From Shigella phage ESh28: a stretch of 64,000 nucleotides of DNA. Made by a program: the position numbers and the translations under genes. Shown here piece after piece: positions 1 through 64,000 of the stretch. The notes beneath the pieces were generated by a model, which worked only from the letters and a program-made list of their open reading frames with translations, did no database searches and was not told where the DNA came from. The first letter of the stretch is position 1. Each line of letters opens with the position of its first letter. The stretch is from the sequence record ON528738, one strand, 5' to 3'.

Positions 1-23
1 TTATTGGAGGTGTTTTAGATGTT

Positions 24-272
24 ATGACTGATATTGATTCTGGCGAAATACTTGTGTTAATGCTAATTCTTCCATTAATAGTTCCACTTTTATTAGTACC
101 CGTAAATTGGGTAGGATACTGGTATCAAGGAAGACATTATCGTAAACGTGTACGTGATTGGAAAGCTCAGTGTAAAAAGATTAAAAAGGAACACCAGCTT
201 AAGCTAGATATGTATGAATTTGATGAAATTATGAAATTTGTTAAGGAATCACGATGCAAAAGCCAAAACTAA
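24..272 (+). CDS. small membrane protein, tandem family member 1
   Basis: ORF with hydrophobic N-terminal helix; GGAGG upstream; overlaps next ORF; shares C-terminal tail pattern with the next two ORFs. Confidence 0.4.
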   Translation: MTDIDSGEILVLMLILPLIVPLLLVPVNWVGYWYQGRHYRKRVRDWKAQCKKIKKEHQLKLDMYEFDEIMKFVKESRCKSQN

Positions 273-616
273 ATAAAGTCAAATATTCGTTTCCTGAGGC
301 ACTATTAATTCTTGCTGTATCAGTATTTACAGCTCTTGCGGGTAGTCTTATTGGATTGTTAATTGACTGTTTTATTTTAAATATCGACGGCACAGTAATT
401 ATAACAGAGGTTTGGAGTGAACTTCGTTTTACTATAGCGATTTCATTATTTTCATTCTTTGGTACCATGTTATATTTTCATTATGATAATTTTAAAATAA
501 ATTGGCAAAGAAAAAAGGATTACAAAATACAATTAAAGGAATATAATAGCTATATGTCTTATATTGAAAAAGAATCAATGGAAGAGTTTGTGAGTGATTG
601 TAGGAAAATTAAATGA
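254..616 (+). CDS. small membrane protein, tandem family member 2
   Basis: Two predicted TM segments; C-terminal tail ...FVSDCRKIK resembles neighbours; ATGA-type overlap with next gene. Confidence 0.4.
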   Translation: MQKPKLNKVKYSFPEALLILAVSVFTALAGSLIGLLIDCFILNIDGTVIITEVWSELRFTIAISLFSFFGTMLYFHYDNFKINWQRKKDYKIQLKEYNSYMSYIEKESMEEFVSDCRKIK

Positions 617-1101
617 TTTTAAAAACTCGCTGGTATGATTTAGATGATGGGGACGATGGCATTTCAGTTGATAGAGTTGACTGGAGCGGCTGTTCTGAAG
701 ATACAAAGAAACGATTAATTAGGGAGTTTAGAATGGGATATCAAGCAGTTAAGCCATCTACTGTAACAGATGATAAATTCGTGTGTATTCATAATGGTCG
801 TGCTAAGTTAACGAATGCTGAATGGTTCACAGATAAGATTATGATTCTGTGGTATATCATTAGTCTTCCTGTGTCATCATTCGTATTTTACTTTTTTATA
901 AAAAATCCAATGGACAGAATAGGAGATTGGATTCTTTTAACCATACTTGTTAATATTTTTACAGCATCAATATTATCTGGGATATGGTACACGTTCATTG
1001 AAATGCCATGGCGGCTACGCAGACAACAAAAGATTTTTGATGAAAAGAAATATACTCAAAATTTAAATAACTTTATCACTGAATGCAGGAAATTAAAATG
1101 A
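613..1101 (+). CDS. membrane protein, tandem family member 3
   Basis: Hydrophobic central segments; C-terminal ...FITECRKLK; ATGA overlap into nudE. Confidence 0.45.
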   Translation: MILKTRWYDLDDGDDGISVDRVDWSGCSEDTKKRLIREFRMGYQAVKPSTVTDDKFVCIHNGRAKLTNAEWFTDKIMILWYIISLPVSSFVFYFFIKNPMDRIGDWILLTILVNIFTASILSGIWYTFIEMPWRLRRQQKIFDEKKYTQNLNNFITECRKLK

Positions 1102-1538
1102 AAACATTATCAGCTGGTATTATCTTCATGACAGAAGATAAAGATTTATTTATGGGTCGGGTTACTGGTTCTCGTAAGCCTGGAATGATGGCACATCGCT
1201 GGGATATTCCAAAGGGACGTGTAGAAAGTTCTGATTTGAATGCACTGGAAGCTGCAAAAAGAGAATGCTTAGAAGAGACCGGTTTTAGCAATTATAATCC
1301 AGACCTTCTAGAAGACCTAGGTGTATTTAAATATTCTAGTAATAAAGACTTACAGTTATTTTATTATACGATTCCAGTAGAGCATGAGATGTTCAGAAAT
1401 TGCTATTGTGAGTCTTATTTTGAAAATAAAGATGGCGTTATGATTCCAGAGATGGATGCTTTTGCTCTTATTCCTCGTACTCAGTGGCAATATGTGATGG
1501 GTCCTTCACTTTACCGAATAATGAACAACCTCTTTTAA
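1098..1538 (+). CDS. nudE: Nudix hydrolase NudE (T4 e.1-like)
   Basis: Nudix box G-x5-E-x7-REC-LEETGF visible; ATG with AGGA SD at Met 6 of the tracked ORF; sits beside e. Confidence 0.85.
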   Translation: MKTLSAGIIFMTEDKDLFMGRVTGSRKPGMMAHRWDIPKGRVESSDLNALEAAKRECLEETGFSNYNPDLLEDLGVFKYSSNKDLQLFYYTIPVEHEMFRNCYCESYFENKDGVMIPEMDAFALIPRTQWQYVMGPSLYRIMNNLF

Positions 1539-2069
<531 letters not shown>

Positions 2070-2128
2070 AGTTGTTTACTTTCTCCTAGAATTGTGATAG
2101 TATATTCACAGTTACTTGGAGGGATAAA

Positions 2129-2545
2129 ATGACTCGTATTAATTTGACTTTAGTATCTGAACTTGCTGATCAACATTTAATCGCAGAATACCGTGAATTG
2201 CCGCGTGTTTTTGGTATAGTTCGTAAACATGTTGCAAATGGTAAGCGGGTTAAAGATTTTAAAATATCTTCCGAGTTTATTTTAGGTTCTGGTCATGTTA
2301 CTTTCTTTTACGATAAGTTAGAATTTTTGCGAAAGCGTCAATCAGACATTATAACGGAATGCTTAAAACGTGGGTTTAGTATAAAAGATACTGAAGTTCC
2401 TGACATCAGCGATATTCCAGTAGAATGGAAAAATGATTATAATCCATGCAAATCAGCTATTAAATTGAGTCAACAACGACTTGATGAAAAAATTTTAATG
2501 AAACCACATTGGTATAAGTATTACGGTAAAAATATTTACATTTAA
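2129..2545 (+). CDS. denV: endonuclease V, pyrimidine dimer DNA glycosylase
   Basis: 138 aa, N terminus [28 protein letters not shown] matches T4 endo V. Confidence 0.9.
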
Positions 2546-2554
2546 AGGAAACCC

Positions 2555-3028
2555 ATGAAAACATATCAAGAATTTATTACTGAAGCAGCTATTAATTCTC
2601 AAATTATTGCTGAATCTTTTACTGATCTTTTGAAATTTAAAAAAGGTCAAAAAATCACTGCTGTATTGGATGATGGTACAGAAGTTGAGATGGATGTACA
2701 GGGATATAATTATGCAGTAGATGGAAAACTGTATAATAAATCTCATGCTAAATTTGATTCATTTGACGATTTTGTTAATACAGTTGAAGATGAAAAAACT
2801 CGTAGATCCATTGCAACTGGCGACGCTAAGGTTCTTATGGCACACGGTCATGAACGTATCCGCGTCAAACAGAATAAAATGGGCGAAGATAATTTCGCAT
2901 TAGTTGGTTATCAATCTGGTAAACAAACTTATGGCTATCAACGTACTGCTACCATGTATAACAAAAATGGTAAAATTGCCTTTGTAAATAGTAAAGGTTC
3001 TATTCAGTACGTTAAATCGTTCAAATAA
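2555..3028 (+). CDS. internal-protein-like polypeptide with capsid targeting sequence
   Basis: N terminus MKTYQEFITEAA matches the T4 internal protein CTS (MKTYQEFIAE) with I-x-E prohead protease sites; size fits neither ipII nor ipIII. Confidence 0.6.
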   Translation: MKTYQEFITEAAINSQIIAESFTDLLKFKKGQKITAVLDDGTEVEMDVQGYNYAVDGKLYNKSHAKFDSFDDFVNTVEDEKTRRSIATGDAKVLMAHGHERIRVKQNKMGEDNFALVGYQSGKQTYGYQRTATMYNKNGKIAFVNSKGSIQYVKSFK

Positions 3029-3180
3029 GCAAATAAGAAATATGGGAACAAACTGGACCTCATGATTCTGTGAGGGATTCCCGCCAACCTGTAATAAGGT
3101 CGAGCCCAAGTGCGGTAATGGGTAAATACAGAAATGGACAATTCATGCGCCACGGAATGGCCCAAATTTAGAGAGAAGAA

Positions 3181-3720
3181 ATGAGAACATTTTTAACTGG
3201 TCCTTATCTATCCCTGATGAATGCTTTTACACACCATTCTGATGCTAGAGTAGAAGAAATTTGTAAAAACGATTATATCCCACCATTTGAAGACTTACTT
3301 AAGCAGTATTGCACACTTCGACTAGATGGTGGACGTCAATCCGGTAAATCAACTGCAGTAACTAATTTTGCCGCTAATTGGTTGTATGACGGTGGAACAG
3401 TTATTGTTCTTTCTAATACTTCAGCTTACGCTAAAATTTCCGCAGATAATATTAAAAAGGAATTTTCGCGTTATTCTAATGATGATATTCGATTCCGCTT
3501 ATTTACTGATTCTGTGCGCAGTTTTATTGGTAATAAAGGAAGCAAGTTCAGAGGTTTATCGCTTTCGCGAATTTTATATATAATTGATGAGCCTGTCAAA
3601 TCTCCTGATATGGATAAGATTTATAGTGTCCATATTGACACTGTACACTGCTGCTGTAATATTAAATGTTGCATTGGTGGTATTACTCGTCCACAGTTTT
3701 TCGTAATCGGAATGCAATGA
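3181..3720 (+). CDS. hypothetical protein with P-loop-like GGRQSGKST motif
   Basis: ORF with Walker A-like motif; weak SD; ATGA overlap with next ORF. Confidence 0.4.
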   Translation: MRTFLTGPYLSLMNAFTHHSDARVEEICKNDYIPPFEDLLKQYCTLRLDGGRQSGKSTAVTNFAANWLYDGGTVIVLSNTSAYAKISADNIKKEFSRYSNDDIRFRLFTDSVRSFIGNKGSKFRGLSLSRILYIIDEPVKSPDMDKIYSVHIDTVHCCCNIKCCIGGITRPQFFVIGMQ

Positions 3721-4046
3721 TGACAGACACTCAGCTTTTCGAATATCTTTATTTTTCGCCAAAAACTATTAAAAATAAATTGGTGAATCATTTTGAAATT
3801 TTGGCAAATAACAACGTCTTGAGCGAATTTTATCCTAAGCAATACAAATTACAAAAAGGCGTATTCAAAGGATGCAGAGTTTTGTGTACTGCTCCTAATG
3901 CACGGTTAATGAATAAAATTCCATATTTTACCATGGAATTTATTGATGGTCCTTTTAAAGGACTAATCACACAGAGTTTAATGGCATATGATTCTGAGCC
4001 ATTTTTAATTAAAGAACAATCTTGGATAAATTTATTTTCTAATTGA
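3717..4046 (+). CDS. hypothetical protein
   Basis: ATG (MMTDTQ...) overlapping stop of previous gene; start chosen inside tracked ORF 3666-4046. Confidence 0.4.
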
Positions 4047-4053
4047 GGTTTAT

Positions 4054-4416
4054 ATGAAAGCATATCAAATTCTTGAAGGCACACACAAAGGTACTATTTA
4101 TTTTGAAGATGGTATTCAAGCACGAATTATTGTCTCTAAAACCTTTAAAGAGGACTCTTTTGTAGACCCAGAAATTTTCTACGGTTTGCATTCCCGTGAA
4201 ATTGAAATTGAAACACAACCTACAGTTAAAATTGAAGGTGGTCAACACCTGAACGTTAACGTTCTGCGTCGTGAAACTCTGGAAGATGCAGTTAAGCATC
4301 CGGAAAAATATCCGCAGCTGACCATCCGTGTATCCGGTTATGCAGTTCGCTTTAACTCTCTGACTCCGGAACAGCAGCGCGACGTTATCGCTCGTACCTT
4401 CACCGAGAGCTTGTAA
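4054..4416 (+). CDS. autonomous glycyl radical cofactor, GrcA/YfiD-like (T4 Y06I-type)
   Basis: C-terminal half near-identical to the E. coli YfiD glycyl radical domain ([14 protein letters not shown]...[29 protein letters not shown]); host-like GC-rich codons. Confidence 0.85.
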
Positions 4417-4637
4417 TGGCAAAGATAATTATTGAAGGTTCTGAAGATGTGCTAAATGCTTTCGCCGAGTGGTTTAGTAATTCAGGCGAACAGCAATTTA
4501 ATGAAGCATGGAACATGGGTGATATTAATGGAATTTATCCTACGACAGAAATTTCTGTTCAGGGATATGGCATTCATGAACCTATTCGTTTAGTTGAATA
4601 TGATTTATGCACTGGTGAGGAAGTCAAATATGATTGA
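4416..4637 (+). CDS. hypothetical small protein
   Basis: ORF with ATGG overlap to GrcA-like stop. Confidence 0.45.
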   Translation: MAKIIIEGSEDVLNAFAEWFSNSGEQQFNEAWNMGDINGIYPTTEISVQGYGIHEPIRLVEYDLCTGEEVKYD

Positions 4638-4896
4638 AGATATTAAAGGTTATAAGCCACATACCGACGAAAAAATCGGTAAAGTAAATGCTATCAAAGA
4701 TGCTGAAGTTCGTTTAGGACTTATCTTTGATGCTTTATACGATGAATTTTGGGAAGCATTTGATAGCTGTGAAGATGATGAACTCGCGAAGAATTATGCT
4801 GAAAGCCTCGATCAGTTAACTATTGCTAAAACGAAACTCAAAGAAGCCAGTATGTGGGCTTGCCGTGCTGTGTTCCAACCAGAGGAAAAATACTAA
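4630..4896 (+). CDS. hypothetical small acidic protein (vs-region)
   Basis: ATG at Met 13 of tracked ORF preceded by GGTGAGGAAG; 88 aa. Confidence 0.45.
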
Positions 4897-5174
4897 TGGC
4901 TCAATTAAGTGCAGGGTTTGGTTATGAATATTATACTGCACCTCGTCGTGTATCTGCCGCTCCTAAGAAAATTCAAAGTCTTGATGACTTCCAAGAAGTA
5001 ATTCGTAATGCTTTCCAGGACTATGCGCGTTATCTTAAAGAAGATTCACAGGACTGCCTCGAAGAAGATGAAATTGCTTACTATGCGCAGCGTCTTGAAC
5101 AGCTCAAAAATCTACATGAGGTTCGTGCAGAAGTTTCAAAGTCTATGAATAAATTGATCAGATTTAAAGAATAA
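4896..5174 (+). CDS. hypothetical small protein (vs-region)
   Basis: ATG ([13 protein letters not shown]...) preceded by AGAGGA, overlaps upstream stop; 92 aa. Confidence 0.45.
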
Positions 5175-5176
5175 CT

Positions 5177-5206
5177 GTTTACTTTTCCTCTTGACTGTGG
5201 TATAAT
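5177..5206 (+). promoter_or_regulatory. T4-type early promoter
   Basis: GTTTAC, spacer, TGTGGTATAAT just upstream of regB. Confidence 0.6.
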
Positions 5207-5233
5207 TTTTCTATCAGTTAAGAGGAGAATAAC

Positions 5234-5695
5234 ATGACTATCAATACAGAAGTTTTTATCCGTCGAAATAAGCTCCGTCGTCACTTTGAGTCGGAGTTTC
5301 GTCAAATTAACAATGAGATTCGTGAGGCATCAAAAGCAGCAGGGGTCTCATCGTTTCATCTAAAATATTCTCAGCATCTTCTTGATCGTGCAATTCAACG
5401 GGAGATTGATGAGACATATGTTTTTGAATTATTCCATAAAATAAAAGACCATGTTTTAGAAGTTAATGAATTCCTGAGTATGCCTCCACGTCCTGACATT
5501 GACGAGGATTTTATTGATGGGGTTGAATATCGTCCTGGACGTTTAGAAATCACAGATGGAAATCTTTGGCTTGGATTTACAGTTTGTAAACCTAATGCGA
5601 AGTTCAAAGACCCGTCACTTCAGTGCAGGATGGCAATTATCAATAGTCGCCGTTTACCAGGAAAGGCTTCTAAAGCAGTAATTAAAACTCAATGA
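5234..5695 (+). CDS. regB: RegB site-specific endoribonuclease
   Basis: 153 aa, N terminus MTINTEVFIRRNKLRRHFESEFRQINNEIRE as in T4 RegB; strong SD. Confidence 0.85.
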   Translation: MTINTEVFIRRNKLRRHFESEFRQINNEIREASKAAGVSSFHLKYSQHLLDRAIQREIDETYVFELFHKIKDHVLEVNEFLSMPPRPDIDEDFIDGVEYRPGRLEITDGNLWLGFTVCKPNAKFKDPSLQCRMAIINSRRLPGKASKAVIKTQ

Positions 5696-5702
5696 GGTAA
5701 GC

Positions 5703-6248
5703 ATGAGAAAAGCACTACTCGCTGGTCTATTGGCCATTTCAATGATGGCACATAGCTCCGAGCATACTTTCAGTAATGTCCAACTCGATAACATGCGTTA
5801 CGCGTATCAATTCGGGGAACAATTTTCTAAGGATGGAAAATATAAAACACACAAAAATATCCACAAGAGCGGATTAGGTCATATAATGGCTGCTATTTTA
5901 TGGCAAGAAAGCTCTGGCGGAGTTAATTTAAAATCTAAACCAAAGCATCACGCCTACGGAATGTTCCAAAATTATTTGCCTACTATGCGAGCAAGAGTTA
6001 AGGAACTTGGTTATAATATGACCGATGCTGAAATAAAAAGAATGTTGAATAAACGATCCAATTCAGCTTCCTGGGCGTACATTGAACTTTCTTATTGGTT
6101 AAATATACATAAGGGCGATATAAGAAAAGCAATATCCTCTTATAATTCGGGATGGAATGTTAAAGCTGGTTCTAAATATGCTTCTGAAGTCCTAGAAAAG
6201 GCTAATTACCTTAAAAATAATAAACTTTTGGAAATAGTAAATGACTAA
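5703..6248 (+). CDS. secreted lytic transglycosylase-like protein
   Basis: Signal peptide; motifs E-S-S-G ... G-M-F-Q ... S-Y-N-S-G resemble family 1 lytic transglycosylase signatures. Confidence 0.55.
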   Translation: MRKALLAGLLAISMMAHSSEHTFSNVQLDNMRYAYQFGEQFSKDGKYKTHKNIHKSGLGHIMAAILWQESSGGVNLKSKPKHHAYGMFQNYLPTMRARVKELGYNMTDAEIKRMLNKRSNSASWAYIELSYWLNIHKGDIRKAISSYNSGWNVKAGSKYASEVLEKANYLKNNKLLEIVND

Positions 6249-6588
6249 AATTTTAGTTTTATGTATAGGATTAATTTCATTTTCTGCTTCTGCGTCAGCA
6301 GATACATCATATACTGAAATTAGAGAATATGTAAACCGCACTGCGGCAGATTATTGTGGGAAAAATAAAGCATGCCAAGCTGAATTTGCACAGAAATTAA
6401 TATATGCATATAAAGACGGAGAAAGAGATAAATCAAGCAGATACAAAAACGATACATTATTAAAACGATATGCTAAAAAGTGGAATACCTTAGAATGTTC
6501 AGTTGCGGAGGAGAAAGATAAAGCCGCTTGTCATTCAATGGTTGACCGTTTAGTAGATTCTTATAATCGAGGATTGAGTACTAGATGA
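6241..6588 (+). CDS. secreted cysteine-containing protein
   Basis: Signal peptide MTKILVLCIGLISFSASASA; 115 aa. Confidence 0.45.
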   Translation: MTKILVLCIGLISFSASASADTSYTEIREYVNRTAADYCGKNKACQAEFAQKLIYAYKDGERDKSSRYKNDTLLKRYAKKWNTLECSVAEEKDKAACHSMVDRLVDSYNRGLSTR

Positions 6589-7064
6589 TTGTAAAATATA
6601 TCAAGGGCGATATTGTCGCCCTATTTCTTCAAGGTAATATTATTGCGCACGGGTGCAATTGCTTCCACACAATGGGCTCTGGCGTAGCGGGTCAATTAGC
6701 AAGAGCCTATCCCAAAATTTTAGAAATAGATAAAACCACTACCGAGTACGGTTCTCGTGATAAATTAGGCGATATGTCTATTGTTTTTAAACATAGTCCT
6801 ACGGGATTTGGTATATGCTATAACCTGTATACACAATACGAACCGGGTCCTAATCTTGATTATGGTGCTTTAGTAAACTGCATGATAGAATTAAATCTAC
6901 AGGCAGAAACCCTTTTGTTTAAACCAGTAATTTACATTCCACGCATAGGTTGTGGTATTGCTGGCGGTGATTGGGATAAGGTTTCTAAATTAATCGACAT
7001 GTTTACTCCTGATATTGATTTGATAGTGGTGGATTATGAAAGTACATTACCCGCATCCGTTTGA
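6585..7064 (+). CDS. macro domain protein (ADP-ribose binding or hydrolysing)
   Basis: KGDIV...NIIAHGCN...GSGVAGQLA and IPRIGCGIAGGDW match macro-domain nucleotide-binding motifs. Confidence 0.6.
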   Translation: MIVKYIKGDIVALFLQGNIIAHGCNCFHTMGSGVAGQLARAYPKILEIDKTTTEYGSRDKLGDMSIVFKHSPTGFGICYNLYTQYEPGPNLDYGALVNCMIELNLQAETLLFKPVIYIPRIGCGIAGGDWDKVSKLIDMFTPDIDLIVVDYESTLPASV

Positions 7065-7248
7065 TCCTAAAAACAAAGCAGAAATTATTCGTCAATGGGA
7101 ACGCATTTGCCGTACTAAATGTCCAATTAATAGTCCACATGATGTAGATAAAGACTACATTGGAACATTCGTTGAATATACCTTTATTGATAAGAAAGGT
7201 CGTAAACAACATGTAGAAGAATATTGCTTAAAGGTTACATGGTTATGA
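7036..7248 (+). CDS. hypothetical protein
   Basis: Tracked ORF overlapping macro gene end; start uncertain. Confidence 0.3.
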   Translation: MKVHYPHPFDPKNKAEIIRQWERICRTKCPINSPHDVDKDYIGTFVEYTFIDKKGRKQHVEEYCLKVTWL

Positions 7249-7451
7249 GCCAAACTAGTATTCTTAAAAATGCCCACTGTGAAAAGTGTAAGTGGCCGGT
7301 TGTTTTTGCTTTATGTAATGATGAAATGGCTTGTGATTTCGATTATTGGTGCTATTGTTCTAATAAAGGATGCATCAATCATAAAGGTGAAGGATTTTAT
7401 TCAGGATTTTATCCTTATCCTGATTTCGTTAAAGAAGGTAAACCAAAATGA
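7245..7451 (+). CDS. cysteine-rich small protein, likely zinc binding
   Basis: 8 Cys in 68 aa (CEKCKW...CNDEMACDFDYWCYCSNKGC); ATGA overlap start. Confidence 0.4.
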   Translation: MSQTSILKNAHCEKCKWPVVFALCNDEMACDFDYWCYCSNKGCINHKGEGFYSGFYPYPDFVKEGKPK

Positions 7452-7621
7452 ATAGTTTTGAGTTACAATACGAAGTGTTACGTGAGCTTGATAATTTAAT
7501 TGAACTCGCTGTTAATAAAGGTTTTGCCATTGGAATCGGTCAAAAAGATACTGGTCATTTAACTATGGAAATATTTAAGCAAAAGCGAATTATTTTAAAA
7601 CTCCTGGAAATTAATATATGA
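7448..7621 (+). CDS. hypothetical small protein
   Basis: 57-codon ORF not in track (under 60 aa); ATGA overlaps on both sides. Confidence 0.35.
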   Translation: MNSFELQYEVLRELDNLIELAVNKGFAIGIGQKDTGHLTMEIFKQKRIILKLLEINI

Positions 7622-7803
7622 GTCTGAGTAAAGAACAAAAAGATAAATTGTTTGAGCTTATCCATGAACTTCTAGATGAGCATACAGAAACAAACACCTT
7701 TTATGATGAATACGGCCCGCTATCTCCCGAACAGCAGGAAGAATTTGTTGATCGGTTTGATAAGAAAGAAAATGAATTAATAGCTTATGTGAATACGCTT
7801 TAA
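7618..7803 (+). CDS. hypothetical acidic small protein
   Basis: Tracked ORF, coupled to upstream ORF. Confidence 0.4.
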   Translation: MSLSKEQKDKLFELIHELLDEHTETNTFYDEYGPLSPEQQEEFVDRFDKKENELIAYVNTL

Positions 7804-7812
7804 GAAGGTGAT

Positions 7813-8394
7813 ATGGCGAGTTTAATTTTTACTTATGCAGCAATGAATGCTGGAAAATCTGCTTCTCTTTTGACTGCTGCGCATAATTATAAAGAACGTG
7901 GAATGAGTGTATTAGTTCTTAAGCCTGCTATTGATACTCGCGATTCTGTCTGTGAAGTTGTTTCTCGCATTGGAATTAAACAGGAAGCGAATATTATTAC
8001 AGATGATATGGATATTTTCGAATTCTATAAATGGGCCGAAGCACAAAAAGATATTCATTGCGTATTTGTAGATGAAGCTCAGTTTTTAAAAACTGAACAG
8101 GTGCACCAATTAAGCCGAATTGTTGATACATATAATGTTCCTGTTATGACTTATGGATTAAGGACTGATTTCGCTGGAAAATTGTTTGAAGGTTCTAAAG
8201 AACTTTTAGCGATTGCAGATAAACTTATTGAACTAAAGGCAGTTTGTCATTGCGGCAAAAAAGCGATTATGACAGCTCGATTAATGGAAGATGGAACACC
8301 AGTTAAAGAAGGTAATCAAATCTGTATTGGTGATGAAATTTATGTTTCTTTGTGCAGAAAACATTGGAATGAATTAACTAAAAAGCTCGGTTAG
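7813..8394 (+). CDS. tk: thymidine kinase
   Basis: 193 aa, P-loop MNAGKSASLL, C-terminal zinc ribbon; matches T4 tk. Confidence 0.95.
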   Translation: MASLIFTYAAMNAGKSASLLTAAHNYKERGMSVLVLKPAIDTRDSVCEVVSRIGIKQEANIITDDMDIFEFYKWAEAQKDIHCVFVDEAQFLKTEQVHQLSRIVDTYNVPVMTYGLRTDFAGKLFEGSKELLAIADKLIELKAVCHCGKKAIMTARLMEDGTPVKEGNQICIGDEIYVSLCRKHWNELTKKLG

Positions 8395-8436
8395 TGCAAA
8401 AGTTATAAATAGGTTTATCTAACTAAAGGGGTATAT

Positions 8437-8649
8437 ATGCTACAATTAACTGAAAAGCAACTTCGCAATCTTACTGTGCTTCAATTAGATGAAATTCGTA
8501 GGGAAGTTGGAAATATCATTTCAGCTTTGCGTCGAGAAGTATCACTCAACCAATCTCCGGCAGACTATACTAGATTGCGAAATTTTGAAAAATACCTTGA
8601 TAAAGTTAAGGCCGTGCATCGGCATAAAGTAAATACAGGACAAAAATGA
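8437..8649 (+). CDS. hypothetical small protein
   Basis: Tracked ORF with AGGGG SD. Confidence 0.45.
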
Positions 8650-8661
8650 TAGGAGGCCTTT

Positions 8662-8955
8662 ATGGCCTTAAAAGCAACGGCACTATTTGCCATGCTAGGA
8701 TTGTCATTTGTTTTATCTCCATCGATTGAAGCGAATGTCGATCCTCATTTTGATAAATTTATGGAATCTGGTATTAGGCATGTTTATATGCTTTTTGAAA
8801 ATAAAAGCGTAGAATCGTCTGAACAATTCTATAGTTTTATGAGAACGACCTATAAAAATGACCCGTGCTCTTCTGATTTTGAATGTATAGAACGAGGCGC
8901 GGAGATGGCACAATCATACGCTAGAATTATGAACATTAAATTGGAGACTGAATGA
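8662..8955 (+). CDS. rI: lysis inhibition regulator rI
   Basis: 97 aa, signal-anchor N terminus MALKATALFAMLGLSFVLSPSIEA as in T4 rI. Confidence 0.9.
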   Translation: MALKATALFAMLGLSFVLSPSIEANVDPHFDKFMESGIRHVYMLFENKSVESSEQFYSFMRTTYKNDPCSSDFECIERGAEMAQSYARIMNIKLETE

Positions 8956-9338
8956 AATTCAGCGACTTTTCACAAAGTGGAAAACCTTCAAAGGCAGATG
9001 AATACTTAGGTTTATTAATGGCTGCACAAGCTTATTTTCATTCTGCACATTTTGAAACTAAAAGTTATGCTAGACACAAAGCATACGATTTTATTTTCTC
9101 CGAGTTGCCAGATTTGATTGATAAATTTGGTGAGCAATATTTGGGGTATTCTGGTAGAAAATACACGCCTTCAATTCCAGATGCCAGTAAACTTCCTACC
9201 GACACAATTAAAATGATTGATCGCATACTAGACCAATCTAACAGCATTTACAAAGAAATGCCTCCAGCCATCCAAAGCACGATAGATGATATTACTGGAA
9301 TGTTTTACCAGAGTAAGTATCTTCTTTCCCTCGAATAA
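8952..9338 (+). CDS. hypothetical protein
   Basis: ATGA-coupled to rI; followed by terminator. Confidence 0.5.
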
Positions 9339-9342
9339 CATT

Positions 9343-9366
9343 AGTCTCCTTCGGGAGACTTTTTTC
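9343..9366 (+). terminator. rho-independent terminator
   Basis: AGTCTCC-TTCG-GGAGACT hairpin followed by T tract. Confidence 0.7.
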
Positions 9367-9375
9367 ATTTTACCG

Positions 9376-9405
9376 GTTTACTTTCCGTTTGAGCTGTGGT
9401 ACTAT
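9376..9405 (+). promoter_or_regulatory. T4-type early promoter
   Basis: GTTTAC ... TGGTACTATAC with shared leader ACAACTATC. Confidence 0.6.
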
Positions 9406-9433
9406 ACAACTATCGGATAAAGAGGAGAACATC

Positions 9434-9622
9434 ATGAAAATTGAAGCACTCAATCAAGAAGGAAATATCTACGTCATCATTAATGGTGATTTTTTCGTCG
9501 ACATGGATGAAGTTACTAGTGAAGAACTTGTAGAACTTCTTAAGAAACGTTATAATATGTGTGATGAAGTTGCAACTCATATGGCGTGTGCAATATTCTC
9601 TCTTTCATATGTGGTGGAATAA
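9434..9622 (+). CDS. hypothetical small protein
   Basis: ATG after AGAGGAG SD (Met 16 of tracked ORF). Confidence 0.45.
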
Positions 9623-9804
9623 TGATTAGTATCGAACAAGCGGATAAGATTAAAGAATTGGTAGCTTTAATTCGTAAAGCAGACGAGGAGCGCATTAACT
9701 TTGCCTTATCAGGTATTGAAGAATTTGAAGCTAAAGTTGATAATGCTTTAGAAGCGTTAGATATGTTTCTTGATGAAATTATCGATCATAATACGAGAGT
9801 TTAA
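9622..9804 (+). CDS. hypothetical small helical protein
   Basis: ATG overlapping upstream stop. Confidence 0.4.
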   Translation: MISIEQADKIKELVALIRKADEERINFALSGIEEFEAKVDNALEALDMFLDEIIDHNTRV

Positions 9805-9805
9805 T

Positions 9806-10000
9806 ATGCTAACACGCGAACAGTTTGAAAAAATCATTAAATTAGCACGTGATATTGAAATAGATTCATACCAATTAGCAGTTGAGCATTGTGAAGGATA
9901 TTCATACGACGGTATAGAAGCAGCTAAAAAGGATTTGGATAAATCCAAAGCTAAGTTAGTTCAATATCTTGAAATGATTAGGTGGAATAATGAAAACTGA
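9806..10000 (+). CDS. hypothetical small helical protein
   Basis: Internal ATG directly after upstream stop; resembles neighbouring small ORFs. Confidence 0.4.
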   Translation: MLTREQFEKIIKLARDIEIDSYQLAVEHCEGYSYDGIEAAKKDLDKSKAKLVQYLEMIRWNNEN

Positions 10001-10163
10001 AAAGCAGATGTTTTTAATGAAACTAATTGAAGAATATGCTAATGCAGTTTCTGACTATGAATGTTCTTCTCGGGAAAGAGGTACAGCTTTCGCCAAAGAA
10101 GAAATGAAAATCATGGTTGATGCTCACACAAAGCTTCAGAATTTTATTGAAAACGTCATTTAA
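9990..10163 (+). CDS. hypothetical small protein
   Basis: 57-codon ORF not in track; ATGA-type overlap with upstream gene. Confidence 0.35.
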   Translation: MKTEKQMFLMKLIEEYANAVSDYECSSRERGTAFAKEEMKIMVDAHTKLQNFIENVI

Positions 10164-10165
10164 TG

Positions 10166-10196
10166 GTTTACAAGTTGGCAAGGTTATGGTATAGTA
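10166..10196 (+). promoter_or_regulatory. T4-type early promoter with stem-loop around -10
   Basis: GTTTAC ... TATGGTATAGT; imperfect inverted repeat flanks the -10. Confidence 0.55.
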
Positions 10197-10223
10197 ATCT
10201 TGTCAACTGCCAAGGAGAAGAGA

Positions 10224-10328
10224 ATGAAAGTTTTGTTTGTTGTGTATGTGATGATTCAATATAATTACCCAATGTTTACTTATAATCTGGTGAACAACAT
10301 TATTGATATTATTCAAAGGAGTATGTAA
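10224..10328 (+). CDS. possible small hydrophobic peptide (34 aa)
   Basis: AAGGAGAAG SD then ATG; stop overlaps start of next gene. Confidence 0.3.
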   Translation: MKVLFVVYVMIQYNYPMFTYNLVNNIIDIIQRSM

Positions 10329-10513
10329 TGACGAGTGAGCAGGCTTTTAAATTAAGAGAATTAATTGAGACGTATAGTAAAGCTGTTCATACATCAACAA
10401 TTATTGATGAATCAGCTTTCTCCGGACATGCTAACAAGATTAAATACAAAACTCTTATGGAAGAAGCTAAAGTAAATCTTGATTCTTATATTGAAACTTT
10501 AATTGGTGAATAA
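10328..10513 (+). CDS. hypothetical small protein
   Basis: Tracked ORF with AAGGAG SD. Confidence 0.45.
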   Translation: MTSEQAFKLRELIETYSKAVHTSTIIDESAFSGHANKIKYKTLMEEAKVNLDSYIETLIGE

Positions 10514-10514
10514 C

Positions 10515-10781
10515 ATGGGCTTTCCTAAATTAGAAGTAGGTGATTTAATCTTAACAAAATTATGGAATGATGTTCAATCAGTAGAAATCTGCCAATATCG
10601 TGGAGCAACAGGTAATTTGATGTACACGATTTATAATCCAGAAATTTTGTTAGAGTGTCATTTGGAACGCTTTATAAAAGACACCGATAGTATGCCTTAT
10701 AGTGTATCAATTGTACGTAAATCTGATACAAAGGAATATTCTAAAATTTTAGAACAAATCAGCGCAAATAAAAAGGATTAA
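10515..10781 (+). CDS. hypothetical protein
   Basis: ATG (MGFPKLEV...) right after upstream stop; tracked ORF begins at GTG. Confidence 0.45.
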   Translation: MGFPKLEVGDLILTKLWNDVQSVEICQYRGATGNLMYTIYNPEILLECHLERFIKDTDSMPYSVSIVRKSDTKEYSKILEQISANKKD

Positions 10782-10782
10782 T

Positions 10783-11316
10783 ATGAAACGATTAGTATTA
10801 GAAGTTAGTCCACTTTTTGGTGAATTGGCTATAGAAAAAGTAAATAATATGTATCGTTTGACGCAAGAAGACGATATGATGTATTTTACACCTAGTGAAA
10901 TTATTCATTTAACCCAAATTGAATATCCTTATACTGATAAAATAGTAAGCATCAATGATGAGCACAAAATTCATTTTTATTCTTCATGCCCAGGATTTAA
11001 TATTAAAAGTGAGTCAATGTGTTTATCAGTTATCCATTGGGATAGTTTTATAGCTAAGATTAAATATTTTTATTATTCTAATGAAAGAAAACATAGTTTA
11101 AAATGGCTCAAAAATTGCAATGCTATTATTACTAACGCTTGCAATCAGAATGATGAAACTCTTTTAAATGTATCAAAATGTTATGAAGATGGAGATGTCT
11201 TAACTATTCGTCAAATTGACGATTTTCGATCGCATATTGTCACATTTACCAAAGACGAAGCTATTGCGCTAAAGACTTATCTTGATTCTGTCATTCCAAC
11301 TATGATTTCAAAGTGA
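10783..11316 (+). CDS. hypothetical protein, paralog pair member A
   Basis: C terminus ...KDEAIALKTYLDSVIPTMISK resembles that of the next ORF. Confidence 0.5.
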   Translation: MKRLVLEVSPLFGELAIEKVNNMYRLTQEDDMMYFTPSEIIHLTQIEYPYTDKIVSINDEHKIHFYSSCPGFNIKSESMCLSVIHWDSFIAKIKYFYYSNERKHSLKWLKNCNAIITNACNQNDETLLNVSKCYEDGDVLTIRQIDDFRSHIVTFTKDEAIALKTYLDSVIPTMISK

Positions 11317-11322
11317 GGAAAT

Positions 11323-11844
11323 ATGTTTATTTCAAGTGAAAGTGGTTTAATTCGTGCTGAATTTAAAAATGACATCTTTCTTATTCAAGGAGATGATATT
11401 ATTAAAATGAGTTATGACGAAATCAAGAAAATTTGTCATGCTCTTGAAAGTCATGGAAAAGTGAACGCTGTTATTGATATTGGCGATTTATGGGTGACAC
11501 TTTATGAAGTATCCGAAGGATTTAATATTGAAGATGAAAACAACATCTTAGCTATTGATAAAAGAAGTGATTTGTTTGATGTATTAAAAGTTTATGAACA
11601 GTCAAACGGTGGAAGAAAAGCTGTATTGATTTATCAAAAACCACATTCATGTGGAACTGCTTCAATCATTTCAAATATTGATGATGAAACTGATACTTAT
11701 ATGTGTGTTTTAAAAGCTGGTGGTGACCGTCATCCGGATTTTATTTCTATTCGTCAAAACAATGGAGAAATTTCATTATCAAAATCAGAAGCTGAAGCGA
11801 TGATTAAGTATTTAACAACCGTTACGCCTTCAATGAAAGGATAG
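11323..11844 (+). CDS. hypothetical protein, paralog pair member B
   Basis: C terminus ...KSEAEAMIKYLTTVTPSMKG resembles previous ORF. Confidence 0.5.
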   Translation: MFISSESGLIRAEFKNDIFLIQGDDIIKMSYDEIKKICHALESHGKVNAVIDIGDLWVTLYEVSEGFNIEDENNILAIDKRSDLFDVLKVYEQSNGGRKAVLIYQKPHSCGTASIISNIDDETDTYMCVLKAGGDRHPDFISIRQNNGEISLSKSEAEAMIKYLTTVTPSMKG

Positions 11845-11846
11845 TT

Positions 11847-12308
11847 ATGATTATTAATGAAAACTCTTGGCACTATAAATTATTCAAATTGTTTAACGAT
11901 GAATGGCAACGACCTAAGACACTATGCGCATACTTTTGGTCTATTGTTATCCCTACATTTTTCGTTTCTATTTTTGGGTGTGCTATACTCGTAGGGTTAA
12001 CAATTATTTGTGCAGAAAGCCTACAACGTTGGCTTATTTTCGGTAGTTTATGGACTTTGCTTCCATCAGCATTTATACTTGCGCTTTTGGTTGTTTTACT
12101 TATTATCGGTTCATTTGTTATTCCTGCACAACTGCGTGAAAAATATAAAGATTATAAATGGAAAAAGGACTATGCTTTACACGTAGAAAATATTGATAGA
12201 GCGTATAAAGGTTTACCTCCTATTCAACCCAAGAAATCGATTATCGTCGAATTTTTAAAAGCTCGTAAAGCTAAAGTATGTCCTGTTATTGAATATAAGG
12301 CTGAATGA
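11847..12308 (+). CDS. polytopic membrane protein
   Basis: Several hydrophobic helices; ATGA overlap into next gene. Confidence 0.5.
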   Translation: MIINENSWHYKLFKLFNDEWQRPKTLCAYFWSIVIPTFFVSIFGCAILVGLTIICAESLQRWLIFGSLWTLLPSAFILALLVVLLIIGSFVIPAQLREKYKDYKWKKDYALHVENIDRAYKGLPPIQPKKSIIVEFLKARKAKVCPVIEYKAE

Positions 12309-13318
12309 TGAAAACAGTAATGAAAAGCTATTTTGGTAGTCATCTTTATGGAACTTCTACCCCAGAATCTGATGTAGATTTTAAAGAAATCTTTGTTCCT
12401 CCTGCTCGCGATATTCTTATTGGAAATGTTAAAGAGCACATGAGTAAAAATACCAACAACACATCATCTAAAAACACTAAAGATGATATTGACCACGAAT
12501 TGTATAGTCTTAAGTATTTCTTTAAATTAGCAGCAGATGGTGAAACTGTAGCATTGGATATGCTTCACACTCCACCTGAACTAGTGGTTAAATCTGATTT
12601 GCCTGATGTGTGGAAGTTTATTCAAGACAACCGTTCTCGTTTTTATACGACTAACATGAAATCCTATTTAGGATATGTCCGCAAGCAAGCTTCTAAATAT
12701 GGTGTCAAGGGTTCTCGTTTGGCTGCATTACGCGATGTATTGAAAGTAGTTAATCAAATCCCTGAGCAATGGGTTGATTACCAAGAAGATGGTTCTATTA
12801 AGCAGCGTCGTACTAAAGTTGAAGATATTAAGCATCGTCTTCCAGAAAACGAATTCTGTGAATGGGTGTTCCATAATCATGAGAAAACAGGCCCACAAAC
12901 GTTCTACACTGTGTTGGGTCGTAAATATCAGACAACGCTTTCTCTTATTGAGCTTAAGCAGTCACTGAACAAATTAGATGCTGAATATGGTGAACGTGCT
13001 CGTAAGGCCGAAGCCAATGAAGGTATTGACTGGAAAGCTCTGAGTCATGCTTGCCGTGGTGGACTCCAACTATTGGAAATTTACAAAACTGGTGACTTGG
13101 TTTATCCACTCAAAGATGCTCCTTTTATTCTCGACGTGAAGTTGGGTAAGCATCCATTTAAAACGGTTCAAGAGTTTTTGGAAGATGTGGTCGATCAAGT
13201 AGAAGCAGCATCTACTGAAGCTTCTAAGAACGGTATGCAACAAAAAGTAGACATGAGTTTCTGGGATGACTTCCTTGAGAAGGTCTATCTTGAAAACCAC
13301 CGAAATTATTATAAATGA
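12305..13318 (+). CDS. nucleotidyltransferase-fold protein (Pol-beta superfamily motif)
   Basis: N-terminal G-S-x10-D-V-D signature (YFGSHLYGTSTPESDVDF); 337 aa. Confidence 0.55.
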   Translation: MMKTVMKSYFGSHLYGTSTPESDVDFKEIFVPPARDILIGNVKEHMSKNTNNTSSKNTKDDIDHELYSLKYFFKLAADGETVALDMLHTPPELVVKSDLPDVWKFIQDNRSRFYTTNMKSYLGYVRKQASKYGVKGSRLAALRDVLKVVNQIPEQWVDYQEDGSIKQRRTKVEDIKHRLPENEFCEWVFHNHEKTGPQTFYTVLGRKYQTTLSLIELKQSLNKLDAEYGERARKAEANEGIDWKALSHACRGGLQLLEIYKTGDLVYPLKDAPFILDVKLGKHPFKTVQEFLEDVVDQVEAASTEASKNGMQQKVDMSFWDDFLEKVYLENHRNYYK

Positions 13319-13320
13319 TA

Positions 13321-13345
13321 GGGAGCCTTCGGGCTCCCTTTTTTA
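13321..13345 (+). terminator. rho-independent terminator
   Basis: GGGAGCC-TTCG-GGCTCCC hairpin plus T tract. Confidence 0.7.
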
Positions 13346-13368
13346 TTTCAAAAATTTTTCACAAAGTT

Positions 13369-13398
13369 GTTTACAAGCATAAAGCTTTATGGTACTAT
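13369..13398 (+). promoter_or_regulatory. T4-type early promoter with conserved leader cassette
   Basis: A/T-rich UP, GTTTAC, TATGGTACTATAC, then leader ACAACTATCAACTGATACGGATTTGGAGAATAAAATG. Confidence 0.6.
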
Positions 13399-13432
13399 AC
13401 AACTATCAACTGATACGGATTTGGAGAATAAA

Positions 13433-14401
13433 ATGAAAACTGTAACTATCAATAAGGGTATCTACTTCGGTAAAGAAATCTCTGGAACTTTTGAGCTCTT
13501 AGGCGAATGGTTCCCAGATAATGCTCCGGTAGATGCACAAGGAGATGGTAAAGTTTTTGTTGAAATTGACGGTAAGCGTCGCGGTGTTTGGGTTTACAAA
13601 TCAGACATTTCATATGATGGTGTAAAAGTTGAAGAAGTTAAAGAATCATATGAAGATATGAAAACCCGCATTAATAAAAGATTTAATGTTATGGGAATGA
13701 TGACGAATGGTATTATTAACGGAAACATTCGTTCATTAATTATCTCTGGTGCGGCGGGTATTGGTAAAACGTATTCTTTAGATAAAGCTTTAAATAAAGC
13801 AAATGATATTGGATACATTGAATATAAAAGCATTAACGGTAAAATCTCTGGTATCGGTCTTTATGAACAGCTTTGGAATAATCGTGAAGAGAATTCTGTC
13901 CTTTTGATTGATGATGTGGATGTTTTCTCTGATATGGACATTCTTAATCTTCTAAAAGCTGCTCTGGACACTGGAGAGACCCGTAAAGTCTGCTGGAGCA
14001 CTGCATCTTCTTACTTAGAAGAAAAAGGCATTGAGCGTGAGTTTGAATTTAAAGGAACGATTGTTTTTATCACAAACGTTGACATTGACCGCGAATTAGA
14101 CCGTGGTACTAAACTTGCTCCGCATTTACAAGCATTAGTGTCCCGCTCAGTTTATTTGGATTTGGGTGTTCACACTAATGAAGAAATTATGGTCAGGGTT
14201 GAAGATGTTATTCTTTCAACTGACATGATGCAAAAGCGCGGTCTTTCTGATGAAGAAACTTATAAAGCATTATCATGGATGAAAGTCAATGTTAATCGTT
14301 TACGCAATGTTTCACTGCGTACTGCACTTTATCTTGCTGACTTTATTATGACCGACAAAAATGGTTGGGAAGAAATTGCTGAGGTTACTCTTCTGAAATA
14401 A
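13433..14401 (+). CDS. AAA+ family ATPase
   Basis: Walker A GAAGIGKT and Walker B VLLIDDVD; start ATG is the terminal ATG of the leader cassette. Confidence 0.6.
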   Translation: MKTVTINKGIYFGKEISGTFELLGEWFPDNAPVDAQGDGKVFVEIDGKRRGVWVYKSDISYDGVKVEEVKESYEDMKTRINKRFNVMGMMTNGIINGNIRSLIISGAAGIGKTYSLDKALNKANDIGYIEYKSINGKISGIGLYEQLWNNREENSVLLIDDVDVFSDMDILNLLKAALDTGETRKVCWSTASSYLEEKGIEREFEFKGTIVFITNVDIDRELDRGTKLAPHLQALVSRSVYLDLGVHTNEEIMVRVEDVILSTDMMQKRGLSDEETYKALSWMKVNVNRLRNVSLRTALYLADFIMTDKNGWEEIAEVTLLK

Positions 14402-14499
14402 TTCATAAGAGGCCTTCTATGACAAAAAGGCAGTTCAGAAATAGATTATATGGACTGCCATCAAAAAGATGACTAGAATTAAACTGGTAAATGGAGGTA

Positions 14500-14805
14500 A
14501 TGATGTTATACTCAAAGGCTCGTGAAATTTATGAAACTAAAATTAAAGACGCGGTTCATCAGTTCGCAACGACAATGCGTTGGACAAATGACTGGGAATA
14601 CTCCAAGAATCATAAGAAGCCCTTGGTGACAAGAAAGGCTCATATATTAGTGTTAATAGACCGTGAGCAGATTAAAGCCCGAGAAGCCCTCCAGAATCAT
14701 AAAAAGGCTGCCTTTGAATGGTTTATGGATAACACTGCTCCTGAGACTAAGAAAGCAGTGAGCGCTTGGTTCAGTGGAAAAAATTGTGAAAGAAGTTTCT
14801 TTTAG
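14500..14805 (+). CDS. hypothetical protein
   Basis: GGAGG then ATGATG; start placed at internal Met of tracked ORF. Confidence 0.4.
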   Translation: MMLYSKAREIYETKIKDAVHQFATTMRWTNDWEYSKNHKKPLVTRKAHILVLIDREQIKAREALQNHKKAAFEWFMDNTAPETKKAVSAWFSGKNCERSFF

Positions 14806-14807
14806 TT

Positions 14808-14837
14808 GTTTACAAGACCGTTCCTCTGTGGTACTAT
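14808..14837 (+). promoter_or_regulatory. T4-type early promoter with conserved leader cassette
   Basis: GTTTAC ... TGTGGTACTATACAACTATCAACTACGGAGG. Confidence 0.55.
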
Positions 14838-14865
14838 ACAACTATCAACTACGGAGGAACAGAAA

Positions 14866-15393
14866 ATGAATGCTAAAGATATTTTCAACTTGGTAAACTA
14901 CAATGATGGTAAATTTAAATCTGAAGCTCAAAGCAAGTTCTTTAATGATGTCTCAATCGGTGGTGAAATCACGGTTGATGGAGGACAAATTTACAAATCC
15001 CGTTGGAATTGGATCGTTATTATCGATGAGATTGGTATTGTAGAAATTTACAAGAATACGAATAAAAATCGTACATTACACTGGTCTCGTGATACTAACG
15101 AACAGTACAAAAAGGATAAAGCATCTAAATTATCTCGTGTAACTCAAGAAGATATTGAGTTCATCAAGAAAGATATTTTGATGTATGATAACTTAATTGC
15201 TGAAGAGCAAGCTGTTATTGATAAATTTGACGAGATTAAAGCTTCTCGTGAAATTCCTGATTTTATGAAAGAATCAGTAAATGAACGATACACTCTCATT
15301 TCAGAGCGTATTGAAACTTACAAAAAGCAAAGAGCTGAACGCCAAAATACTCTTCGGAAGTTTGAAGAACGGTTAAAGACGGTACTCGCATAA
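14866..15393 (+). CDS. hypothetical protein with C-terminal coiled coil (family member 0)
   Basis: C-terminal heptad-like ...ERIETYKKQRAERQNTLRKFEERLKTVLA; ATG after GGAGG. Confidence 0.5.
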   Translation: MNAKDIFNLVNYNDGKFKSEAQSKFFNDVSIGGEITVDGGQIYKSRWNWIVIIDEIGIVEIYKNTNKNRTLHWSRDTNEQYKKDKASKLSRVTQEDIEFIKKDILMYDNLIAEEQAVIDKFDEIKASREIPDFMKESVNERYTLISERIETYKKQRAERQNTLRKFEERLKTVLA

Positions 15394-15448
15394 CCGCTTT
15401 ATACCAAGGATGGTATAATGGTTCTAAGCCCTTTTAATTGAGATTATT

Positions 15449-15811
15449 ATGAAACAGTTGATAATTAAAAGATTGAATTTATTGATATGTTGTTTATGTA
15501 TAGTAATTGCATATGGTTATTACGCAATTAATGATTATATGCATTATAAAGATTATGATGTTACTGTAGTTAATACCATTACAGGAACACAAGGAAAGGG
15601 GTCTAGTTTATCGTTTATTGCCGTATATGAACTCAAAGACGGTTATAGATTTAGCGAATATATTTCGCCAGAGATGTATTCATCAATAGAAAAAGGTGAT
15701 AATATTACTGTAAGTTTACGTCCTTTCGACGTAAAACAGACATTGTTTGATAATATTGTTTGGTTTTTTGGAATGGTATTAGTTCAATCTGTGTGTGTGG
15801 TGCTTATATAG
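15449..15811 (+). CDS. membrane protein
   Basis: N- and C-terminal hydrophobic helices; upstream TATAAT-like box. Confidence 0.45.
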   Translation: MKQLIIKRLNLLICCLCIVIAYGYYAINDYMHYKDYDVTVVNTITGTQGKGSSLSFIAVYELKDGYRFSEYISPEMYSSIEKGDNITVSLRPFDVKQTLFDNIVWFFGMVLVQSVCVVLI

Positions 15812-15865
15812 TCTGTTCCATCTTATTCTGTATATTTAGTAAAATTGAAATTGAGTGAGGAAAAT

Positions 15866-16753
15866 ATGTCAGTAGTAATTAATAATGTCAATGCAGTAAT
15901 TAAATCTTTAGTTAATAAAAAATTGAATGAATGGACTGTACTTCGTCGTGGAGAGCCAGATAAATTTTTTCATAGATTTAACCCAACTTTGGATTTGAAT
16001 GTTATTGATAAAGATGTTCATGCTGAAATTTTAGATAAATTTAAAGTTGATATTGGGTTTGGATTAGATAAACATTTACAACGAACAAACGGGTCTGGAA
16101 TGGGTTTATCTAATCGCATTATGAAAGCCCTTAATAAAATTGGAGCATTGTCTCGTATTAACGCGAGTGAAATCCTTCGCAATTATAATAAAGGATACGA
16201 CCTTTATGGTCGACTAATGCCGAAATTATCATTTGACCAAATGATAGCGGATTTGTGGGAAAATCAACGACGATTATTAGCATTAGGCGCTCGATTAGCT
16301 AAAGGTCTAGATAAACAAATGATTTTTAAGACCAATAATACAGAAGACCTTAAATGCTTTAAATTTAGTATTCGCGGAGATGATTATTACATCAGAGCTC
16401 GCTCTACAGATTATGTTAATATGGGACATCATCTCTGTTTAGCTTTTGAAGTTTTAAAAGAAGCCGGAACATTAGAATATTCGTCTGGTGCAAAATGCCC
16501 GATTGGTTCAAGTTGTATTTTAATTTATCGCCCGGATGAATCCAGTTCATCTAAATTACCTACAAAACCTGTACCAGTTCGTAGTAACGAAAAACATTCT
16601 GAACAAATTGATTATTTTAATAAGCAAATTGAAGAGCTGAATATTTCTATTCAACAGTATGACGATGAAATTTTCAGACTATCTGGATTGAGTAGTAAAG
16701 CTAAATCTGAGCGTGAAAAGTTAATTAAAATTGTTGATTTACTTAAATCTTAA
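15866..16753 (+). CDS. hypothetical protein with C-terminal coiled coil (family member 1)
   Basis: Start at Met 8 of tracked ORF (GAGGAAAATATG); coiled-coil C terminus. Confidence 0.5.
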   Translation: MSVVINNVNAVIKSLVNKKLNEWTVLRRGEPDKFFHRFNPTLDLNVIDKDVHAEILDKFKVDIGFGLDKHLQRTNGSGMGLSNRIMKALNKIGALSRINASEILRNYNKGYDLYGRLMPKLSFDQMIADLWENQRRLLALGARLAKGLDKQMIFKTNNTEDLKCFKFSIRGDDYYIRARSTDYVNMGHHLCLAFEVLKEAGTLEYSSGAKCPIGSSCILIYRPDESSSSKLPTKPVPVRSNEKHSEQIDYFNKQIEELNISIQQYDDEIFRLSGLSSKAKSEREKLIKIVDLLKS

Positions 16754-16761
16754 GGAACACT

Positions 16762-17790
16762 ATGAAAACTCGTTCTCAAATTGAAGATATAGTTCGTAAT
16801 GCCAGCTATACTCGTGATGTTATGACATTTTTGTGCCAAAATAATTTAGACCCTGATAAAGTTAATCGTGATATTCATCACTTTAAGTATACGAATAGCA
16901 GTGAATGGGTGCGTAATTTTAGTAAAGCAGGGTATATTACGCAAATGACTGCTCGTGAACAGCTCACCGATTTCTGTAAAACTATTGATTATAAAAATCC
17001 TTTATTTGTTCAAGGCGTTGGTCAGAGTAAGGTTGATTTATCAACAGGATTTTTTAATCCAAATCATTATCGTCTTGAATGGAGATTTATTGCTCTATTC
17101 CGTAAACAATTAAAGCAAATTTTGTCTACAGCTAGTCGATTAAAAGGTTCTAATATTAACTTAAAGAATCTGAAATTTGATGGTTATACTCTTCAAATGG
17201 AAGTAAGACCATCTAAAGAAAATAATAGAACTGCACGAATTAGCTTTAAACCTAATACAAAAAATTCTCTTTCAATTTGTGAATGTCTTAAATCACAGTT
17301 GACAGAAGCATTTAAGTATATGGATGTTGTTGCTGCTGTTCAATCTAAGATTTTACCTCGTTTTGAACGATTTAAGTTAGATACAACATCATATGAACTT
17401 GATATGATCGTTTCATTTAAATACGATTTTTTGAGAAAGGACGAAGTCCCGCAAGAGAAAAAGCAGGAAGTGCAAGATAACTTAAATTTAAATTTATCCA
17501 ATTACTTATCAAACGATCCTAAATTTTGGATGTATAGCTCAAGCAATATAGATGCATGTAAACTTAATAAAGTGAGTTTTCTTCCTACTGAAAATTCAAA
17601 TTTTAAACCTGTAGAAAAATGGCACGCTGACGCGATTGAGAAGTCTCTTAAGGCAGTAGATGATGAACTCGTTAAAGCGACCAATGAAGTGCTAGAAGCT
17701 GAAAAGGTGTTAGAACAAGCTCAGTCAAGGGTTCAAAATCTGACAAAGCAACGTTCTAAACTGAACAATGCACTAAATGCACTGAACTAG
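16762..17790 (+). CDS. hypothetical protein with C-terminal coiled coil (family member 2)
   Basis: 342 aa; C terminus ...VLEAEKVLEQAQSRVQNLTKQRSKLNNALNALN. Confidence 0.5.
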   Translation: MKTRSQIEDIVRNASYTRDVMTFLCQNNLDPDKVNRDIHHFKYTNSSEWVRNFSKAGYITQMTAREQLTDFCKTIDYKNPLFVQGVGQSKVDLSTGFFNPNHYRLEWRFIALFRKQLKQILSTASRLKGSNINLKNLKFDGYTLQMEVRPSKENNRTARISFKPNTKNSLSICECLKSQLTEAFKYMDVVAAVQSKILPRFERFKLDTTSYELDMIVSFKYDFLRKDEVPQEKKQEVQDNLNLNLSNYLSNDPKFWMYSSSNIDACKLNKVSFLPTENSNFKPVEKWHADAIEKSLKAVDDELVKATNEVLEAEKVLEQAQSRVQNLTKQRSKLNNALNALN

Positions 17791-17819
17791 TTTACTTTGC
17801 CACAAGGATGTGGTATAAT
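17790..17819 (+). promoter_or_regulatory. T4-type early promoter (near-identical copy at 61688)
   Basis: AGTTTACTTTGCCACAAGGATGTGGTATAAT; small hairpin CCACA/TGTGG before -10. Confidence 0.6.
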
Positions 17820-17847
17820 GTTCTTACTTTCTACTGAGGAGATTAAT

Positions 17848-18849
17848 ATGACTCGTAACGAATATATCAAATCATTCAATAGCGTTATTGATGATAAAGC
17901 TATACCGATGTTTGGTCAAAATATCGTTCTTTCTATTATCAATCAATGGCTCAATAGTGTTGATGCAAGTATTGTTTCTTCTACTAAATTTATTCATGAA
18001 ATTCGTAAAATTTCTAGCCGTGTAGATAAAGATCTTATCAAGAAAACCTTTAAAGAGTCTCGTCTTCTTTCATATTTGGTTAATCGGGATATTCTTGGTA
18101 ATTTTGGGAAAGAAATTAAACGAACCAAAGATGTAGTAGGATATAATTGGTTCGGTGATGTTAATTCTTATCATCTTAATAATAAAGAAGACCCTGAGAA
18201 TATTTTTACTCGTCGTTGGATTAGTAATTTCAGACTTTTCAAAGGACAGATTCTAAAATCAGCTTCTAAATTATGTTATGGCGATTATCGTCAAATTCAT
18301 CCTTTGGCTTCTGATATGATTATCGTAAAAGAATATGAGCTTGATGAAAATAAAGTAGCTATTTTTGTGAATTATGGATTTTTTACACCAGAAACTAACC
18401 AAAAGAACATCAATAAATTTTTCTCAATTGCTAGCACTATAACTCGTCAATTAGAGACCGCATTACTTTGTATGGAAACAGTAGAAAATATTCATACATA
18501 TCCTTTTAAGAATATATGCGGTTGGGAAGGATATAAAATTGTAGTTAGTCTTCGTGAAGTGAAATGTACTTATTCACCTACTAGTAAAGAAATTTACCAA
18601 CAAAAATGTGATGAAATTGTGAATACTCCTAAAGAAGAAACTACCCTTGAGGAACTAATGGAATGTCTTGACGATTCACCTGAACCGATAGAAATTCGTC
18701 CAGAAGTTATTGCACTAGAAAAAGCTTATAAAGAAGCTCTAGAAATTTCTAATAAAGCACAGAAAGAATATGAGAAGGCTAAAAGGATTTGGGAAGAATC
18801 TGTTAATCGCCTGGATCGTCTTGAACAAGCTTTACAGTTAATTAAGTAA
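17848..18849 (+). CDS. hypothetical protein with C-terminal coiled coil (family member 3)
   Basis: Start at Met 18 of tracked ORF after GAGGAG SD; coiled-coil C terminus. Confidence 0.5.
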   Translation: MTRNEYIKSFNSVIDDKAIPMFGQNIVLSIINQWLNSVDASIVSSTKFIHEIRKISSRVDKDLIKKTFKESRLLSYLVNRDILGNFGKEIKRTKDVVGYNWFGDVNSYHLNNKEDPENIFTRRWISNFRLFKGQILKSASKLCYGDYRQIHPLASDMIIVKEYELDENKVAIFVNYGFFTPETNQKNINKFFSIASTITRQLETALLCMETVENIHTYPFKNICGWEGYKIVVSLREVKCTYSPTSKEIYQQKCDEIVNTPKEETTLEELMECLDDSPEPIEIRPEVIALEKAYKEALEISNKAQKEYEKAKRIWEESVNRLDRLEQALQLIK

Positions 18850-18901
18850 TTTAAAGCCAAGGATGGCTCGGAGTATAAACCATTAACCAAGTGAGAAGAA
18901 T

Positions 18902-19831
18902 ATGAAAACTCGTAAACATTATATTGATTATTTTGACAGTCTTATTACTAAACACCGTAATTATCAGATCGGGCACAGAGCAGTAATCAATAATATTCTT
19001 CGTGATTTCCTTCAATATGTTGGCCAGGAAAATCATATCTGTAAAGATACTCAAAACGCTTATTCTCATTCGTTAGGCAATTTGCTTCAATGGTTTAAAC
19101 GTTCTCGTCTGTTATCTTCTACTGTAGCTAGTGATAACATTAAAAACTTTATGAAGCCGAGCTTCATTAAATCTGAGACATCTATAACCGATTTGGTTGA
19201 ATTTACTATTGTTAACGATGTTAAAAAGACCCATTTGGCTGATTGGTTATCTACCATTCCCGAAACTAAATTTGCTGATAAATTCGCTTGTCAATTCAAT
19301 GACCAAGTGAATATGCTTTTTAAGCATGCTCGTAAACTATTTACCGCGGGCGATGACCGTACAAATACAGTTCATGTTAAGGATTGGGTTATTGCTGATG
19401 AAGTAACACACAAGCCAGGTGGTTCATCAGTATTAATTAATATCCAGGTTCCTTATTATTACTCACGTAATCTCGGCACCATGACAGCTAGAGAAATTAA
19501 TAAGCACAACAAAACTATTCGTTCGTTGTCTTATAAACTCTGCACGATGGTGGAGATGATGGACGTAGTGGAAATGTATGATGAAACCGAAGATAATGGT
19601 TCAATGTTATACAGTTCACGCATTCTAATTAAACTGAAGAACCCTAATACATATAAGACAGTTGTAAAAGAGCCTAAAGTAGAAAAGGTTGATAATCTGA
19701 GTGAAGAACGTGAATATCTCAATGCCCGTTTGACTGAAGTTGAAAAACAAATTGCAGAACACACCAAATTGTTAAAATCTCTTAATGCAAAAGCAAATGG
19801 TTTACGTAATGCTATTGAGGTATTGAAATGA
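18902..19831 (+). CDS. hypothetical protein with C-terminal coiled coil (family member 4)
   Basis: 309 aa; C terminus ...[37 protein letters not shown]. Confidence 0.5.
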   Translation: MKTRKHYIDYFDSLITKHRNYQIGHRAVINNILRDFLQYVGQENHICKDTQNAYSHSLGNLLQWFKRSRLLSSTVASDNIKNFMKPSFIKSETSITDLVEFTIVNDVKKTHLADWLSTIPETKFADKFACQFNDQVNMLFKHARKLFTAGDDRTNTVHVKDWVIADEVTHKPGGSSVLINIQVPYYYSRNLGTMTAREINKHNKTIRSLSYKLCTMVEMMDVVEMYDETEDNGSMLYSSRILIKLKNPNTYKTVVKEPKVEKVDNLSEEREYLNARLTEVEKQIAEHTKLLKSLNAKANGLRNAIEVLK

Positions 19832-20145
19832 AAAAGCGTCTATTAGAAGACATTGCAGCTTCAAGTAATTCCAGTTTAATTAAAATTATTATGGCCGGTG
19901 AAGAAGACGATATGGAAATGCGTGGAAAGATTCACGGCTGCGACGATCTAGACTTTAAACCTCCTGCTTGGGATGCTATTATGGCTATGGTTGAACGTCG
20001 CGAAAGGGCTTCTAAAAACGTTCCTAATTGTCCTGAATGCGGTACTGAACAGGTTCAATTGGTCCATTGGCAGACTAGTAATCTTCGTTATAAATGCCGT
20101 CATTGCAAACACCGATTTAACCGAGAAGAAAATGACAAAGCGTAA
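19828..20145 (+). CDS. zinc-ribbon protein
   Basis: C-terminal CPECG ... CRHCKH four-cysteine ribbon. Confidence 0.45.
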
Positions 20146-20374
20146 AGAATATATGGAGGCTGCTGAAAAGGCAGTCCGTGAATTAGCAATATCTTATTAT
20201 AATGAACATGGCAAATTTCCTGATAGATACAGTGTGCTTAAATCTGCTTTAACTCGTTCATACAAAAATATGCTATCAGAAGTAAGTGATATTATATACA
20301 AACATAAAGAACAAACGGGCCAAAGTCTTGATTACGACGAGACTTTTAAACAAGTACTAGGAATTAAGGAATAA
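20132..20374 (+). CDS. hypothetical protein
   Basis: Internal ATG (MTKRKEY...) of tracked ORF 19973-20374; short overlap with upstream gene. Confidence 0.35.
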
Positions 20375-20375
20375 T

Positions 20376-20639
20376 ATGTTTAAAGTATATGGTTATGATA
20401 GCAACATCCACAAATGCGTATATTGCGATAATGCAAAACGTCTCTTGACTGTGAAGAAACAGCCATTTGAATTTATCAATATTATGCCGGAAAAAGGTGT
20501 TTTTGATGATGAGAAAATCGCTGAGCTTCTGACTAAACTAGGTCGTGATACTCAAATCGGCTTGACGATGCCTCAAGTATTTGCTCCTGATGGAAGTCAT
20601 ATTGGTGGATTTGACCAATTGCGGGAATACTTTAAATGA
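20376..20639 (+). CDS. nrdC: glutaredoxin/thioredoxin NrdC
   Basis: 87 aa, CVYC active site, matches T4 NrdC. Confidence 0.9.
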   Translation: MFKVYGYDSNIHKCVYCDNAKRLLTVKKQPFEFINIMPEKGVFDDEKIAELLTKLGRDTQIGLTMPQVFAPDGSHIGGFDQLREYFK

Positions 20640-20851
20640 TTCTCGAAGGAACTGATTATATCCATGATTACCGCGGAAGCGCGGTATATGTAGGTGATGA
20701 AGTTGCAGTTTATTATGGGTATGGAACTTTGATGACAGCTAAGGTTATTCAAATTAAAAATAATCGTGCTAAACTCGAAGTTTATTATTCTAATGGTGAA
20801 AAGTCTATTTCTAAGTGGAAATATGGCGATTGCATGGTCAAACTGGGGTAA
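20636..20851 (+). CDS. hypothetical small protein
   Basis: Tracked ORF coupled to nrdC. Confidence 0.45.
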   Translation: MILEGTDYIHDYRGSAVYVGDEVAVYYGYGTLMTAKVIQIKNNRAKLEVYYSNGEKSISKWKYGDCMVKLG

Positions 20852-20853
20852 AT

Positions 20854-21024
20854 ATGATTTACGATATTAATGCAGCAAGAGCTCCGTCAATGGTTACTAT
20901 TCCAGTTGAAGAATTAGATCGTCTTCATAAAATTGAAGAACTTCTTTGGGAAATTGAATCTGATTTGCCATCAGGATTAGAATCCTGGATTGATTATGAA
21001 GACCTTAATAAATTGCGAAATTAA
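20854..21024 (+). CDS. hypothetical small acidic protein
   Basis: ATG right after upstream stop (Met 14 of tracked ORF). Confidence 0.4.
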   Translation: MIYDINAARAPSMVTIPVEELDRLHKIEELLWEIESDLPSGLESWIDYEDLNKLRN

Positions 21025-21034
21025 GTGGTGACAA

Positions 21035-21355
21035 ATGACTATTGAAAATAAATTAGATGTTGATGCAGTTCTGAGTGAAATCATTGAAGACCATGATGCA
21101 TTTTCAGAAAACTATGATTTCGATTTTTCCGATTATCTCAAACCTGTCGAAATAGAAGACTGGGTACAAGACGGCAAATGTCAATATCGTCAGTGTGTTT
21201 ATTTTAGTCCAAAACATAACGTTCATGTGGCTGTAAATGAAACTCGCTCAGGTTCTTACCATTCTGACTGGTATTATGCAGTTCCTACTGTTGAACTGGT
21301 TGAGCTTCGAGAACGTGTAGTAACTCAGACAGTACGAGAATGGATTACGCTATAA
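21035..21355 (+). CDS. hypothetical acidic protein
   Basis: Tracked ORF. Confidence 0.45.
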   Translation: MTIENKLDVDAVLSEIIEDHDAFSENYDFDFSDYLKPVEIEDWVQDGKCQYRQCVYFSPKHNVHVAVNETRSGSYHSDWYYAVPTVELVELRERVVTQTVREWITL

Positions 21356-21495
21356 AACCTTGGTGGGCGGCTAGATGGGAAATTGTAGAGCCAGAGCCGG
21401 AAGAACCGGTTTACACTGATGAAGAAACAGTATATAATGAACCAACGATAAATGACTTAATTGATATGGAGATGGGACATGATTACAGTAGATAA
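21340..21495 (+). CDS. possible small acidic ORF (51 aa)
   Basis: Untracked frame spanning GC-richer patch; overlaps both neighbours; weak SD. Confidence 0.25.
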   Translation: MDYAIKPWWAARWEIVEPEPEEPVYTDEETVYNEPTINDLIDMEMGHDYSR

Positions 21496-21964
21496 GTGGT
21501 TTAGAATTAATCGTGCTGATAAAGAGCTATGTAATTACTGGCCGGAACTTAGTGCAGGTACTGTCTTTAAAGTTCGTGAACTTGCAAAAGAATGCGAAGA
21601 TGATATAGAACCTGATACTGGAATTATTGAAATTGAACTTTCTGGTGGAAAGATTATTAACATCTACGATAAGCCAACTGCGTATTGGTGCTTGTGGAAT
21701 ACTGAATCAGTAGAAAATGGTGAAATCGAGGAAGTTGTAGAGAGAACTAATCAAGTTGTTCAGAAGCCTAAAGCCGATTTTCAAGGTGAACGTATTCCAT
21801 ACGCATTAGCTAAATTAGCTGCGCAAGAAAATAACGATGGCTATGAAGGTAACCTGATGCAAGCTGCCGCAGAATACATTGAATGGCTTGAAAATCAAAT
21901 TTCTTTTTCTGACCAAAAGATTCGGCAATATAAGCGATTGAATCAAATGTTTTACAATACTTGA
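21479..21964 (+). CDS. hypothetical protein; positional candidate for T4 Pin (Lon protease inhibitor)
   Basis: 161 aa from internal ATG after GGAGATGGGA; lies between nrdC block and gene 49 where T4 has pin. Confidence 0.45.
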   Translation: MITVDKWFRINRADKELCNYWPELSAGTVFKVRELAKECEDDIEPDTGIIEIELSGGKIINIYDKPTAYWCLWNTESVENGEIEEVVERTNQVVQKPKADFQGERIPYALAKLAAQENNDGYEGNLMQAAAEYIEWLENQISFSDQKIRQYKRLNQMFYNT

Positions 21965-22005
21965 AAATAATAAATACCCTTATCTATTTAAGGTAAGGGT
22001 TTATT

Positions 22006-22479
22006 ATGTTATTGACTGGCAAATTATATAAAGAAGAAAAACAGAAATTTTATGATGCACAAAACGGTAAATGCTTAATTTGCCAACGAGAACTAAATCC
22101 TGATGTTCAAGCTAATCACCTCGACCATGACCATGAATTAAATGGACCAAAAGCAGGAAAGGTACGTGGATTGCTTTGTAATCTCTGCAATGCCGCAGAA
22201 GGTCAAATGAAACATAAATTTAATCGTTCTGGCTTAAAGGGGCAAGGTGTTGATTATCTTGAATGGTTAGAAAATTTACTTACTTATTTAAAATCCGATT
22301 ACACCCAAAATAATATTCACCCTAACTTTGTTGGAGATAAATCAAAGGAATTTTCTCGTTTAGGAAAAGAGGAAATGATGGCCGAGATGCTTCAAAGAGG
22401 ATTTGAATATAATGAATCTGACACCAAAACACAATTAATAGCTTCATTTAAGAAGCAGCTTAGAAAGAGTTTAAAATGA
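22006..22479 (+). CDS. 49: endonuclease VII (Holliday junction resolvase)
   Basis: 157 aa; zinc-binding CLICQ ... HLDHDHELNGPKAGKVRGLLCNLCN motif as in T4 gp49. Confidence 0.9.
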   Translation: MLLTGKLYKEEKQKFYDAQNGKCLICQRELNPDVQANHLDHDHELNGPKAGKVRGLLCNLCNAAEGQMKHKFNRSGLKGQGVDYLEWLENLLTYLKSDYTQNNIHPNFVGDKSKEFSRLGKEEMMAEMLQRGFEYNESDTKTQLIASFKKQLRKSLK

Positions 22480-24293
22480 CAATTGAAAAAGAAATTGAAG
22501 GATTGATTCATAAAACTAATAAAGACCTTTTGAACGAGAATGCTAATAAAGATTCTCGTGTTTTTCCAACTCAACGGGACCTTATGGCTGGTATTGTGTC
22601 TAAACACATTGCCAAAAATATGGTCCCGTCTTTTATTATGAAAGCGCATGAAAGCGGAATTATTCATTTCCATGATATTGATTATTCCCCTGCTCTTCCA
22701 TTTACTAATTGTTGTTTAGTAGATTTAAAAGGAATGCTTGAAAACGGATTTAAGCTAGGTAATGCACAGATTGAAACTCCTAAATCAATTGGAGTTGCTA
22801 CTGCAATTATGGCACAAATTACTGCGCAAGTTGCTTCTCACCAATACGGCGGAACGACTTTTGCGAATGTAGATAAAGTACTTTCTCCTTATGTTAAACG
22901 CACCTATGCAAAACATATTGAGGATGCAGAAAAATGGCAAATCGCTGATGCGTTGAATTATGCTCAATCTAAAACAGAAAAAGATGTATACGATGCATTC
23001 CAAGCTTATGAATATGAAGTAAATACTCTCTTTAGTTCAAACGGACAGACTCCTTTTGTAACAATTACATTTGGTACGGGAACTGACTGGACTGAACGAA
23101 TGATTCAGAAAGCAATTCTGAAAAATCGTATTAAAGGTCTTGGTCGTGATGGGATAACTCCTATTTTCCCTAAGCTTGTTATGTTCGTCGAAGAAGGTGT
23201 TAATCTTTATAAAGACGATCCGAACTATGATATTAAGCAACTTGCTCTAGAGTGCGCAAGTAAAAGAATGTATCCTGATATTATTTCAGCTAAGAACAAT
23301 AAAGCTATCACTGGCTCATCTATTCCTGTTTCTCCAATGGGTTGTCGTAGTTTCTTGAGCGTGTGGAAAGATTCGACTGGTAATGAAATTCTTGATGGAC
23401 GTAATAATCTTGGCGTTGTAACACTGAATCTTCCTCGTATTGCGTTAGATTCTTATATTGGAACACAGTTCAATGAACAGAAATTTATCGAATTGTTCAA
23501 TGAACGAATGGATTTATGTTTTGAAGCTTTGATGTGTAGAATTAGTTCCTTAAAAGGAGTTAAAGCGACTGTTGCTCCTATTCTTTACCAAGAAGGTGCA
23601 TTTGGGGTTCGTCTTAAACCTGATGACGATATAATTGAGTTATTTAAAAACGGTAGAAGTTCAGTGTCTCTAGGATACATTGGTATTCACGAATTGAATA
23701 TTCTTGTCGGTCGTGATATTGGACAGGAAATTTTAACTAAAATGAATGCTCGTCTTAAACGGTGGACTGAAAGAACCGGATTTGCTTTTAGCTTGTATTC
23801 TACTCCTGCTGAAAACCTTTGTTATCGCTTCTGTAAACTTGATACAGAAAAATACGGAAGTGTAAAGGATGTTACTGATAAAGGATGGTACACTAATAGT
23901 TTCCATGTTTCAGTAGAAGAAAATATTACTCCGTTTGAAAAGATTTCTCGTGAAGCGCCATATCATTTCATTGCGACAGGTGGTCACATTTCTTATGTTG
24001 AACTTCCTGATATGAAAAATAATCTAAAAGGTCTTGAGGCCGTATGGGATTATGCTGCACAGCATTTAGATTATTTTGGTGTTAACATGCCAGTAGATAA
24101 GTGTTTTACATGCGGAAGTACCCATGAAATGACTCCTACTGAAAACGGATTTGTTTGTTCTATTTGTGGAGAAACTGATCCTAAAAAGATGAATACCATA
24201 AGAAGAACATGTGGTTATTTGGGAAATCCGAACGAGCGCGGATTTAATCTAGGTAAAAATAAAGAAATCATGCATAGGGTTAAACACCAATGA
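22476..24293 (+). CDS. nrdD: anaerobic ribonucleoside-triphosphate reductase NrdD
   Basis: 605 aa contiguous; C-terminal glycyl radical motif RRTCGYLG; Cys-rich zinc site. Confidence 0.95.
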   Translation: MTIEKEIEGLIHKTNKDLLNENANKDSRVFPTQRDLMAGIVSKHIAKNMVPSFIMKAHESGIIHFHDIDYSPALPFTNCCLVDLKGMLENGFKLGNAQIETPKSIGVATAIMAQITAQVASHQYGGTTFANVDKVLSPYVKRTYAKHIEDAEKWQIADALNYAQSKTEKDVYDAFQAYEYEVNTLFSSNGQTPFVTITFGTGTDWTERMIQKAILKNRIKGLGRDGITPIFPKLVMFVEEGVNLYKDDPNYDIKQLALECASKRMYPDIISAKNNKAITGSSIPVSPMGCRSFLSVWKDSTGNEILDGRNNLGVVTLNLPRIALDSYIGTQFNEQKFIELFNERMDLCFEALMCRISSLKGVKATVAPILYQEGAFGVRLKPDDDIIELFKNGRSSVSLGYIGIHELNILVGRDIGQEILTKMNARLKRWTERTGFAFSLYSTPAENLCYRFCKLDTEKYGSVKDVTDKGWYTNSFHVSVEENITPFEKISREAPYHFIATGGHISYVELPDMKNNLKGLEAVWDYAAQHLDYFGVNMPVDKCFTCGSTHEMTPTENGFVCSICGETDPKKMNTIRRTCGYLGNPNERGFNLGKNKEIMHRVKHQ

Positions 24294-24760
24294 ATTATGA
24301 TAGATTTTATCCTTGTGATTTTGTGAATGGCCCTGGTTGCAGGGTCGTTCTTTTCGTCACAGGTTGTTTGCATAAATGCGAAGGGTGTTATAATAAATCA
24401 ACATGGAATGCTAGAAATGGTATTCCATTCACTGGAGAGACACTAGAACAATTAATTGAATGTTTGAATAATGATTATATAGAAGGATTAACTATAACCG
24501 GAGGAGACCCTCTCTATCCTGACAATCGAGATGTTATTCATTGCATTGTTCAAACAGTAAAAAATCTTTATCCCAATAAAAGCATTTGGTTGTGGACAGG
24601 ATATAAGTTTGAAGATATTAAACAACTAGAAATGCTTAAATATGTTGATGTTATTATTGATGGGAAGTATGAGAAAAATCTTCCGACTAAAAAGCTGTGG
24701 CGAGGATCAGATAATCAGCGACTTTGGTCAAATACCGATGGGGTGTGGAAACATGATTAA
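24290..24760 (+). CDS. nrdG: anaerobic RNR activating radical-SAM protein NrdG
   Basis: 156 aa; CxxxCxxC radical SAM cluster motif (CLHKCEGC). Confidence 0.9.
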   Translation: MNYDRFYPCDFVNGPGCRVVLFVTGCLHKCEGCYNKSTWNARNGIPFTGETLEQLIECLNNDYIEGLTITGGDPLYPDNRDVIHCIVQTVKNLYPNKSIWLWTGYKFEDIKQLEMLKYVDVIIDGKYEKNLPTKKLWRGSDNQRLWSNTDGVWKHD

Positions 24761-24874
24761 ATTGAATTATATTATGGATACTATAAATGATATGATTTTT
24801 CATTTTGGTCCAGAATTTTATTCACAGTATAGTTTAGTGCTTATCAATGCTTGGTTAATTAATTAAGGGTAAAT

Positions 24875-25087
24875 ATGTATAAATTTCGTAAAGGTTTAGC
24901 TGATTTTCTTACAACTGTAACATTCTTTCTGTTTATGGCAGTTGGAGCTATTTTCCTTATTCCTTTTATTGTTATATTTTTCGTAATTAGTTTAATTTCT
25001 CCAGAAAAAGGACTATCTTCTAGCGAGTTCAATGAGCGTCTGGATAAAATTACTAACAAGCTGAATGCTGCTCTTAGTAAGGAATAG
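24875..25087 (+). CDS. small membrane protein
   Basis: Two hydrophobic helices; strong SD. Confidence 0.4.
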   Translation: MYKFRKGLADFLTTVTFFLFMAVGAIFLIPFIVIFFVISLISPEKGLSSSEFNERLDKITNKLNAALSKE

Positions 25088-25089
25088 TT

Positions 25090-25398
25090 GTGAAACAAAA
25101 TAAGATTGAAGTCTATGGAATTCCAGATGAAGTAGGTCGTTGTCCTGGATGTCAATCAGTTACAAAACTTCTAAAGGAGCTCAATGCTCCTTTTACTTTC
25201 TATAAAGTTCTTACAAATAATGGTAAGATTGAGTATGATCGTCCACTGATTGTATCTCTTGCTAAACGTGCTGGATTCACATCTCTTAACATTCGTTATC
25301 CAGTCATTTTCATTAATGATTCTAGACAAAAGAACATTAAACACTTCAAAGAAACTCTCATTTCACTTGGATATGATAGAGATATCATAGAAGACTAA
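25090..25398 (+). CDS. nrdH: glutaredoxin-like protein NrdH
   Basis: 102 aa; CPGC redox motif. Confidence 0.8.
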   Translation: MKQNKIEVYGIPDEVGRCPGCQSVTKLLKELNAPFTFYKVLTNNGKIEYDRPLIVSLAKRAGFTSLNIRYPVIFINDSRQKNIKHFKETLISLGYDRDIIED

Positions 25399-25401
25399 GA
25401 C

Positions 25402-25423
25402 GGGCCCTCTGGGCCTTTCTTTC
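25402..25423 (+). terminator. possible weak terminator hairpin
   Basis: GGCCC-TCT-GGGCC then T-rich tract. Confidence 0.4.
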
Positions 25424-25495
25424 TTACATTCTGTATATTACCATTCTAAGCTATCGTTCCCTTCTTATCATTCCCTAAAATAATTTTCACAAAGT

Positions 25496-25525
25496 TGTTT
25501 ACAACAAGTTCAAACCGTGGTATTA
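25496..25525 (+). promoter_or_regulatory. T4-type early promoter
   Basis: TTTTCACAAAGTTGTTTAC ... GTGGTATTATTAAT. Confidence 0.55.
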
Positions 25526-25556
25526 TTAATACATGAATTGCCTTTGAGGAATTGAT

Positions 25557-25733
25557 ATGGTTGATAAAGAGATTAAAATTGACCAGTACTATCGTGTTAA
25601 CGGACATATCGTTATTGTTACAGCAGTCGATGATTTAGATGTTCATTATACTGTAATTAAATGGAACAAACGTATGATTTGTGACCGTGTTGTATTTAGT
25701 TCAGTTGCTAAGGAAATTAAACTCCATGGGTAA
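25557..25733 (+). CDS. hypothetical small protein
   Basis: 58-codon ORF not in track; SD GAGGAATTGATATG. Confidence 0.35.
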   Translation: MVDKEIKIDQYYRVNGHIVIVTAVDDLDVHYTVIKWNKRMICDRVVFSSVAKEIKLHG

Positions 25734-26019
25734 AACGTATCGTCGTAAAGACTTAAAAGTGCGTGATTATGACTATTTCGGAAAGCGTAAAGCTCCTGAT
25801 GGGGTAAGTCATAAAGATATGGTTGAAAACATTTTTCGCTCAGATAAATGGCGTAGAATGAAAGGTATTGATTCAGAAGTTAAAGATGAGCTAAATCGCC
25901 AATTACGTGGTGAAGTAAGAAAGTTGAAAAAATCAGTTTACATTGACGATGATTTTGATTATAATACATCTCAACGAGTTGCTAAGCGCAAATCAAACGA
26001 GTGTTATCGTTACAGCTGA
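25726..26019 (+). CDS. highly basic small protein, possibly nucleic-acid binding
   Basis: Lys/Arg-rich; internal ATG overlapping upstream stop. Confidence 0.4.
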   Translation: MGKTYRRKDLKVRDYDYFGKRKAPDGVSHKDMVENIFRSDKWRRMKGIDSEVKDELNRQLRGEVRKLKKSVYIDDDFDYNTSQRVAKRKSNECYRYS

Positions 26020-26026
26020 GGAAAAT

Positions 26027-26158
26027 ATGAATATCAAACGAATGCTTTTTAAGCAAGGACTATACACTTTAAATGTTGCACCAAAAGGCGATACAACTAA
26101 GTGGTCAGTAAATGACTGGATTAAATTCATTGATGAAAACGGTAATTGGAAAATTTAA
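26027..26158 (+). CDS. hypothetical small protein (43 aa)
   Basis: GAGGAAAATATG start inside tracked ORF. Confidence 0.3.
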   Translation: MNIKRMLFKQGLYTLNVAPKGDTTKWSVNDWIKFIDENGNWKI

Positions 26159-26359
26159 ATGAATCCTGAATCTAAATTATCGCAACGAATTGCTGAAGCT
26201 CGTCGCCAGTTCTTTGAAAATATGATAGCCCAAGGTATTGATGACGAAGTTTTTCTAAACTGGTTTTGGAATCACAAATATTCAAGTTGCTCAGGAGCAA
26301 TATTAATATCAGCCGCAATGATGTACGAAGGCTGGAAGGGTGCCAAAAAGTTTAGCTAA
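26159..26359 (+). CDS. hypothetical small protein
   Basis: Tracked ORF followed by terminator. Confidence 0.4.
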   Translation: MNPESKLSQRIAEARRQFFENMIAQGIDDEVFLNWFWNHKYSSCSGAILISAAMMYEGWKGAKKFS

Positions 26360-26378
26360 GGGCTTCGGCCCTTTTTGG
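26358..26378 (+). terminator. rho-independent terminator
   Basis: AGGGC-TTCG-GCCCT hairpin plus T tract. Confidence 0.65.
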
Positions 26379-26411
26379 ATAATAAAATTTTAATGCAATT
26401 GAGGATAATGT

Positions 26412-26738
26412 ATGACTATTCAAATTAAAAACGCCATCAATTCTTACGCATATGATAAAGTAGTTTCTTTGCTAGAAAAAGGCGATATTGTAACTCCTCA
26501 AATTTTGGATAAATGGGAAAAAGAGCTTCATCAAACGATGAAACAGAATGATCAGAAGATTGGACGCAATACTGTCCGTGAATTGTTGGTTCAATATATC
26601 TTGTCAGAATTTGATGTTAAAGCTTTTGGTGTAGAATCTAAAGCTTATCAAAAGCATGAAATTTCCGATAAAACTATTCGTCGCATGAAAAATCAACGCA
26701 AGAAAAAATTTGCAGACCTGAAAATTACTAAGGTATAA
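26412..26738 (+). CDS. hypothetical protein
   Basis: Tracked ORF with GAGGATAATGTATG SD. Confidence 0.45.
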   Translation: MTIQIKNAINSYAYDKVVSLLEKGDIVTPQILDKWEKELHQTMKQNDQKIGRNTVRELLVQYILSEFDVKAFGVESKAYQKHEISDKTIRRMKNQRKKKFADLKITKV

Positions 26739-26740
26739 TT

Positions 26741-26956
26741 ATGAACGAAGCTCTTATTAACGATTTACGTCTTGCTGGGTATGAAGTAAATACAAATGGC
26801 ATTGGTTTAACTCAAATTGAAGGAAATGGATTCATCCTTGAGTATGAATTTAGCCAATGGTGGTTATACGCTAATTACGGCGAATTGATTGAATATGTTG
26901 ATCAATTTGATTCACTAGATGCAGCTCTTGAAGCGGCTAAGTTGATGAATGCATGA
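26741..26956 (+). CDS. hypothetical small acidic protein
   Basis: Tracked ORF. Confidence 0.45.
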   Translation: MNEALINDLRLAGYEVNTNGIGLTQIEGNGFILEYEFSQWWLYANYGELIEYVDQFDSLDAALEAAKLMNA

Positions 26957-27222
26957 AATTTATTAATATTTCTATTACTATTGAAAATTATGGCATTTTC
27001 TATGTTGATCAATACATGAAAATTTCATTTTTCCCAAATAAGACTGGTGTTGGATATTGGGAAAGCCATGTTTCTGAATTAAATGAAAGTGAATATGTTA
27101 GTACACATGAAAAGTTTTTAGACTTTTTATATCATGCTGATCTAACTAGTCATTATATAGATATTCATGAATTTAAAAAGATGATGGAGAAAGTATTCCA
27201 AGCATACTGTTTACTTAGATAA
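26953..27222 (+). CDS. hypothetical protein
   Basis: Tracked ORF, ATGA-coupled. Confidence 0.4.
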   Translation: MKFINISITIENYGIFYVDQYMKISFFPNKTGVGYWESHVSELNESEYVSTHEKFLDFLYHADLTSHYIDIHEFKKMMEKVFQAYCLLR

Positions 27223-27300
27223 CTGATATCCTCTATGCTTTAAGATAGATCTTCAAATATTATGATATAATAGATCTATGAATTGAGCTAAGAGGTGAAA

Positions 27301-27858
27301 ATGTCAGAAACTAAGCCTAAATATAATTACGTAAACAATAAAGAGCTTTTACAAGCTATTATTGATTGGAAAACAGAATTAGCAAATAATAAAGACCCAA
27401 ATAAAGTAGTTCGTCAGAATGATACTATCGGATTAGCCATTATGCTTATTGCAGAAGGCTTATCTAAACGTTTTAACTTTTCAGGATACACCCAATCTTG
27501 GAAACAAGAAATGATTGCAGATGGTATAGAAGCTTCTATTAAGGGGCTTCACAATTTTGATGAAACGAAATATAAAAACCCACATGCATATATAACTCAA
27601 GCTTGTTTTAATGCATTCGTCCAACGTATTAAAAAAGAACGTAAGGAAGTTGCAAAGAAATATAGTTACTTCGTTCACAATGTCTATGACAGTCGTGACG
27701 ACGATATGGTTGCGTTAGTAGATGAAACTTTTATTCAAGACATCTATGATAAAATGACGCATTACGAAGAATCAACCTATAGAACACCGGGGGCTGAAAA
27801 GAAAAGTGTTGTAGACGATTCTCCTAGTTTGGATTTTTTATATGAGGCTAACGATTAA
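27301..27858 (+). CDS. 55: late-transcription sigma factor gp55
   Basis: 185 aa from ATG after AAGAGGTG; [26 protein letters not shown] matches T4 gp55. Confidence 0.9.
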
Positions 27859-28060
27859 CCTCTCCGGATTCTTGGAAGAAATACCTGAAGTTGAAGCTAT
27901 TCCCTATTTACTTAAAATGTATCTCAGGGAAGTTTTAGCTCTTGACATTGATATTGATCCAGAAAATCCGTATGATACCGCTTTTAAATCTAATGGTGTA
28001 GAATTAAACTATCGGTATCATTTAACAGATGATGATTTTTATTTTATATTAGAGAAATAA
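27842..28060 (+). CDS. hypothetical small protein
   Basis: Tracked ORF overlapping gp55 end. Confidence 0.4.
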
Positions 28061-28061
28061 T

Positions 28062-28379
28062 ATGACTGATAAACCCGAAATTAATGATGAAGTGGAAAAG
28101 CTTATTTCTTCTATTGAAGAAAAGAACCGTCTTGAAGCAGAAAGAAAAGCAAATAAGTTATTGTCTAAAAACAAACGCGAACTGAATCGTCTTTATAAGC
28201 ACGCTCAGATCGCAGCTGAAAATAATAATTTTGCTCAATACGAATATGCTATCAAGAAAAGTCGGGATATTCTAAAACAGCCATATAACGATGAACTCAT
28301 CAGTATTCTTTGGAAGACTACTAGATCGCAAATTGAGGATATGATTGATGCTTACACACGTAAAATTCAAGCGTCTTAA
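28062..28379 (+). CDS. hypothetical helical protein
   Basis: Tracked ORF. Confidence 0.45.
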   Translation: MTDKPEINDEVEKLISSIEEKNRLEAERKANKLLSKNKRELNRLYKHAQIAAENNNFAQYEYAIKKSRDILKQPYNDELISILWKTTRSQIEDMIDAYTRKIQAS

Positions 28380-28551
28380 AATTAATGCAGGATTTACTGA
28401 ATCTTTGAATGGTCATCTTTGTGTGAAAATTTCTGAAAAAGAATACCATGATAGTTCAATTAAAGAAGTTAATCCTCCTATTGTAAGAGCAGACCCTAAT
28501 ATGAAAGTGTGGGTTGATTCCTATCAAGTCAAAAAATGGTGGCAACTGTGA
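28345..28551 (+). CDS. hypothetical small protein
   Basis: Tracked ORF overlapping previous. Confidence 0.35.
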   Translation: MMLTHVKFKRLKINAGFTESLNGHLCVKISEKEYHDSSIKEVNPPIVRADPNMKVWVDSYQVKKWWQL

Positions 28552-28554
28552 AAG

Positions 28555-28728
28555 ATGAACACCCAGACTTCTGAAATAGATTATAATAAAATTCGTTCCT
28601 CTAAAGAGGAAATGATGAGACGCTTTAAAGAGTCTCATGATAAAGCTAAAGCAGAAGGAACTATAAAATATAAGCGCATAAAATTTAAAAGTTCTAACGA
28701 GCCTCTGTACGGCGTATTATGCGGATAG
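28555..28728 (+). CDS. possible small basic ORF (57 aa)
   Basis: Untracked; ends at hairpin AGGAGC-TTCG-GCTCCT. Confidence 0.3.
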   Translation: MNTQTSEIDYNKIRSSKEEMMRRFKESHDKAKAEGTIKYKRIKFKSSNEPLYGVLCG

Positions 28729-28745
28729 GAGCTTCGGCTCCTATA
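28726..28745 (+). terminator. hairpin, possible terminator
   Basis: AGGAGC-TTCG-GCTCCT; weak T tract. Confidence 0.45.
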
Positions 28746-28794
28746 TTGCTTTATAAATTTTTGGTAAAATAAACCAAAACAAAGAGGATATTAA

Positions 28795-29997
28795 ATGAAA
28801 GTATGTATTTTTATGGCTCGAGGTCTTGAAGGTTGTGGTGTAACAAAATTCTCACTCGAGCAACGTGATTGGTTTATTAAAAATGGTCATGAAGTGACTT
28901 TGGTTTATGCTAAAGATAAATCATTTACTCGTAATTGCGCGCATGATTATAAATCATTTTCAATTCCGGTTTTATTGGCAAAAGAATATGATAAAACACT
29001 TAAGCTGGTAAATGATTGTGATATTCTAATTATCAATTCAGTTCCTGCTACTTCGGTTGAAGAAGACACTATTAATAACTATAAAAAAATTATTGATAAC
29101 ATTAAACCTTCTGTTCGTGTTGTAGTTTATCAGCATGACCATTCTTCTCTTTCTTTGCGTCGAAATTTGGGATTAGAAGAAACTGTTCGTCGAGCTGATG
29201 TTATTTTTAGCCATTCTGATAATGGCGATTTTAATAAAGTTCTGATGAAAGAATGGTATCCAGAAACTGTTTCTCTGTTTGATGATATTGAAGAAGCACC
29301 GACAGTATATAACTTTCAGCCTCCTATGGATATTGCGAAGGTTCGGTCAACCTACTGGAAAGATGTTTCTGAAATTAACATGAATATCAACCGTTGGATT
29401 GGTCGTACGACTACATGGAAAGGTTTTTATCAGATGTTTGATTTTCACGAAAAACATCTTAAACCTGCAGGACTAAGTACTATTATGGAAGGTCTGGAAC
29501 GTTCTCCAGCGTTCATTCCCATTAAAGAAAAAGGAATTCCATACGAGTATTATCGTCTTCATCAAGTAGACCAAATTAAAATTGCTCCTAATTTGCCAAC
29601 GCAAATTCTTGACCGTTATGTAAATAGCGAAATGCTTGAACGCATGAGTAAATCCGGATTTGGTTATCAGCTGAGTAAGTTGGACAAAAAATATCTACAA
29701 CGTTCTTTAGAATATACTCATCTCGAGCTTGGTGCATGTGGAACAATTCCGGTATTTTGGAAATCTACTGGCGAAAATTTAAAATTCCGTGTTGATAATA
29801 CTCCTTTGACCTCGCATGATAGCGGTATCATTTGGTTTGATGAAAATGACATGGAATCAACATTTGAACGTATTAAAGAACTGTCATCTGACCGAACTCT
29901 TTATGACCGCGAACGCGAAAAAGCTTATGAATTTTTGTATCAGCATCAAGATTCAAGCTTCTGCTTTAAAGAACAGTTTGACATTATTACAAAATAA
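28795..29997 (+). CDS. agt: DNA alpha-glucosyltransferase
   Basis: 400 aa; MKVCIFMARGLEGCGVTKFSLEQRDWFIKNGHEVTLVYAKDKSF matches T4 alpha-gt. Confidence 0.9.
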   Translation: MKVCIFMARGLEGCGVTKFSLEQRDWFIKNGHEVTLVYAKDKSFTRNCAHDYKSFSIPVLLAKEYDKTLKLVNDCDILIINSVPATSVEEDTINNYKKIIDNIKPSVRVVVYQHDHSSLSLRRNLGLEETVRRADVIFSHSDNGDFNKVLMKEWYPETVSLFDDIEEAPTVYNFQPPMDIAKVRSTYWKDVSEINMNINRWIGRTTTWKGFYQMFDFHEKHLKPAGLSTIMEGLERSPAFIPIKEKGIPYEYYRLHQVDQIKIAPNLPTQILDRYVNSEMLERMSKSGFGYQLSKLDKKYLQRSLEYTHLELGACGTIPVFWKSTGENLKFRVDNTPLTSHDSGIIWFDENDMESTFERIKELSSDRTLYDREREKAYEFLYQHQDSSFCFKEQFDIITK

Positions 29998-30016
29998 AGG
30001 GCTTCGGCCCTTTAGC
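29998..30016 (+). terminator. rho-independent terminator
   Basis: AAGGGC-TTCG-GCCCTT hairpin. Confidence 0.7.
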
Positions 30017-30173
30017 TTTATACGGAGTTTGATATAATGATATTTCTTGGATATGTGATACTTTTTCTTGCATTTTATCTATTCACTAGAGCATGTTGGA
30101 TTGGGTTCTTTAGCACACCAGATGGGTTTATTTCAATAATTTTATTTTGCATTTCAATGACGGTTCTTGATAT

Positions 30174-31193
30174 ATGAAAATTTTAAATTTAGGTGATTGG
30201 CATTTAGGCGTTAAAGCTGATGATGAGTGGATTCGCGGTATTCAAATTGATGGAATTAAGCAAGCGATAGAATATTCTAAGAAAAATGGAATTACGGTAT
30301 GGATTCAATACGGTGATATTTTTGATGTGCGAAAAGCGATCACGCATAAAACTATGGAGTTTGCCCGTGAAATAGTTCAAATGCTTGATGGTGCTGGAAT
30401 CAAATTACATACTATTGTAGGAAATCACGATCTCCACTACAAAAATGTAATGCATCCAAATGCCTCTACTGAGCTTTTGGCTAAATATCCTAATGTTAAA
30501 GTATATGATAAGCCTACTACAGTAGATTTTGACGGATGTTTAATTGATTTAATTCCTTGGATGTGTGAAGAAAATACTGGTGAAATTCTTGAACACATCA
30601 AAACTTCATCTGCTTCTTTTTGTGTTGGTCACTGGGAGCTGAATGGATTTTATTTTTATAAAGGAATGAAATCTCACGGTCTTGAACCTGATTTCCTTAA
30701 GACTTATAAAGAAGTGTGGTCTGGTCACTTCCATACTATCTCTGAGGCTGCTAACGTCAGATATATTGGGACACCATGGACACTAACTGCAGGTGACGAG
30801 AATGACCCTCGTGGGTTCTGGATGTTTGATACAGAAACAGAACGAATGGAATTTATTCCAAACAATACTACCTGGCATCGTAGAATTCATTATCCATTTA
30901 AAGGAAAAATTGACTATAAAGATTTTACAAATCTATCAGTACGTGTTATAGTAACTGAGGTAGACAAAAATCTGACGAAGTTCGAATCTGAACTAGAAAA
31001 AGTTGTGCATTCATTACGAGTTGTGTCAAAAATTGATAACTCTGTCGAGTCAGATGAAAGTGAAGAAGTTGAAGTTCAATCTCTTCAGACGTTGATGGAA
31101 GAATACATTAATGCAATTCCAGACATCACTGATTCTGACCGCGAAGCACTTATTCAATATGCAAATCAGTTATATGTAGAGGCAACACAATGA
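30174..31193 (+). CDS. 47: recombination nuclease subunit gp47 (Mre11/SbcD-like)
   Basis: 339 aa; phosphoesterase motifs DWHLG, GNHD, GHWE, GHFH. Confidence 0.9.
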   Translation: MKILNLGDWHLGVKADDEWIRGIQIDGIKQAIEYSKKNGITVWIQYGDIFDVRKAITHKTMEFAREIVQMLDGAGIKLHTIVGNHDLHYKNVMHPNASTELLAKYPNVKVYDKPTTVDFDGCLIDLIPWMCEENTGEILEHIKTSSASFCVGHWELNGFYFYKGMKSHGLEPDFLKTYKEVWSGHFHTISEAANVRYIGTPWTLTAGDENDPRGFWMFDTETERMEFIPNNTTWHRRIHYPFKGKIDYKDFTNLSVRVIVTEVDKNLTKFESELEKVVHSLRVVSKIDNSVESDESEEVEVQSLQTLMEEYINAIPDITDSDREALIQYANQLYVEATQ

Positions 31194-31453
31194 CTTTTGA
31201 TGAATTTAAAAATGTTATGATGAGTCAGCATTTTGAATGCGAAGTAAAAGATGATATTGGGCATAAAGAAATTATTGAATATTGGTTTGAACCGCTAGAG
31301 GTTGAAGATAATTGTATTAAAAAGGTTACAGTCTGCACTGACTGGGCTGTATCTTTTAACTTCAACATTTTAGATAATGACACACCTAAATCATTACGAG
31401 ATATGGCTGTATCTTGTATTAAGGATGCATACTGTGAAGTTTTCGACATTTGA
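31190..31453 (+). CDS. hypothetical small protein
   Basis: Tracked ORF, ATGA-coupled to gene 47. Confidence 0.4.
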   Translation: MTFDEFKNVMMSQHFECEVKDDIGHKEIIEYWFEPLEVEDNCIKKVTVCTDWAVSFNFNILDNDTPKSLRDMAVSCIKDAYCEVFDI

Positions 31454-31640
31454 CATTAATGATGAATTCATAGCAAATATTGATTATACTGAAGAAGATT
31501 CCAGATATGTTGGAATAATTTATATTACATCAAAAACAGCACAAGGTGTTGTTTGCATGGCTGAATTTGATGAATACTTTCTAGATTATGATGATATGAT
31601 AGAATGGTCTAAAAGATACATTAAAAGGAATCTTTTGTGA
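31425..31640 (+). CDS. hypothetical small protein
   Basis: Internal ATG of tracked ORF 31377-31640; start uncertain. Confidence 0.3.
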   Translation: MHTVKFSTFDINDEFIANIDYTEEDSRYVGIIYITSKTAQGVVCMAEFDEYFLDYDDMIEWSKRYIKRNLL

Positions 31641-33319
31641 AAAATTTTAAACTAAACCGAGTTAGGTATCAAAATATAATGTCAGTAGGTGGAAATCCTA
31701 TTGACATTCAATTAGATAAGGTTCAAAAAACTCTTATTACTGGACGAAATGGCGGTGGTAAGTCTACTATGTTAGAAGCCATCACATTTGGGCTTTTTGG
31801 CAAGCCATTTCGTGATGTAAAGAAAGGTCAATTAATAAACAGCACAAATAAGAAAGAACTTTTAGTTGAACTGTGGATGGAATATGATGAGAAAAAGTAC
31901 TACATCAAAAGAGGACAAAAACCAAACGTTTTCGAAATCACCGTTAACGGTACACGTCTTAATGAATCTGCCAGCAGTAAAGATTTCCAAGCAGAATTTG
32001 AACAGCTTATCGGAATGTCATATGCCAGTTTCAAGCAGATTGTTGTCCTTGGTACAGCAGGGTATACCCCTTTCATGGGTTTGTCGACCCCTGCACGAAG
32101 AAAGCTTGTGGAAGACCTGCTTGAGGTAGGAACATTAGCTGAAATGGATAAGCTTAATAAAGCACTAATACGTGAATTAAATTCACAAAACCAAGTGCTT
32201 GATGTTAAAAAAGATAGTATTATCCAACAAATTAAAATATATAATGATAACGTTGAACGCCAGAAAAAATTAACGGGTGACAATCTTACTCGTCTGCAAA
32301 ATATGTATGATGATTTGGCAAAAGAAGCTAGAACGCTAAAATCGGAAATAGAAGAAGCTAATGAAAGATTAGTTAATATTGTTTTAGACGAAGACCCGAC
32401 TGATGCATTTAATAAAATCGGTCAAGAAGCAGTTTTAATTAAATCAAAAATTGACTCGTACAATAAAGTCATTAATATGTATCACGAAGGTGGATTATGT
32501 CCAACCTGTTTGTCACAATTAAGTTCCGGTGATAAAGTTGTTTCTAAAATTAAAGATAAAGTTTCTGAATGTACGCATTCGTTTGAACAGCTTTCAACAC
32601 ACCGTGATAATTTAAAAGTTCTTGTTGATGAATACCGAGATAATATTAAAACTCAGCAGTCGTTGGCAAATGATATTCGCAATAAAAAGCAATCTCTAAT
32701 CACGACGGTAGATAAAGCTAAAAAAGTTAAAGCAGCTATAGAAAAAGCATCTTCTGAGTTTATTGACCATGCTGATGAAATAGCACTGCTTCAAGAAGAA
32801 CTTGATAAAATTGTTAAGACAAAAACTAATTTAGTAATGGAAAAATACCACCGAGGAATTTTGACTGATATGCTCAAAGATTCTGGTATTAAAGGTGCTA
32901 TTATTAAAAAGTACATTCCATTATTCAATAAGCAGATTAACCATTATCTTAAAATAATGGAAGCGGATTATGTGTTTACATTAGATGAAGAATTTAATGA
33001 GACAATTAAATCCCGTGGTCGTGAAGATTTTAGTTATGCTTCATTTAGTGAAGGTGAAAAGGCACGAATCGATATTGCTCTTTTATTTACTTGGCGTGAT
33101 ATTGCTTCTATCGTATCTGGTGTTAGTATTAGTACATTAATACTCGATGAAGTGTTTGATGGGTCATTTGATGCCGAAGGTATTAAAGGTGTAGCTAATA
33201 TTATAAATTCAATGAAAAACACTAATGTCTTTATAATTTCGCATAAAGACCATGACCCGCAAGAATATGGTCAGCATCTTCAAATGAAGAAAGTTGGTCG
33301 ATTTACTGCAATGGTTTAA
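31637..33319 (+). CDS. 46: recombination ATPase gp46 (Rad50/SbcC-like)
   Basis: 560 aa; Walker A GRNGGGKST, coiled-coil with CPTC zinc hook, signature FSEGE and Walker B LILDE. Confidence 0.9.
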   Translation: MKNFKLNRVRYQNIMSVGGNPIDIQLDKVQKTLITGRNGGGKSTMLEAITFGLFGKPFRDVKKGQLINSTNKKELLVELWMEYDEKKYYIKRGQKPNVFEITVNGTRLNESASSKDFQAEFEQLIGMSYASFKQIVVLGTAGYTPFMGLSTPARRKLVEDLLEVGTLAEMDKLNKALIRELNSQNQVLDVKKDSIIQQIKIYNDNVERQKKLTGDNLTRLQNMYDDLAKEARTLKSEIEEANERLVNIVLDEDPTDAFNKIGQEAVLIKSKIDSYNKVINMYHEGGLCPTCLSQLSSGDKVVSKIKDKVSECTHSFEQLSTHRDNLKVLVDEYRDNIKTQQSLANDIRNKKQSLITTVDKAKKVKAAIEKASSEFIDHADEIALLQEELDKIVKTKTNLVMEKYHRGILTDMLKDSGIKGAIIKKYIPLFNKQINHYLKIMEADYVFTLDEEFNETIKSRGREDFSYASFSEGEKARIDIALLFTWRDIASIVSGVSISTLILDEVFDGSFDAEGIKGVANIINSMKNTNVFIISHKDHDPQEYGQHLQMKKVGRFTAMV

Positions 33320-33330
33320 TTTATAAGAGA

Positions 33331-33358
33331 TTATGCTTTAATTTATTAGAGTATAATC
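33331..33358 (+). promoter_or_regulatory. candidate MotA-dependent middle promoter
   Basis: MotA-box-like TGCTTTA about 11 bp upstream of TATAAT. Confidence 0.5.
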
Positions 33359-33374
33359 TCTATGGAGGAAAAAC

Positions 33375-33563
33375 ATGGAATATTCAACCGGACAGCATCT
33401 ATTAACTATTCCTGAAATAAAACGATATATTCTGAGAAATAATTTTTCTAATGAAGAGCATATAGTTACTGAATCTATGCTTAGGAATGCATTTAAAGCA
33501 GAATATACAAAAATAATGTCCAATAGAAATGAAGCTTGGACTGTTACTGATTATTATGACTAA
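33375..33563 (+). CDS. hypothetical small protein
   Basis: GGAGG SD; tracked ORF. Confidence 0.45.
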   Translation: MEYSTGQHLLTIPEIKRYILRNNFSNEEHIVTESMLRNAFKAEYTKIMSNRNEAWTVTDYYD

Positions 33564-33572
33564 AGGTGTATT

Positions 33573-33962
33573 ATGACTAAAATTACTGTGAATTATACTG
33601 TTGATGTAAAAGATATTCAGCCAAAACACGTGCGTTCTGACTCAAATCCGCAAAACCAAAATAAAATTCGTCGAGCATGGGTTTTGTCTCTTTCTGATAA
33701 CGCAATGGAAGTTATTCAGAACAAAATTAAATCTGCACCTGCTCGTCATGCGTATTATGAAGCTATCGATCGTGAAGTAAGTAATAAATGGATTGAATTA
33801 ATGCGCAAACATACTGCAGAATCTCTAAACGCCGGTGCTAAATTTATTATGACTTCATGTGGTGAACGCCTTGAAGATGAATATTGCGGTAATGCAGATG
33901 AACGCCTAATTGTTGCTGCTCAAATTGTTGCTGAAACAATTGCGGCTGATTTTAATCGTTAA
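33573..33962 (+). CDS. rpbA: RNA polymerase binding protein RpbA
   Basis: 129 aa immediately upstream of gene 45 as in T4. Confidence 0.65.
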
Positions 33963-34017
33963 TTGCTTTATTAAATTAGTTATAAAATTAAATCTCATTT
34001 GAATTGAAGGAAATTAC

Positions 34018-34704
34018 ATGAAACTGTCTAAAGATACTACTGCTCTGCTTAAAAATTTCGCTACTATTAACTCCGGTATTATGCTTAAATCCGGTCAATT
34101 TATTATGACTCGCGCAGTTAATGGTACAACTTATGCGGAAGCAAATATTTCTGACGTTATTGATTTTGATGTAGCAATTTACGATTTAAACGGTTTTCTC
34201 GGTATTCTGTCTCTAGTTAATGATGACGCAGAAATTTCCCAGTCAGAAGATGGAAATATTAAAATTGCTGATGCTCGCTCAACAATTTTTTGGCCAGCAG
34301 CCGATCCGAGTACAGTAGTTGCTCCTAATAAACCGATTCCATTCCCGGTAGCATCTGTTGTTACTGAAATTAAAGCTGAAGACCTTCAACAACTGTTGCG
34401 TGTATCTCGTGGTCTACAAATTGATACAATTGCTATCACGGTAAAAGAAGGTAAAATCGTAATTAACGGTTTTAATAAAGTAGAAGATTCTGCTTTGACT
34501 CGTGTTAAATATTCTTTGACTCTTGGTGATTATGATGGTGAAAATACATTTAATTTCATTATCAATATGGCAAATATGAAAATGCAACCAGGAAATTATA
34601 AACTTCTGCTCTGGGCAAAAGGTAAACAAGGTGCTGCTAAATTTGAAGGTGAACACGCGAATTATGTAGTAGCTCTTGAAGCTGATTCTACCCACGATTT
34701 TTAA
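34018..34704 (+). CDS. 45: sliding clamp gp45
   Basis: 228 aa; MKLSKDTTALLKNFATINSGIMLKSGQFIMTRAVNGTTYAEANISD matches T4 gp45. Confidence 0.95.
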   Translation: MKLSKDTTALLKNFATINSGIMLKSGQFIMTRAVNGTTYAEANISDVIDFDVAIYDLNGFLGILSLVNDDAEISQSEDGNIKIADARSTIFWPAADPSTVVAPNKPIPFPVASVVTEIKAEDLQQLLRVSRGLQIDTIAITVKEGKIVINGFNKVEDSALTRVKYSLTLGDYDGENTFNFIINMANMKMQPGNYKLLLWAKGKQGAAKFEGEHANYVVALEADSTHDF

Positions 34705-34706
34705 TA

Positions 34707-34726
34707 GAGGGCTTCGGCCCTTTATA
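34707..34726 (+). terminator. rho-independent terminator/attenuator
   Basis: GAGGGC-TTCG-GCCCTT hairpin. Confidence 0.65.
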
Positions 34727-34755
34727 ATTTACACTAAAATTTGAATGAGGAAATT

Positions 34756-35715
34756 ATGATTACCGTAAATGAAAAAGAACACATTCTTGAACAGAAATAT
34801 CGTCCATCTACTATCGATGAATGTATTCTTCCCGCCTTTGATAAAGAAACCTTTAAATCTATTACAAGTAAAGGTAAGATTCCACATATTATTCTTCATT
34901 CTCCTTCTCCAGGAACAGGTAAAACAACTGTAGCAAAAGCATTGTGTCATGATGTAAATGCTGATATGATGTTTGTGAATGGATCAGATTGTAAAATTGA
35001 TTTCGTTCGTGGTCCTTTGACTAATTTTGCCAGCGCCGCTTCATTTGATGGTCGTCAAAAAGTAATCGTTATTGATGAATTTGACCGCTCAGGATTAGCA
35101 GAATCTCAGCGACATCTTCGTTCCTTTATGGAAGCTTATAGTTCGAACTGTAGTATTATTATTACTGCTAACAATATTGATGGTATTATTAAACCACTTC
35201 AGTCACGCTGCCGAGTTATTACGTTCGGTCAACCGACCGATGAAGATAAAATTGAAATGATGAAGCAGATGATTCGTCGATTGACTGAAATCTGTAAACA
35301 TGAAGGTATTGCTATAGCTGATATGAAAGTTGTAGCAGCTTTGGTTAAAAAGAATTTTCCTGATTTTCGTAAAACTATTGGCGAGCTCGATAGTTATTCA
35401 TCTAAAGGTGTTTTGGATGCTGGTATTTTATCACTGGTTACTAACGATCGTGGTGCTATTGATGATGTTCTTGAGTCTCTCAAAAATAAAGATGTTAAAC
35501 AACTCAGAGCTTTAGCACCAAAATATGCAGCTGATTATTCGTGGTTCGTGGGTAAACTTGCCGAAGAAATCTATACACGTGTAACACCACAGAGTATTAT
35601 TCGTATGTACGAAATTGTCGGCGAAAATAATCAGTATCATGGAATTGCGGCTAATACTGAATTGCATCTAGCTTATCTTTTCATTCAGTTAGCATGTGAA
35701 ATGCAGTGGAAGTGA
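34756..35715 (+). CDS. 44: clamp loader large subunit gp44
   Basis: 319 aa from ATG (MITVNEKEH...) after GAGG; Walker A GTGKTT; tracked ORF begins at upstream TTG. Confidence 0.95.
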
Positions 35716-35716
35716 T

Positions 35717-36280
35717 ATGAGCTTATTTGAAGATGATATTCAATTAAACGAGCATCAAGTTGCTTGGTATTCAAAAGATTGGACAGCTGTCCAATCCGCT
35801 GCTGATTCTTTTAAAGAAAAAGCTGAAAATGAGTTTTTTGAAATAATTGGAGCTATTAATAATAAAACTAAATGCTCTATTGCTCAAAAAGATTATTCAA
35901 AATTCATGGTTGAAAATGCATTATCACAATTTCCGGAGTGCATGCCAGCTGTATATGCTATGAATTTAATTGGATCAGGTTTAAGCGATGAAGCCCATTT
36001 TAATTATCTGATGGCTGCAGTTCCTCGTGGTAAAAGATATGGTAAATGGGCAAAACTAGTTGAAGATTCCACCGAAGTATTGATTATTAAGTTACTTGCT
36101 AAGCGGTATCAAGTTAATACAAATGATGCAATTAACTATAAATCAATTCTTACTAAAAATGGAAAACTACCTTTAGTATTAAAAGAACTAAAAGGTTTAG
36201 TCACGGATGATTTTTTGAAAGAAGTGACTAAGAACGTAAAAGAACAGAAACAACTCAAAAAACTAGCATTGGAATGGTAA
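35717..36280 (+). CDS. 62: clamp loader small subunit gp62
   Basis: 187 aa from ATG ([14 protein letters not shown]...) just after gene 44 stop. Confidence 0.9.
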
Positions 36281-36281
36281 A

Positions 36282-36650
36282 ATGATTGAAATTACTCTTA
36301 AAAAACCTGAAGATTTTCTGAAAGTAAAAGAAACTTTGACTCGTATGGGAATTGCTAATAATAAAGATAAAGTTCTGTATCAGTCCTGTCATATTCTTCA
36401 GAAAAAAGGACTATACTATATCGTTCATTTTAAAGAAATGCTTCGTATGGATGGACGTCAAGTTGAAATGACAGAAGAAGATGAAGTTCGTCGTGATTCG
36501 ATTGCATGGCTGTTAGAAGATTGGGGACTGATTGAAATCGTCCCTGGTCAAAGAACTTTTATGAAAGATTTAACTAATAACTTCCGAGTTATTTCTTTTA
36601 AACAAAAACATGAATGGAAACTCGTTCCTAAATATACGATTGGTAATTAA
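36282..36650 (+). CDS. regA: translational repressor RegA
   Basis: 122 aa; MIEITLKKPEDFLKVKETLTRMGIANNKDKVLYQSCHILQKKGLYYIVHF matches T4 RegA. Confidence 0.9.
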   Translation: MIEITLKKPEDFLKVKETLTRMGIANNKDKVLYQSCHILQKKGLYYIVHFKEMLRMDGRQVEMTEEDEVRRDSIAWLLEDWGLIEIVPGQRTFMKDLTNNFRVISFKQKHEWKLVPKYTIGN

Positions 36651-36652
36651 GC

Positions 36653-36676
36653 AAGGGGCTTCGGCCCCTTATTTGG
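36653..36676 (+). terminator. rho-independent terminator
   Basis: AAGGGGC-TTCG-GCCCCTT hairpin then T-rich. Confidence 0.7.
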
Positions 36677-36692
36677 AGTATAATATATCAAG

Positions 36693-36728
36693 AGCCTAAT
36701 AACTCGGGCTATAAACTAAGGAATATCT
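36693..36728 (+). promoter_or_regulatory. candidate gp43 translational operator hairpin plus SD
   Basis: GAGCCTAATAACTCGGGCT stem-loop directly 5' of AAGGAA SD and ATG; resembles the autogenous operator described for T4 gene 43. Confidence 0.5.
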
Positions 36729-39425
36729 ATGAAAGAATTTTATATCTCTATCGAAACAGTCGGAAATAATATTGTTGAACGTTATATTGACGAAAATGGA
36801 AAGGAACGTACTCGCGAAGTAGAATATCTTCCGACTATGTTTAGACATTGTAAGGAAGAATCAAAATACAAAGACATTTACGGTAAAAACTGCGCTCCTC
36901 AAAAATTTCCATCAATGAAAGATGCACGAGATTGGATGAAACGAATGGAAGACATCGGTCTCGAAGCTCTCGGTATGAACGATTTTAAACTCGCTTATAT
37001 CAGTGATACATACGGTTCAGAAATTGTTTATGACCGAAAATTTGTTCGTGTAGCTAACTGTGACATTGAGGTTACTGGTGATAAATTTCCTGACCCAATG
37101 AAAGCTGAATATGAAATTGATGCTATCACTCATTACGATTCAATTGATGATCGTTTTTATGTTTTCGACCTTTTGAATTCAATGTATGGTTCAGTATCAA
37201 AATGGGATGCAAAGTTAGCTGCTAAGCTTGACTGTGAAGGTGGTGATGAAGTTCCTCAAGAAATTCTTGACCGAGTAATTTATATGCCATTCGATAATGA
37301 GCGTGATATGCTCATGGAATATATTAATCTTTGGGAACAGAAACGACCTGCTATTTTTACTGGTTGGAATATTGAGGGATTTGACGTTCCGTATATCATG
37401 AATCGTGTTAAAATGGTTCTCGGTGAACGTAGTATGAAACGCTTCTCTCCAATCGGTCGAGTAAAATCTAAACTTATCCAAAATATGTACGGTAGCAAAG
37501 AAATTTATTCTATTGATGGCGTATCTATTCTTGATTATTTAGATTTGTATAAGAAATTCGCATTTACTAATTTGCCGTCATTCTCTTTGGAATCAGTTGC
37601 TCAGCATGAAACCAAAAAAGGTAAATTACCATACGACGGTCCTATTAATAAACTTCGTGAGACTAATCATCAACGATACATTAGTTATAACATCATTGAC
37701 GTAGAATCAGTTCAAGCAATTGATAAAATTCGCGGGTTTATCGATCTAGTTTTAAGTATGTCTTATTACGCTAAAATGCCTTTTTCCGGTGTAATGAGTC
37801 CTATTAAAACCTGGGATGCTATTATTTTTAACTCATTGAAAGGTGAACATAAGGTTATTCCTCAACAAGGTTCGCACGTTAAACAAAGTTTTCCGGGTGC
37901 ATTTGTATTTGAACCTAAACCAATTGCTCGTCGATATATTATGAGTTTTGACTTGACGTCTCTGTATCCGAGCATTATTCGTCAGGTTAACATTAGTCCT
38001 GAGACTATTCGTGGTCAGTTTAAAGTTCATCCAATTCATGAATATATCGCAGGAACAGCTCCTAAACCGAGTGATGAATATTCTTGTTCTCCGAATGGAT
38101 GGATGTACGATAAGCATCAAGAAGGTATCATTCCAAAGGAAATCGCTAAAGTATTTTTCCAGCGTAAAGATTGGAAAAAGAAAATGTTCGCTGAAGAAAT
38201 GAATGCCGAAGCTATTAAAAAGATTATTATGAAAGGCGCAGGGTCTTGTTCAACTAAACCAGAAGTTGAACGATATGTTAAGTTCAGTGATGATTTCTTA
38301 AATGAACTATCGAATTATACTGAATCTGTTCTCAATAGTTTGATTGAAGAATGTGAAAAAGCAGCTACACTTGCTAACACAAATCAGCTGAACCGTAAAA
38401 TTCTTATTAACAGTCTTTACGGTGCTCTTGGTAATATTCATTTCCGTTACTATGATTTGCGAAATGCTACTGCTATCACAATTTTCGGCCAAGTTGGTAT
38501 TCAGTGGATTGCTCGTAAAATTAATGAATATCTGAATAAAGTATGCGGAACTAATGGTGAAGATTTCATCGCAGCAGGTGATACTGATTCGGTATATGTT
38601 TGTGTAGATAAAGTTATTGAAAAAGTCGGTCTTGACCGATTCAAAGAGCAGAACGATTTGGTTGAATTTATGAATCAGTTCGGTAAGAAAAAGATGGAAC
38701 CTATGATTGATGTTGCATATCGTGAGTTATGCGATTATATGAATAACCGCGAGCATCTGATGCATATGGACCGTGAAGCTATTTCTTGCCCTCCGCTTGG
38801 TTCAAAGGGTGTCGGTGGATTTTGGAAAGCGAAAAAGCGTTATGCTCTGAACGTTTATGATATGGAAGATAAGCGATTTGCTGAACCGCATTTAAAAATC
38901 ATGGGTATGGAAACTCAGCAAAGTTCAACGCCTAAAGCGGTCCAAGAAGCTCTTGAAGAAAGTATCCGTCGTATTCTTCAAGAAGGCGAAGAGTCTGTCC
39001 AAGAATACTACAAGAACTTCGAGAAAGAATATCGTCAACTTGACTATAAAGTTATCGCTGAAGTAAAAACTGCGAACGATATAGCGAAATATGACGATAA
39101 AGGTTGGCCAGGATTTAAATGCCCGTTCCACATTCGTGGTGTGCTAACTTATCGTCGAGCTGTTAGTGGTCTGGGTGTAGCTCCAATTTTGGATGGAAAT
39201 AAAGTAATGGTTCTTCCATTACGTGAAGGAAATCCATTTGGTGACAAGTGCATTGCTTGGCCATCGGGTACAGAACTTCCAAAAGAAATTCGTTCTGATG
39301 TGCTATCTTGGATTGACCACTCAACTTTGTTCCAAAAATCGTTTGTTAAACCGCTTGCGGGTATGTGTGAATCGGCTGGCATGGACTATGAAGAAAAAGC
39401 TTCGTTAGACTTCCTGTTTGGCTGA
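36729..39425 (+). CDS. 43: DNA polymerase gp43 (family B, with 3'-5' exonuclease)
   Basis: 898 aa; exo motifs and polymerase motifs SLYPSII, KILINSLYG, GDTDS; near-identical to T4 gp43. Confidence 0.97.
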   Translation: MKEFYISIETVGNNIVERYIDENGKERTREVEYLPTMFRHCKEESKYKDIYGKNCAPQKFPSMKDARDWMKRMEDIGLEALGMNDFKLAYISDTYGSEIVYDRKFVRVANCDIEVTGDKFPDPMKAEYEIDAITHYDSIDDRFYVFDLLNSMYGSVSKWDAKLAAKLDCEGGDEVPQEILDRVIYMPFDNERDMLMEYINLWEQKRPAIFTGWNIEGFDVPYIMNRVKMVLGERSMKRFSPIGRVKSKLIQNMYGSKEIYSIDGVSILDYLDLYKKFAFTNLPSFSLESVAQHETKKGKLPYDGPINKLRETNHQRYISYNIIDVESVQAIDKIRGFIDLVLSMSYYAKMPFSGVMSPIKTWDAIIFNSLKGEHKVIPQQGSHVKQSFPGAFVFEPKPIARRYIMSFDLTSLYPSIIRQVNISPETIRGQFKVHPIHEYIAGTAPKPSDEYSCSPNGWMYDKHQEGIIPKEIAKVFFQRKDWKKKMFAEEMNAEAIKKIIMKGAGSCSTKPEVERYVKFSDDFLNELSNYTESVLNSLIEECEKAATLANTNQLNRKILINSLYGALGNIHFRYYDLRNATAITIFGQVGIQWIARKINEYLNKVCGTNGEDFIAAGDTDSVYVCVDKVIEKVGLDRFKEQNDLVEFMNQFGKKKMEPMIDVAYRELCDYMNNREHLMHMDREAISCPPLGSKGVGGFWKAKKRYALNVYDMEDKRFAEPHLKIMGMETQQSSTPKAVQEALEESIRRILQEGEESVQEYYKNFEKEYRQLDYKVIAEVKTANDIAKYDDKGWPGFKCPFHIRGVLTYRRAVSGLGVAPILDGNKVMVLPLREGNPFGDKCIAWPSGTELPKEIRSDVLSWIDHSTLFQKSFVKPLAGMCESAGMDYEEKASLDFLFG

Positions 39426-39438
39426 TAGAATAAATCTA

Positions 39439-39461
39439 GGGACCTCCAGGTCCCTTTTTCA
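39439..39461 (+). terminator. rho-independent terminator
   Basis: GGGACC-TCCA-GGTCCC hairpin plus T tract. Confidence 0.7.
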
Positions 39462-39542
39462 TACAAGTAATATAAATCTATACTTATGAAAAAGAGATGA
39501 TTCTGGACCCTTTGGATTCCCTAAAAATTTTTTCACAAAACC

Positions 39543-39572
39543 GTTTACATCCCTGTTCTTCTATGGTACTAT
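39543..39572 (+). promoter_or_regulatory. T4-type early promoter with conserved leader cassette
   Basis: UP element, GTTTAC, TATGGTACTATAC, leader ACAACTATCAACTACTGATACGGATTTGGAGAATGAAATG. Confidence 0.6.
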
Positions 39573-39609
39573 ACAACTATCAACTACTGATACGGATTTG
39601 GAGAATGAA

Positions 39610-39990
39610 ATGAAAATCGCTATTTTGGTTATTGCATTAGGTCTTACTGGTTGTGTAGCTCAAGGACCGGTAGTAAATCAGTCTGATGTAGGAAAAATTG
39701 TAAACTGTTCAAGCAAGTTTTATAATCCTAATGTCAAGTGTTATAAAGAAGCTCCAAAGCAGACAGTAGAACAAATGCAGGCGAATTTTGACGAAGCTAT
39801 TCGTCCAGATGAATCTGCTCAAGCATATCGTAATTCGGATGTAATTACACGCGAAGAAAAAATTGAAAACTACTGTGCAGAACTTTGGGCAAATTGGGCT
39901 AATAATTATCAATGGCGTACAGGTAAAAATGCTCCGATGGAGTATGTAGTGAATTCTTATAATTCATGTGTAAAAAATTTGACTAAGTGA
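39610..39990 (+). CDS. predicted lipoprotein
   Basis: Signal peptide with lipobox L-T-G-C (MKIAILVIALGLTGCVAQ); start is the cassette ATG after GGAG. Confidence 0.55.
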   Translation: MKIAILVIALGLTGCVAQGPVVNQSDVGKIVNCSSKFYNPNVKCYKEAPKQTVEQMQANFDEAIRPDESAQAYRNSDVITREEKIENYCAELWANWANNYQWRTGKNAPMEYVVNSYNSCVKNLTK

Positions 39991-39997
39991 GGAAAAC

Positions 39998-40249
39998 ATG
40001 GAAACTTTAGTAGCAGGTTCAATTTTTATGGTTTTAGTTTCAGGTGTGTTGGCTATTATTATATACATGCTTCCATGGTTCATTGCCTTGATGCGTGGGT
40101 CAAAATCGACAGTAGGAATCTTTTTCACATCTTTACTGTTTAACTGGTCAATTATTGGTTGGTTTATTACATTTATTTGGTCAATTGCGGGTGAAACTAA
40201 AAAGTCTGCACAACCAAATCAGGTAATTATCATCAGAGAGAAGGAATGA
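39998..40249 (+). CDS. imm: superinfection immunity protein Imm
   Basis: 83 aa two-TM protein; sequence and position (between 43 and 42) match T4 Imm. Confidence 0.8.
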   Translation: METLVAGSIFMVLVSGVLAIIIYMLPWFIALMRGSKSTVGIFFTSLLFNWSIIGWFITFIWSIAGETKKSAQPNQVIIIREKE

Positions 40250-40395
40250 AAAGCAAAATTATAACAGTGTTGCTTTTAATCTTGATGATTATAATAAGTA
40301 TATACTATAGTGTAACGGTTCCTCCTATGATTCCAACTATTATTTTAGGTTGGGGTTTATTACTGTTACAAGTTAAATATGAATGTATCAATTGA
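40246..40395 (+). CDS. possible small membrane peptide (49 aa)
   Basis: Untracked hydrophobic ORF, ATGA overlap with imm stop. Confidence 0.35.
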   Translation: MKSKIITVLLLILMIIISIYYSVTVPPMIPTIILGWGLLLLQVKYECIN

Positions 40396-40402
40396 GGTTT
40401 AA

Positions 40403-41143
40403 ATGATTAGTGACTCTATGACAGTTGAAGAAATCCGTCTTCATTTGGGGCTTGCATTAAAAGAAAAAGATTTCGTAGTTGATAAAACTGGTGTTAAAAC
40501 TATTGAAATTATTGGCGCATCATTTGTAGCAGATGAACCGTTTATTTTTGGCGCTCTTAATGATGAATACATTCAGCGTGAACTTGAATGGTACAAGTCT
40601 CAAAGTCTGTTTGTTAAAGATATTCCAGGTGAAACACCAAAGATTTGGCAGCAGGTAGCATCTTCTAAAGGCGAAATTAACTCGAATTATGGTTGGGCTA
40701 TTTGGTCAGAAGATAACTATGCCCAGTATGATATGTGTTTAGCTGAACTTGGTCAAAATCCTGATTCTCGACGTGGCATCATGATTTATACTCGTCCATC
40801 TATGCAGTTTGACTACAATAAAGATGGTATGTCAGATTTCATGTGTACGAATACAGTACAGTACCTGATTCGTGATAAGAAAGTCAATGCAGTAGTAAGC
40901 ATGCGCTCAAATGACGTGGTCTTCGGATTCCGCAATGATTATGCATGGCAAAAATACGTACTAGATAAATTAGTATCTGATTTGAATGCAGGCGATTCAA
41001 CTCGTCAGTATAAAGCAGGTTCTATTATATGGAATGTCGGAAGTCTTCATGTATATTCTCGTCATTTTTACTTGGTTGATCATTGGTGGAATACTGGCGA
41101 AACTCATATTGTGAAAAAAGATTATAACGGTGAGTGGAAATGA
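40403..41143 (+). CDS. 42: dCMP hydroxymethylase gp42
   Basis: 246 aa; thymidylate-synthase-like fold; matches T4 gp42. Confidence 0.9.
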   Translation: MISDSMTVEEIRLHLGLALKEKDFVVDKTGVKTIEIIGASFVADEPFIFGALNDEYIQRELEWYKSQSLFVKDIPGETPKIWQQVASSKGEINSNYGWAIWSEDNYAQYDMCLAELGQNPDSRRGIMIYTRPSMQFDYNKDGMSDFMCTNTVQYLIRDKKVNAVVSMRSNDVVFGFRNDYAWQKYVLDKLVSDLNAGDSTRQYKAGSIIWNVGSLHVYSRHFYLVDHWWNTGETHIVKKDYNGEWK

Positions 41144-41982
41144 TTCAATTCGTAATTCCAAGCTATCAACGTGTAGGGGCAGTTTCTGCCCTTGATATGT
41201 TTCCGACTGATTATGAACCGCATATTGTAGTGCGTGAACACGAAGAAAAAGCTTATTATGATGCCTATGGGTCTAGAGCTAAAATTATAACTATTCCTGA
41301 TGATGTTAATGGAATTTCCGGTACTCGTAAAGCAATTACTGATATGTATGCAGGTCAACGAATCTGGATGATTGACGATGATACTACTATTCGTATGAGT
41401 TCAATACGAAAAAGAGATGATCGCCGATGTGTAGATAAAATTAATCAATTAACTCGTGAACAGTTCTATGAATTGATTCAATACGTTGAGGATGCCATGG
41501 ATTGTGGGTATTATCATGGCCATGCTCGTCTACCAATTTTTAAAATTACTTCATCTTGGGGTAATTATCGTGAAAATTCATATGGATTCACAAATACATG
41601 GTATGACCTTGGAAAACTTACGACAGAACAAATTGGGTATGGAAAAATTGATTTATGTGAAGATATGTATGCATTTCTCAATTTAATTAATCAAGGTTAT
41701 CCGCATTTGGCCTTGTTCAAATATCTGGTTGTATCTGGAAAAGCACAGGCTCCTGGCGGGTGCAGTTCAATTCGTAGTAATTCTAAACATAATAGAGCGC
41801 TTGAGCAAATCAATAGAGAGTTTCCAGAGCAAGCTCGTTGGAAAACTTCTAATATTGAAAAACGAAAATCGTTGGGTGAAGAAGACGAACCATTAAAGGT
41901 TCTTCGCATGTGTGTTTCGCGCAAAGAAAAATCAGAAGCATTTCATAAGTTTAATGTTATTCATCCAATAGCAGTTGATTAA
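41140..41982 (+). CDS. glycosyltransferase at the beta-gt position; candidate beta-glucosyl-HMC-alpha-glucosyltransferase (T2/T6 type)
   Basis: About 280 aa, unlike T4 beta-gt (351 aa, MKIAIINMG...); occupies slot between 42 and uvsX; DDD motif. Confidence 0.55.
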   Translation: MIQFVIPSYQRVGAVSALDMFPTDYEPHIVVREHEEKAYYDAYGSRAKIITIPDDVNGISGTRKAITDMYAGQRIWMIDDDTTIRMSSIRKRDDRRCVDKINQLTREQFYELIQYVEDAMDCGYYHGHARLPIFKITSSWGNYRENSYGFTNTWYDLGKLTTEQIGYGKIDLCEDMYAFLNLINQGYPHLALFKYLVVSGKAQAPGGCSSIRSNSKHNRALEQINREFPEQARWKTSNIEKRKSLGEEDEPLKVLRMCVSRKEKSEAFHKFNVIHPIAVD

Positions 41983-42006
41983 TGCCTAAATTTATTGTGT
42001 TATAAT
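41983..42006 (+). promoter_or_regulatory. candidate middle promoter upstream of uvsX
   Basis: MotA-box-like TGCCTAA about 11 bp upstream of TATAAT. Confidence 0.4.
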
Positions 42007-42059
42007 TACTCTATCTTTAACCAGTGAGGAAAATATAATGATGCCTATGGAAAAAATGA

Positions 42060-43241
42060 ATGTCTATTGCAGATTTAAAATCCCGTTTGATTAAAGCTTC
42101 CACTTCTAAAATGACTGCTGAACTGACTACATCTAAATTCTTTAATGAAAAGGATGTAATTCGTACAAAAATTCCAATGCTTAATATTGCTATTTCTGGT
42201 GCGATTGATGGCGGTATGCAGTCTGGTTTAACTATTTTCGCAGGGCCTTCTAAACACTTTAAATCAAATATGTCTTTGACTATGGTTGCGGCATATTTAA
42301 ACAAATATCCTGACGCGGTTTGTCTATTCTATGATAGTGAATTTGGTATTACTCCAGCTTATTTGCGATCCATGGGAGTTGACCCGGAACGAGTAATTCA
42401 TACGCCAATCCAGTCAGTTGAACAGCTGAAAATTGATATGGTGAATCAGCTTGAAGCTATTGAGCGCGGTGAAAAAGTTATTGTATTCATCGACTCAATC
42501 GGTAATATGGCTTCTAAGAAAGAAACGGAAGATGCCTTGAATGAAAAATCTGTGGCAGATATGACTCGTGCTAAATCACTGAAGTCATTATTCCGTATTG
42601 TTACTCCTTACTTTAGCATTAAAAATATTCCATGTGTTGCGGTTAACCATACAATTGAAACAATTGAAATGTTTAGTAAAACCGTGATGACAGGTGGTAC
42701 AGGCGTAATGTATTCGGCTGATACCGTATTCATTATCGGTAAGCGTCAGATTAAAGATGGTTCTGATCTTCAGGGGTATCAATTTGTTCTAAATGTAGAA
42801 AAATCTCGTACCGTTAAAGAAAAAAGTAAATTCTTTATTGATGTTAAATTTGATGGTGGTATCGATCCTTATTCTGGATTGTTAGATATGGCTCTAGAAT
42901 TAGGATTTGTGGTAAAACCTAAAAATGGCTGGTATGCTCGTGAATTTCTTGATGAAGAAACTGGCGAGATGATTCGCGAAGAAAAATCTTGGCGCGCAAA
43001 AGATACCAACTGCACTACATTCTGGGGTCCTTTATTTAAGCATCAACCATTCCGAGATGCTATTAAACGTGCTTATCAGTTAGGTGCTATTGATAGTAAT
43101 GAAATTGTTGAAGCTGAAGTTGATGAATTGATTAACTCAAAGGTTGAAAAATTTAAATCTCCGGAAAGTAAAAGTAAATCAGCTGCTGATTTAGAAACTG
43201 ACCTCGAGCAGTTAAGTGATATGGAAGAATTTAATGAATAA
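42060..43241 (+). CDS. uvsX: recombinase UvsX (RecA-like)
   Basis: 393 aa; Walker A GPSKHFKS; near-identical to T4 UvsX. Confidence 0.95.
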   Translation: MSIADLKSRLIKASTSKMTAELTTSKFFNEKDVIRTKIPMLNIAISGAIDGGMQSGLTIFAGPSKHFKSNMSLTMVAAYLNKYPDAVCLFYDSEFGITPAYLRSMGVDPERVIHTPIQSVEQLKIDMVNQLEAIERGEKVIVFIDSIGNMASKKETEDALNEKSVADMTRAKSLKSLFRIVTPYFSIKNIPCVAVNHTIETIEMFSKTVMTGGTGVMYSADTVFIIGKRQIKDGSDLQGYQFVLNVEKSRTVKEKSKFFIDVKFDGGIDPYSGLLDMALELGFVVKPKNGWYAREFLDEETGEMIREEKSWRAKDTNCTTFWGPLFKHQPFRDAIKRAYQLGAIDSNEIVEAEVDELINSKVEKFKSPESKSKSAADLETDLEQLSDMEEFNE

Positions 43242-43578
43242 AGATGATTTAGACTTAGATCTAGAAATTATCGATGAATCCCCCTCTTCGGAGGGGGAAG
43301 AAGAAAGAAAAGAACGTCTTTTTAATGAATCTCTTAAGATAATTAAATCCGCTATGGAAAATGTTATCCAGGAGATTGTCATTAAACTAGAAGATGGTTC
43401 TACGCATATAGTATATGTAACAAAACTGGATTGGGTTAATGGAAAGGTTGTAATGGACTTTGCTGTTCTTGACCAAGAAAGAAAAGCTGAGTTAGCTCCT
43501 CATGTAGAAAAATGTATTACAATGCAACTACAAGATGCATTTAATAAAAGGTCAAAGAAAAAATTTAAATTCTTTTAA
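43234..43578 (+). CDS. 40: gp40-like head vertex assembly protein (positional call)
   Basis: ORF between uvsX and 41; ATG overlapping uvsX stop. Confidence 0.5.
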   Translation: MNKDDLDLDLEIIDESPSSEGEEERKERLFNESLKIIKSAMENVIQEIVIKLEDGSTHIVYVTKLDWVNGKVVMDFAVLDQERKAELAPHVEKCITMQLQDAFNKRSKKKFKFF

Positions 43579-43587
43579 GGAGTAAGT

Positions 43588-45015
43588 GTGGTAGAAATTA
43601 TTCTTTCTCATCTCATATTTGATCAAGCTTATTTTTCAAAAGTTTGGCCATATATGGATTCAGAATATTTTGAAAGTGGTCCAGCTAAAAATACGTTCAA
43701 ATTAATTAAATCTCATGTTAATGAGTATCATAGCGTTCCATCTATTAATGCGTTAAATGTTGCATTAGAAAATAGTTCATTTACTGAAACGGAATATTCT
43801 GGTGTAAAAACACTTATTTCAAAACTAGCCGATTCTCCAGAAGACCACAGCTGGTTAATAAAAGAAACAGAAAAATATGTTCAGCAAAGGGCGATGTTTA
43901 ATGCTACGTCTAAAATAATCGAAATTCAAACTAATGCTGAGCTTCCTCCGGAAAAACGAAATAAGAAAATGCCGGATGTTGGTGCTATTCCTGACATCAT
44001 GCGTCAAGCATTATCAATTTCATTTGATAGCTACGTTGGTCATGATTGGATGGATGACTACGAAGCACGCTGGCTATCTTATATGAATAAAGCTCGTAAG
44101 GTTCCATTTAAACTCAGAATTCTAAACAAAATTACTAAAGGCGGAGCTGAGACTGGAACACTGAACGTTTTAATGGCTGGTGTTAACGTTGGTAAATCAT
44201 TAGGACTTTGTTCATTAGCAGCAGATTATTTGCAGCTTGGTCATAACGTTCTTTATATCTCCATGGAAATGGCAGAAGAAGTCTGTGCTAAGCGTATTGA
44301 TGCTAATATGCTTGATGTTTCTCTTGATGACATTGATGATGGGCATATTTCTTACGCTGAGTATAAAGGAAAAATGGAAAAATGGCGCGAGAAATCTACT
44401 CTCGGTCGTTTAATCGTTAAACAGTATCCTACTGGTGGAGCAGACGCTAATACATTCAGGTCTCTCTTGAACGAATTGAAGCTCAAAAAGAATTTTGTTC
44501 CAACAATCATTATTGTCGACTATCTAGGTATTTGTAAATCTTGCCGCATTAGAGTTTATTCAGAAAATAGTTACACAACTGTTAAAGCTATTGCAGAGGA
44601 ATTGCGTGCTCTGGCTGTTGAAACCGAAACTGTTCTTTGGACTGCAGCACAGGTCGGTAAACAAGCTTGGGACTCTTCTGATGTTAACATGAGCGATATT
44701 GCAGAATCTGCCGGTCTTCCAGCAACGGCTGATTTTATGCTTGCGGTCATTGAAACCGAGGAGCTAGCAGCTGCTGAACAACAACTTATTAAGCAAATCA
44801 AATCACGATATGGCGATAAGAATAAGTGGAATAAGTTTTTGATGGGTGTTCAAAAGGGAAATCAGAAATGGGTAGAAATTGAACAAGATTCTACTCCAAC
44901 CGAAGTGAGTGAAGTAGCAGGTTCACAACAGATTCAGGCTGAACAGAATCGCTATCAAAGAAACGAATCAGCTCGAGCTCAGTTAGATGCTTTGGCAAAT
45001 GAATTAAAATTTTAG
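43588..45015 (+). CDS. 41: replicative helicase gp41 (DnaB-like)
   Basis: 475 aa; Walker A GVNVGKSLG; GTG start; near-identical to T4 gp41. Confidence 0.95.
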   Translation: MVEIILSHLIFDQAYFSKVWPYMDSEYFESGPAKNTFKLIKSHVNEYHSVPSINALNVALENSSFTETEYSGVKTLISKLADSPEDHSWLIKETEKYVQQRAMFNATSKIIEIQTNAELPPEKRNKKMPDVGAIPDIMRQALSISFDSYVGHDWMDDYEARWLSYMNKARKVPFKLRILNKITKGGAETGTLNVLMAGVNVGKSLGLCSLAADYLQLGHNVLYISMEMAEEVCAKRIDANMLDVSLDDIDDGHISYAEYKGKMEKWREKSTLGRLIVKQYPTGGADANTFRSLLNELKLKKNFVPTIIIVDYLGICKSCRIRVYSENSYTTVKAIAEELRALAVETETVLWTAAQVGKQAWDSSDVNMSDIAESAGLPATADFMLAVIETEELAAAEQQLIKQIKSRYGDKNKWNKFLMGVQKGNQKWVEIEQDSTPTEVSEVAGSQQIQAEQNRYQRNESARAQLDALANELKF

Positions 45016-45044
45016 TTTACAAGCTGACAAGACTATGGTATAGT
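45015..45044 (+). promoter_or_regulatory. T4-type early promoter with -10 inside stem-loop
   Basis: GTTTAC; inverted repeat ACAAGACT / AGTCTTGT flanks TATGGTATAGT. Confidence 0.55.
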
Positions 45045-45073
45045 AGTCTTGTTGGTTAAATGAGGAGATTGTT

Positions 45074-45256
45074 ATGGAATTGGTAAAGGTAGTTTTTATG
45101 GGGTGGTTTAAGAATGAAAGTATGTTTACTAAAGAAATCACAATGATGAAAGATGACGTTCAATGGGCTACTACTCAATATGCTGAAGTTAATAAAGCAT
45201 TAGTTAAAGCTTTCATTGATGACAAGAAAGTATGTGAAGTGGATTGCCGAGGATAA
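45074..45256 (+). CDS. dmd: Dmd antitoxin (discriminator of mRNA degradation)
   Basis: 60 aa, MELVKVVFMGWFKNESMFTKEITMMKDDVQWATTQYAEV as recalled for T4 Dmd; position just after 41. Confidence 0.8.
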   Translation: MELVKVVFMGWFKNESMFTKEITMMKDDVQWATTQYAEVNKALVKAFIDDKKVCEVDCRG

Positions 45257-45257
45257 T

Positions 45258-45515
45258 ATGCATATTGTTTTATTTAAACCTACTCCATATAACGTCAGGA
45301 AAAATACTCAATTCAAAGCACTTATTGCAGATACGTGGGAATTGGTGTTAGATATTCCAGCAGAAGAAAGTCCTCCATTTGGTCGAGTGGAATTTATTAA
45401 GTTTGCTGTACGTCCTACGAAGAGACAGATTCGTCAGTGTAAAAGGTATTTTCGTAAAATCGTTAAGCTAGAGAAACAGTTTGTAACATGTGATTATGCA
45501 GAAGTTTTAAAATAG
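45258..45515 (+). CDS. hypothetical protein (61.4-position)
   Basis: Internal ATG after GAGGATAAT, 85 aa. Confidence 0.4.
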   Translation: MHIVLFKPTPYNVRKNTQFKALIADTWELVLDIPAEESPPFGRVEFIKFAVRPTKRQIRQCKRYFRKIVKLEKQFVTCDYAEVLK

Positions 45516-45517
45516 CT

Positions 45518-45547
45518 GTTTACTTTTGTTGGAAATTGATATACTAT
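45518..45547 (+). promoter_or_regulatory. T4-type early promoter
   Basis: GTTTAC ... GATATACTAT upstream of sp. Confidence 0.5.
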
Positions 45548-45575
45548 ATAAACATAAACTACTGAGGAGATTATC

Positions 45576-45869
45576 ATGAAAAAATTTATCTTTGCTACAA
45601 TTTTTGCTTTAGCTTCTTGTGCTGCTCAGCCTGCTATGGCAGGATATGATAAAGATTTGTGTGAATGGTCTATGACTGCAGATCAGACTGAAGTTGAAAC
45701 TCAAATTGAAGCGGATATTATGAATATCGTTGAGCGCGATCGTCCTGAAATGAAAGCTGAAGTGCAAAAACAACTTAAGTCTGGTGGTGTAATGCAGTAT
45801 AATTATGTTCTGTATTGCGATAAAAACTTTAATAACAAAAATATCGTAACCGAAATCACAGGCGAATAA
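45576..45869 (+). CDS. sp: Spackle periplasmic protein Sp
   Basis: 97 aa with signal peptide MKKFIFATIFALASCAAQPAMA; matches T4 Sp. Confidence 0.8.
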   Translation: MKKFIFATIFALASCAAQPAMAGYDKDLCEWSMTADQTEVETQIEADIMNIVERDRPEMKAEVQKQLKSGGVMQYNYVLYCDKNFNNKNIVTEITGE

Positions 45870-45870
45870 T

Positions 45871-46503
45871 ATGATTTATTATATGCACAAAAATCCACCG
45901 TTTAAATACGGTAAATTTCCTGATGCACAATGTTATAACATAACGCCTGATGAAAATAACCGTGGATATCTTATTGGCACAATTTTTGTAATTGTTAAAG
46001 ATAACGAAATCGTTGCCTGGGCAGATTTTAAAGGTACAACATATGATGTTAATCCGGTGCCTTTCACATATTACAATTTAATGGATTTGGCATACGATTA
46101 TAATTGGTTTAATCATGACACGTTGGCTCATATTGAAGGTGTAGGATTTGACATCTCTTATTCTAGCTACTCATTGTGTCCTATGAGTCGGGCTCATAAA
46201 GAACCTGAATATTTTTCATTTAGGAAACGTGTAAACTTTAAACGCAACACAGAGTATGTCGGTGGAATCTTTGTTAAAGATAATCGAATTACTCGCATTA
46301 TTTATCCTTTGGGCTGTGGTCAAAAAGATATTGATGTTGATTTAGACTTTACTGAAAACATCATTAATCATATTGCTTCTGTGTATTTTGGTATCGATCA
46401 CAAAATTGTAATATGTGGATATGAATTACCGTTTGAAGAACAACCTAAAGTAAAAGTTTCTATTGACGATCAAATTTTTAATGCTTTTATGAATAAAGGT
46501 TAA
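45871..46503 (+). CDS. hypothetical protein (61.2-position), shares C-terminal tail with next ORF
   Basis: 210 aa; C terminus ...SIDDQIFNAFMNKG. Confidence 0.5.
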   Translation: MIYYMHKNPPFKYGKFPDAQCYNITPDENNRGYLIGTIFVIVKDNEIVAWADFKGTTYDVNPVPFTYYNLMDLAYDYNWFNHDTLAHIEGVGFDISYSSYSLCPMSRAHKEPEYFSFRKRVNFKRNTEYVGGIFVKDNRITRIIYPLGCGQKDIDVDLDFTENIINHIASVYFGIDHKIVICGYELPFEEQPKVKVSIDDQIFNAFMNKG

Positions 46504-46507
46504 TATG
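46459..46507 (+). repeat. direct repeat copy 1 (about 49 bp)
   Basis: TCTATTGACGATCAAATTTTTAATGCTTTTATGAATAAAGGTTAATATG, repeated at 46817 with 3 mismatches. Confidence 0.75.
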
Positions 46508-46861
46508 TATAGTTCTGAATTTTCATATTTAAAAATGGAAAAAATTTCATACGATTTTATAGATGAAAAGGTTTATTACAGTTTCCATGAACCACGTTTT
46601 AATAGTGAGGTTGGGTTTATTGTAGTAAAAGACAATTTCATTTTAAAGATATATTCGGCATTAAAGGATTTTCACTACGAAAATATTAACCTAAAATTTG
46701 ATAAAGAAAACGTTCGTAATTGTGCAGTAACAATTACAGGAAATAAAGGCACATGTGTTATGCTATCTGATGAAATTAATGATTTGCTAAATGATGCCGA
46801 AAAGGTTGCTATTCCATCTATTGATGACCAAATTTTTAATGCTTTTATGAATAGAGGTTAA
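46505..46861 (+). CDS. hypothetical protein flanked by direct repeats
   Basis: 118 aa; C terminus ...SIDDQIFNAFMNRG encoded by repeat copy 2. Confidence 0.45.
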   Translation: MYSSEFSYLKMEKISYDFIDEKVYYSFHEPRFNSEVGFIVVKDNFILKIYSALKDFHYENINLKFDKENVRNCAVTITGNKGTCVMLSDEINDLLNDAEKVAIPSIDDQIFNAFMNRG

Positions 46862-46865
46862 TATG
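46817..46865 (+). repeat. direct repeat copy 2 (about 49 bp)
   Basis: TCTATTGATGACCAAATTTTTAATGCTTTTATGAATAGAGGTTAATATG. Confidence 0.75.
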
Positions 46866-47027
46866 AAAACATATAAAGAATTTATTAAAGAAGATATGGT
46901 AGCTGGAGATTCAGGTGGTAATCCTGAAAATATCTCTACTGGAACAACATCAGGTGCTGTAGTAAATAAAGGTCCTGAACAGATTCCTAAAAAGAAAAAA
47001 GAGGAATCTAAAGAAAAAGAAGAGTAA
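46863..47027 (+). CDS. small ORF with capsid-targeting-sequence-like N terminus
   Basis: 54 aa; MKTYKEFIKED resembles internal protein CTS; GAGGTTAATATG start; low-complexity Lys/Glu tail. Confidence 0.35.
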   Translation: MKTYKEFIKEDMVAGDSGGNPENISTGTTSGAVVNKGPEQIPKKKKEESKEKEE

Positions 47028-47029
47028 AA

Positions 47030-48058
47030 ATGTCATCAATACCTTGGATTGATAATGAGTTTGCGTATCGTGCATTAGCTCATTTACCTAAATTCACACA
47101 AGTAAATAATAGTTCAACTTTTAAATTGCGGTTTAGATGCCCTGTTTGTGGAGATTCAAAAACCGACCAGAATAAAGCTCGTGGATGGTATTATGGTGAT
47201 AATAATGAAGGAAATATTCATTGTTATAACTGTAACTATCATGCACCAATCGGAATATATTTAAAGGAGTTTGAACCTGATTTATATCGTGAGTATATCT
47301 TTGAAATAAGAAAAGAAAAAGGTAAAAGTCGTCCAATAGAAAAACCTAAAGAACTTCCTAAACAACCTGAGAAGAAAATAATTAAATCTCTTCCGTCATG
47401 CGTTAGATTAGATAAACTGGCGGAAGACCATCCAATTATAAAATATGTAAAAGCTCGTTGTATTCCAAAGGATAAATGGAAATTTCTTTGGTTTACAACC
47501 GAATGGCCTAAATTAGTTAATAGCATAGCACCGGGAACATACAAAAAGGAAATTTCTGAGCCTCGTCTTGTTATTCCAATTTATAATGCTAACGGAAAAG
47601 CCGAGTCTTTTCAAGGACGCGCATTAAAGAAAGATGCTCCTCAAAAATATATCACCATCAAAGCTTATCCTGAGGCAACAAAAATTTACGGTGTTGAACG
47701 AGTTAAAGATGGTGATGTATATGTTCTAGAAGGACCTATAGATTCGCTTTTTATTGAAAATGGTATAGCTATTACGGGTGGTCAATTAGACCTAGAAGTT
47801 GTTCCATTTAAAGATAGACGAGTGTGGGTTTTAGATAATGAACCTCGTCATCCTGACACTATCAAGCGAATGACTAAATTAGTTGATGCAGGAGAAAGGG
47901 TTATGTTTTGGGATAAATCTCCCTGGAAATCAAAAGATGTTAATGATATGATTAGAAAGGAAGGTGCAACCCCTGAACAAATTATGGAATATATGAAAAA
48001 TAATATTGCCCAGGGGTTGATGGCTAAAATGCGGCTATCTAAATATGCTAAGATTTAA
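47030..48058 (+). CDS. 61: DNA primase gp61
   Basis: 342 aa; N-terminal zinc ribbon CPVCGDS ... CYNCNYH; matches T4 gp61. Confidence 0.9.
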   Translation: MSSIPWIDNEFAYRALAHLPKFTQVNNSSTFKLRFRCPVCGDSKTDQNKARGWYYGDNNEGNIHCYNCNYHAPIGIYLKEFEPDLYREYIFEIRKEKGKSRPIEKPKELPKQPEKKIIKSLPSCVRLDKLAEDHPIIKYVKARCIPKDKWKFLWFTTEWPKLVNSIAPGTYKKEISEPRLVIPIYNANGKAESFQGRALKKDAPQKYITIKAYPEATKIYGVERVKDGDVYVLEGPIDSLFIENGIAITGGQLDLEVVPFKDRRVWVLDNEPRHPDTIKRMTKLVDAGERVMFWDKSPWKSKDVNDMIRKEGATPEQIMEYMKNNIAQGLMAKMRLSKYAKI

Positions 48059-48255
48059 ATCAACCCAACTAAAGCAAATGCTAAATCTACGAATGTATCA
48101 AGAGTAACTATTGGAATATTAATACCATGTGCAATTGCAACAGGTGATAGAATAAAGTTCCAGAGTAAAATTCCTACCATAGCAGAAATAGTAAAAGCTA
48201 TACGTTTTTTATTACCTTTTATGGCATTAACAAGTGCCATTAATTTTTGTACCAT
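48055..48255 (-). CDS. small two-helix membrane protein, antisense to the early genes
   Basis: 66 aa hydrophobic ORF on minus strand in the 61-56 gap; strong minus-strand SD TAAGGAGG four nt before ATG; AATAAATA late-promoter-like box upstream. Confidence 0.5.
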   Translation of the reverse strand: MVQKLMALVNAIKGNKKRIAFTISAMVGILLWNFILSPVAIAHGINIPIVTLDTFVDLAFALVGLI

Positions 48256-48328
48256 ATGTCCTCCTTATTGCTTTATATATTTATTGTATAATTAATCTAC
48301 TAACCCATGAATTGAAAGGAAAAATAAC

Positions 48329-48847
48329 ATGCCACATTTCAACGAATGTAGTCAACTGATCGAAGGTGCTGATAAAGCTCAAAATGAATATTGGGATATT
48401 CTCGGTGATGAAAAAGACCCGCTGCAGGTAATGCTTGACATGCAGAAATCTCTACAGATTCGTTTAGCTAAAGATAAACCTGAATATAACCGTCATCCTG
48501 ATGATTTGGCTACTGCAGGTGAAGTTGTTGATTGGCTGCGTAATCAGAAAGATTACATTGATGATGAATTCCGTGAACTTCTGACTTCTCTTGGTGGTAT
48601 GAGCAATGGTGAAAAAGATGCATCTGCTGTATGGAAGCCTTGGAAGTCGCAGCATGGTGAACGCCGTGAAACTCTAATTACTGATTTGTCTCCTCAAGAC
48701 CAGTTGGAAATTAAATTCGAAATGATTGATATTCTTCATTTCGTTCTGAACATGTTCCAAGGTCTTGGTCTTACGGCTGAAGAAATCTTTAAACTTTATT
48801 ATCTGAAAAATGCTGAAAACTTCGCTCGTCAAGATCGAGGTTATTAA
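48329..48847 (+). CDS. 56: dCTPase/dUTPase gp56 (MazG-like)
   Basis: 172 aa; ...EEIFKLYYLKNAENFARQDRGY; matches T4 gp56. Confidence 0.8.
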   Translation: MPHFNECSQLIEGADKAQNEYWDILGDEKDPLQVMLDMQKSLQIRLAKDKPEYNRHPDDLATAGEVVDWLRNQKDYIDDEFRELLTSLGGMSNGEKDASAVWKPWKSQHGERRETLITDLSPQDQLEIKFEMIDILHFVLNMFQGLGLTAEEIFKLYYLKNAENFARQDRGY

Positions 48848-48891
48848 TGGCTCGTTTAAATAAACGACGACTTAAAAGCCGTGAGAATTAT

Positions 48892-48899
48892 TATAAATA
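48892..48899 (+). promoter_or_regulatory. late promoter box TATAAATA for soc
   Basis: Exact TATAAATA about 30 nt upstream of soc ATG. Confidence 0.6.
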
Positions 48900-48929
48900 A
48901 TCATGTAATTTAAATAAAAGGAGAATTAC

Positions 48930-49175
48930 ATGGCTAGTACTCGCGGTTATGTTAATATCAAAACATTTGAGCAGAAATTAGATGGAAATAAGAAAATTGA
49001 AGGAAAGGAAATTTCAGTAGCTTTCCCTCTTTATTCTGACGTTCACAAAATTTCTGGCGCTCATTACCAGACATTCCCTTCAGAAAAAGCAGCATATACT
49101 ACTGTATATGAAGAAAATCAACGTGCTGCATGGATTGCTGCAAACGAAGATTTGTGGAAAGTAACTGGTGGTTAA
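48930..49175 (+). CDS. soc: small outer capsid protein Soc
   Basis: 81 aa; MASTRGYVNIKTFEQKLDGNKKIEGKEISVAFPLYSDVHKISGAHYQTF matches T4 Soc. Confidence 0.9.
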   Translation: MASTRGYVNIKTFEQKLDGNKKIEGKEISVAFPLYSDVHKISGAHYQTFPSEKAAYTTVYEENQRAAWIAANEDLWKVTGG

Positions 49176-49182
49176 TAATTCA

Positions 49183-49208
49183 AGGACTCCTTCGGGAGTC
49201 CTTTTTTC
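49183..49208 (+). terminator. rho-independent terminator
   Basis: GGACTCC-TTCG-GGAGTCC hairpin plus T tract. Confidence 0.7.
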
Positions 49209-49217
49209 ATTTAAACG

Positions 49218-49247
49218 GTTTACTTTCCAAAATGAGTATGGTATAAT
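49218..49247 (+). promoter_or_regulatory. T4-type early promoter
   Basis: GTTTAC ... TATGGTATAAT. Confidence 0.6.
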
Positions 49248-49273
49248 AGATTTATCTTATAGAGGAGAGCACT

Positions 49274-49486
49274 ATGTTAAATCGCTGGATTAAACCAAAT
49301 GAAGACCTCCAGAAGGTTCTTGATAAAGCTATCTCTGATAAATGGGGTATGAAAAGCTGGGATTGTGATGTCGTTACGCATTCATTCATGATGCATGCAG
49401 ATGGTTCAGTCGAGTTCAATGCTGAAATGCGATACACTGACTGGGGTGGATTTCAAAGAGTCGAATTTCAAAGAGGCTTTTTATAA
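49274..49486 (+). CDS. hypothetical small protein
   Basis: Tracked ORF with GAGGAGAG SD. Confidence 0.45.
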   Translation: MLNRWIKPNEDLQKVLDKAISDKWGMKSWDCDVVTHSFMMHADGSVEFNAEMRYTDWGGFQRVEFQRGFL

Positions 49487-49818
49487 TGTTTATCTTTAAT
49501 TGGTTTAAAAGTTTCTTTACGGATTTTTTCTCTACAACTCCTGGAGAAGGTGTAGTTCCTATTTCAAATGACTATCTTCCTTTAACTGTAGTTGAATATG
49601 TTTATATGGGAGATGGAACAGTAGAAGCAGTCACTATGACTTACGAAGAAGCCCAAGAATATTATAAAAATCCTTGGCGATGGTCAGTACCTGCATCTTC
49701 TAACGAAGTTAAAAGTTCTAATTCTTCATATGATACAAATGTCCCTGTTCACATATGGGCAGGTGATTCATGCGGAAGTTCTTGTGATTCTAGTTGTTCA
49801 TCTACATCTTGCGATTGA
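49486..49818 (+). CDS. hypothetical protein with Cys/Ser-rich C-terminal tail
   Basis: Tail [18 protein letters not shown]; hydrophobic N terminus. Confidence 0.45.
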
Positions 49819-49826
49819 GGAAAATT

Positions 49827-50312
49827 ATGGAAGCAATTTTGTTTGAAATGTATATTAGCAGTAATAGTATGTCGTTTGCTAAAGACGTTCCAATTACAGT
49901 AGCAGTAATGATTGATAAAAGATATGACAATAACATGTATCTAGTAGAAGATTTTATTTCAATGCCAGTTCCAGAAGATGTTGAAATAAAACTTAAAAAG
50001 ATCGGAATTATTGAAACTGTACAAAATTCTCCATTTATGTCAATTCAAGCATTTACTAAATCTAGCTATATTGATGTTAGTGAAGCATATTATAATAATA
50101 AACCATTGTCCTTCTATTCATATGATTCAATATATGACTGGAAAATAGATAAGGGAAATAAATTTATAATTACGGACGAAAGTGCGCTATCATATTTTAT
50201 TACCTCTTTATGGAATAATTTAAATCCAAATTTGCTAAAAATTCATGAATTTGACGATGCTCCTACTATTGTTTTAGGTAAAACAAATGAAAGTTCTGAA
50301 GAAAATGTTTGA
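49827..50312 (+). CDS. hypothetical protein
   Basis: ATG after GAGGAAAATT (internal Met of tracked ORF). Confidence 0.45.
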
Positions 50313-50490
50313 ATGGTTCAATAGACCAAACTCAATGTATATTGATGATGGTTGGGTTGAACAGGCAAATAAAGAAATGCAGAACGAATCAGAAGAATGG
50401 ATGAAATCAATGATTAGTGCCGAGAAAGAAAAGAAATTAGAACGCTCAGCGCTTAAATTGATGAGAGACATCTATGGGGATAAATCATGA
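50305..50490 (+). CDS. hypothetical small protein
   Basis: ATG overlapping upstream stop. Confidence 0.4.
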
Positions 50491-50651
50491 ACAGAGATAT
50501 GACGTTAGAAGAGGCTAAAGCTAAAGCAAATGAAGCATTGGATTTGCTTCTTAAAATCGGTAGTAAAATGATGGAAGAAAATGAGAAATATATCCAGGAA
50601 AACAAAATTCCTGACGGCCCGTTAGTAGGCAAGAGGAAATCACATGATTGA
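50487..50651 (+). CDS. possible small ORF (54 aa)
   Basis: Untracked; ATGA overlap. Confidence 0.3.
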
Positions 50652-51114
50652 AGTAGCAAAACATTATTCAATAGAATTTATGTCTAAAGAAGGTAAATCA
50701 GTAAATACGCTTGATAAAAAGTGCTCATTAATTATTCCTTTAGCAGAAAATCCAGATCTTTTAATTAAAGATATAAAAGAAAGAAAATATCCAGAAAATG
50801 TTATTCTAATTATAAAGCATACTGAAGATATTTTGCAGAATACAGATTCACCATTTTCTTCTTCTGAAGCTTTAACTATTAAAGGCTATAAAAGAGCTCA
50901 TGAATATGGTCTTTTTGACATGTTTGAAGACGATAAAGTTAAATTAGCGAGTCAACCTTCTAAAAGTAAAACATTCATTATTGAAGATATTAAAGATATA
51001 AATGCATTTGTTAAGATGGTCTGGGCTCATTTTGACGTTGGACTACGCTGGAGAATGTCCGAAGAAGAAAGAAAGATTATTGAAGCTAATCGTTATTTTG
51101 GTTTTTATCGTTAG
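50644..51114 (+). CDS. hypothetical protein
   Basis: Tracked ORF. Confidence 0.45.
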
Positions 51115-51122
51115 GAATTAGT

Positions 51123-51305
51123 ATGGATTTATTTGAGATGTTAGAAGATAATCATTCTACGAATATCCAGAATGATTCTAGTGATTATAAGAAAGAGTAC
51201 CGTATAGTATTACAGAATTATGGAATTGAAGCCCCAGACGCTCTTCTAGAAGAACTAGCTTCATACCATCTTGACCCTCCGCCCTGGGCTCCCTGGGCAA
51301 AATAA
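51123..51305 (+). CDS. hypothetical small acidic protein
   Basis: Tracked ORF. Confidence 0.4.
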   Translation: MDLFEMLEDNHSTNIQNDSSDYKKEYRIVLQNYGIEAPDALLEELASYHLDPPPWAPWAK

Positions 51306-51315
51306 TTCAAAAAGT

Positions 51316-51345
51316 TGTTTACTTTCCTTTCTAACGATGATATGA
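51316..51345 (+). promoter_or_regulatory. T4-type early promoter
   Basis: AAAAAGTTGTTTAC ... GATATGATAG. Confidence 0.5.
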
Positions 51346-51372
51346 TAGCTTCTGAAGTATACGGAGGCTATC

Positions 51373-51996
51373 ATGATTATTAATCCTGTAGATGTTGAAC
51401 AATTATCTATAAAAGCTGAAAGCGTTGATTTTCAATATGATATGTATAAAAAGGTCTGTGAAAAATTTACTGACTTCGAGCAGTCAGTTCTTTGGCAATG
51501 TATGGAAGCTAAAAAGAATGAAGCTCTTCACCGGCAGTTGAATAAAATCATTAAAAAGCATTTAACTAAATCACCTTATCAGCTATATCGTGGTATATCA
51601 AAATCGACAAAAGAGCTCATTAAAGGTTTACAAGTTGGAGAAGTGTTTTCAACGAACAGAGTAGATTCATTTACTACTAGTTTGCATACAGCGTGTTCTT
51701 TTTCTTATGCTGAATATTTTACTGAAACAATACTTCGCTTAAAAACTGATAAAGCTTTTAATTACTCTGACCATATCAGCGATATTATACTTTCTTCTCC
51801 TAATACTGAGTTTAAGTATACATATGAAGATACTGATGGATTAGATTCAGAACGTACTGATAACTTAATGATGATTGTGCGTGAACAAGAATGGATGATT
51901 CCAATTGGAAAGTATAAAATAACTTCTATTTCAAAAGAAAAATTACACGATTCATTTGGAACATTTAAAGTGTATGATATTGAGGTAGTTGAATGA
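51373..51996 (+). CDS. modB: ADP-ribosyltransferase ModB
   Basis: 207 aa; R-S-E catalytic triad elements (LYRG, FTTS, EQEWMIP); adjacent paralog. Confidence 0.65.
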   Translation: MIINPVDVEQLSIKAESVDFQYDMYKKVCEKFTDFEQSVLWQCMEAKKNEALHRQLNKIIKKHLTKSPYQLYRGISKSTKELIKGLQVGEVFSTNRVDSFTTSLHTACSFSYAEYFTETILRLKTDKAFNYSDHISDIILSSPNTEFKYTYEDTDGLDSERTDNLMMIVREQEWMIPIGKYKITSISKEKLHDSFGTFKVYDIEVVE

Positions 51997-52595
51997 AATA
52001 TTCAGCAATGCAATTAAAAGATTTTAAAATCAAATCAATGGATGCATCTGTGCGTGCTTCTATTCGTGAAGAATTACTTTCTGAAGGATTTAATTTATCT
52101 GAAATTGAACTTTTAATTCATTGTATTACTAATAAGCCAGACGATCATTCTTGGTTAAATGAAATAATCAAATCTCGTTTGGTTCCAAACGATAAACCTC
52201 TTTGGAGAGGTGTTCCAGCTGAGACTAAGCAGGTGTTAAATCAAGGAATTGATATTATTACATTTGATAAAGTCGTATCAGCTTCATATGATAAAAATAT
52301 AGCTCTACATTTTGCTTCTGGATTAGAATACAATACACAAGTTATTTTTGAATTCAAAGCTCCTATGGTATTTAATTTCCAGGAGTATGCTATAAAAGCT
52401 CTACGTTGTAAAGAATACAGTCCAAGTTTTAAATTTCCGGATAGCCATCGTTATCGTAATATGGAATTAGTTTCAGATGAACAGGAAGTAATGATACCAG
52501 CTGGAAGTGTATTTAGAATTGCGGATAGATATGAGTATAAAAAGTATTCAACATACACTATCTATACTCTTGATTTTGAAAGATTTAATCTATAA
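51993..52595 (+). CDS. modA: ADP-ribosyltransferase ModA
   Basis: 200 aa; R-S-E elements (LWRG, SASY, EQEVMIP). Confidence 0.65.
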   Translation: MKYSAMQLKDFKIKSMDASVRASIREELLSEGFNLSEIELLIHCITNKPDDHSWLNEIIKSRLVPNDKPLWRGVPAETKQVLNQGIDIITFDKVVSASYDKNIALHFASGLEYNTQVIFEFKAPMVFNFQEYAIKALRCKEYSPSFKFPDSHRYRNMELVSDEQEVMIPAGSVFRIADRYEYKKYSTYTIYTLDFERFNL

Positions 52596-52651
52596 TGGAA
52601 GGACTTAGATTCATTATACCATGAAAGTTTTAAAGCATTTTTCATAAAGTT

Positions 52652-52680
52652 GTTTACAAGCTGAAGTAAAAATGATATAG
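52652..52680 (+). promoter_or_regulatory. T4-type early promoter
   Basis: TTTTTCATAAAGTTGTTTAC ... GATATAGTATAAG. Confidence 0.5.
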
Positions 52681-52710
52681 TATAAGTAGTTAACCGTCCG
52701 TGAGAAAAAT

Positions 52711-53457
52711 ATGAAACTGTCTAAAAATCAAATTCGTAAAATTACACGTCGTTTAGAGCACACTCAGGCATCGGCTAAAAGACGTTCTAAAGATTTTAAC
52801 TTAGACTTCAATTACATTAAGAACATTTTAGATCAGAAAGTTTGCGCTTACTCGGGAGAACCTTTTGATAATCGTATTGAAGGAGAGAAATTATCGTTAG
52901 AACGTTTTGATAATAACATTGGATACATTAAAGGGAATGTTATTGCAGTAAAGAAAAAGTATAATACATTTCGTTCTGATTATACTTTAGAAGAGTTGAT
53001 TGAAAAGCGTGATTTATTTGCTTTGCGAATTGGTCGTTCATCTGCGAAAAAAGTTCATAAACTAAATTTAGATGAAAAGAAATGGGCTAAAATCAAAAAG
53101 ACTTATAATCAAATTAAAGCTATACAGAAAAAGCGTGAAAATCGAATTGAACACATTTCTCAGCTTTCTAAATCAAAACAAACTTCTGACGTTAAGCTAA
53201 CGATTATAGCACTTAAAGCTCGTATTGATGGTTCTCGTATAGCAGAAGGCGCTGAAGTTGTTAAATTGAACGTTCTTCTTAAAGGCTCGGATTGGAAAAT
53301 TGTGAAAAAGTTGTCAGAAGCAGAAATGCAATATGATATGTGTGATAAAATTATTCAAGGTGTAGAGCGGTATCAAAACTTATCATTTATTGATAAACTC
53401 AAATTAAAAAGAGGATACCCGCTAAACTGTTCAATTTTTAAACTTATCCGAGGATAA
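52711..53457 (+). CDS. basic protein; positional candidate for Srd
   Basis: 248 aa, between modA and dda as srd is in T4. Confidence 0.45.
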   Translation: MKLSKNQIRKITRRLEHTQASAKRRSKDFNLDFNYIKNILDQKVCAYSGEPFDNRIEGEKLSLERFDNNIGYIKGNVIAVKKKYNTFRSDYTLEELIEKRDLFALRIGRSSAKKVHKLNLDEKKWAKIKKTYNQIKAIQKKRENRIEHISQLSKSKQTSDVKLTIIALKARIDGSRIAEGAEVVKLNVLLKGSDWKIVKKLSEAEMQYDMCDKIIQGVERYQNLSFIDKLKLKRGYPLNCSIFKLIRG

Positions 53458-53458
53458 T

Positions 53459-53770
53459 ATGGTTTATGTATATGCGATAGTTTACCGAGACAAAGACGGA
53501 TTTACGGCGCCAGTTCCACTTGATGAACATCGTCCTGCTGTATTTTTTGAATGGAATATTGCTGATAAAGTATTTACCACTCTTAAAGAGCAGTATCAAT
53601 TAGCTTTAGGTAAGGGAATTCCAAGATTAGTTGAGACTCCACGTAAATTTTGGTTTAATAAAATAGAAGTTAAACATGTTAAGCCTGACGTAGACACACA
53701 AAGATTATATCAGCGAATTTTAGATACTGGGCGTATTGTTAGTATACCAATTGCAGGGAATTTACGATGA
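53459..53770 (+). CDS. hypothetical protein
   Basis: Tracked ORF, coupled to dda. Confidence 0.45.
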   Translation: MVYVYAIVYRDKDGFTAPVPLDEHRPAVFFEWNIADKVFTTLKEQYQLALGKGIPRLVETPRKFWFNKIEVKHVKPDVDTQRLYQRILDTGRIVSIPIAGNLR

Positions 53771-55086
53771 CATTTGATGATTTGACCGAAGGCCAGAAAA
53801 ATGCCTTTAACATCGTTATGAGGGCTATTAAAGAAAAGAAACATCATGTAACTATTAATGGACCTGCTGGTACTGGTAAGACTACTCTTACTAAGTTCAT
53901 CATTGAAGCTTTAATATCAACAGGCGAAACTGGTATCATTTTGGCAGCTCCTACACATGCAGCTAAAAAGATTCTTTCAAAACTGTCGGGGAAAGAAGCG
54001 AGTACTATTCACAGTATTCTTAAAATTAACCCAGTTACGTATGAAGAAAACGTTCTTTTTGAACAGAAGGAAGTACCAGATTTAGCTAAATGCAGGGTAT
54101 TAATCTGCGACGAAGTGTCAATGTATGATAGAAAGCTATTTAAAATTCTGCTTTCAACTATTCCACCTTGGTGTACTATAATTGGAATAGGTGATAATAA
54201 GCAAATTAGACCTGTTGATCCAGGAGAAAATACTGCTTATATCAGTCCATTCTTTACACACAAAGATTTTTATCAGTGTGAACTTACTGAAGTTAAACGC
54301 AGTAATGCTCCTATTATTGATGTAGCTACTGATGTTCGCAACGGTAAGTGGATTTATGATAAAGTTGTTGACGGGCATGGAGTACGTGGATTTACTGGTG
54401 ATACCGCTTTACGCGATTTTATGGTAAATTATTTTTCAATTGTCAAATCTTTAGATGATTTGTTTGAAAATCGCGTAATGGCATTTACGAATAAATCTGT
54501 TGATAAGTTAAATAGCATTATTCGTAAAAAGATTTTTGAAACTGATAAAGATTTTATTGTCGGTGAAATTATTGTAATGCAGGAACCATTAATTAAAACA
54601 TATAAAATTGATGGAAAGCCTGTGTCAGAAATTATTTTTAATAACGGACAATTAGTTCGTATTATAGAAGCAGAGTATACATCAACCTTTGTTAAAGCTC
54701 GTGGTGTTTCTGGAGAATATCTAATTCGTCATTGGGATTTAACAGTAGAAACTTACGGCGATGATGAATATTATCGTGAAAAGATTAAAATAATTTCATC
54801 TGATGAAGAACTGTATAAGTTTAACTTATTTTTAGGTAAAACGGCAGAAACTTATAAAAATTGGAACAAAGGCGGAAAAGCTCCATGGAGTGATTTTTGG
54901 GATGCTAAATCACAGTTTAGTAAAGTGAAAGCACTTCCTGCATCAACATTCCATAAAGCGCAGGGCATGTCTGTAGACCGTGCTTTCATTTATACGCCTT
55001 GTATTCATTATGCAGATGCTGAATTGGCTCAACAACTTCTTTATGTTGGTGTTACCCGTGGTCGTTATGATGTGTTTTATGTGTGA
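53767..55086 (+). CDS. dda: DNA helicase Dda (SF1B)
   Basis: 439 aa; Walker A GPAGTGKTT; matches T4 Dda. Confidence 0.9.
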   Translation: MTFDDLTEGQKNAFNIVMRAIKEKKHHVTINGPAGTGKTTLTKFIIEALISTGETGIILAAPTHAAKKILSKLSGKEASTIHSILKINPVTYEENVLFEQKEVPDLAKCRVLICDEVSMYDRKLFKILLSTIPPWCTIIGIGDNKQIRPVDPGENTAYISPFFTHKDFYQCELTEVKRSNAPIIDVATDVRNGKWIYDKVVDGHGVRGFTGDTALRDFMVNYFSIVKSLDDLFENRVMAFTNKSVDKLNSIIRKKIFETDKDFIVGEIIVMQEPLIKTYKIDGKPVSEIIFNNGQLVRIIEAEYTSTFVKARGVSGEYLIRHWDLTVETYGDDEYYREKIKIISSDEELYKFNLFLGKTAETYKNWNKGGKAPWSDFWDAKSQFSKVKALPASTFHKAQGMSVDRAFIYTPCIHYADAELAQQLLYVGVTRGRYDVFYV

Positions 55087-55092
55087 GGCTAT

Positions 55093-55353
55093 ATGATTAA
55101 CATCAATTCAAAATATTTAAATCGTCTAATAGATGGTATAAGGAAGCATACTAATAAGCAAGATAATCTTAATGTTATGGTAACAGGAGCTGAGCTCCTT
55201 CATAAGCTTTATCTTATAAGTGATACTATATTAGCAATTAAACGAATTGAAAAACAATCATATCACAGTAATACAGATACGGTAATTACACTAGATGAAA
55301 GTGTCTGTAAATTACTAATTAAATTTGAGGAAGCTATTCGTGGAAATAACTAA
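55093..55353 (+). CDS. hypothetical small protein (trio member 1)
   Basis: Tracked ORF. Confidence 0.4.
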   Translation: MININSKYLNRLIDGIRKHTNKQDNLNVMVTGAELLHKLYLISDTILAIKRIEKQSYHSNTDTVITLDESVCKLLIKFEEAIRGNN

Positions 55354-55585
55354 AGATCAGTTTTATCTTCTTCAGGATAAAGTTAGCGAAATTTATGAAA
55401 TAGCTTATAGTAAAAATCGCAAAAACGTGAAAATTGAATCAGGCAAGTTAATGCTTCAATTGGAAGAAATTGAACGAGATTTGATTGCGTTAGAATTCTT
55501 TTGTGGTGAAGTAAAAACTGTTACAATCAGTGATTACATTTTAGGTGAAATTAGCCATCTTTATAAGGCGGTTATTAATGATTGA
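55325..55585 (+). CDS. hypothetical small protein (trio member 2)
   Basis: Tracked ORF; start uncertain. Confidence 0.35.
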   Translation: MRKLFVEITKDQFYLLQDKVSEIYEIAYSKNRKNVKIESGKLMLQLEEIERDLIALEFFCGEVKTVTISDYILGEISHLYKAVIND

Positions 55586-55820
55586 ATTAAGTTGGTGTCA
55601 GTTTAAATCTCTTATGACAAATGTTAAAGCTGTCATTGAGAAAAATTCTGGTCCTGAAAATATTACTATTCGCGAAAAAGCTTTAAAGATAATATACAGT
55701 CTTGAAGAGATGCAAAAAGATATTGAATCTATGGCAAAATTTATTGATGAACCTATTAATAAAGTTTATATTCAAGACTATACTGTAGGTCAAATTCGCG
55801 ATTTAGCAAGGAAAATTTAA
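55545..55820 (+). CDS. hypothetical small protein (trio member 3)
   Basis: Tracked ORF; start uncertain. Confidence 0.35.
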   Translation: MKLAIFIRRLLMIELSWCQFKSLMTNVKAVIEKNSGPENITIREKALKIIYSLEEMQKDIESMAKFIDEPINKVYIQDYTVGQIRDLARKI

Positions 55821-56503
55821 TGTTTGATTTTATTATAGATTTTGAAACAATGGGAAGTGGTGAAAAAGCAGCTGTTATTGATTTAGCTGTAATTGCTTTT
55901 GACCCTAACCCAGAAGTAGTTGAAACATTTGATGAATTAGTTTCACGCGGCATTAAAATCAAATTTGATTTAAAAAGCCAAAAAGGACATCGTCTTTTTA
56001 CTAAAAGCACTATCGAATGGTGGAAAAATCAGTCTCCTGAAGCTCGAAAAAATATTGCACCATCAGATGAAGATGTAAGCACCATCGATGGTATTGCAAA
56101 ATTTAATGATTACATCAATGCACATAATATCGATCCTTGGAAATCTCAAGGCTGGTGCCGTGGAATGTCGTTTGATTTTCCAATTTTAGTCGATCTCATT
56201 CGTGATATTCAACGTCTTAATGGTGTTTCTGAGAATGAGCTTGACACATTTAAGTTAGAACCATGTAAATTCTGGAATCAGCGTGATATTCGTACCAGAA
56301 TTGAAGCACTTCTGCTTGTTCGTGATATGACCACGTGTCCTCTTCCAAAAGGAACTTTAGATGGATTCGTTGCGCATGATTCTATTCATGACTGTGCGAA
56401 AGACATCCTGATGATGAAGTATGCTTTGCGCTATGCTATGGGTCTTGAAGACGCTCCATCAGAGGAAGAATGCGATCCTCTGTCTCTTCCAACAAAACGA
56501 TAA
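55820..56503 (+). CDS. dexA: exonuclease A DexA (DEDD 3'-5' exonuclease)
   Basis: 227 aa; DFETMG and HDSIHDC motifs. Confidence 0.85.
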   Translation: MFDFIIDFETMGSGEKAAVIDLAVIAFDPNPEVVETFDELVSRGIKIKFDLKSQKGHRLFTKSTIEWWKNQSPEARKNIAPSDEDVSTIDGIAKFNDYINAHNIDPWKSQGWCRGMSFDFPILVDLIRDIQRLNGVSENELDTFKLEPCKFWNQRDIRTRIEALLLVRDMTTCPLPKGTLDGFVAHDSIHDCAKDILMMKYALRYAMGLEDAPSEEECDPLSLPTKR

Positions 56504-56508
56504 AAAGT

Positions 56509-56540
56509 TGTTTACTTCCTCGGTTAGTTGTGGTATTATA
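56509..56540 (+). promoter_or_regulatory. T4-type early promoter
   Basis: AAAAAGTTGTTTAC ... GTGGTATTATAAC. Confidence 0.55.
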
Positions 56541-56566
56541 ACACCATAGCTACTGAGGATAATAAA

Positions 56567-57079
56567 ATGAAAATTTATCGTGTTGAATCATCGTTTAGCG
56601 CATTAAATGATGATAGTGGTATAGTGAAAATTAGGCAAGAGTTGTGCGTTCAATCAACTCCTTATCGTGGATTTGATTCTATGAAAACTCGAACTTGGCT
56701 AAAATTTTGCGGTATTAATTCATCGTCATTTCATCATCATAGCGATAATTATGAAAGCCATGAAAGTATTCCTATTCCACACGATGATAAGTTATTAGTT
56801 GAAAATGCTAATGATGTTATTAAAACTAAATGGAATAAAGATTATTCACAATTTGAAAATTATATTCCGTTGTGGCTTATTGCATTATATCATTTTGCTT
56901 TCGCTAGTGAATATGATATGATGAGATGGTTCACCCGAGAAGAGCGTGAAGACTTAAAAGATCGTGGAATGTACATTGCGATTTATGAAGTTCCTGAAGA
57001 TGAAGTTATCATTGGCGGGCACCAAGTAATGTTCCGTAAATCCCATGCTGAACTTGTAGATTTTATTGAAATGAGATAA
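56567..57079 (+). CDS. hypothetical protein
   Basis: ATG after GAGGATAATAAA (Met 14 of tracked ORF). Confidence 0.45.
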   Translation: MKIYRVESSFSALNDDSGIVKIRQELCVQSTPYRGFDSMKTRTWLKFCGINSSSFHHHSDNYESHESIPIPHDDKLLVENANDVIKTKWNKDYSQFENYIPLWLIALYHFAFASEYDMMRWFTREEREDLKDRGMYIAIYEVPEDEVIIGGHQVMFRKSHAELVDFIEMR

Positions 57080-57081
57080 TT

Positions 57082-57627
57082 ATGAAATTTAATTATAATC
57101 TTGAATACACACCGAATCCTGTAGATAAACTGATTGATTTTGATGTTATAAGCACTTATGTATGCCCTGTTAAACCACTGGAAATTAAGGAACCTACTAT
57201 GACTACCGCTATTGAAATCGGCAAAACCTACAAACTGGTTGAACCTAAAATTAAAACTAATGCCTTGATTTCTGGTCATAAAACTCTGACTGATGTTTTT
57301 GGCGAAGGCGAATTTATTGTTGAAGAATTTGCCAAAAGTGAGTGGTTTGACAAATCTTACGTCATCCACGGTCGCCGGTTAGATAATAACAAAATAAAGA
57401 AAAACCTGGTTTATGAAGATGAGTTCATCCTGTTCCAAGAAGTTGAAGAACAAGACCCTACAGACCTGTTGTGTGCTGCTGTGTCTATCCGTCGTCCTTT
57501 TGATAATCCTATCTGTGGTTGGGTAACAGACCAGTGGATTGAAGATGGTGTTGAGCTTCTGAACGTTGTCCATGCAGGAGATTTTAGTGTAGTACCTCGT
57601 AGTGCGGTGGTAGCTATTTTGAATTAA
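57082..57627 (+). CDS. MotB-like paralog
   Basis: C-terminal CGWVTDQWIEDGVELLNVV parallels the next ORF. Confidence 0.45.
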   Translation: MKFNYNLEYTPNPVDKLIDFDVISTYVCPVKPLEIKEPTMTTAIEIGKTYKLVEPKIKTNALISGHKTLTDVFGEGEFIVEEFAKSEWFDKSYVIHGRRLDNNKIKKNLVYEDEFILFQEVEEQDPTDLLCAAVSIRRPFDNPICGWVTDQWIEDGVELLNVVHAGDFSVVPRSAVVAILN

Positions 57628-57629
57628 TA

Positions 57630-57659
57630 GTTTACAAACTCTTGGGACCAGAGTATAAT
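57630..57659 (+). promoter_or_regulatory. T4-type early promoter with -10 in stem-loop
   Basis: GTTTAC; GGACCA / TGGTCC inverted repeat around GAGTATAAT. Confidence 0.6.
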
Positions 57660-57703
57660 GGTCCTGTGGAGTATAAAATCTTTTTAACAAGTGAGAGATA
57701 ACT

Positions 57704-58192
57704 ATGATTATTAATATTGGTGAAATTGCTCGTGTATCTGATAAATCCTGCTCTAAAGCAGCAGGAAAATTGGTCGAAATTGTAAGCATTCAGCTTAAAC
57801 ACGGTGTTAAAGATGAAGATTCTGAAGTAAAAGTGCGTATCATTCCTAAAGATGGAAAGTCTAAACCTCAGTTTGGCTATGTTCGTGCGAAATTTCTTGA
57901 ATCTGCGTTTTTGAAAGCTGTTCCCGCTAAAGGAATTGAAACGATTGATACTTCGCATGTAGGTGTAGACTTTAAGTGGAAACTCGGTCAAGCTATTAAG
58001 TTCATTGCTCCTTGTGAATTTAAATTTATCAAAGATGATGGAAAGGCTGCTTATACTCGCGCTATGTGTGGATACATTACCGATCAATGGGTAGAAGATG
58101 GCGTTAAGTTGTACAACGTGGTATTTTTAGGAACATACAAAGTCATTCCTGAAAGTTGGATTAAACACTATAGCAATGCTCTCTATGCATAA
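57704..58192 (+). CDS. MotB-like protein (positional and size match to T4 MotB)
   Basis: 162 aa; CGYITDQWVEDGVKLYNVV. Confidence 0.45.
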   Translation: MIINIGEIARVSDKSCSKAAGKLVEIVSIQLKHGVKDEDSEVKVRIIPKDGKSKPQFGYVRAKFLESAFLKAVPAKGIETIDTSHVGVDFKWKLGQAIKFIAPCEFKFIKDDGKAAYTRAMCGYITDQWVEDGVKLYNVVFLGTYKVIPESWIKHYSNALYA

Positions 58193-58207
58193 AGTTTAAA
58201 ATTTTTT

Positions 58208-58262
58208 CATAAAACTATATACATCAGTAGTTGATTATGGTACTATATCAATATCAACTACT
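58208..58262 (+). promoter_or_regulatory. promoter stem-loop cassette (PeSL-like)
   Basis: Perfect 11-bp inverted repeat CAGTAGTTGAT / ATCAACTACTG flanking TATGGTACTATAT; followed by GGAGAATAAAATG. Confidence 0.5.
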
Positions 58263-58364
58263 GATATAGAAAACAACTTGGAGAATAAAATGGATAATTC
58301 GTTAAAGGTGCTGATACTCTTCTGAAACGCATCGCTCCAATGTTCAATTAATGAGGAAATTGTA

Positions 58365-58580
58365 ATGAAACGTAAAATTGTTCAGAACTGCACTAATGAC
58401 GAATTTGAAGATGTATTATTTGATCCAGATTTGGTAGTAGTTCAAAAGGAACATACTAGCAAGTTTACTCACTTGACTTCTGTTTATGTGTATGAGAAAG
58501 TCGGTGATAAACAGCCAATTTACGGTGTATTTCGTGAAATTACTGAAGACGGCACAACTTACTGGAAGGAAATTTATTAA
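58365..58580 (+). CDS. hypothetical small protein
   Basis: Tracked ORF; GAGGAAATTGTAATG. Confidence 0.45.
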
Positions 58581-58984
58581 TGGCTATTAAATTTGAAGTT
58601 AATAAATGGTATCAATTTAAAAATAAACAAGCTCAAGAAAATTTTATTAAAGACCATATTGATAACGGAATCTATGCACGACGTTTAGGTATGGAGCCTT
58701 TTAAAATTTTAGATGTTGACTATTACGGGCGTCCTACTAAAATTGTGACATCCACAGGTGTACTTAAACGTTGTGCCGGCGCTGATATCCTTGACGAAAA
58801 CTTTATCTGGCTCTCTACTAACGAAGCTGAGTTCTTTAATGAAGTGGAAAATCCATACCAAGCTTCTGAAGAGCAAGAACAGATAGAAGATTTCACAGAA
58901 TTCCCGGTCATGAAAGTTACTATCGAAAATAACGACCAGGCATGGTCCTTGTATCAGATGTTGAAAGCTCACTTTAAGGAATAA
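58580..58984 (+). CDS. hypothetical protein
   Basis: Tracked ORF, ATGG overlap. Confidence 0.45.
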
Positions 58985-58986
58985 TT

Positions 58987-59163
58987 ATGCCAATGTATGA
59001 TTATAAATGCCAATCCGAAGATTGCGGGCATGAATATGAAAAAATTAAAAAGATTTCTGAACGAGAAAATGATGTTTGCCCTAAATGTCATCGTTTGTCT
59101 ACTCGTCGGCCTTCTGCTCCTAAGCATGTGAATGGTGGTTTTTACGACTTACTTAAAGGGTGA
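58987..59163 (+). CDS. small zinc-ribbon protein (58 aa)
   Basis: CQSEDCGH ... CPKCH four-Cys ribbon; untracked. Confidence 0.4.
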   Translation: MPMYDYKCQSEDCGHEYEKIKKISERENDVCPKCHRLSTRRPSAPKHVNGGFYDLLKG

Positions 59164-59165
59164 TT

Positions 59166-59537
59166 ATGTTTAAAATCGGTAAGAAATATCGTATTCGCGA
59201 AGGCGAAGAAAAGAAATATCTAATGTCTGCTATTTATAGGAATGGTTCTATTAATGCTGTAATATCTACAAGCGAATTTATCGTTGAAGATATGAAAGGT
59301 AATAATGTTACAATGATTAGTACAGCATCTGGAAATGATGGAAAAATTCTTCACAGTTTTCAGAGTAATGTTCTAATTTATGATGAAGAATTTGACTTCT
59401 TCGAAGAAGTTCCTGAAGATTTTGATTTTGAATGCACCATCACTATGAAATCTGGTGACCCTCTTTCATTTACGGTTAAAGATGAAAGAAGTCGCTTGAG
59501 AATTATTAGTCTTCTTCAAGCCATTAAATTTGAGTGA
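59166..59537 (+). CDS. hypothetical protein
   Basis: ATG after GGGTGATT; tracked ORF starts at GTG. Confidence 0.45.
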   Translation: MFKIGKKYRIREGEEKKYLMSAIYRNGSINAVISTSEFIVEDMKGNNVTMISTASGNDGKILHSFQSNVLIYDEEFDFFEEVPEDFDFECTITMKSGDPLSFTVKDERSRLRIISLLQAIKFE

Positions 59538-59541
59538 AATT

Positions 59542-59802
59542 ATGAAATATGTTAATCGTTCTATCGCGGCATTAGTATTAGCAGTATCTTTAGTAGGATG
59601 TACTGATGCTGATAATGCAACCAAAGTTTTGTCTTCAAGTGGTTTTACTAATATTGAAATCACTGGATATAATTGGTTCGGTTGCTCTGAAAATGATTTC
59701 CAGCATACTGGATTTCGTGCTATTGGACCTACCGGGCAGAAAGTAGAAGGAACAGTATGTTCTGGTCTATTCTTCAAGGATTCGACTATCCGTTTTAAAT
59801 AA
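59542..59802 (+). CDS. predicted lipoprotein
   Basis: Signal peptide with lipobox LVGC. Confidence 0.5.
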   Translation: MKYVNRSIAALVLAVSLVGCTDADNATKVLSSSGFTNIEITGYNWFGCSENDFQHTGFRAIGPTGQKVEGTVCSGLFFKDSTIRFK

Positions 59803-59820
59803 AAGGCCTTCGGGCCTTTA
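59802..59820 (+). terminator. rho-independent terminator
   Basis: AAGGCC-TTCG-GGCCTT hairpin. Confidence 0.7.
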
Positions 59821-59871
59821 GCTTTATGATTACCGGAGTATAATATTCCCGAAACCAAACGAGGATAAGTG

Positions 59872-61689
59872 ATGATTAAGAATGAAATTAAAATTCTGAG
59901 CGATATTGAACATATCAAAAAGCGTAGCGGCATGTACATTGGTTCTTCTGCTAATGAAATGCATGAGCGCTTTCTGTTTGGTAAATGGGAAAGTGTTCAG
60001 TATGTACCTGGTCTTGTTAAGCTTATTGATGAAATTATCGATAACTCAGTAGATGAAGGTATTCGTACTAAGTTTAAATTCGCAAATAAAATTAATGTTA
60101 CTATTAAAAACAATCAAGTAACAGTTGAAGATAACGGTCGTGGTATTCCGCAAGCGATGGTTAAAACACCTACCGGTGAAGAAATTCCTGGTCCTGTTGC
60201 TGCCTGGACTATTCCAAAAGCAGGTGGTAACTTCGGTGATGATAAAGAACGCGTCACTGGTGGTATGAATGGTGTTGGTTCTAGTTTGACAAATATTTTT
60301 TCTGTGATGTTTGTCGGTGAAACTGGCGACGGTCAAAATAATATTGTAGTTCGTTGTTCAAATGGCATGGAAAATAAATCGTGGGAAGATATTCCTGGAA
60401 AATGGAAAGGAACTCGCGTTACTTTCATTCCTGATTTTATGTCATTTGAAACTAATGAGCTATCTCAAGTTTATCTTGACATTACGCTAGATCGTCTTCA
60501 GACACTTGCAGTAGTTTATCCTGATATTCAATTTACCTTTAATGGTAAAAAGGTTCAGGGTAATTTTAAGAAATACGCACGCCAATATGATGAGCATGCT
60601 ATCGTTCAAGAACAAGAAAACTGTTCTATTGCGGTTGGTCGTTCACCGGATGGTTTTCGTCAATTAACATACGTCAATAACATTCATACTAAGAATGGTG
60701 GCCATCACATTGACTGTGTTATGGATGATATTTGTGAAGACCTTATTCCACAAATCAAACGTAAATTTAAAATTGACGTAACTAAAGCACGTGTTAAAGA
60801 ATGTTTGACTATCGTTATGTTTGTTCGTGATATGAAAAACATGCGATTTGACTCTCAAACTAAAGAGCGTCTGACTTCTCCATTTGGTGAAATCCGTAGT
60901 CATATTCAGCTTGATGCTAAAAAGATTTCACGTGCTATTTTAAATAATGAAGCGATTTTAATGCCAATTATTGAAGCTGCCTTGGCTCGTAAATTGGCGG
61001 CAGAAAAAGCAGCAGAAACTAAAGCAGCTAAAAAGGCTTCTAAAGCTAAGGTTCATAAACATATCAAAGCGAATCTTTGTGGTAAAGATGCTGACACTAC
61101 TCTTTTCTTGACTGAGGGTGATTCTGCTATCGGATATCTTATTGATGTTCGTGATAAAGAACTTCACGGTGGTTATCCATTGCGTGGTAAAGTTCTCAAC
61201 AGTTGGGGTATGTCATATGCTGATATGCTTAAAAACAAAGAACTGTTTGATATTTGCGCAATCACTGGATTAGTTCTTGGTGAAAAAGCTGAAAACTTGA
61301 ATTATCATAATATTGCTATTATGACTGATGCTGACCATGATGGTCTAGGAAGCATTTATCCTTCTCTGCTCGGATTTTTTAGTAATTGGCCAGAATTGTT
61401 TGAGCAAGGACGAATTCGCTTTGTCAAAACTCCTGTAATCATCGCTCAGGTCGGTAAAAAACAAGAATGGTTTTATACAGTCGCTGAATATGAGAGTGCT
61501 AAAGATGCTCTACCTAAACATAGCATCCGTTATATTAAGGGACTTGGCTCTTTGGAAAAATCTGAATATCGTGAGATGATTCAGAACCCAGTATATGATG
61601 TTGTTAAACTTCCTGAGAACTGGAAAGAGCTTTTTGAAATGCTCATGGGAGATAATGCTGACCTTCGCAAAGAATGGATGAGCCAGTAG
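59872..61689 (+). CDS. 39: DNA topoisomerase II large (ATPase, GyrB-like) subunit, single-ORF form
   Basis: 605 aa continuous ORF; T4 splits this into 39 plus 60 (with bypass), so this is the fused T2/T6-like form. Confidence 0.9.
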   Translation: MIKNEIKILSDIEHIKKRSGMYIGSSANEMHERFLFGKWESVQYVPGLVKLIDEIIDNSVDEGIRTKFKFANKINVTIKNNQVTVEDNGRGIPQAMVKTPTGEEIPGPVAAWTIPKAGGNFGDDKERVTGGMNGVGSSLTNIFSVMFVGETGDGQNNIVVRCSNGMENKSWEDIPGKWKGTRVTFIPDFMSFETNELSQVYLDITLDRLQTLAVVYPDIQFTFNGKKVQGNFKKYARQYDEHAIVQEQENCSIAVGRSPDGFRQLTYVNNIHTKNGGHHIDCVMDDICEDLIPQIKRKFKIDVTKARVKECLTIVMFVRDMKNMRFDSQTKERLTSPFGEIRSHIQLDAKKISRAILNNEAILMPIIEAALARKLAAEKAAETKAAKKASKAKVHKHIKANLCGKDADTTLFLTEGDSAIGYLIDVRDKELHGGYPLRGKVLNSWGMSYADMLKNKELFDICAITGLVLGEKAENLNYHNIAIMTDADHDGLGSIYPSLLGFFSNWPELFEQGRIRFVKTPVIIAQVGKKQEWFYTVAEYESAKDALPKHSIRYIKGLGSLEKSEYREMIQNPVYDVVKLPENWKELFEMLMGDNADLRKEWMSQ

Positions 61690-61718
61690 TTTACTTTACC
61701 ACAAGGATGTGGTATAAT
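61688..61718 (+). promoter_or_regulatory. T4-type early promoter (near-identical copy of 17790)
   Basis: AGTTTACTTTACCACAAGGATGTGGTATAAT. Confidence 0.6.
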
Positions 61719-61743
61719 TAATTGGGCAAATGAGGATATTAGA

Positions 61744-61947
61744 ATGAAATCATATAAAGTAAATTTAGAACTTTTTGATAAAGCAGTTCATCGAGAATAT
61801 AGAATCATTCAACGCTTTTTCGATATGGGAGAAGCCGAAGAATTTAAAAACCGCTTTAAAGATATTAGAGATAAAATTCAATCCGACACCGCAACTAAAG
61901 ATGAACTACTAGAAGTTGCTGAAGTTATTAAACGCAATATGAATTAA
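61744..61947 (+). CDS. hypothetical small protein (rIIA-upstream)
   Basis: Tracked ORF with GAGGATATTAGAATG. Confidence 0.45.
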
Positions 61948-61957
61948 TGAGGAAATT

Positions 61958-64000
61958 ATGATTATCACCACTGAAAAAGAAACAATTCTTGGTAATGGTT
62001 CTAAATCAAAAGCATTTAGCATCACAGCATCTCCTAAAGTATTTAAAATTCTGTCATCTGATTTGTATACAAACAAAATTCGCGCAGTAGTCCGTGAATT
62101 GATTACCAACATGATTGATGCCCATGCTCTCAATGGAAATCCTGAAAAATTTATCATTCAAGTTCCTGGACGTTTAGATCCACGATTTGTTTGCCGAGAT
62201 TTTGGTCCAGGTATGAGTGATTTTGATATTCAGGGTGATGATAATTCTCCTGGTTTGTATAATTCATACTTCAGTTCATCTAAGGCTGAATCTAACGATT
62301 TCATTGGCGGATTTGGTTTAGGTTCTAAATCTCCGTTTAGTTATACTGATACATTTAGTATTACTTCATATCATAAAGGCGAAATTCGTGGTTATGTAGC
62401 TTACATGGATGGTGATGGTCCGCAAATTAAACCTACATTCGTAAAAGAAATGGGTCCAGACGATAAAACTGGTATTGAAATCGTAGTTCCAGTTGAAGAA
62501 AAAGACTTTAGAAACTTTGCTTATGAAGTTTCTTATATCATGCGACCATTCAAAGATTTGGCTATCATTAATGGTCTTGACCGCGAAATTGATTATTTTC
62601 CGGATTTTGATGATTATTACGGTGTAAATCCAGAAAGATACTGGCCTGATCGCGGTGGATTATATGCTATCTATGGCGGTATTGTTTATCCTATTGATGG
62701 TGTTATTAGAGACCGCAACTGGTTAAGCATTCGCAATGAAGTGAATTACATTAAGTTTCCAATGGGTTCACTGGATATTGCTCCATCACGCGAAGCTCTT
62801 TCACTGGACGATCGCACTCGCAAAAATATTATTGAACGAGTTAAAGAACTCAGTGAGAAAGCATTTAATGAAGATGTAAAACGATTTAAAGAATCTACAT
62901 CTCCTCGTCACACATATCGTGAATTGATGAAGATGGGATATTCTGCTCGAGATTATATGATTAGTAATTCAGTCAAATTCACGACTAAAAATCTGTCATA
63001 TAAAAAGATGCAGAGCATGTTTGAACCTGATAGTAAGTTATGCAACGCGGGAGTTGTGTATGAAGTAAATCTTGACCCTCGACTGAAACGCATTAAGCAA
63101 AGCCATGAAACTTCAGCCGTTGCATCAAGTTATCGTCTGTTTGGTATTAATACAACAAAAATTAATATCGTTATTGATAATATTAAAAATCGTGTTAATA
63201 TTGTCCGCGGATTAGCACGAGCGTTAGATGATAGTGAATTTAATAACACTTTGAATATTCATCATAATGAGCGTCTTCTGTTTATTAATCCAGAAGTAGA
63301 ATCGCAGATTGATTTACTTCCTGATATTATGGCGATGTTTGAAAGTGATGAAGTTAACATTCATTATTTGTCAGAAATTGAAGCTTTAGTTAAAAGCTAT
63401 ATTCCAAAGGTAGTTAAAAGTAAAGCTCCTCGTCCTAAAGCTGCTACAGCATTTAAGTTTGAAATTAAAGACGGACGCTGGGAAAAAGAGGAACTATTTA
63501 CGCTCACATCAGAAGCAGATGAAATTACTGGTTATGTAGCGTATATGCATCGTTCTGATATTTTCTCTATGGATGGTACTACATCTCTTTGTCATCCATC
63601 TATGAATATTTTGATTCGTATGGCTAATCTTATTGGCATTAATGAATTTTATGTTATTCGTCCGCTTTTACAGAAAAAGGTAAAAGAACTCGGTCAGTGC
63701 CAATGTATTTTTGAAGCTTTGCGTGATTTATATGTAGATGCTTTTGATGATGTAGATTATGATAAGTACGTAGGTTATTCAAGTTCAGCTCAACGATATA
63801 TTGATAAAATTATCAAGTATCCTGAACTAGATTTTATGATGAAGTACTTCAGTGTAGATGAAGTTTCTGAAGAATATACACGACTCGCTAATATGGTTAG
63901 TTCATTACAGGGTGTATATTTTAATGGTGGAAAAGATACCATCGGTCATGACATCTGGACAGTAACTAATCTTTTTGATGTATTATCAAATAATGCTTCA
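61958..64000 (+). CDS. rIIA: rIIA membrane-associated protein, 3' end beyond window
   Basis: Open frame from ATG at 61958 to window end (hence absent from track); [57 protein letters not shown] matches T4 rIIA. Confidence 0.85.

Follow-up and report, generated by a model that had tools for sequence, protein, structure and literature searches.

The ORF at positions 12305–13318 of the window, by which is meant the whole 64,000-nucleotide stretch of Shigella phage ESh28 DNA (ON528738) analysed here, is nrdC.11, and its product belongs by sequence to the RlaP family of nucleotidyltransferases (NTases). On balance, NrdC.11 is probably an RlaP-family enzyme that extends broken RNA by one or two nucleotides during T4 tRNA repair. 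The phage is T2/T4-like, the protein is 99% identical to its T2 counterpart, and the ORF at 13433–14401 is the nrdC.10 ortholog. Both ORFs lie where the original prediction placed them, and it was right that a Pol-beta-superfamily NTase adjoins an AAA+ ATPase in a T4-type genome. However, its view that the NTase could not be assigned to a T4 function has to be revised, since nrdC.11 and nrdC.10 are already known genes. T4 nrdC.11 carries the RefSeq label 'nucleotidyltransferase', and nrdC.11 and nrdC.10 were predicted in 2006 to encode a COG3541 NTase and an AAA ATPase, respectively (PMC1524935). The NTase gene and its conserved segments are as follows.

12305–13318, + strand: nrdC.11 ortholog, RlaP-family (PF10127) NTase of the Pol-beta fold, identified by profile, alignment and model
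12335–12379, + strand: NTase signature G11-S12 ... D23-x-D25, invariant in alignments A1 and A2
12482–12499, + strand: DDIDHE segment with D63, which is invariant and lies in a beta-strand (62–68) of the model
12551–12568, + strand: ALDMLH segment with D85, the fourth conserved acidic residue in alignments A1 and A2
13028–13057, + strand: DWKALSHACR, the C-terminal-domain motif that defines the clade, invariant or near-invariant

The G-S-x10-D-x-D motif noted earlier in the NTase ORF is present, and its aspartates are conserved among homologs: G11, S12, D23, D25 and D63 are invariant across 36 sequences that share 33–55% identity. G11-S12 is predicted from the sequence to be the NTP-binding turn and D23 and D25 the two metal-binding aspartates, and D63 is probably the third catalytic carboxylate. 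D85 is invariant in alignment A2 and differs in a few sequences of alignment A1. The AF2 model of NrdC.11 has an NTase fold (pLDDT 88), in which an N-terminal alpha/beta NTase domain (residues ~1–135) is followed by a helical region, a beta-rich insert (~152–212) and a C-terminal helical bundle with long helices at 285–308 and 317–336. The conserved positions of the DWKALSHACR motif are D242, W243, K244, A245, H248, A249 and R251, and the helix that bears them is a candidate contact for RNA or NTP. No NTase was retrieved from the PDB by sequence searches, whether the query was the whole protein, its N-terminal domain alone, profile A1 of the clade or profile A4 of canonical RlaP. Neither the NTase nor the AAA+ protein nor the small membrane protein encoded upstream had a meaningful match in PADLOC or NCBIfam.

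The profile check proposed in the original prediction assigns the protein to RlaP. The PF10127 match is well above threshold (E 1.9e-11, 44.6 bits against a cutoff of 23) and covers only profile positions 23–142 of 249. When the NrdC.11 clade and 15 canonical RlaPs are compared by hhalign, 165 columns align with 94% probability and an E-value of 1.5e-7. In this alignment the GS / DxD / D catalytic positions coincide: GS corresponds to G/S, D23 and D25 to D43 and D45, and D63 to the invariant D82, while D85 corresponds to the invariant E104. The middle part (residues 100–154) and the C-terminal half (205–337) gave no hhalign alignment with canonical RlaP. An equivalence between K244-x3-H248-A-x-R251 and the canonical K-x-Y-x-Y-A-L-R helix was considered and is unsupported, hhalign having returned nothing. 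NrdC.11 shares with canonical RlaP the order of an NTase domain at the N-terminus and a helical part at the C-terminus. In the PfRlaP crystal structure the last helix of the C-terminal helical domain packs onto the NTase domain. NrdC.11 is about 70 residues longer than canonical RlaP, its clade has the beta-rich insert of about 60 residues, its loop at ~40–60 bears KNTxDDxD, and it has its own DWKAxSHAxR motif. A preprint of December 2025 lists T4 NrdC.11 as an RlaP member and assigns it to network cluster 5, apart from canonical RlaP in cluster 1a. The two bacterial enzymes PfRlaP and PaRlaP add one or two NMPs to the 3'-OH of RNA, with broken tRNA as the preferred substrate and Mn2+ as the preferred metal. 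They accept all four NTPs and dATP, and in total E. coli RNA they labelled rRNA-sized, tRNA-sized and fragment RNAs, leaving E. coli proteins unlabelled (bioRxiv 10.64898/2025.12.29.696909).

Gene neighbourhoods of the clade were compared over a 10 kb range in 78 viral and 80 cellular loci, the cellular members having been retrieved with the DWKALSHACR motif as search pattern. Like RlaP, the clade is linked to RNA repair genes: RtcB occurs near the NTase gene in 9 of the 80 cellular loci, Pnkp in 7, Hen1 in 6, and RtcA and Ro60 in 3 each. T4-type Pnkp or Rnl1 forms part of the cassette in three loci (L085, L122 and L130), and in two of these (L085 and L130) NrdC.11-type genes stand in operons with both T4-type Pnkp and an Rnl1-type ligase. 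Unlike a substitute for canonical RlaP, the bacterial NrdC.11-type gene often co-occurs with it: the two lie side by side in 24 of the 80 cellular loci, the NrdC.11-type gene often directly upstream. Because both genes are kept together, they may have different jobs. A repair gene lies within 10 kb in few of the 78 viral loci (RtcB in L076, Rnl1 in L068 and L079, PseT in L067, L069 and L074). In T4, nrdC.11 is about 78 kb away from pseT and rnlA, and the window contains no tRNA genes, RtcB, Pnkp, Rnl1 or canonical RlaP.

The genes and signals upstream of nrdC.11, together with those that separate it from nrdC.10, are listed below.

9377–9405, + strand: nearest upstream T4-early-type promoter cassette, TTTACT-N14-TGGTACTAT, with 1 mismatch to the cassette
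10783–11316, + strand: first of two tandem y05I-like paralogs (PF24449 and PF24448), the homologue of T4 mobD.1, to which it is 86% identical
11323–11844, + strand: second y05I-like paralog (PF24449 1.4e-33, PF24448 2e-23)
11847–12308, + strand: small membrane protein (PHROG 944); the stop codon of its gene overlaps the start of the NTase gene
13320–13346, + strand: intrinsic terminator at the end of the NTase unit, AGGGAGCC-TTCG-GGCTCCCT followed by TTTTTAT
13370–13398, + strand: T4-early-type promoter of nrdC.10, TTTACA, 17 nt and TACTAT, with TG, an exact match to the cassette
13433–14401, + strand: nrdC.10 ortholog, with an N-terminal beta domain (residues 1–61), a linker and an AAA+ ATPase (73–322)
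13748–13771, + strand: Walker A, GAAGIGKT, with G106, A107, G109, G111 and K112 invariant
13898–13921, + strand: Walker B, VLLIDDVD, with D160 and D161 invariant
14809–14837, + strand: next copy of the early-promoter cassette, before the nrdC.8 homologue

The early-promoter cassette has 10 matches in the window against 1.4 expected, and its copy before the nrdC.8 homologue identifies it as a repeated regulatory element. Transcription of the unit that closes with the NTase gene likely starts at the cassette at 9377–9405. From this early promoter nrdC.11 is probably transcribed with small accessory genes; its unit stops at its own terminator, and nrdC.10 forms a separate early transcription unit. 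Other details of the original prediction are borne out here: the membrane gene and the NTase gene are coupled through an ATGA overlap, the second gene has its own promoter, and its Walker A and Walker B motifs are in place. The nrdC.10 product has Walker A and B, sensor 1, arginine residues and an alpha-beta-alpha plus lid fold, as expected of an AAA+ protein; its Pfam AAA matches all fall below gathering thresholds. Compared with the MoxR (CbbQ/NorQ), NtrC-type, MCM and DnaA/Orc/RFC groups, it clearly prefers no clade, and unlike these groups it has a unique N-terminal beta domain of about 60 residues.

The original prediction implied that the membrane protein, the NTase and the AAA+ ATPase belong together, for example with the NTase under ATPase control or held at the membrane. 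The overlap of the membrane gene with the NTase start, the early expression of the NTase and AAA+ genes from the same strand, and an AAA+ gene downstream of the NTase in 36 of 78 viral loci would fit such a module. However, the NTase and AAA+ genes are divided by a strong terminator and by a promoter of the second gene's own, their spacing varies from about 110 bp to 2.3 kb with extra ORFs inserted, and in 42 of the 78 viral loci and every one of the 80 cellular loci there is no AAA+ gene within 10 kb. The two genes of Aeromonas phage 25 are some 100 kb apart (the NTase gene near 44 kb and the AAA+ gene at 149–150 kb), and jumbo phages such as 121Q also carry nrdC.10-like genes. The membrane gene precedes the NTase in 43 of 78 viral and 0 of 80 cellular loci and has no match in the T4 locus (L002), where the homing endonuclease gene mobD occupies its position. 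The membrane protein is a positional neighbour of the NTase, and a three-protein module is quite improbable. Because of the terminator, the separate promoter and the frequent absence of the AAA+ gene, NTase and AAA+ ATPase are probably syntenic neighbours only and not a functional pair.

The membrane protein also matters for the proposal that NrdC.11 makes a free nucleotide or oligonucleotide signal, either in anti-defence or as half of a Hailong-like pair. The closest solved structure to the NrdC.11 model is HalB (PDB 9dbh), a 217-residue NTase that primes on its own C-terminal tyrosine and makes oligodeoxyadenylate to gate the HalA channel, and not an RNA-end modifier. However, NrdC.11 is only 16% identical to HalB over the structural alignment, with no detectable sequence homology. 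A search for Hailong membership found neither HalB homology nor an adjacent HalA channel gene: the membrane protein resembles neither HalA nor other solved proteins, and unlike a Hailong partner it is not conserved beside the NTase. It is hardly credible that NrdC.11 is a HalB-like primer-independent or self-primed oligonucleotide synthase, whether it resupplied the oligo-dA decoy by which Hailong-type channels stay closed or worked in a phage-borne Hailong-like module with the membrane protein. Signalling of the cGAS type is not supported, as no sequence or fold match to cGAS/DncV-like CD-NTases (CBASS) or SMODS with a linked effector was found, and a signalling role of either kind has a very low probability. 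Transfer of a nucleotide to a small molecule or protein, as by ANT/KNTase enzymes or the AMPylators DrrA and GlnE, is scarcely more probable: its structural scores fall short of those for HalB and concern the fold level only, the sequence family and gene neighbourhoods favour RNA, and RlaPs leave E. coli proteins unlabelled (bioRxiv 10.64898/2025.12.29.696909). The KNTase, ANT(4'), AadA and LinB nucleotidyltransferases and the MNT-HEPN minimal NTases were also among the systems compared. It is unlikely, though less so than any of these, that NrdC.11 tails RNA 3' ends for a purpose other than anticodon-loop repair, such as reconstructing damaged 3'-CCA ends of tRNAs, marking RNAs of host or phage to be degraded or stabilised, or preventing the charging of tRNAs. 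The loose specificity of RlaPs for RNA size and nucleotide (bioRxiv 10.64898/2025.12.29.696909) and the divergence of the NrdC.11 clade from the tested enzymes are consistent with tailing, and the pairing with canonical RlaP in cellular loci would agree with a substrate of another kind. In several loci (L076, L127, L152 and L158) the NTase gene has an HD-domain phosphohydrolase gene beside it. These loci recall bacterial CCA-adding enzymes, which have an NTase plus HD architecture. However, the recurring neighbours Pnkp, Rnl1, RtcB and Hen1 are healing-and-sealing enzymes for internal breaks, and Pfam matched the protein to neither the CCA-adding nor the poly(A) polymerase families; Foldseek gave only very weak matches to such domains (Cid1 and PAP, probability 0.08–0.12). 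NrdC.11 is not a cGAS/DncV-like or CCA-adding enzyme, two of the groups with which the original prediction compared its motif, because Pfam, PADLOC and fold searches link it to neither. Among the three functions that the original prediction offered, tRNA repair is the best supported, and the signalling nucleotide finds no support.

In the repair role that we favour for NrdC.11, D23, D25 and D63 would bind an NTP together with two divalent metal ions, probably Mn2+, and one or two untemplated nucleotides would be added to the 3'-OH of broken RNA. The chief substrate would be a tRNA with a cleaved anticodon loop, extended at its 5' half. Untemplated addition would restore the correct nucleotide in a fraction of events only (bioRxiv 10.64898/2025.12.29.696909). 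NrdC.11 belongs to the same phage lineage as the PseT and RnlA pathway, and the 3'-OH product expected of it is a substrate for Rnl1. The first system of RNA repair to be discovered was that in which T4 PseT, a polynucleotide kinase-phosphatase, and RnlA mend tRNAs cut by the anticodon nuclease PrrC. Unlike the reaction proposed here, this classical pathway involves no nucleotide addition, which it does not need because PrrC cuts once. In 2008 it was reportedly proposed that RloC defeats T4 repair by excising the wobble nucleotide as well, leaving an irreparable lesion. By restoring a nucleotide between end-healing by PseT and sealing by RnlA (RNA ligase 1), NrdC.11 would make repairable those tRNAs from which RloC, or another anticodon nuclease of the host, has also removed one.

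The AAA+ neighbour should not be counted in the system of this NTase. The paralog pairs in bacteria suggest a division of labour that lies outside the current RlaP model. NrdC.11 may tentatively be seen as completing T4 tRNA repair as its missing third enzyme, with which T-even phages would reverse wobble-nucleotide excision of the RloC type. As a conserved, non-essential and early-expressed T-even enzyme, it is an obvious candidate for the phage answer to RloC.

The 2.65-kb stretch around the NTase and AAA+ genes of Shigella phage ESh28 is 98% identical to many T2/T4-type Tequatrovirus genomes (733 phage records matched), and the strand of the window is the one on which T4 early genes read from left to right. 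The T4 gene order at the same site is tk, rI, mobD.x, (mobD), nrdC.11, nrdC.10, nrdC.9 ... nrdC.

Genes and transcription signals around the NTase gene
9377-9405, + strand, promoter cassette copy nearest upstream of the NTase gene
11847-12308, membrane-protein ORF upstream of the NTase gene, two long hydrophobic stretches
12305-13318, NTase ORF, 337 aa, N-terminus MMKTVMKSYFGSHLYGTSTPESDVDF, G11-S12-x10-D23-V-D25
13320-13339, strong intrinsic terminator in the 114-bp NTase–AAA+ spacer, 8-bp stem with 6 GC pairs, TTCG loop, T-run
13370-13398, promoter of the AAA+ gene in the same spacer, TTTACA, 17 nt, TACTAT, TG in front
13433-14401, AAA+ ORF, 322 aa, GAAGIGKT at residues 106-113, VLLIDDVD at residues 156-163
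14809-14837, + strand, cassette copy from the search of the window

All features on which the original prediction rested are present, namely the G-S-x10-D-V-D motif, the Walker A and B motifs, the early promoter of the AAA+ gene, and the start/stop coupling of the membrane gene, whose TGA overlaps the NTase ATG in ATGATGA. The prediction could not assign the NTase to a characterised T4 function; the two genes are nrdC.11 and nrdC.10. The NTase shares 99% identity with its T2 counterpart and 98% with T4 NrdC.11, and the AAA+ protein shares 99-100% with NrdC.10 of T4/T2. The gene at 12305-13318 and its family are already known: nrdC.11 and nrdC.10 have been matched to COG3541 nucleotidyltransferases and to the AAA ATPase family, respectively (Nolan et al. 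2006, PMC1524935), and RefSeq names the T4 nrdC.11 product 'nucleotidyltransferase'. A 'thioredoxin' label on homologues of nrdC.6 to nrdC.11 is widespread in GenBank (records H1-H25, P0001-P0120 and P0349-P0468) and is an error spread from locus-style gene names of the form nrdC.N. One NTase (P0006) is mislabelled 'HNH homing endonuclease', an error propagated from gene names and neighbours. Some 'bacterial' records are T4-like phage DNA: a 178-kb contig within a Flagellimonas marina assembly (L082), a contig of a Bacilli MAG (L081), and a partial protein filed under 'Enterococcus faecalis' that is 100% identical to nrdC.10 (P0354).

The NTase belongs by sequence to the RlaP family. A Pfam search matches residues 7-135 to RlaP (PF10127) above threshold (E 1.9e-11), and PHROG 388 'nucleotidyltransferase' matches at 1.5e-136. 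An exhaustive search gave 3436 clusters (50% identity), of which 826 score below 1e-30; among the 150 listed, the match is essentially full-length, except for a few fragments. Non-conservation of the motif aspartates would have counted against a nucleotidyltransferase, and these, D23 and D25, are invariant among 36 representatives with 33-55% identity to the query, as are G11, S12, G16, S22, N57, D63, Y124, Y132, K244, H248, A249, R251 and P268; D85 is kept in most of the 36 and is invariant in a closer set. Aligned profile to profile with 15 full-length RlaPs of the canonical type, the NTase scores a probability of 94% (E 1.5e-7), and GS pairs with GS, D23/D25 with D43/D45, D63 with D82 and D85 with E104; the C-terminal half gave no alignment. 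The AlphaFold2 model, built from 46 sequences, is confident (pLDDT 87.9, pTM 0.73) and has the NTase fold: the N-terminal domain is alpha/beta, a helical region follows, a beta-rich insert spans residues 152-212 or so, and the C-terminal helices are long. Neither sequence nor profiles matched a solved structure in the PDB copy searched, which therefore did not yet include the published PfRlaP structure.

Two Pseudomonas RlaPs, whose genes sit between rtcB and rtcA, were characterised in a December 2025 preprint. Both enzymes extend RNA 3'-OH ends by one or two NMPs and do not modify DNA or protein, accept any NTP as well as dATP, favour Mn2+ or Co2+, and act preferentially on the 3' end where an anticodon loop is broken. 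Treatment of a tRNA short of one nucleotide with RlaP before ligation partly restored aminoacylation, and the authors proposed that RlaP is an antidote to nucleotide-removing ribotoxins such as RloC and PaOrf2. They placed T4 NrdC.11 in network cluster 5 of the family, with function unknown (bioRxiv 10.64898/2025.12.29.696909). A jumbo-phage survey makes the same prediction for phage RlaPs (PMC7824862).

Gene neighbourhoods were compared at 78 viral and 80 cellular loci with NrdC.11-type genes, the cellular ones, many of them short contigs, being chosen by the clade-specific motif DWKAx[SH]HAxR. Repair genes in the cellular loci comprise RtcB (9), Pnkp (7), Hen1 (6), RtcA (3) and Ro60/TROVE (3); at least one is found in 17 of the 80, and representatives of each were confirmed by Pfam. 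The clearest cassette for healing, adding and sealing is a compact same-strand operon of overlapping genes on a 4-kb contig binned as Bathyarchaeota (L085:62-3803), which encodes an NrdC.11-type NTase, an NT5C-like protein, a T4-type kinase-phosphatase (AAA_33 + HAD_PNKP), an unknown 143-aa protein and an Rnl1-family ligase. At another locus (L130:5547-8771), 4 bp separate the NTase gene from the end of a preceding gene whose 745-aa product fuses a kinase (AAA_33), a calcineurin-like phosphoesterase and a ligase of the T4 Rnl1 type, and at a third (L122) a PNKP-type phosphatase gene stops 18 bp 5' of the NTase gene, with RtcB further downstream. These cassettes and the cellular counts tie the NrdC.11-type clade itself to healing-and-sealing enzymes, including those of the T4 type. 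A repair gene less than 10 kb from the NTase is found at only a few of the 78 viral loci, and T4 nrdC.11 lies about 78 kb from pseT and rnlA.

An HD or HD_4 phosphohydrolase gene adjoins the NTase gene or lies within 1.5 kb of it at one viral (L076) and six other loci (L127, L152, L158, L093, L117 and L120). These phosphohydrolases are possible partners in 3'-end healing, and the arrangement recalls bacterial CCA-adding enzymes, which have an NTase plus HD layout.

The original prediction is supported in part: it also raised a signalling nucleotide and grouped the NTase with its two neighbours, and these readings fare less well than tRNA repair. Because the Hailong defence system pairs a membrane protein (HalA) with an NTase (HalB), and HalB is the best fold match of the NTase, a link of the NTase or the membrane protein to HalA or HalB was looked for, and none was found; a signalling role is unsupported. 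Of the 78 viral loci, 43 have the PHROG 944 membrane gene at some point 5' of the NTase, and only about 10 have it directly adjoining; it occurs in none of the 80 cellular loci. The junction 5' of nrdC.11 is a variable insertion point, occupied here by this gene and in T4 by the HNH homing endonuclease gene mobD (L002:11930-12709). Two tandem y05I-like paralogs lie at 10783-11316 and 11323-11844 (PF24449 + PF24448, 'putative transcription factor' domains); a single copy, mobD.1, was matched in the stretch of T4 used for comparison.

A partnership with the AAA+ gene is not supported either. The window has 10 copies of the cassette TTTACA-N14-TGNTACTAT, 9 of them on the + strand, against 1.4 expected, a count reached in 0 of 100 shuffles. 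The promoter of the AAA+ gene is thus real and the two genes are separate transcription units, a consequence the prediction did not draw. Because the cassette carries a TTG, mechanical ORF calling runs nrdC.10 and the nrdC.8 homologue too far upstream; the true starts are ATG 13433 and ATG 14866, respectively. The two extensions share a spurious peptide, ..YGTIQLST.. / ..CGTIQLST.. (13367-13432 and 14806-14865). The 36 of 78 viral loci that have nrdC.10 downstream of the NTase are all T-even-like, with spacings between about 110 bp and 2.3 kb; none lies within 10 kb of the NTase in the other 42 or in any of the 80 cellular loci. In Aeromonas phage 25 about 100 kb separate the two genes, and jumbo phages also carry nrdC.10-like genes. 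This patchy co-occurrence, with a terminator and a promoter in between, suggests that gene order is conserved but not that the two work as a pair, and leaves the three-gene module unsupported. In NrdC.10 itself the Walker A and B residues are invariant, a sensor-1 Asn is present and arginines are conserved, and its confident model (pLDDT 89.9) consists of an N-terminal beta domain, a linker and the AAA+ module. The conserved all-beta domain of about 60 residues (residues 1-61, 13433-13615) has no family assignment and might bind a substrate or partner.

Of the 80 cellular loci, 24 have a canonical full-length RlaP gene (representative PF10127 E 4e-73) next to the NrdC.11-type gene; in 22 of these it follows on the same strand after 20-300 bp, the distance being 20-100 bp in most cases.

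Cellular loci with both RlaP types
Canonical RlaP directly after the NTase: L084, L089, L099, L101, L102, L107, L111, L112, L115, L126, L133, L135, L136, L138, L146, L147, L150, L151, L153, L155, L156, L157
Canonical RlaP 3-4 kb from the NTase, opposite strand: L139, L142

The two types therefore coexist and are probably non-redundant, and the tandem of diverged paralogs, which the RlaP preprint does not mention (bioRxiv 10.64898/2025.12.29.696909), suggests that the two divide the work or form a heterodimer. T-even phages carry the NrdC.11 type only; canonical RlaP is found in 78 phage records, mostly of phiKZ-like jumbo phages.

We infer that PseT would first clear the 2',3'-cyclic phosphate from a cleaved tRNA, NrdC.11 would then extend the 3'-OH by one or two untemplated nucleotides, and Rnl1 would finally seal the break, so that tRNAs short of a nucleotide could become functional again in a fraction of events. 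Ligases that use a 5'-phosphate, such as Rnl1, are better suited to a 3'-OH product than RtcB is (bioRxiv 10.64898/2025.12.29.696909). T4 tolerates deletion of the nrdC.11-mobD.3 block (PMC9825161), in keeping with an accessory role that depends on the host. The main reasons to doubt this mechanism are that the clade has diverged from the tested enzymes and that it coexists with canonical RlaP in bacteria. The proposal bears on a long-standing question on phage tRNA repair, with the paired RlaP paralogs of bacteria as a side observation.

Follow-up and report, generated by a model that had tools for sequence, protein, structure and literature searches.

The PeSL elements of the T4/PST phages (Comeau, Arbiol & Krisch 2014) are defined by an AT-rich region, the motif TTTACW-N17-TAYWAT, a 3'-end SD with ATG and an upstream stem-loop, and occur beside indels within the hyperplastic early regions (PMC4122927). 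In RB49 and phi1, PeSLs with near-perfect TTGACA/TATAAT hexamers and G_n-loop-C_n stems act as promoter-terminator cassettes of portable homology; crossovers of RB49 mini-circles map between the -10 and the SD/ATG, and the authors regarded the T-even elements as analogues, not homologues (Arbiol et al. 2010, PMC2839356). At RB49-like loci, the stem was observed to bracket the -35 and to be followed by a T-run. T4 early promoters are recognized by the unmodified host sigma70 polymerase, with a consensus of an A-rich UP element, a -35 (GTTTAC, -36 to -31), TGn and a -10 (PMC2988021; PMC1524935). A repeated early promoter with its leader, including the first codons, flanks swappable small genes at the T-even internal-protein (IP) loci (Repoila et al. 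1994, as cited in later work). Hairpins that mask the TIR are described for T4 e, soc, 49 and I-TevI, where the 5' arm lies upstream of the start of an internal late (gp55) promoter, the SD lies in the 3' arm and only read-through transcripts fold (PMC3014915).

The window analyzed here (64,000 nt of Shigella phage ESh28, record ON528738) is of Tequatrovirus type and colinear with T4 68.6-4.0 kb (reverse strand). A cassette of ~70-90 bp was confirmed to recur in it, as five copies upstream of mobD.5, nrdC.10, nrdC.8, imm.1 and cef (Table 1), all direct repeats on the early strand. The first-pass annotation had reported four copies, and all four were located where it had placed them (13369-13435, 14808-14868, 39543-39612 and 58208-58292); the mobD.5 copy had been overlooked. 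The genes downstream of the copies are unrelated (blastp E > 1; Pfam families different or none).

Table 1. Coordinates of cassette copies, associated elements and the separate promoter pair in the window. Start sites are predicted.
Feature	Position	Strand	Elements and remarks
Terminator directly 5' of mobD.5 copy	9343..9360	+	AGTCTCC-TTCG-GGAGACT and T-run
mobD.5 copy	9361..9436	+	-35 TTTACT 9377-9382; TGG and -10 TACTAT 9400-9405, ACAACTATC; predicted +1 9412; SD GAGGAG 9422-9427; ATG 9434 of mobD.5 orthologue (62 aa)
Terminator closing nrdC.11 unit	13320..13339	+	8-bp stem, 6 GC, T-run; adjoins nrdC.10 cassette
nrdC.10 copy	13346..13435	+	UP AAAAATTTTTCACAAAGTTG; -35 TTTACA 13370-13375; -10 TACTAT 13393-13398; predicted +1 13405; leader unstructured; ATG 13433
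GGAGAATAAAA at nrdC.10	13423..13433	+	SD; perfect match to strong RegB/S1 consensus; conserved at nrdC.10 to ~69% protein identity
nrdC.8 copy	14785..14868	+	No GC-rich terminator upstream; -35 TTTACA 14809-14814; -10 TACTAT 14832-14837; predicted +1 14844; own SD GGAGG 14853-14857; ATG 14866
Read-through-RNA hairpin, nrdC.8	14820..14860	+	Spacer 5' arm pairs with leader/SD 3' arm; -10 in loop
Early promoter of nrdC.4	17788..17819	+	
Terminator after gene 43	39438..39455	+	88 nt upstream of imm.1 cassette -35
imm.1 copy	39520..39612	+	-35 TTTACA 39544-39549; -10 TACTAT 39567-39572; predicted +1 39579; GGAGAATGAAA 39600-39610; ATG 39610
cef copy	58194..58292	+	Between motB and cef; e.8-type leader; variant -35 TATACA 58218-58223; -10 TACTAT 58241-58246; predicted +1 58253; GGAGAATAAAA 58280-58290; ATG 58290
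cef inverted repeat	58215..58269	+	Spacer ATCAGTAGTTGAT / leader ATCAACTACTGAT; encloses -10
Remnant ORF (11 codons)	58290..58325	+	Opens with ATGGATAAT, the first codons of e.8
Partner early promoter	61687..61718	+	Upstream of 67-aa rIIA.1-like gene, ATG 61744

Each copy is laid out as an A/T-rich UP element, a -35 GTTTAC(A/T), a 17-bp spacer ending in TGG (extended -10) and a -10 TACTAT, followed by a family-specific start region (ACAACT-ATCAAC), a short unstructured A-rich 5' UTR, an SD GGAG and an ATG. Four copies carry TTTAC(A/T)-17-TACTAT and the cef copy TATACA-17-TACTAT. Upstream, a AAAAATTTTTTCACAAAAC-type UP is found in nrdC.10, imm.1 and cef, a T-run/UP in mobD.5 and a weaker element in nrdC.8. 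GC-rich terminator hairpins precede three of the five copies, adjacent to mobD.5 and nrdC.10 and at a distance in imm.1; a weak AAAGA-AGTT-TCTTT alone lies upstream of nrdC.8, and no stem-loop was found upstream of the cef copy. The PeSL-like label of the first-pass annotation agrees with the published T4/PST definition, and because the module matches both the T4 early sigma70 promoters (UP, -35 GTTTAC, TGn and -10) and the PeSL class published in 2014, it was counted as already known and largely ordinary. The phage group and the composite are the same as in the T4/PST work. Differences are that the T4/PST paper pools all early-promoter cassettes, whereas the sub-family described here is set apart by identity in the -10/start region and, partly, in the leader, and that two of the five window copies have a spacer/leader hairpin instead of an upstream stem-loop. 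The published T4 early consensus likewise lacks the TACTAT-ACAACTATCAAC start region and a common leader. The RB49 hexamers and stems are unlike those of the window copies, and the IP-locus elements form a different sequence family limited to those loci; the break of the window against T4 at its IP locus falls at the promoter at 2075, away from the cassette copies. A literature search with the exact cassette strings returned only irrelevant matches. Transcription starts of the cassettes were predicted from sequence; for T4, a dRNA-seq preprint reports 150 phage TSSs.

Similarity of the copies was greatest from the -10 onward. Three sites (13390, 14829 and 39564) carry the 22-mer TGGTACTATACAACTATCAACT unchanged and two more (58238 and 9397, the latter in the mobD.5 copy) carry it with 3 mismatches, with 0 expected from 100 dinucleotide-preserving shuffles. 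The pattern GTTTAC-N-TGGTAYTATA matched 9376, 13369, 14808 and 39543 and one unrelated promoter, and a repeat-family search of the window clustered the five copies as one family (D1, 69 nt). A 31-nt leader repeat is 97% identical between 13409-13439 and 39586-39616 and runs through ATGAAAA; two copies thus have the entire leader in common. TACTAT with ACAACTATC was present in 5 of ~16 early-type promoters on this strand, all of them cassette copies, and absent from the other ~11. The 15 nt 3' of the -10 are identical in three copies; over the same region, non-family promoter pairs averaged 32% identity (maximum 53%), and the family means are underestimates, the cef copy having been anchored 1 nt off in that comparison. 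The first-pass annotation had proposed to compare the copies with unrelated T4 early promoters; this was run and the copies were the more similar, because the other ~11 early promoters of the window lack the shared leader and start region.

A shared spacer was not borne out, as spacers were ~42% identical between copies, the level seen among unrelated promoters. No copy is therefore a simple whole-block duplicate of another. The copies are mosaics, with UP/-35 and -10/start region in common and locus-specific spacers, and the longest unbroken identities between them are only 22-31 nt. Such lengths are short for efficient homologous exchange, as known from work on T4 recombination. The common leader reported for the nrdC.8 copy holds up to ...CAACTAC, but beyond that point this copy has its own SD. 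The cassette ATG had been taken as the gene start in two copies, which is correct for nrdC.10 and imm.1; it is also the gene start of mobD.5 and nrdC.8, each with its own leader 3' part, so that real genes begin at the ATGs at 9434, 13433, 14866 and 39610. In the cef copy, as a correction, the next ORF is a non-conserved 11-codon remnant, which continues as the 3' tail of an 89-aa ORF, whole in L086; the remnant marks a past deletion or replacement event at this cassette. The separate, near-identical promoter reported at two further sites was also recovered (31 of 32 positions identical across -35, spacer and -10), and the two sites are unrelated on both flanks.

Leaders folded from the predicted +1 were no more stable than shuffles (z about 0), and RNA structure was rejected as the cause of leader conservation. 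An addition of this analysis is a putative RegB site at the leader 3' end, where the sequence agrees with the consensus of strong RegB/S1 cleavage sites, GG*AGRAYARAA (Durand et al., in the form quoted in PMC3014915). Perfect matches in the 64 kb occur only at 13423 and 58280, both inside cassettes (nrdC.10 and cef), a number also reached by 10% of shuffles. These two sites resemble strong RegB/S1 sites in lying in the unstructured, A-rich intergenic TIR of early genes; unlike them, imm.1 GGAGAATGAAA has one mismatch, and nrdC.8 and mobD.5 match nothing beyond GGAG. At nrdC.10, GGAGAATAAAATG was kept across 37 loci, down to ~69% aa identity.

Among relatives, Tequatrovirus genomes carry the cassette at 7-9 places each. 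In IMG/VR genomes the cassette core precedes at least 12 different genes, motA among them, and one genome holds 8 copies on one strand. These copies were retrieved with an exact 17-mer query, and the 17-mer is invariant among them by construction of the search; they are thus unusable for arguing conservation of that 17-mer, and protein-anchored locus sets were used for that purpose. Single copies were found in other genera (PhAPEC2, STML-198 and Moon). In STML-198, 47 nt of -10 and leader are 95.7% identical, vs. 69-76% in the flanking genes. Insertion endpoints fall inside the cassette at the nrdC.11/nrdC.10 and 43/imm.1 junctions, to which the motB/cef footprint is added: BW-1 has a 0.58-kb module between 39-bp repeats of T-run, UP and -35 (window 13336-13374), the inserts of KAW1E185 and L024 have their junctions at 13409/13423, and in L016 and similar loci an ORF of 78-85 aa has been inserted at ATGAAAAT, 5' of imm.1. 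At the imm.1 locus both spacer types were observed with as well as without ORF78, giving all four combinations, and in one genome the adjoining nrdC.10 and nrdC.8 promoters are altered jointly (ACAACT to TACCCT). Several of the junctions fall in the same zone, between -10 and SD/ATG, as the mapped RB49 crossovers. Between the window and T4, breakpoints were not enriched at early promoters (2/34, 1.1 expected, P = 0.3), and neither breakpoints nor differences occurred at the five cassette copies; the nrdC.10/nrdC.8 deletion chimera predicted for these tandem copies was found in 0 of 506 phage records. The modular shuffling suggested by the first-pass annotation is thus supported by endpoints within the cassette in relatives, at only two of the five loci, but not by T4 breakpoints or by the chimera.

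The copies are probably paralogues of one early-gene expression cassette of Tequatrovirus, which is the PeSL in its T-even form. Host sigma70 RNA polymerase would fire the cassette promoter right after infection, the unstructured leader would allow efficient translation, and the intrinsic terminator that is often present would, judged by its match to consensus, close the preceding transcription unit. Copies would have arisen from each other through ectopic homologous recombination or gene conversion, with UP/-35, -10/start region and leader 3' end swapping as patches. As direct repeats, they would offer portable homology for gene insertion, deletion and replacement, consistent with the junctions in relatives. 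That only the generic T4 early-promoter consensus is being seen, with copies as alike as any two early promoters, would fit the UP/-35 types, common also to the non-family promoters at 25498 and 52653, and the spacer dissimilarity, which equals that among unrelated promoters; this explanation is already refuted by the 22-mer exact at three sites, the 31-nt leader repeat and the low post--10 identity of non-family pairs, and is left with next to no probability. It is just as improbable that the module inserts itself before genes as an autonomous mobile element, whether MITE-like or as homing-endonuclease target or cargo. The copies are indeed dispersed, multiple and in a single orientation, with lone copies in the three other genera, but they are without terminal inverted repeats, target-site duplications or a consistently linked endonuclease, and their junctions lie at varied internal points (UP/-35, after CTATCAA, SD, ATGAAAAT), a pattern typical of homology- or microhomology-driven exchange.

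Selection on the -10, start region and leader as a regulatory signal of an early-gene sub-class, with shuffling incidental, is considered unlikely; candidate signals would be initiation or escape behavior, Alt responsiveness, early shut-off, and RegB or translation control. It is favored by the retention of GGAGAATAAAATG at nrdC.10 over deep divergence, by the STML-198 identity, by the RegB consensus match, by the presence of motA, a regulator, in the family, and by early shut-off and Alt specificity, which are unexplained according to reviews. However, identical 40-nt leaders before unrelated genes require common descent, not convergence, the leader past CTATC varies among family members (8 leader types), the palindrome and the RegB consensus are in some copies only, and recent transfer explains the STML-198 case equally well. 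The palindrome itself (TATCA-N5-TGATA, ~+1 to +15), read as a phage-repressor operator or a 5'-terminal stabilizing RNA hairpin, occurs in the copies at imm.1, e.8, motA and cef, with a second, inverted copy within the cef spacer, but its spacing is destroyed in nrdC.10 by a 3-nt deletion, nrdC.8 and mobD.5 are without it, a 5' hairpin would not exceed 4 bp, and leader folding is no better than that of shuffles. As a general operator or 5' hairpin it was rejected, not being family-wide and with the nrdC.10 spacing broken, and such a role is very improbable. The paralogous cassette remains the preferred reading.

A side result concerns the spacers of the cassettes and of other early promoters. 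Of the 16 early promoters in the window, 7 (those of the nrdC.8 and cef copies among them) have a spacer that pairs, in read-through RNA, with the leader or SD, with z scores of -3.5 to -6.2. The nrdC.8 hairpin has -19.4 kcal/mol (z -3.8), vs. 0 kcal/mol when folded from +1, and covaries among orthologues, which show three different complementary spacer/leader pairs. The cef inverted repeat has -21.1 kcal/mol (z -5.8) and is identical in T4. The hairpin was absent in nrdC.10, imm.1 and mobD.5. The SD lies inside the 3' arm in the nrdC.8 copy and at the non-family promoters at 2075, 5178 and 56511, and the 3' arm ends before the SD at cef, 10167 and 45016. Strong pairing was found for 0 of 5 terminator-preceded promoters vs. 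7 of 11 others. Cognate arms paired better than non-cognate arms in the window (permutation P < 5e-5), and across phages 18 of 43 were below the 5th percentile of the non-cognate distribution. Stability was higher on the sense than on the antisense strand in 6 of 7 hairpins, with G·U pairs specific to the sense strand.

Sequence analysis shows the structure and covariation of these hairpins, and an insulating function is inferred. Where the terminator is lacking (nrdC.8 and cef), the spacer is complementary to the gene's own leader or SD; read-through RNA would fold over the -10 region and leader/SD, and RNA from the cassette's own promoter would be without the 5' arm. The loop would be the -10 box and the 3' arm the first transcribed bases, often including the SD, of the driven gene. 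As the hairpin forms solely in read-through transcripts, it would insulate each cassette translationally, an alternative to the upstream terminator that would make each cassette a self-contained, portable expression unit. That T4-like sigma70 early promoters commonly encode such a 5' arm between -35 and -10 for translational insulation is put forward tentatively, as possible but on balance doubtful. If true, spacers would be locus-specific and co-evolving in otherwise shared cassettes because the hairpin arm lies there. The T4 e, soc, 49 and I-TevI hairpins are alike in that the 5' arm is upstream of the internal start, and like the nrdC.8 copy in having the SD in the 3' arm, but belong to late promoters, whereas in the window the -35/-10 spacer of sigma70 early promoters supplies the 5' arm. 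No description of an early-promoter spacer hairpin was found in the literature searched, which covered work more recent than the older T4 literature.

The window adds one more T4-like genome in which strong early promoters with their leaders are reusable, plug-in expression units, in line with the concept, published since 2010-2014, of early promoters and leaders as recombination patches in hyperplastic early regions. The cassettes can help to annotate early transcription units and small ORFs, to predict RegB-sensitive mRNAs and to spot footprints of pseudogenes, of which the motB-cef remnant is an example. The spacer/leader complementarity, which is widespread, covarying and exclusive with upstream terminators, could matter more than the cassette finding. 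If true, it would extend the principle of gene e, soc, 49 and I-TevI from a few late promoters to many early promoters. If functional, it would give T4 early gene control a further level, translational insulation, and would constrain promoter spacers, a part usually regarded as free sequence.

Each of the four promoter-leader cassette copies proposed in the first-pass annotation was recovered at its place, and a fifth was located. The 22-mer TGGTACTATACAACTATCAACT occurs exactly at 13390, 14829 and 39564, while 58238 and the fifth site, 9397, each have it with three mismatches; no matches are expected by chance. The five copies fell into a single family in a repeat search of the window, and a 31-nt leader repeat (13409-13439 and 39586-39616) was 97% identical. 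Genes downstream of the copies bear no relationship to one another. The window is colinear throughout with the reverse strand of T4 (~68,572 to 4,000), so its + strand is the T4 early-transcription strand; T4 has an additional copy before e.8, just beyond the window. Hundreds of Tequatrovirus genomes match the region around the cassettes at 95-98% identity, and Shigella phage ESh24 has the 141 nt surrounding copy 1 at 100% identity.

Cassette copies and non-family hairpin promoters in the window
Feature	Position	Strand	Basis
mobD.5 copy	ATG 9434	+	gene assigned by position relative to T4
nrdC.10 copy	ATG 13433	+	gene assigned by position relative to T4
nrdC.8 copy	ATG 14866	+	gene assigned by position relative to T4
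imm.1 copy	ATG 39610	+	gene assigned by position relative to T4
cef copy (motB-cef spacer)	ATG 58290	+	placed by position relative to T4
Non-family hairpin promoter	2075-2140	+	folding
Non-family hairpin promoter	5178-5245	+	folding
Non-family hairpin promoter	10167-10232	+	folding
Non-family hairpin promoter	45016-45082	+	folding
Non-family hairpin promoter	56511-56575	+	folding

A window-wide listing gave ~16 credible early-type promoters, all on the + strand, among which TACTAT as -10 combined with ACAACTATC was found only in the five copies. Three copies had identical sequence in the 15 nt following the -10; non-family pairs had a mean identity of 32% and a maximum of 53%. The first-pass annotation had made its case depend on the copies being closer than unrelated T4 early promoters, and in the post-10 region they are. 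For the 17-bp spacer the family was no closer (~42% within the family, 45% for unrelated promoters), and the UP/-35 type AAAATTTTTTCACAAA(G/C)NTGTTTACA was also found at non-family promoters 25498 and 52653. The copies have the UP/-35 and the -10/start region in common, with locus-specific spacers, and those of nrdC.10 and imm.1 share the entire leader through ATGAAAA. The copies are thus clearly related yet mosaic.

In each copy GTTTAC(A/T), replaced by TATACA in the cef copy, is followed by a 17-bp spacer with TGG at its end and then by TACTAT, and the predicted +1 is an A seven nucleotides 3' of TACTAT. The architecture is the same 'UP/-35/TGn/-10' as in T4 early promoters, which are read by unmodified host polymerase (PMC2988021; PMC1524935). 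GC-rich intrinsic terminators were located upstream of three copies (9343-9360, 13320-13339 and 39438-39455). Leaders folded from the predicted +1 were no more stable than shuffles, so they should be accessible to ribosomes. The nrdC.10 and cef leaders have at their 3' end GGAGAATAAAA, a perfect match to the strong RegB/S1 cleavage-site consensus, GG*AGRAYARAA (PMC3014915); these two leaders hold the only perfect matches in 64 kb, and the imm.1 copy has a single mismatch. In an unbiased sample of 37 nrdC.10 loci spanning 61-100% protein identity, GGAGAATAAAATG was kept down to ~69%, even with different first codons; the 3' part of the leader is therefore an old and constrained feature that is native to nrdC.10.

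The proposal that such modules drive shuffling was supported, with limits: cassette-internal junctions of gene-content differences were found in relatives at two loci (nrdC.11/nrdC.10 and after gene 43), and both window-versus-T4 breakpoints and the search for an nrdC.10/nrdC.8 chimera were negative. In the nrdC.11/nrdC.10 gap, phage BW-1 has a 0.58-kb module (in order: alternative -10/leader, split ADP-ribosyltransferase-like gene, terminator, UP, -35) that lies between direct repeats of 39 bp made up of T-run, UP and -35 (window 13336-13374). Other inserts in this gap (KAW1E185 and loci L024/L033) are joined to the cassette behind CTATCAA (13409) and at the SD (13423), and in Salmonella phage STML-198 (Gelderlandvirus) a 59-aa gene separates the cassette from the nrdC.10 homologue. 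After gene 43, a 78-85-aa ORF separates the cassette from imm.1 in several genomes, and the junction lies at ATGAAAAT. Spacer type and ORF presence occur in all four combinations, which indicates exchange within ~60 bp. In the cef copy, ATGGATAAT is the e.8 start, and what follows its ATG (58299-58345) is the 3' tail of an ORF of 89 aa (…KFAKGAATLLKRIAPLFN*), which one IMG/VR genome has intact upstream of cef (L086, ~1010-1200). T4 and the window retain only a remnant, with no conservation as an ORF among close relatives, and the motB-cef copy is thus itself a footprint. Several of the junctions lie in the same zone, -10 to SD/ATG, to which crossovers in the promoter/stem-loop cassettes (PeSLs) of RB49 were mapped by experiment (PMC2839356). 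Some phages have, between nrdC.11 and the nrdC.10 cassette, a small gene with the annotation 'RNA polymerase ADP-ribosylase' (162 aa, without a Pfam match; BW-1, L038 1290-1774; STML-198, L035 997-1482). In BW-1 it is split by a frameshift, and the window and T4 lack it.

Of 34 homology breakpoints between window and T4, only 2 fell within early-promoter cassettes, against 1.1 expected (P = 0.3); the IP-locus promoter accounts for both, and the five copies have none. The tandem nrdC.10 and nrdC.8 copies are 1,439 bp apart, and a chimeric cassette from their recombination was found in 0/506 phage records. Uninterrupted identity between copies is short (22-31 nt). With few breakpoints, no chimera and short identities, the cassettes serve only occasionally as rearrangement sites and are not the dominant ones.

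In protein-anchored locus sets, spacer and post-10 sequence were often inverted repeats. Mean arm pairing was -10.1 kcal/mol for cognate and -5.9 kcal/mol for control non-cognate pairings, and 18/43 cognate pairs fell under the non-cognate 5th percentile, as did 7/16 promoters when only the window was considered (permutation P < 5e-5). The sense strand was more stable than the antisense by 5-12 kcal/mol in 6/7, via G·U pairs, which points to RNA rather than DNA. Folding from -35 to ATG gave z scores between -3.5 and -6.2 at promoters 2075, 5178, 10167, 14809 (nrdC.8), 45016 and 56511, a z score of -5.8 at the cef copy, and was not significant for the nrdC.10, imm.1 and mobD.5 copies. The 3' arm contains the SD at 2075, 5178, 14809 and 56511. 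Strong pairing was present at 0/5 terminator-preceded promoters vs. 7/11 others (Fisher P ~0.03). Three different spacer/leader pairs, each self-complementary, were seen among nrdC.8 orthologues. As the 5' arm is upstream of +1, folding would be possible in read-through RNA only. The same principle applies to genes e, soc, 49 and I-TevI, but with late promoters, whereas those here are sigma70 early promoters; no description of such a hairpin on sigma70 early promoters was found in the more recent T4 literature searched.

At the five non-family hairpin promoters, pairing in read-through RNA is between the spacer and either the SD or the first transcribed bases, with the -10 in the loop. The sense strand is the more stable one there, and no upstream terminator was found. 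Other T4-like genera have the same geometry with other arm sequences. In RB49-like nrdC.10 loci (L067-L073, ~2390-2500), the arms of an inverted repeat lie on either side of the -35 hexamer, with a T-run after them (for example AAGGAGTG-TTTACAAGA-CACTCCTTTTTT), which makes an overlapping terminator/promoter; this most distant group differs from the other genera, where hairpins bracket the -10.

A separate promoter pair, also recorded earlier, was confirmed as 31/32 identical over -35, spacer and -10 (17788-17819, serving nrdC.4, and 61687-61718, serving a rIIA.1-like gene), with unrelated flanks. A second pair (10166-10203 and 45015-45052) is 87% identical including spacer and start region, and its hairpin arms differ at positions where the changes leave the pairing intact (AGTTGGCAAGGTT/AATCTTGTCAACT vs. 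AGCTGACAAGACT/AGTCTTGTTGGTT). A 49-bp direct repeat (94%; 46459-46507 and 46817-46865), comprising a gene 3' end, SD and ATG, flanks a 118-aa ORF (46505-46861) with no T4 counterpart, an arrangement suggestive of a gene inserted at a duplicated, promoterless translation-initiation region. Two genes begin with near-identical 31 nt (2555-2585 and 46863-46893): MKTYQEFITE… (157 aa, internal-protein-like) and MKTYKEFIKE… (54 aa, at the position of T4 61.1); the shared start resembles the capsid-targeting leader of internal proteins. Initiation regions and first codons at 34744-34789 (gene 44 by position) and 61946-61991 (which we take to be rIIA, from the T4 N-terminus) are 83% identical (AATGAGGAAATTATGATTA…) and may be a translational-operator-like sequence. 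Intergenic GGGC-TTCG-GCCC tetraloop hairpins (26351-26374, 29990-30013, 34700-34723, 36647-36670 and 59796-59819) are of the classic T4 C(UUCG)G terminator/stabiliser type.

Typical Tequatrovirus genomes have cassette matches at 7-9 places. An IMG/VR exact-core scan gave 31 promoter-context copies in ~10 genomes (8 in one genome, on a single strand) preceding at least 12 different genes, including the MotA gene (Pfam MotA_activ and MotCF). PhAPEC2 (Mosigvirus) has a single cassette plus e.8 module with RB69-like neighbours, and in STML-198, 47 nt of -10 and leader are 95.7% identical to the window, with flanking genes at 69-76%.

The module represents one sub-family among the T4 early promoters and has most defining features of T4/PST PeSLs, and the PeSL authors consider the T-even elements analogues of those of RB49. 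The first-pass observation and its interpretation are correct, and the phenomenon is already published. Added here are a fifth copy, the mosaic structure, motA and e.8 as family members, a leader that fits the RegB consensus, exactly placed junctions in relatives, two tests with a negative outcome and the spacer/leader hairpin pattern; of these, only the last may be new.

Follow-up and report, generated by a model that had tools for sequence, protein, structure and literature searches.

Four neighboring genes of Shigella phage ESh28 (ON528738), the orthologues of T4 nrdC.3, nrdC.4, nrdC.5 and nrdC.6, probably constitute a tandem-duplicated family of early counter-defense genes whose products would act as oligomeric binders of host immune proteins. 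The genes themselves are already known, while the link that joins them as a superfamily seems to be unrecorded. The evidence points to an origin by whole-gene tandem duplication and divergence, not by module fusion, and counter-defense has been shown for one member, nrdC.5, genetically and with the T4 allele.

Organization of the locus

The window, by which we mean the whole 64,000-nucleotide stretch analyzed, is on sequence grounds Tequatrovirus DNA; Tequatrovirus genomes match it at ~97% identity, and its gene order is that of T4 from nrdC.11 to nrdC. An earlier note on this DNA had described a tandem array of five ORFs, all of which are present exactly as claimed, each running from an ATG to a stop codon behind a Shine-Dalgarno-like sequence (5/5), and which correspond, in order along the window, to T4 nrdC.8, nrdC.6, nrdC.5, nrdC.4 and nrdC.3. 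The genes are indeed neighbors but not contiguous, as nrdC.7, which is an interrupter from outside the paralogue family, lies between nrdC.8 and nrdC.6.

14866..15393, + strand: nrdC.8 orthologue, 175 aa (phrog_2274, E = 6e-111; 98% identical to T4 nrdC.8)
15449..15811, + strand: nrdC.7 orthologue, 120 aa, predicted membrane protein (phrog_2547)
15866..16753, + strand: nrdC.6 orthologue, 295 aa, paralogue family member (phrog_2257, E = 1e-152)
16762..17790, + strand: nrdC.5 orthologue, 342 aa, Pfam DUF7235 (PF23882, E = 1.8e-117)
17848..18849, + strand: nrdC.4 orthologue, 333 aa, paralogue family member (phrog_1435, E = 1e-167; newer Pfam PF26897)
18902..19831, + strand: nrdC.3 orthologue, 309 aa, nrdC.4 paralogue, mosaic allele (phrog_1435, E = 7e-114)

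The ORF at 16762-17790 matches PF23882 with 392.6 bits (cut-off 30) over profile positions 1-307 of 307, and a Pfam search found this family (DUF7235) in none of the other four ORFs. Flanked by nrdC.6 and nrdC.4, it is 93.3% identical to T4 nrdC.5, with most differences in the linker region (83% identical). The nrdC.4 product is 96% identical to that of T4, and the newer Pfam family PF26899 is listed on homologues of nrdC.6. The nucleotide-metabolism genes nrdC, nrdD and tk surround the locus.

Promoter-like elements in the array, with GTTTAC, 17 nt and TGGTAnTATA taken as the T4-early-type sequence, are the following.

14809..14837, + strand: T4-early-type promoter, 5' of nrdC.8 (TTTACA, 17 nt, TACTAT, TG before it)
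15396..15419, + strand: middle-promoter-like sequence, 5' of nrdC.7 (GCTTTA MotA-box-like element, then TGGTATAAT)
17791..17819, + strand: T4-early-type promoter, 5' of nrdC.4 (TTTACT, 17 nt, TATAAT, TG before it)

The individual early promoters that had been proposed for several of the five genes were thus found for two, nrdC.8 and nrdC.4, and confirmed for none of the other three. A near-identical early-type sequence precedes nrdC.10 (13370-13398), and the GenBank record of phage Lutter carries promoter annotations at all four equivalent places (nrdC.10, nrdC.8, nrdC.7 and nrdC.4). With its TATAAT and MotA-box-like sequence, the promoter upstream of nrdC.7 would belong to the middle class. 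Assignment of nrdC.3-nrdC.6 to the early genes is supported by their putative promoters, and nrdC.6, nrdC.5, nrdC.4 and nrdC.3 would be transcribed early from those 5' of nrdC.7 and nrdC.4.

Probable paralogy of nrdC.3, nrdC.4, nrdC.5 and nrdC.6

Alignments clearly identify nrdC.3 and nrdC.4 as paralogues; each gives a full-length match to phrog_1435, BLASTP aligns the two at 25% identity over 226 residues, and hhalign relates their profiles with a probability of 97.7% (E = 2e-12). This homology is located in the N-terminal 220 residues and excludes the tail. In searches of 366 ORFs, single-family HMMs did not retrieve the other families, and BLASTP left nrdC.5 and nrdC.6 unconnected to the other members; an HMM built from nrdC.5 and nrdC.6 together reached nrdC.4 at E = 4.9e-5 (366 ORFs), while the other leave-one-out HMMs failed. 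Profile alignments by hhalign were collinear for nrdC.3/4 with nrdC.5 (P = 5e-4, 262 columns), for nrdC.5 with nrdC.6 (P = 1.7e-3, 224 columns) and for nrdC.3/4 with nrdC.6 (P = 0.042, 243 columns), P values that are modest and that shared helical/coiled-coil composition could inflate. The motifs LS..a..iL.NFgK, GY..yG, a helix ending A-[SR]-[KR]-L, and M-D-V-V are common to the members and occur in the same order.

The AlphaFold2 model of nrdC.6 (pLDDT 78.7) comprises a helical N-domain, helix 123-144, hairpin 165-178, helix 186-199 and hairpin 204-221, followed by a linker and two terminal helices (242-271 and 277-294). The nrdC.5 model is of low confidence (pLDDT 60.7, pTM 0.47) and ends in one helix of 59 residues (283-341). 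The order of elements is identical in the two models, a helical N-domain being followed by a long helix, two hairpins separated by a helix, a linker and the terminal helix, and the sequence alignment of nrdC.5 with nrdC.6 pairs helices that correspond in both. Proteins of five T4-like phages, Mineola, PM2, fHyAci03, Merlin and fHe-Yen9-01, are BFVD neighbors of both models, each at E ~1e-3 or better, with low TM-scores (0.2-0.5), such as flexible multi-domain models would produce, though so would weak matches. Bridging proteins were found as well: CC31p082, which occupies the nrdC.3/4 position, matches the nrdC.6 HMM at 3e-7; fHe-Yen9-01 gp94 is linked to nrdC.6 through the HMM and to nrdC.3 through BLASTP, in both cases at 1e-3; and gp111 matches the nrdC.5 HMM at 9e-4.

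The PHROG shared by nrdC.3 and nrdC.4, the element order and BFVD neighbors shared by nrdC.5 and nrdC.6, and the collinear profiles together suggest that nrdC.3-nrdC.6 are paralogues over their whole length. The earlier note had found the N-terminal regions unrelated in appearance, which was not confirmed for these four; its scheme, in which variable effector domains carry a common module, does not agree with the full-length phrog_1435 matches, the nrdC.5/nrdC.6 element order or, again, the profiles. Individual members are held in phrog_1435, phrog_2351, phrog_2257, PF26897 and PF26899, and those of other genera in phrog_31182, phrog_25705 and phrog_26189. The databases keep these families as unrelated, whereas the present evidence favors uniting them as one superfamily across several Straboviridae genera; no paper was retrieved when the full-text literature was searched for these accessions.

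C-terminal heptad segments

Heptad patterning was evaluated with an ad hoc score, neither COILS nor DeepCoil, by which the last 40 residues of nrdC.5 (25.5), nrdC.8 (23.8), nrdC.3 (23.6) and nrdC.4 (22.1) rank as the top four among 111 plus-strand ORFs, ahead of a fifth-ranked ORF at 21.0. In nrdC.6 the best window covers residues 245-272 (score 22.1), after which come a glycine break and another short helix. For each of the five proteins 0-2 of 300 same-protein shuffles matched the best-window score, and the 23.8 of nrdC.8 was equalled by 0/300. Within nrdC.3-nrdC.6 the segments are located as follows.

16589..16747, + strand: nrdC.6 C-terminal helical heptad-patterned segment, residues 242-294 (terminates in EKLIKIVDLLKS)
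17608..17784, + strand: nrdC.5 C-terminal 59-residue helix, residues 283-341 (top heptad score in the window; AlphaFold2)
18697..18846, + strand: nrdC.4 C-terminal heptad segment, ~residues 284-333 (terminates in DRLEQALQLIK)
19685..19828, + strand: nrdC.3 C-terminal heptad segment, ~residues 262-309 (heptad score)

The heptad-like C-terminal segment that had been noticed in each of the five ORFs is borne out by the shuffled controls and, for nrdC.5 and nrdC.6, by the AlphaFold2 helices; all five tails are real coiled-coil-like segments, and the helix may serve oligomerization. A search of all PDB sequences with the nrdC.5 profile gave three weak matches, all to coiled-coil proteins such as keratin. 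Of the shared C-terminal module that had been postulated, the common heptad pattern stands, but pairwise profile alignment finds weak similarity of tail sequence; HMMs of the last 50 residues gave no cross-family matches (E > 0.1), and tail-versus-tail hhalign returned P = 4.6e-4 to 0.16. The motif L-x-x-[AVI]-[LIV]-x-[LAV]-[LI]-[KN], defined post hoc from the four tails themselves, terminates nrdC.3, nrdC.4, nrdC.5 and nrdC.6 and none of the others among 366 ORFs (0.016 expected). It is retained in most orthologues of nrdC.4, nrdC.5 and nrdC.6, with only a relaxed form in some sublineages, and in strict or relaxed form ends 68 of the 70 nrdC.5 orthologues examined. The T4 reference nrdC.6 has lost its tail through a 1-nt deletion, so that the tail, or the entire gene, is dispensable in the laboratory.

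By these comparisons nrdC.8 stands apart as a family of its own, highly conserved and not diversifying. Its profile shows no similarity to those of nrdC.3-nrdC.6 (hhalign with each of the four families gave P = 0.05 or worse across no more than 20 columns), it lacks their terminal motif, and its PHROG is different, which leaves nrdC.3-nrdC.6 as the proposed family. The N-terminal part of nrdC.8 is strand-rich, as read from its sequence, and its high-heptad region extends through a helical C-terminal half, from ~residue 93 to the end (28-residue windows, score at least 16). The protein is at least 99% identical in 314 of 741 phage records; in a set of 1.84 billion proteins it is represented by 37 clusters, and all eight that were scanned match phrog_2274.

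Divergence and copy number

Between sister genera, nrdC.5 orthologues share 21-28% identity, compared with 78-84% for nrdC.11. Within Tequatrovirus the distribution of nrdC.3 is bimodal, with alleles 93-99% or ~60% identical in genomes otherwise ~96% identical, and the allele in the window is 60% identical to T4 nrdC.3 and 75% to RB69 nrdC.3. Compared with T4, the C-terminal segment of nrdC.3 is 77-100% identical and the middle 37-67%, a pattern that marks the gene as a mosaic with a hypervariable middle between conserved ends; at the related locus of Acinetobacter phages, alleles are likewise 96-100% or ~35% identical. Copy number varies by genus, JS98, VR25 and SP18 lacking nrdC.3 and RB69 lacking nrdC.4. 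The suggestion of a diversifying family is upheld by the divergence of nrdC.5 between genera and the very different nrdC.3 alleles, and divergence and copy-number variation in nrdC.3-nrdC.6 resemble an arms-race signature typical of host-conflict genes.

Function and proposed mechanism

T4 nrdC.5 lets T4 overcome the Dsr1 defense of E. coli ECOR17, and plasmid-expressed T4 nrdC.5 restores infection of Dsr1-carrying cells (PMC9391042). The orthologue in the window is 93% identical, occupies the same position and has a full-length Pfam match, and it may share the activity, which was shown with the T4 allele. The anti-defense role foreseen for the array accordingly holds for this one member, whose T4 orthologue counteracts Dsr1; paralogues, domain architecture and mechanism of nrdC.5 are not described in PMC9391042. 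Because nrdC.5 defeats Dsr1, its three paralogues become anti-immunity candidates, and we regard nrdC.3, nrdC.4 and nrdC.6 as good candidates for further such factors, with targets that would differ from Dsr1.

We propose that one ancestral gene gave rise, by tandem duplication in T-even-type phages, to four diverged copies, each encoding a protein that starts with a helical N-terminal domain, continues through a small alpha/beta core (a long helix, then two beta-hairpins with a helix between them) and a linker without order, and closes with a C-terminal coiled coil that would end in a conserved L-x-x-A-L-x-x-L-K-like motif. The proteins would act as pre-emptive counter-defense factors, the coiled coil forming oligomers and the fast-evolving middle part binding and blocking a host immune protein. 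For nrdC.5, genetic evidence on the T4 orthologue suggests the SIR2 NADase Dsr1 as the target, with direct binding as a proposal. The Dsr1 sensor recognizes major capsid proteins (PMC12803255); Dsr1 senses the late-made major capsid protein via its TPR sensor, and since the capsid trigger is late and the blocker early, nrdC.5 would act before the trigger.

Other readings of the array concern its origin and its tails. Domain shuffling, in which a common C-terminal oligomerization or targeting module was fused to five unrelated N-terminal effectors, would explain why the tails are by eye the most evidently similar part, why single-family HMMs and BLASTP leave nrdC.5 and nrdC.6 unlinked, why Pfam and PHROGs keep the members as separate families, and why nrdC.3 has an exchanged middle between conserved ends, and the N-terminal part of nrdC.8 is genuinely unrelated. 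We nevertheless hold it to be very unlikely, given that the nrdC.3/nrdC.4 homology resides in the N-terminal 220 residues and not in the tail, that element order along the whole chain and structural neighbors are common to nrdC.5 and nrdC.6, that collinear profiles cover most of the length, and that the tails rank lowest in similarity when judged by sequence statistics. That the heptad tails are a by-product of composition in AT-rich genes (K, E, N, L, I), devoid of common function, is extremely improbable; the score is ad hoc and high values occur elsewhere in the window (e.g., 25.2 at 31679-33319), yet shuffles seldom reproduce the scores observed, the top four C-terminal scores of 111 ORFs all fall inside six consecutive genes, the tails are conserved across genera while the middles diverge, and AlphaFold2 predicts long unbroken helices for nrdC.5 and nrdC.6. 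Similar tails might instead join nrdC.3-6, perhaps with nrdC.8, into a single multi-subunit complex, in keeping with a terminal motif conserved across four families and with co-located, partly co-transcribed genes. Such hetero-oligomers appear rather unlikely, however, as plasmid nrdC.5 alone rescues a phage bearing a deletion that covers nrdC.5 and perhaps neighboring genes (PMC9391042), copy number varies by genus, the tail is lost or disrupted in the reference strains' T4 nrdC.6 and RB69 nrdC.5, and tail sequences diverge outside the last nine residues.

Alternatively, the members could serve host takeover or be housekeeping accessories, with roles in, for example, host transcription, the nucleoid or nucleotide metabolism. 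Dsr1 would then be counteracted indirectly, or by a property confined to nrdC.5, and we assign this reading a minor but appreciable likelihood. The published nrdC.5 evidence is genetic rescue without mechanism (PMC9391042), nrdC, nrdD and tk are neighbors, and no member of nrdC.3-nrdC.6 matched known anti-defense folds or solved structures. Against this, Pfam and PHROG searches detected no enzymatic or nucleic-acid-binding domain in nrdC.3-nrdC.6, their variable copy number and divergence far faster than that of flanking genes are typical of host conflict, and T4 loses the region harmlessly on laboratory strains yet at a host-range cost (PMC9391042).

For the preferred reading, a family of early counter-defense proteins, DSAD1, an inhibitor of DSR2, may offer a functional analogue of nrdC.5, being described in outline as a phage protein that neutralizes a sirtuin-type NADase triggered by a late structural protein. 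The PDB appears to include DSAD1-DSR2 complexes, and homology between nrdC.5 and DSAD1 was not detectable, the PDB profile search giving only the three weak coiled-coil matches. Closer to home are tifA, dmd, adfA and ipIII of T4, dispensable host-range genes that are early, non-essential and variable among T4-like phages, and whose loss, like that of nrdC.3-nrdC.6, is costless on laboratory hosts (PMC9391042). These are single small genes, whereas nrdC.3-nrdC.6 are four probable paralogues of 295-342 residues with a proposed common multi-domain architecture.

Relatedness of the Array Proteins

Five open reading frames (ORFs) of the window, which is sequence of a T4-like phage, are orthologues of T4 nrdC.8, nrdC.6, nrdC.5, nrdC.4 and nrdC.3 as judged by position and identity to T4, and form an array that is interrupted once.

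Array genes and the genes just upstream
12305-14401: nrdC.11 and nrdC.10, just upstream of the array
14866-15393, plus strand: nrdC.8 orthologue
15449-15811, plus strand: nrdC.7, small predicted membrane protein that splits the array
15866-16753, plus strand: nrdC.6 orthologue
16762-17790, plus strand: nrdC.5 orthologue
17848-18849, plus strand: nrdC.4 orthologue
18902-19831, plus strand: nrdC.3 orthologue

The earlier note had described the five products as a common tail on unrelated heads. For four of them this is incorrect: the N-terminal parts of nrdC.3-nrdC.6 are related. Both nrdC.3 and nrdC.4 match the family phrog_1435 over their full length, and they align with each other both as sequences (BLASTP, 25% identity across 226 N-terminal residues) and as profiles (E = 2e-12). 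The sequence signal in nrdC.5 and nrdC.6 is weak but consistent, a multiple alignment showing shared motifs that follow one common order. Among the 366 ORFs of the window, an HMM built from nrdC.5 and nrdC.6 found nrdC.4 at E = 4.9e-5, the only new case in which a leave-one-family-out HMM recovered the omitted family, and hhalign with deeper alignments gave collinear, nearly full-length matches for three family pairs (P = 5e-4, 1.7e-3 and 0.042).

The AlphaFold2 models of nrdC.6 (pLDDT 78.7) and nrdC.5 (pLDDT 60.7) have a common order of elements, namely a helical N-domain, a long helix, a beta-hairpin, a helix, a second beta-hairpin, a disordered linker and a terminal helix, and hhalign pairs the corresponding helices. 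In Foldseek searches of BFVD the two models share hits to uncharacterised proteins about 310-335 residues long, encoded by T4-like phages that infect Klebsiella, Pectobacterium, Acinetobacter, Citrobacter and Yersinia. The families are also connected by bridging proteins: CC31p082, which lies at the nrdC.3/4 position, is matched by the nrdC.6 HMM at 3e-7, fHe-Yen9-01 gp94 by the nrdC.6 HMM as well as by nrdC.3, and gp111 by the nrdC.5 HMM. In all three genomes the bridging proteins also have the best C-terminal heptad scores among complete ORFs. On the basis of the profile alignments, structural models and bridging proteins, nrdC.3-nrdC.6 are very probably paralogues over their whole length. 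The genes themselves are already known and have long been annotated as hypothetical; the link joining three Pfam and several PHROG families, and their common architecture, appear to be new, and several Pfam and PHROG families of "unknown function" could be merged. Literature searches with the Pfam and PHROG accessions and with nrdC.3, nrdC.4 and nrdC.6 found nothing functional.

None of the paralogue links found for nrdC.3-nrdC.6 was found for nrdC.8, which belongs to a separate conserved family (phrog_2274) and is not the fifth family member it had been taken for. An exhaustive representative search of 1.84 billion proteins returned 37 representative clusters of phrog_2274, with no known function for any of them, and 314 of 741 records carry nrdC.8 at 99% identity or more. 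One paper mentioning nrdC.8 wrongly treats it as a nucleotide reductase, an error that likewise looks derived from the gene name. In the 533-aa protein P0213, a domain distantly related to the N-terminal domain of nrdC.8 is fused behind a region resembling a virion structural protein (phrog_13484) and is followed by a coiled-coil-like end.

C-Terminal Tails

Heptad patterns were evaluated with an ad hoc score that rewards hydrophobic residues at positions a/d and polar residues elsewhere and penalizes Pro/Gly, using the remaining window ORFs and shuffled sequences as controls. When the 111 plus-strand ORFs are ranked by their last 40 residues, nrdC.5, nrdC.8, nrdC.3 and nrdC.4 take the first four places; the highest-scoring stretch of nrdC.6 (residues 245-272) is a little farther from the C-terminus and is followed by a glycine and a second helix. 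For each of the five proteins the observed score was equalled or exceeded by 0-2 of 300 shuffles. AlphaFold2 predicts a single terminal helix of 59 residues in nrdC.5 and terminal helices at 242-271 and 277-294 in nrdC.6. Thus, the ORF ranking, the shuffle controls and the predicted helices bear out the clustering of heptad-patterned C-termini that had been noticed from the sequence.

HMMs of each family's 50 C-terminal residues gave no between-family match among all 366 window ORFs (E > 0.1), and hhalign between tails gave P = 4.6e-4 to 0.16. By sequence statistics the tails are thus only weakly alike, and because the tail HMMs find no other family, homology is not claimable from those statistics alone. 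The C-terminal motif L-x-x-[AVI]-[LIV]-x-[LAV]-[LI]-[KN], which was defined post hoc, occurs among the 366 ORFs in nrdC.3, nrdC.4, nrdC.5 and nrdC.6 only, and is kept by most nrdC.4, nrdC.5 and nrdC.6 orthologues in other genera, by some in relaxed form only.

Divergence and Mosaicism

Four paralogues are present in Tequatrovirus and three in RB69 (without nrdC.4) and in JS98, VR25 and SP18 (without nrdC.3). In Slopekvirus phage Matisse no family member could be recognised within 13 kb downstream of nrdC.11. Large protein searches returned close relatives only, all from T-even-type phages; with a mixed-family homologue query, nrdC.6 dominates among the matches listed. Divergence is steep, between-genus identity being 21-28% for nrdC.5, 33-52% for nrdC.6 and 42-51% for nrdC.4, compared to 67-83% and 78-84% for the neighbours nrdC.8 and nrdC.11. 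In Tequatrovirus, nrdC.3 is bimodal relative to the window allele, with about 360 records at 93-99% identity and about 100 at about 60%. The first 60 residues of the window nrdC.3 (18902-19831) are T4-like (90%) and residues 60-150 are RB69-like (93%), and against T4 the middle is 37-67% and the tail 77-100% identical; judged by these segment identities, the gene is a recombinant mosaic.

Function and Proposed Mechanism

A counter-defence role has been demonstrated for few genes of T4, nrdC.5 among them. A T4 clone missing a genome segment does not plate on E. coli ECOR17, and plating is restored by deletion of host dsr1, which encodes a SIR2 NADase defence protein; plasmid Dsr1 protects MG1655 from the same clone, and plasmid-expressed nrdC.5 restores its infection (PMC9391042). 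This anti-Dsr1 effect is the only experimental datum for the paralogue family. A 2026 preprint reports recognition of phage major capsid proteins by the Dsr1 TPR sensor (PMC12803255). No enzymatic domain, solved relative or known fold was found for the family; none of the five ORFs received a functional name from Pfam, NCBIfam or PHROGs, and sequence profiles of nrdC.5 and nrdC.6 returned just coiled-coil noise or no match from the PDB.

Based on the genetic rescue and on capsid sensing by the Dsr1 TPR, we infer that nrdC.5 would be made early and would occupy or disable Dsr1 before capsid protein appears, with the coiled coil presumably making it multivalent, and that nrdC.3, nrdC.4 and nrdC.6 would act likewise on other targets. 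A reading of the array as a defence or superinfection-exclusion locus found no support. The diversifying counter-defence family proposed in the earlier note is a reasonable reading, with published evidence for one member only, nrdC.5. A further, speculative and rather improbable extension of the counter-defence reading is that the conserved coiled coil, nearly invariant in its L-x-x-A-L-x-x-L-K ending, constitutes a common docking or assembly handle through which the paralogues would form mixed oligomers or engage one common host hub. The array would then be a combinatorial counter-defence platform whose swappable middles neutralise different sensor-type immune proteins, one each (Dsr1 and others with the same capsid-sensing TPR sensor), and recombination between the conserved ends would swap specificities between genera, an exchange suggested by the nrdC.3 mosaic.

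If the four-paralogue architecture holds, and with it the occurrence of related proteins among T4-like phages that infect Klebsiella, Yersinia, Citrobacter, Pectobacterium, Enterobacter and Acinetobacter, then nrdC.3, nrdC.4 and nrdC.6 would be three immediate candidates for new counter-defence factors, a division of labour would be suggested in which the coiled coil serves assembly and the variable middle target choice, and the natural allele swaps of nrdC.3 mosaics would be usable for specificity mapping.

Locus Organization and Transcription

The 6.3 kb surrounding the five ORFs is 96-97% identical to many Tequatrovirus genomes, the plus strand of the window corresponding to the minus strand of T4. 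The array is preceded by nrdC.11 (an RlaP-type nucleotidyltransferase), nrdC.10 (an AAA-type, AAA/STAND-like ATPase) and nrdC.9, and followed by nrdC.2 (a zinc ribbon protein), nrdC.1 and nrdC. T4-early-type promoter sequences lie 5' of nrdC.10, nrdC.8 and nrdC.4 and a MotA-box-like promoter 5' of nrdC.7, and the GenBank record of phage Lutter has promoters annotated at all four equivalent places. These positions and the Lutter annotation point to nrdC.8 alone, nrdC.7-6-5 and nrdC.4-3-2-1-nrdC as the likely transcription units. The nrdC.3 stop codon is overlapped by the nrdC.2 start codon (ATGA, 19828-19831), which suggests translational coupling.

Within 13320-13398, nrdC.11 is followed by a strong intrinsic terminator (GGGAGCC-TTCG-GGCTCCC, then a T run), with the nrdC.10 early promoter directly behind it. 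nrdC.11 is present in 1504 phage records from many genera, a far wider spread than that of the paralogue family. In many GenBank phage records every nrdC.x ORF is labelled "thioredoxin"; since these ORFs all lack a thioredoxin domain, the labels look like an annotation error propagated from the gene names.

Irregular and Distant Copies

The T4 reference nrdC.6 (NC_000866 locus, 9067-9140; window 16650-16753) has, compared with the window, a 1-nt deletion (GCTGAATATT -> GCTG-ATATT) that causes a frameshift and loss of the coiled-coil tail (275 vs 295 residues), the lost tail being intact coding in another frame; the deletion is to be explained by a mutation in the laboratory strain or by a sequencing error. 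The RB69 reference nrdC.5 (11071-11973) has an aberrant, non-helical C-terminus, ...WTNCLLNWTRHKLSSVMLKVL, whereas other Mosigvirus-type copies have the normal coiled-coil end ...SKLFNAMNALKS, and the RB69 terminus likely reflects a frameshift. In Shigella phage SP18 the nrdC.5-like gene looks disrupted, as it is annotated as two ORFs (5956-6468 and 6483-6860).

A 343-residue ORF of Acinetobacter phage Abraxas (6036-7067) lies just upstream of a gene for an NrdC-like glutaredoxin and has a coiled-coil tail ending ...LEETIKILSK; at this related locus, too, alleles differ sharply, those in Acinetobacter phages showing either 96-100% or about 35% identity. P0056 (299 aa, metagenome or assembly) is a natural in-frame fusion of the nrdC.5 middle with the nrdC.3 C-terminal half, corresponding to deletion of the nrdC.5 end, the whole of nrdC.4 and the nrdC.3 start; the two parts meet at a short stretch of similarity (FNKV / NMLF). 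The nrdC.6 copy of Shigella phage Sf25 (P0079) has 378 aa, about 80 residues above the usual length.
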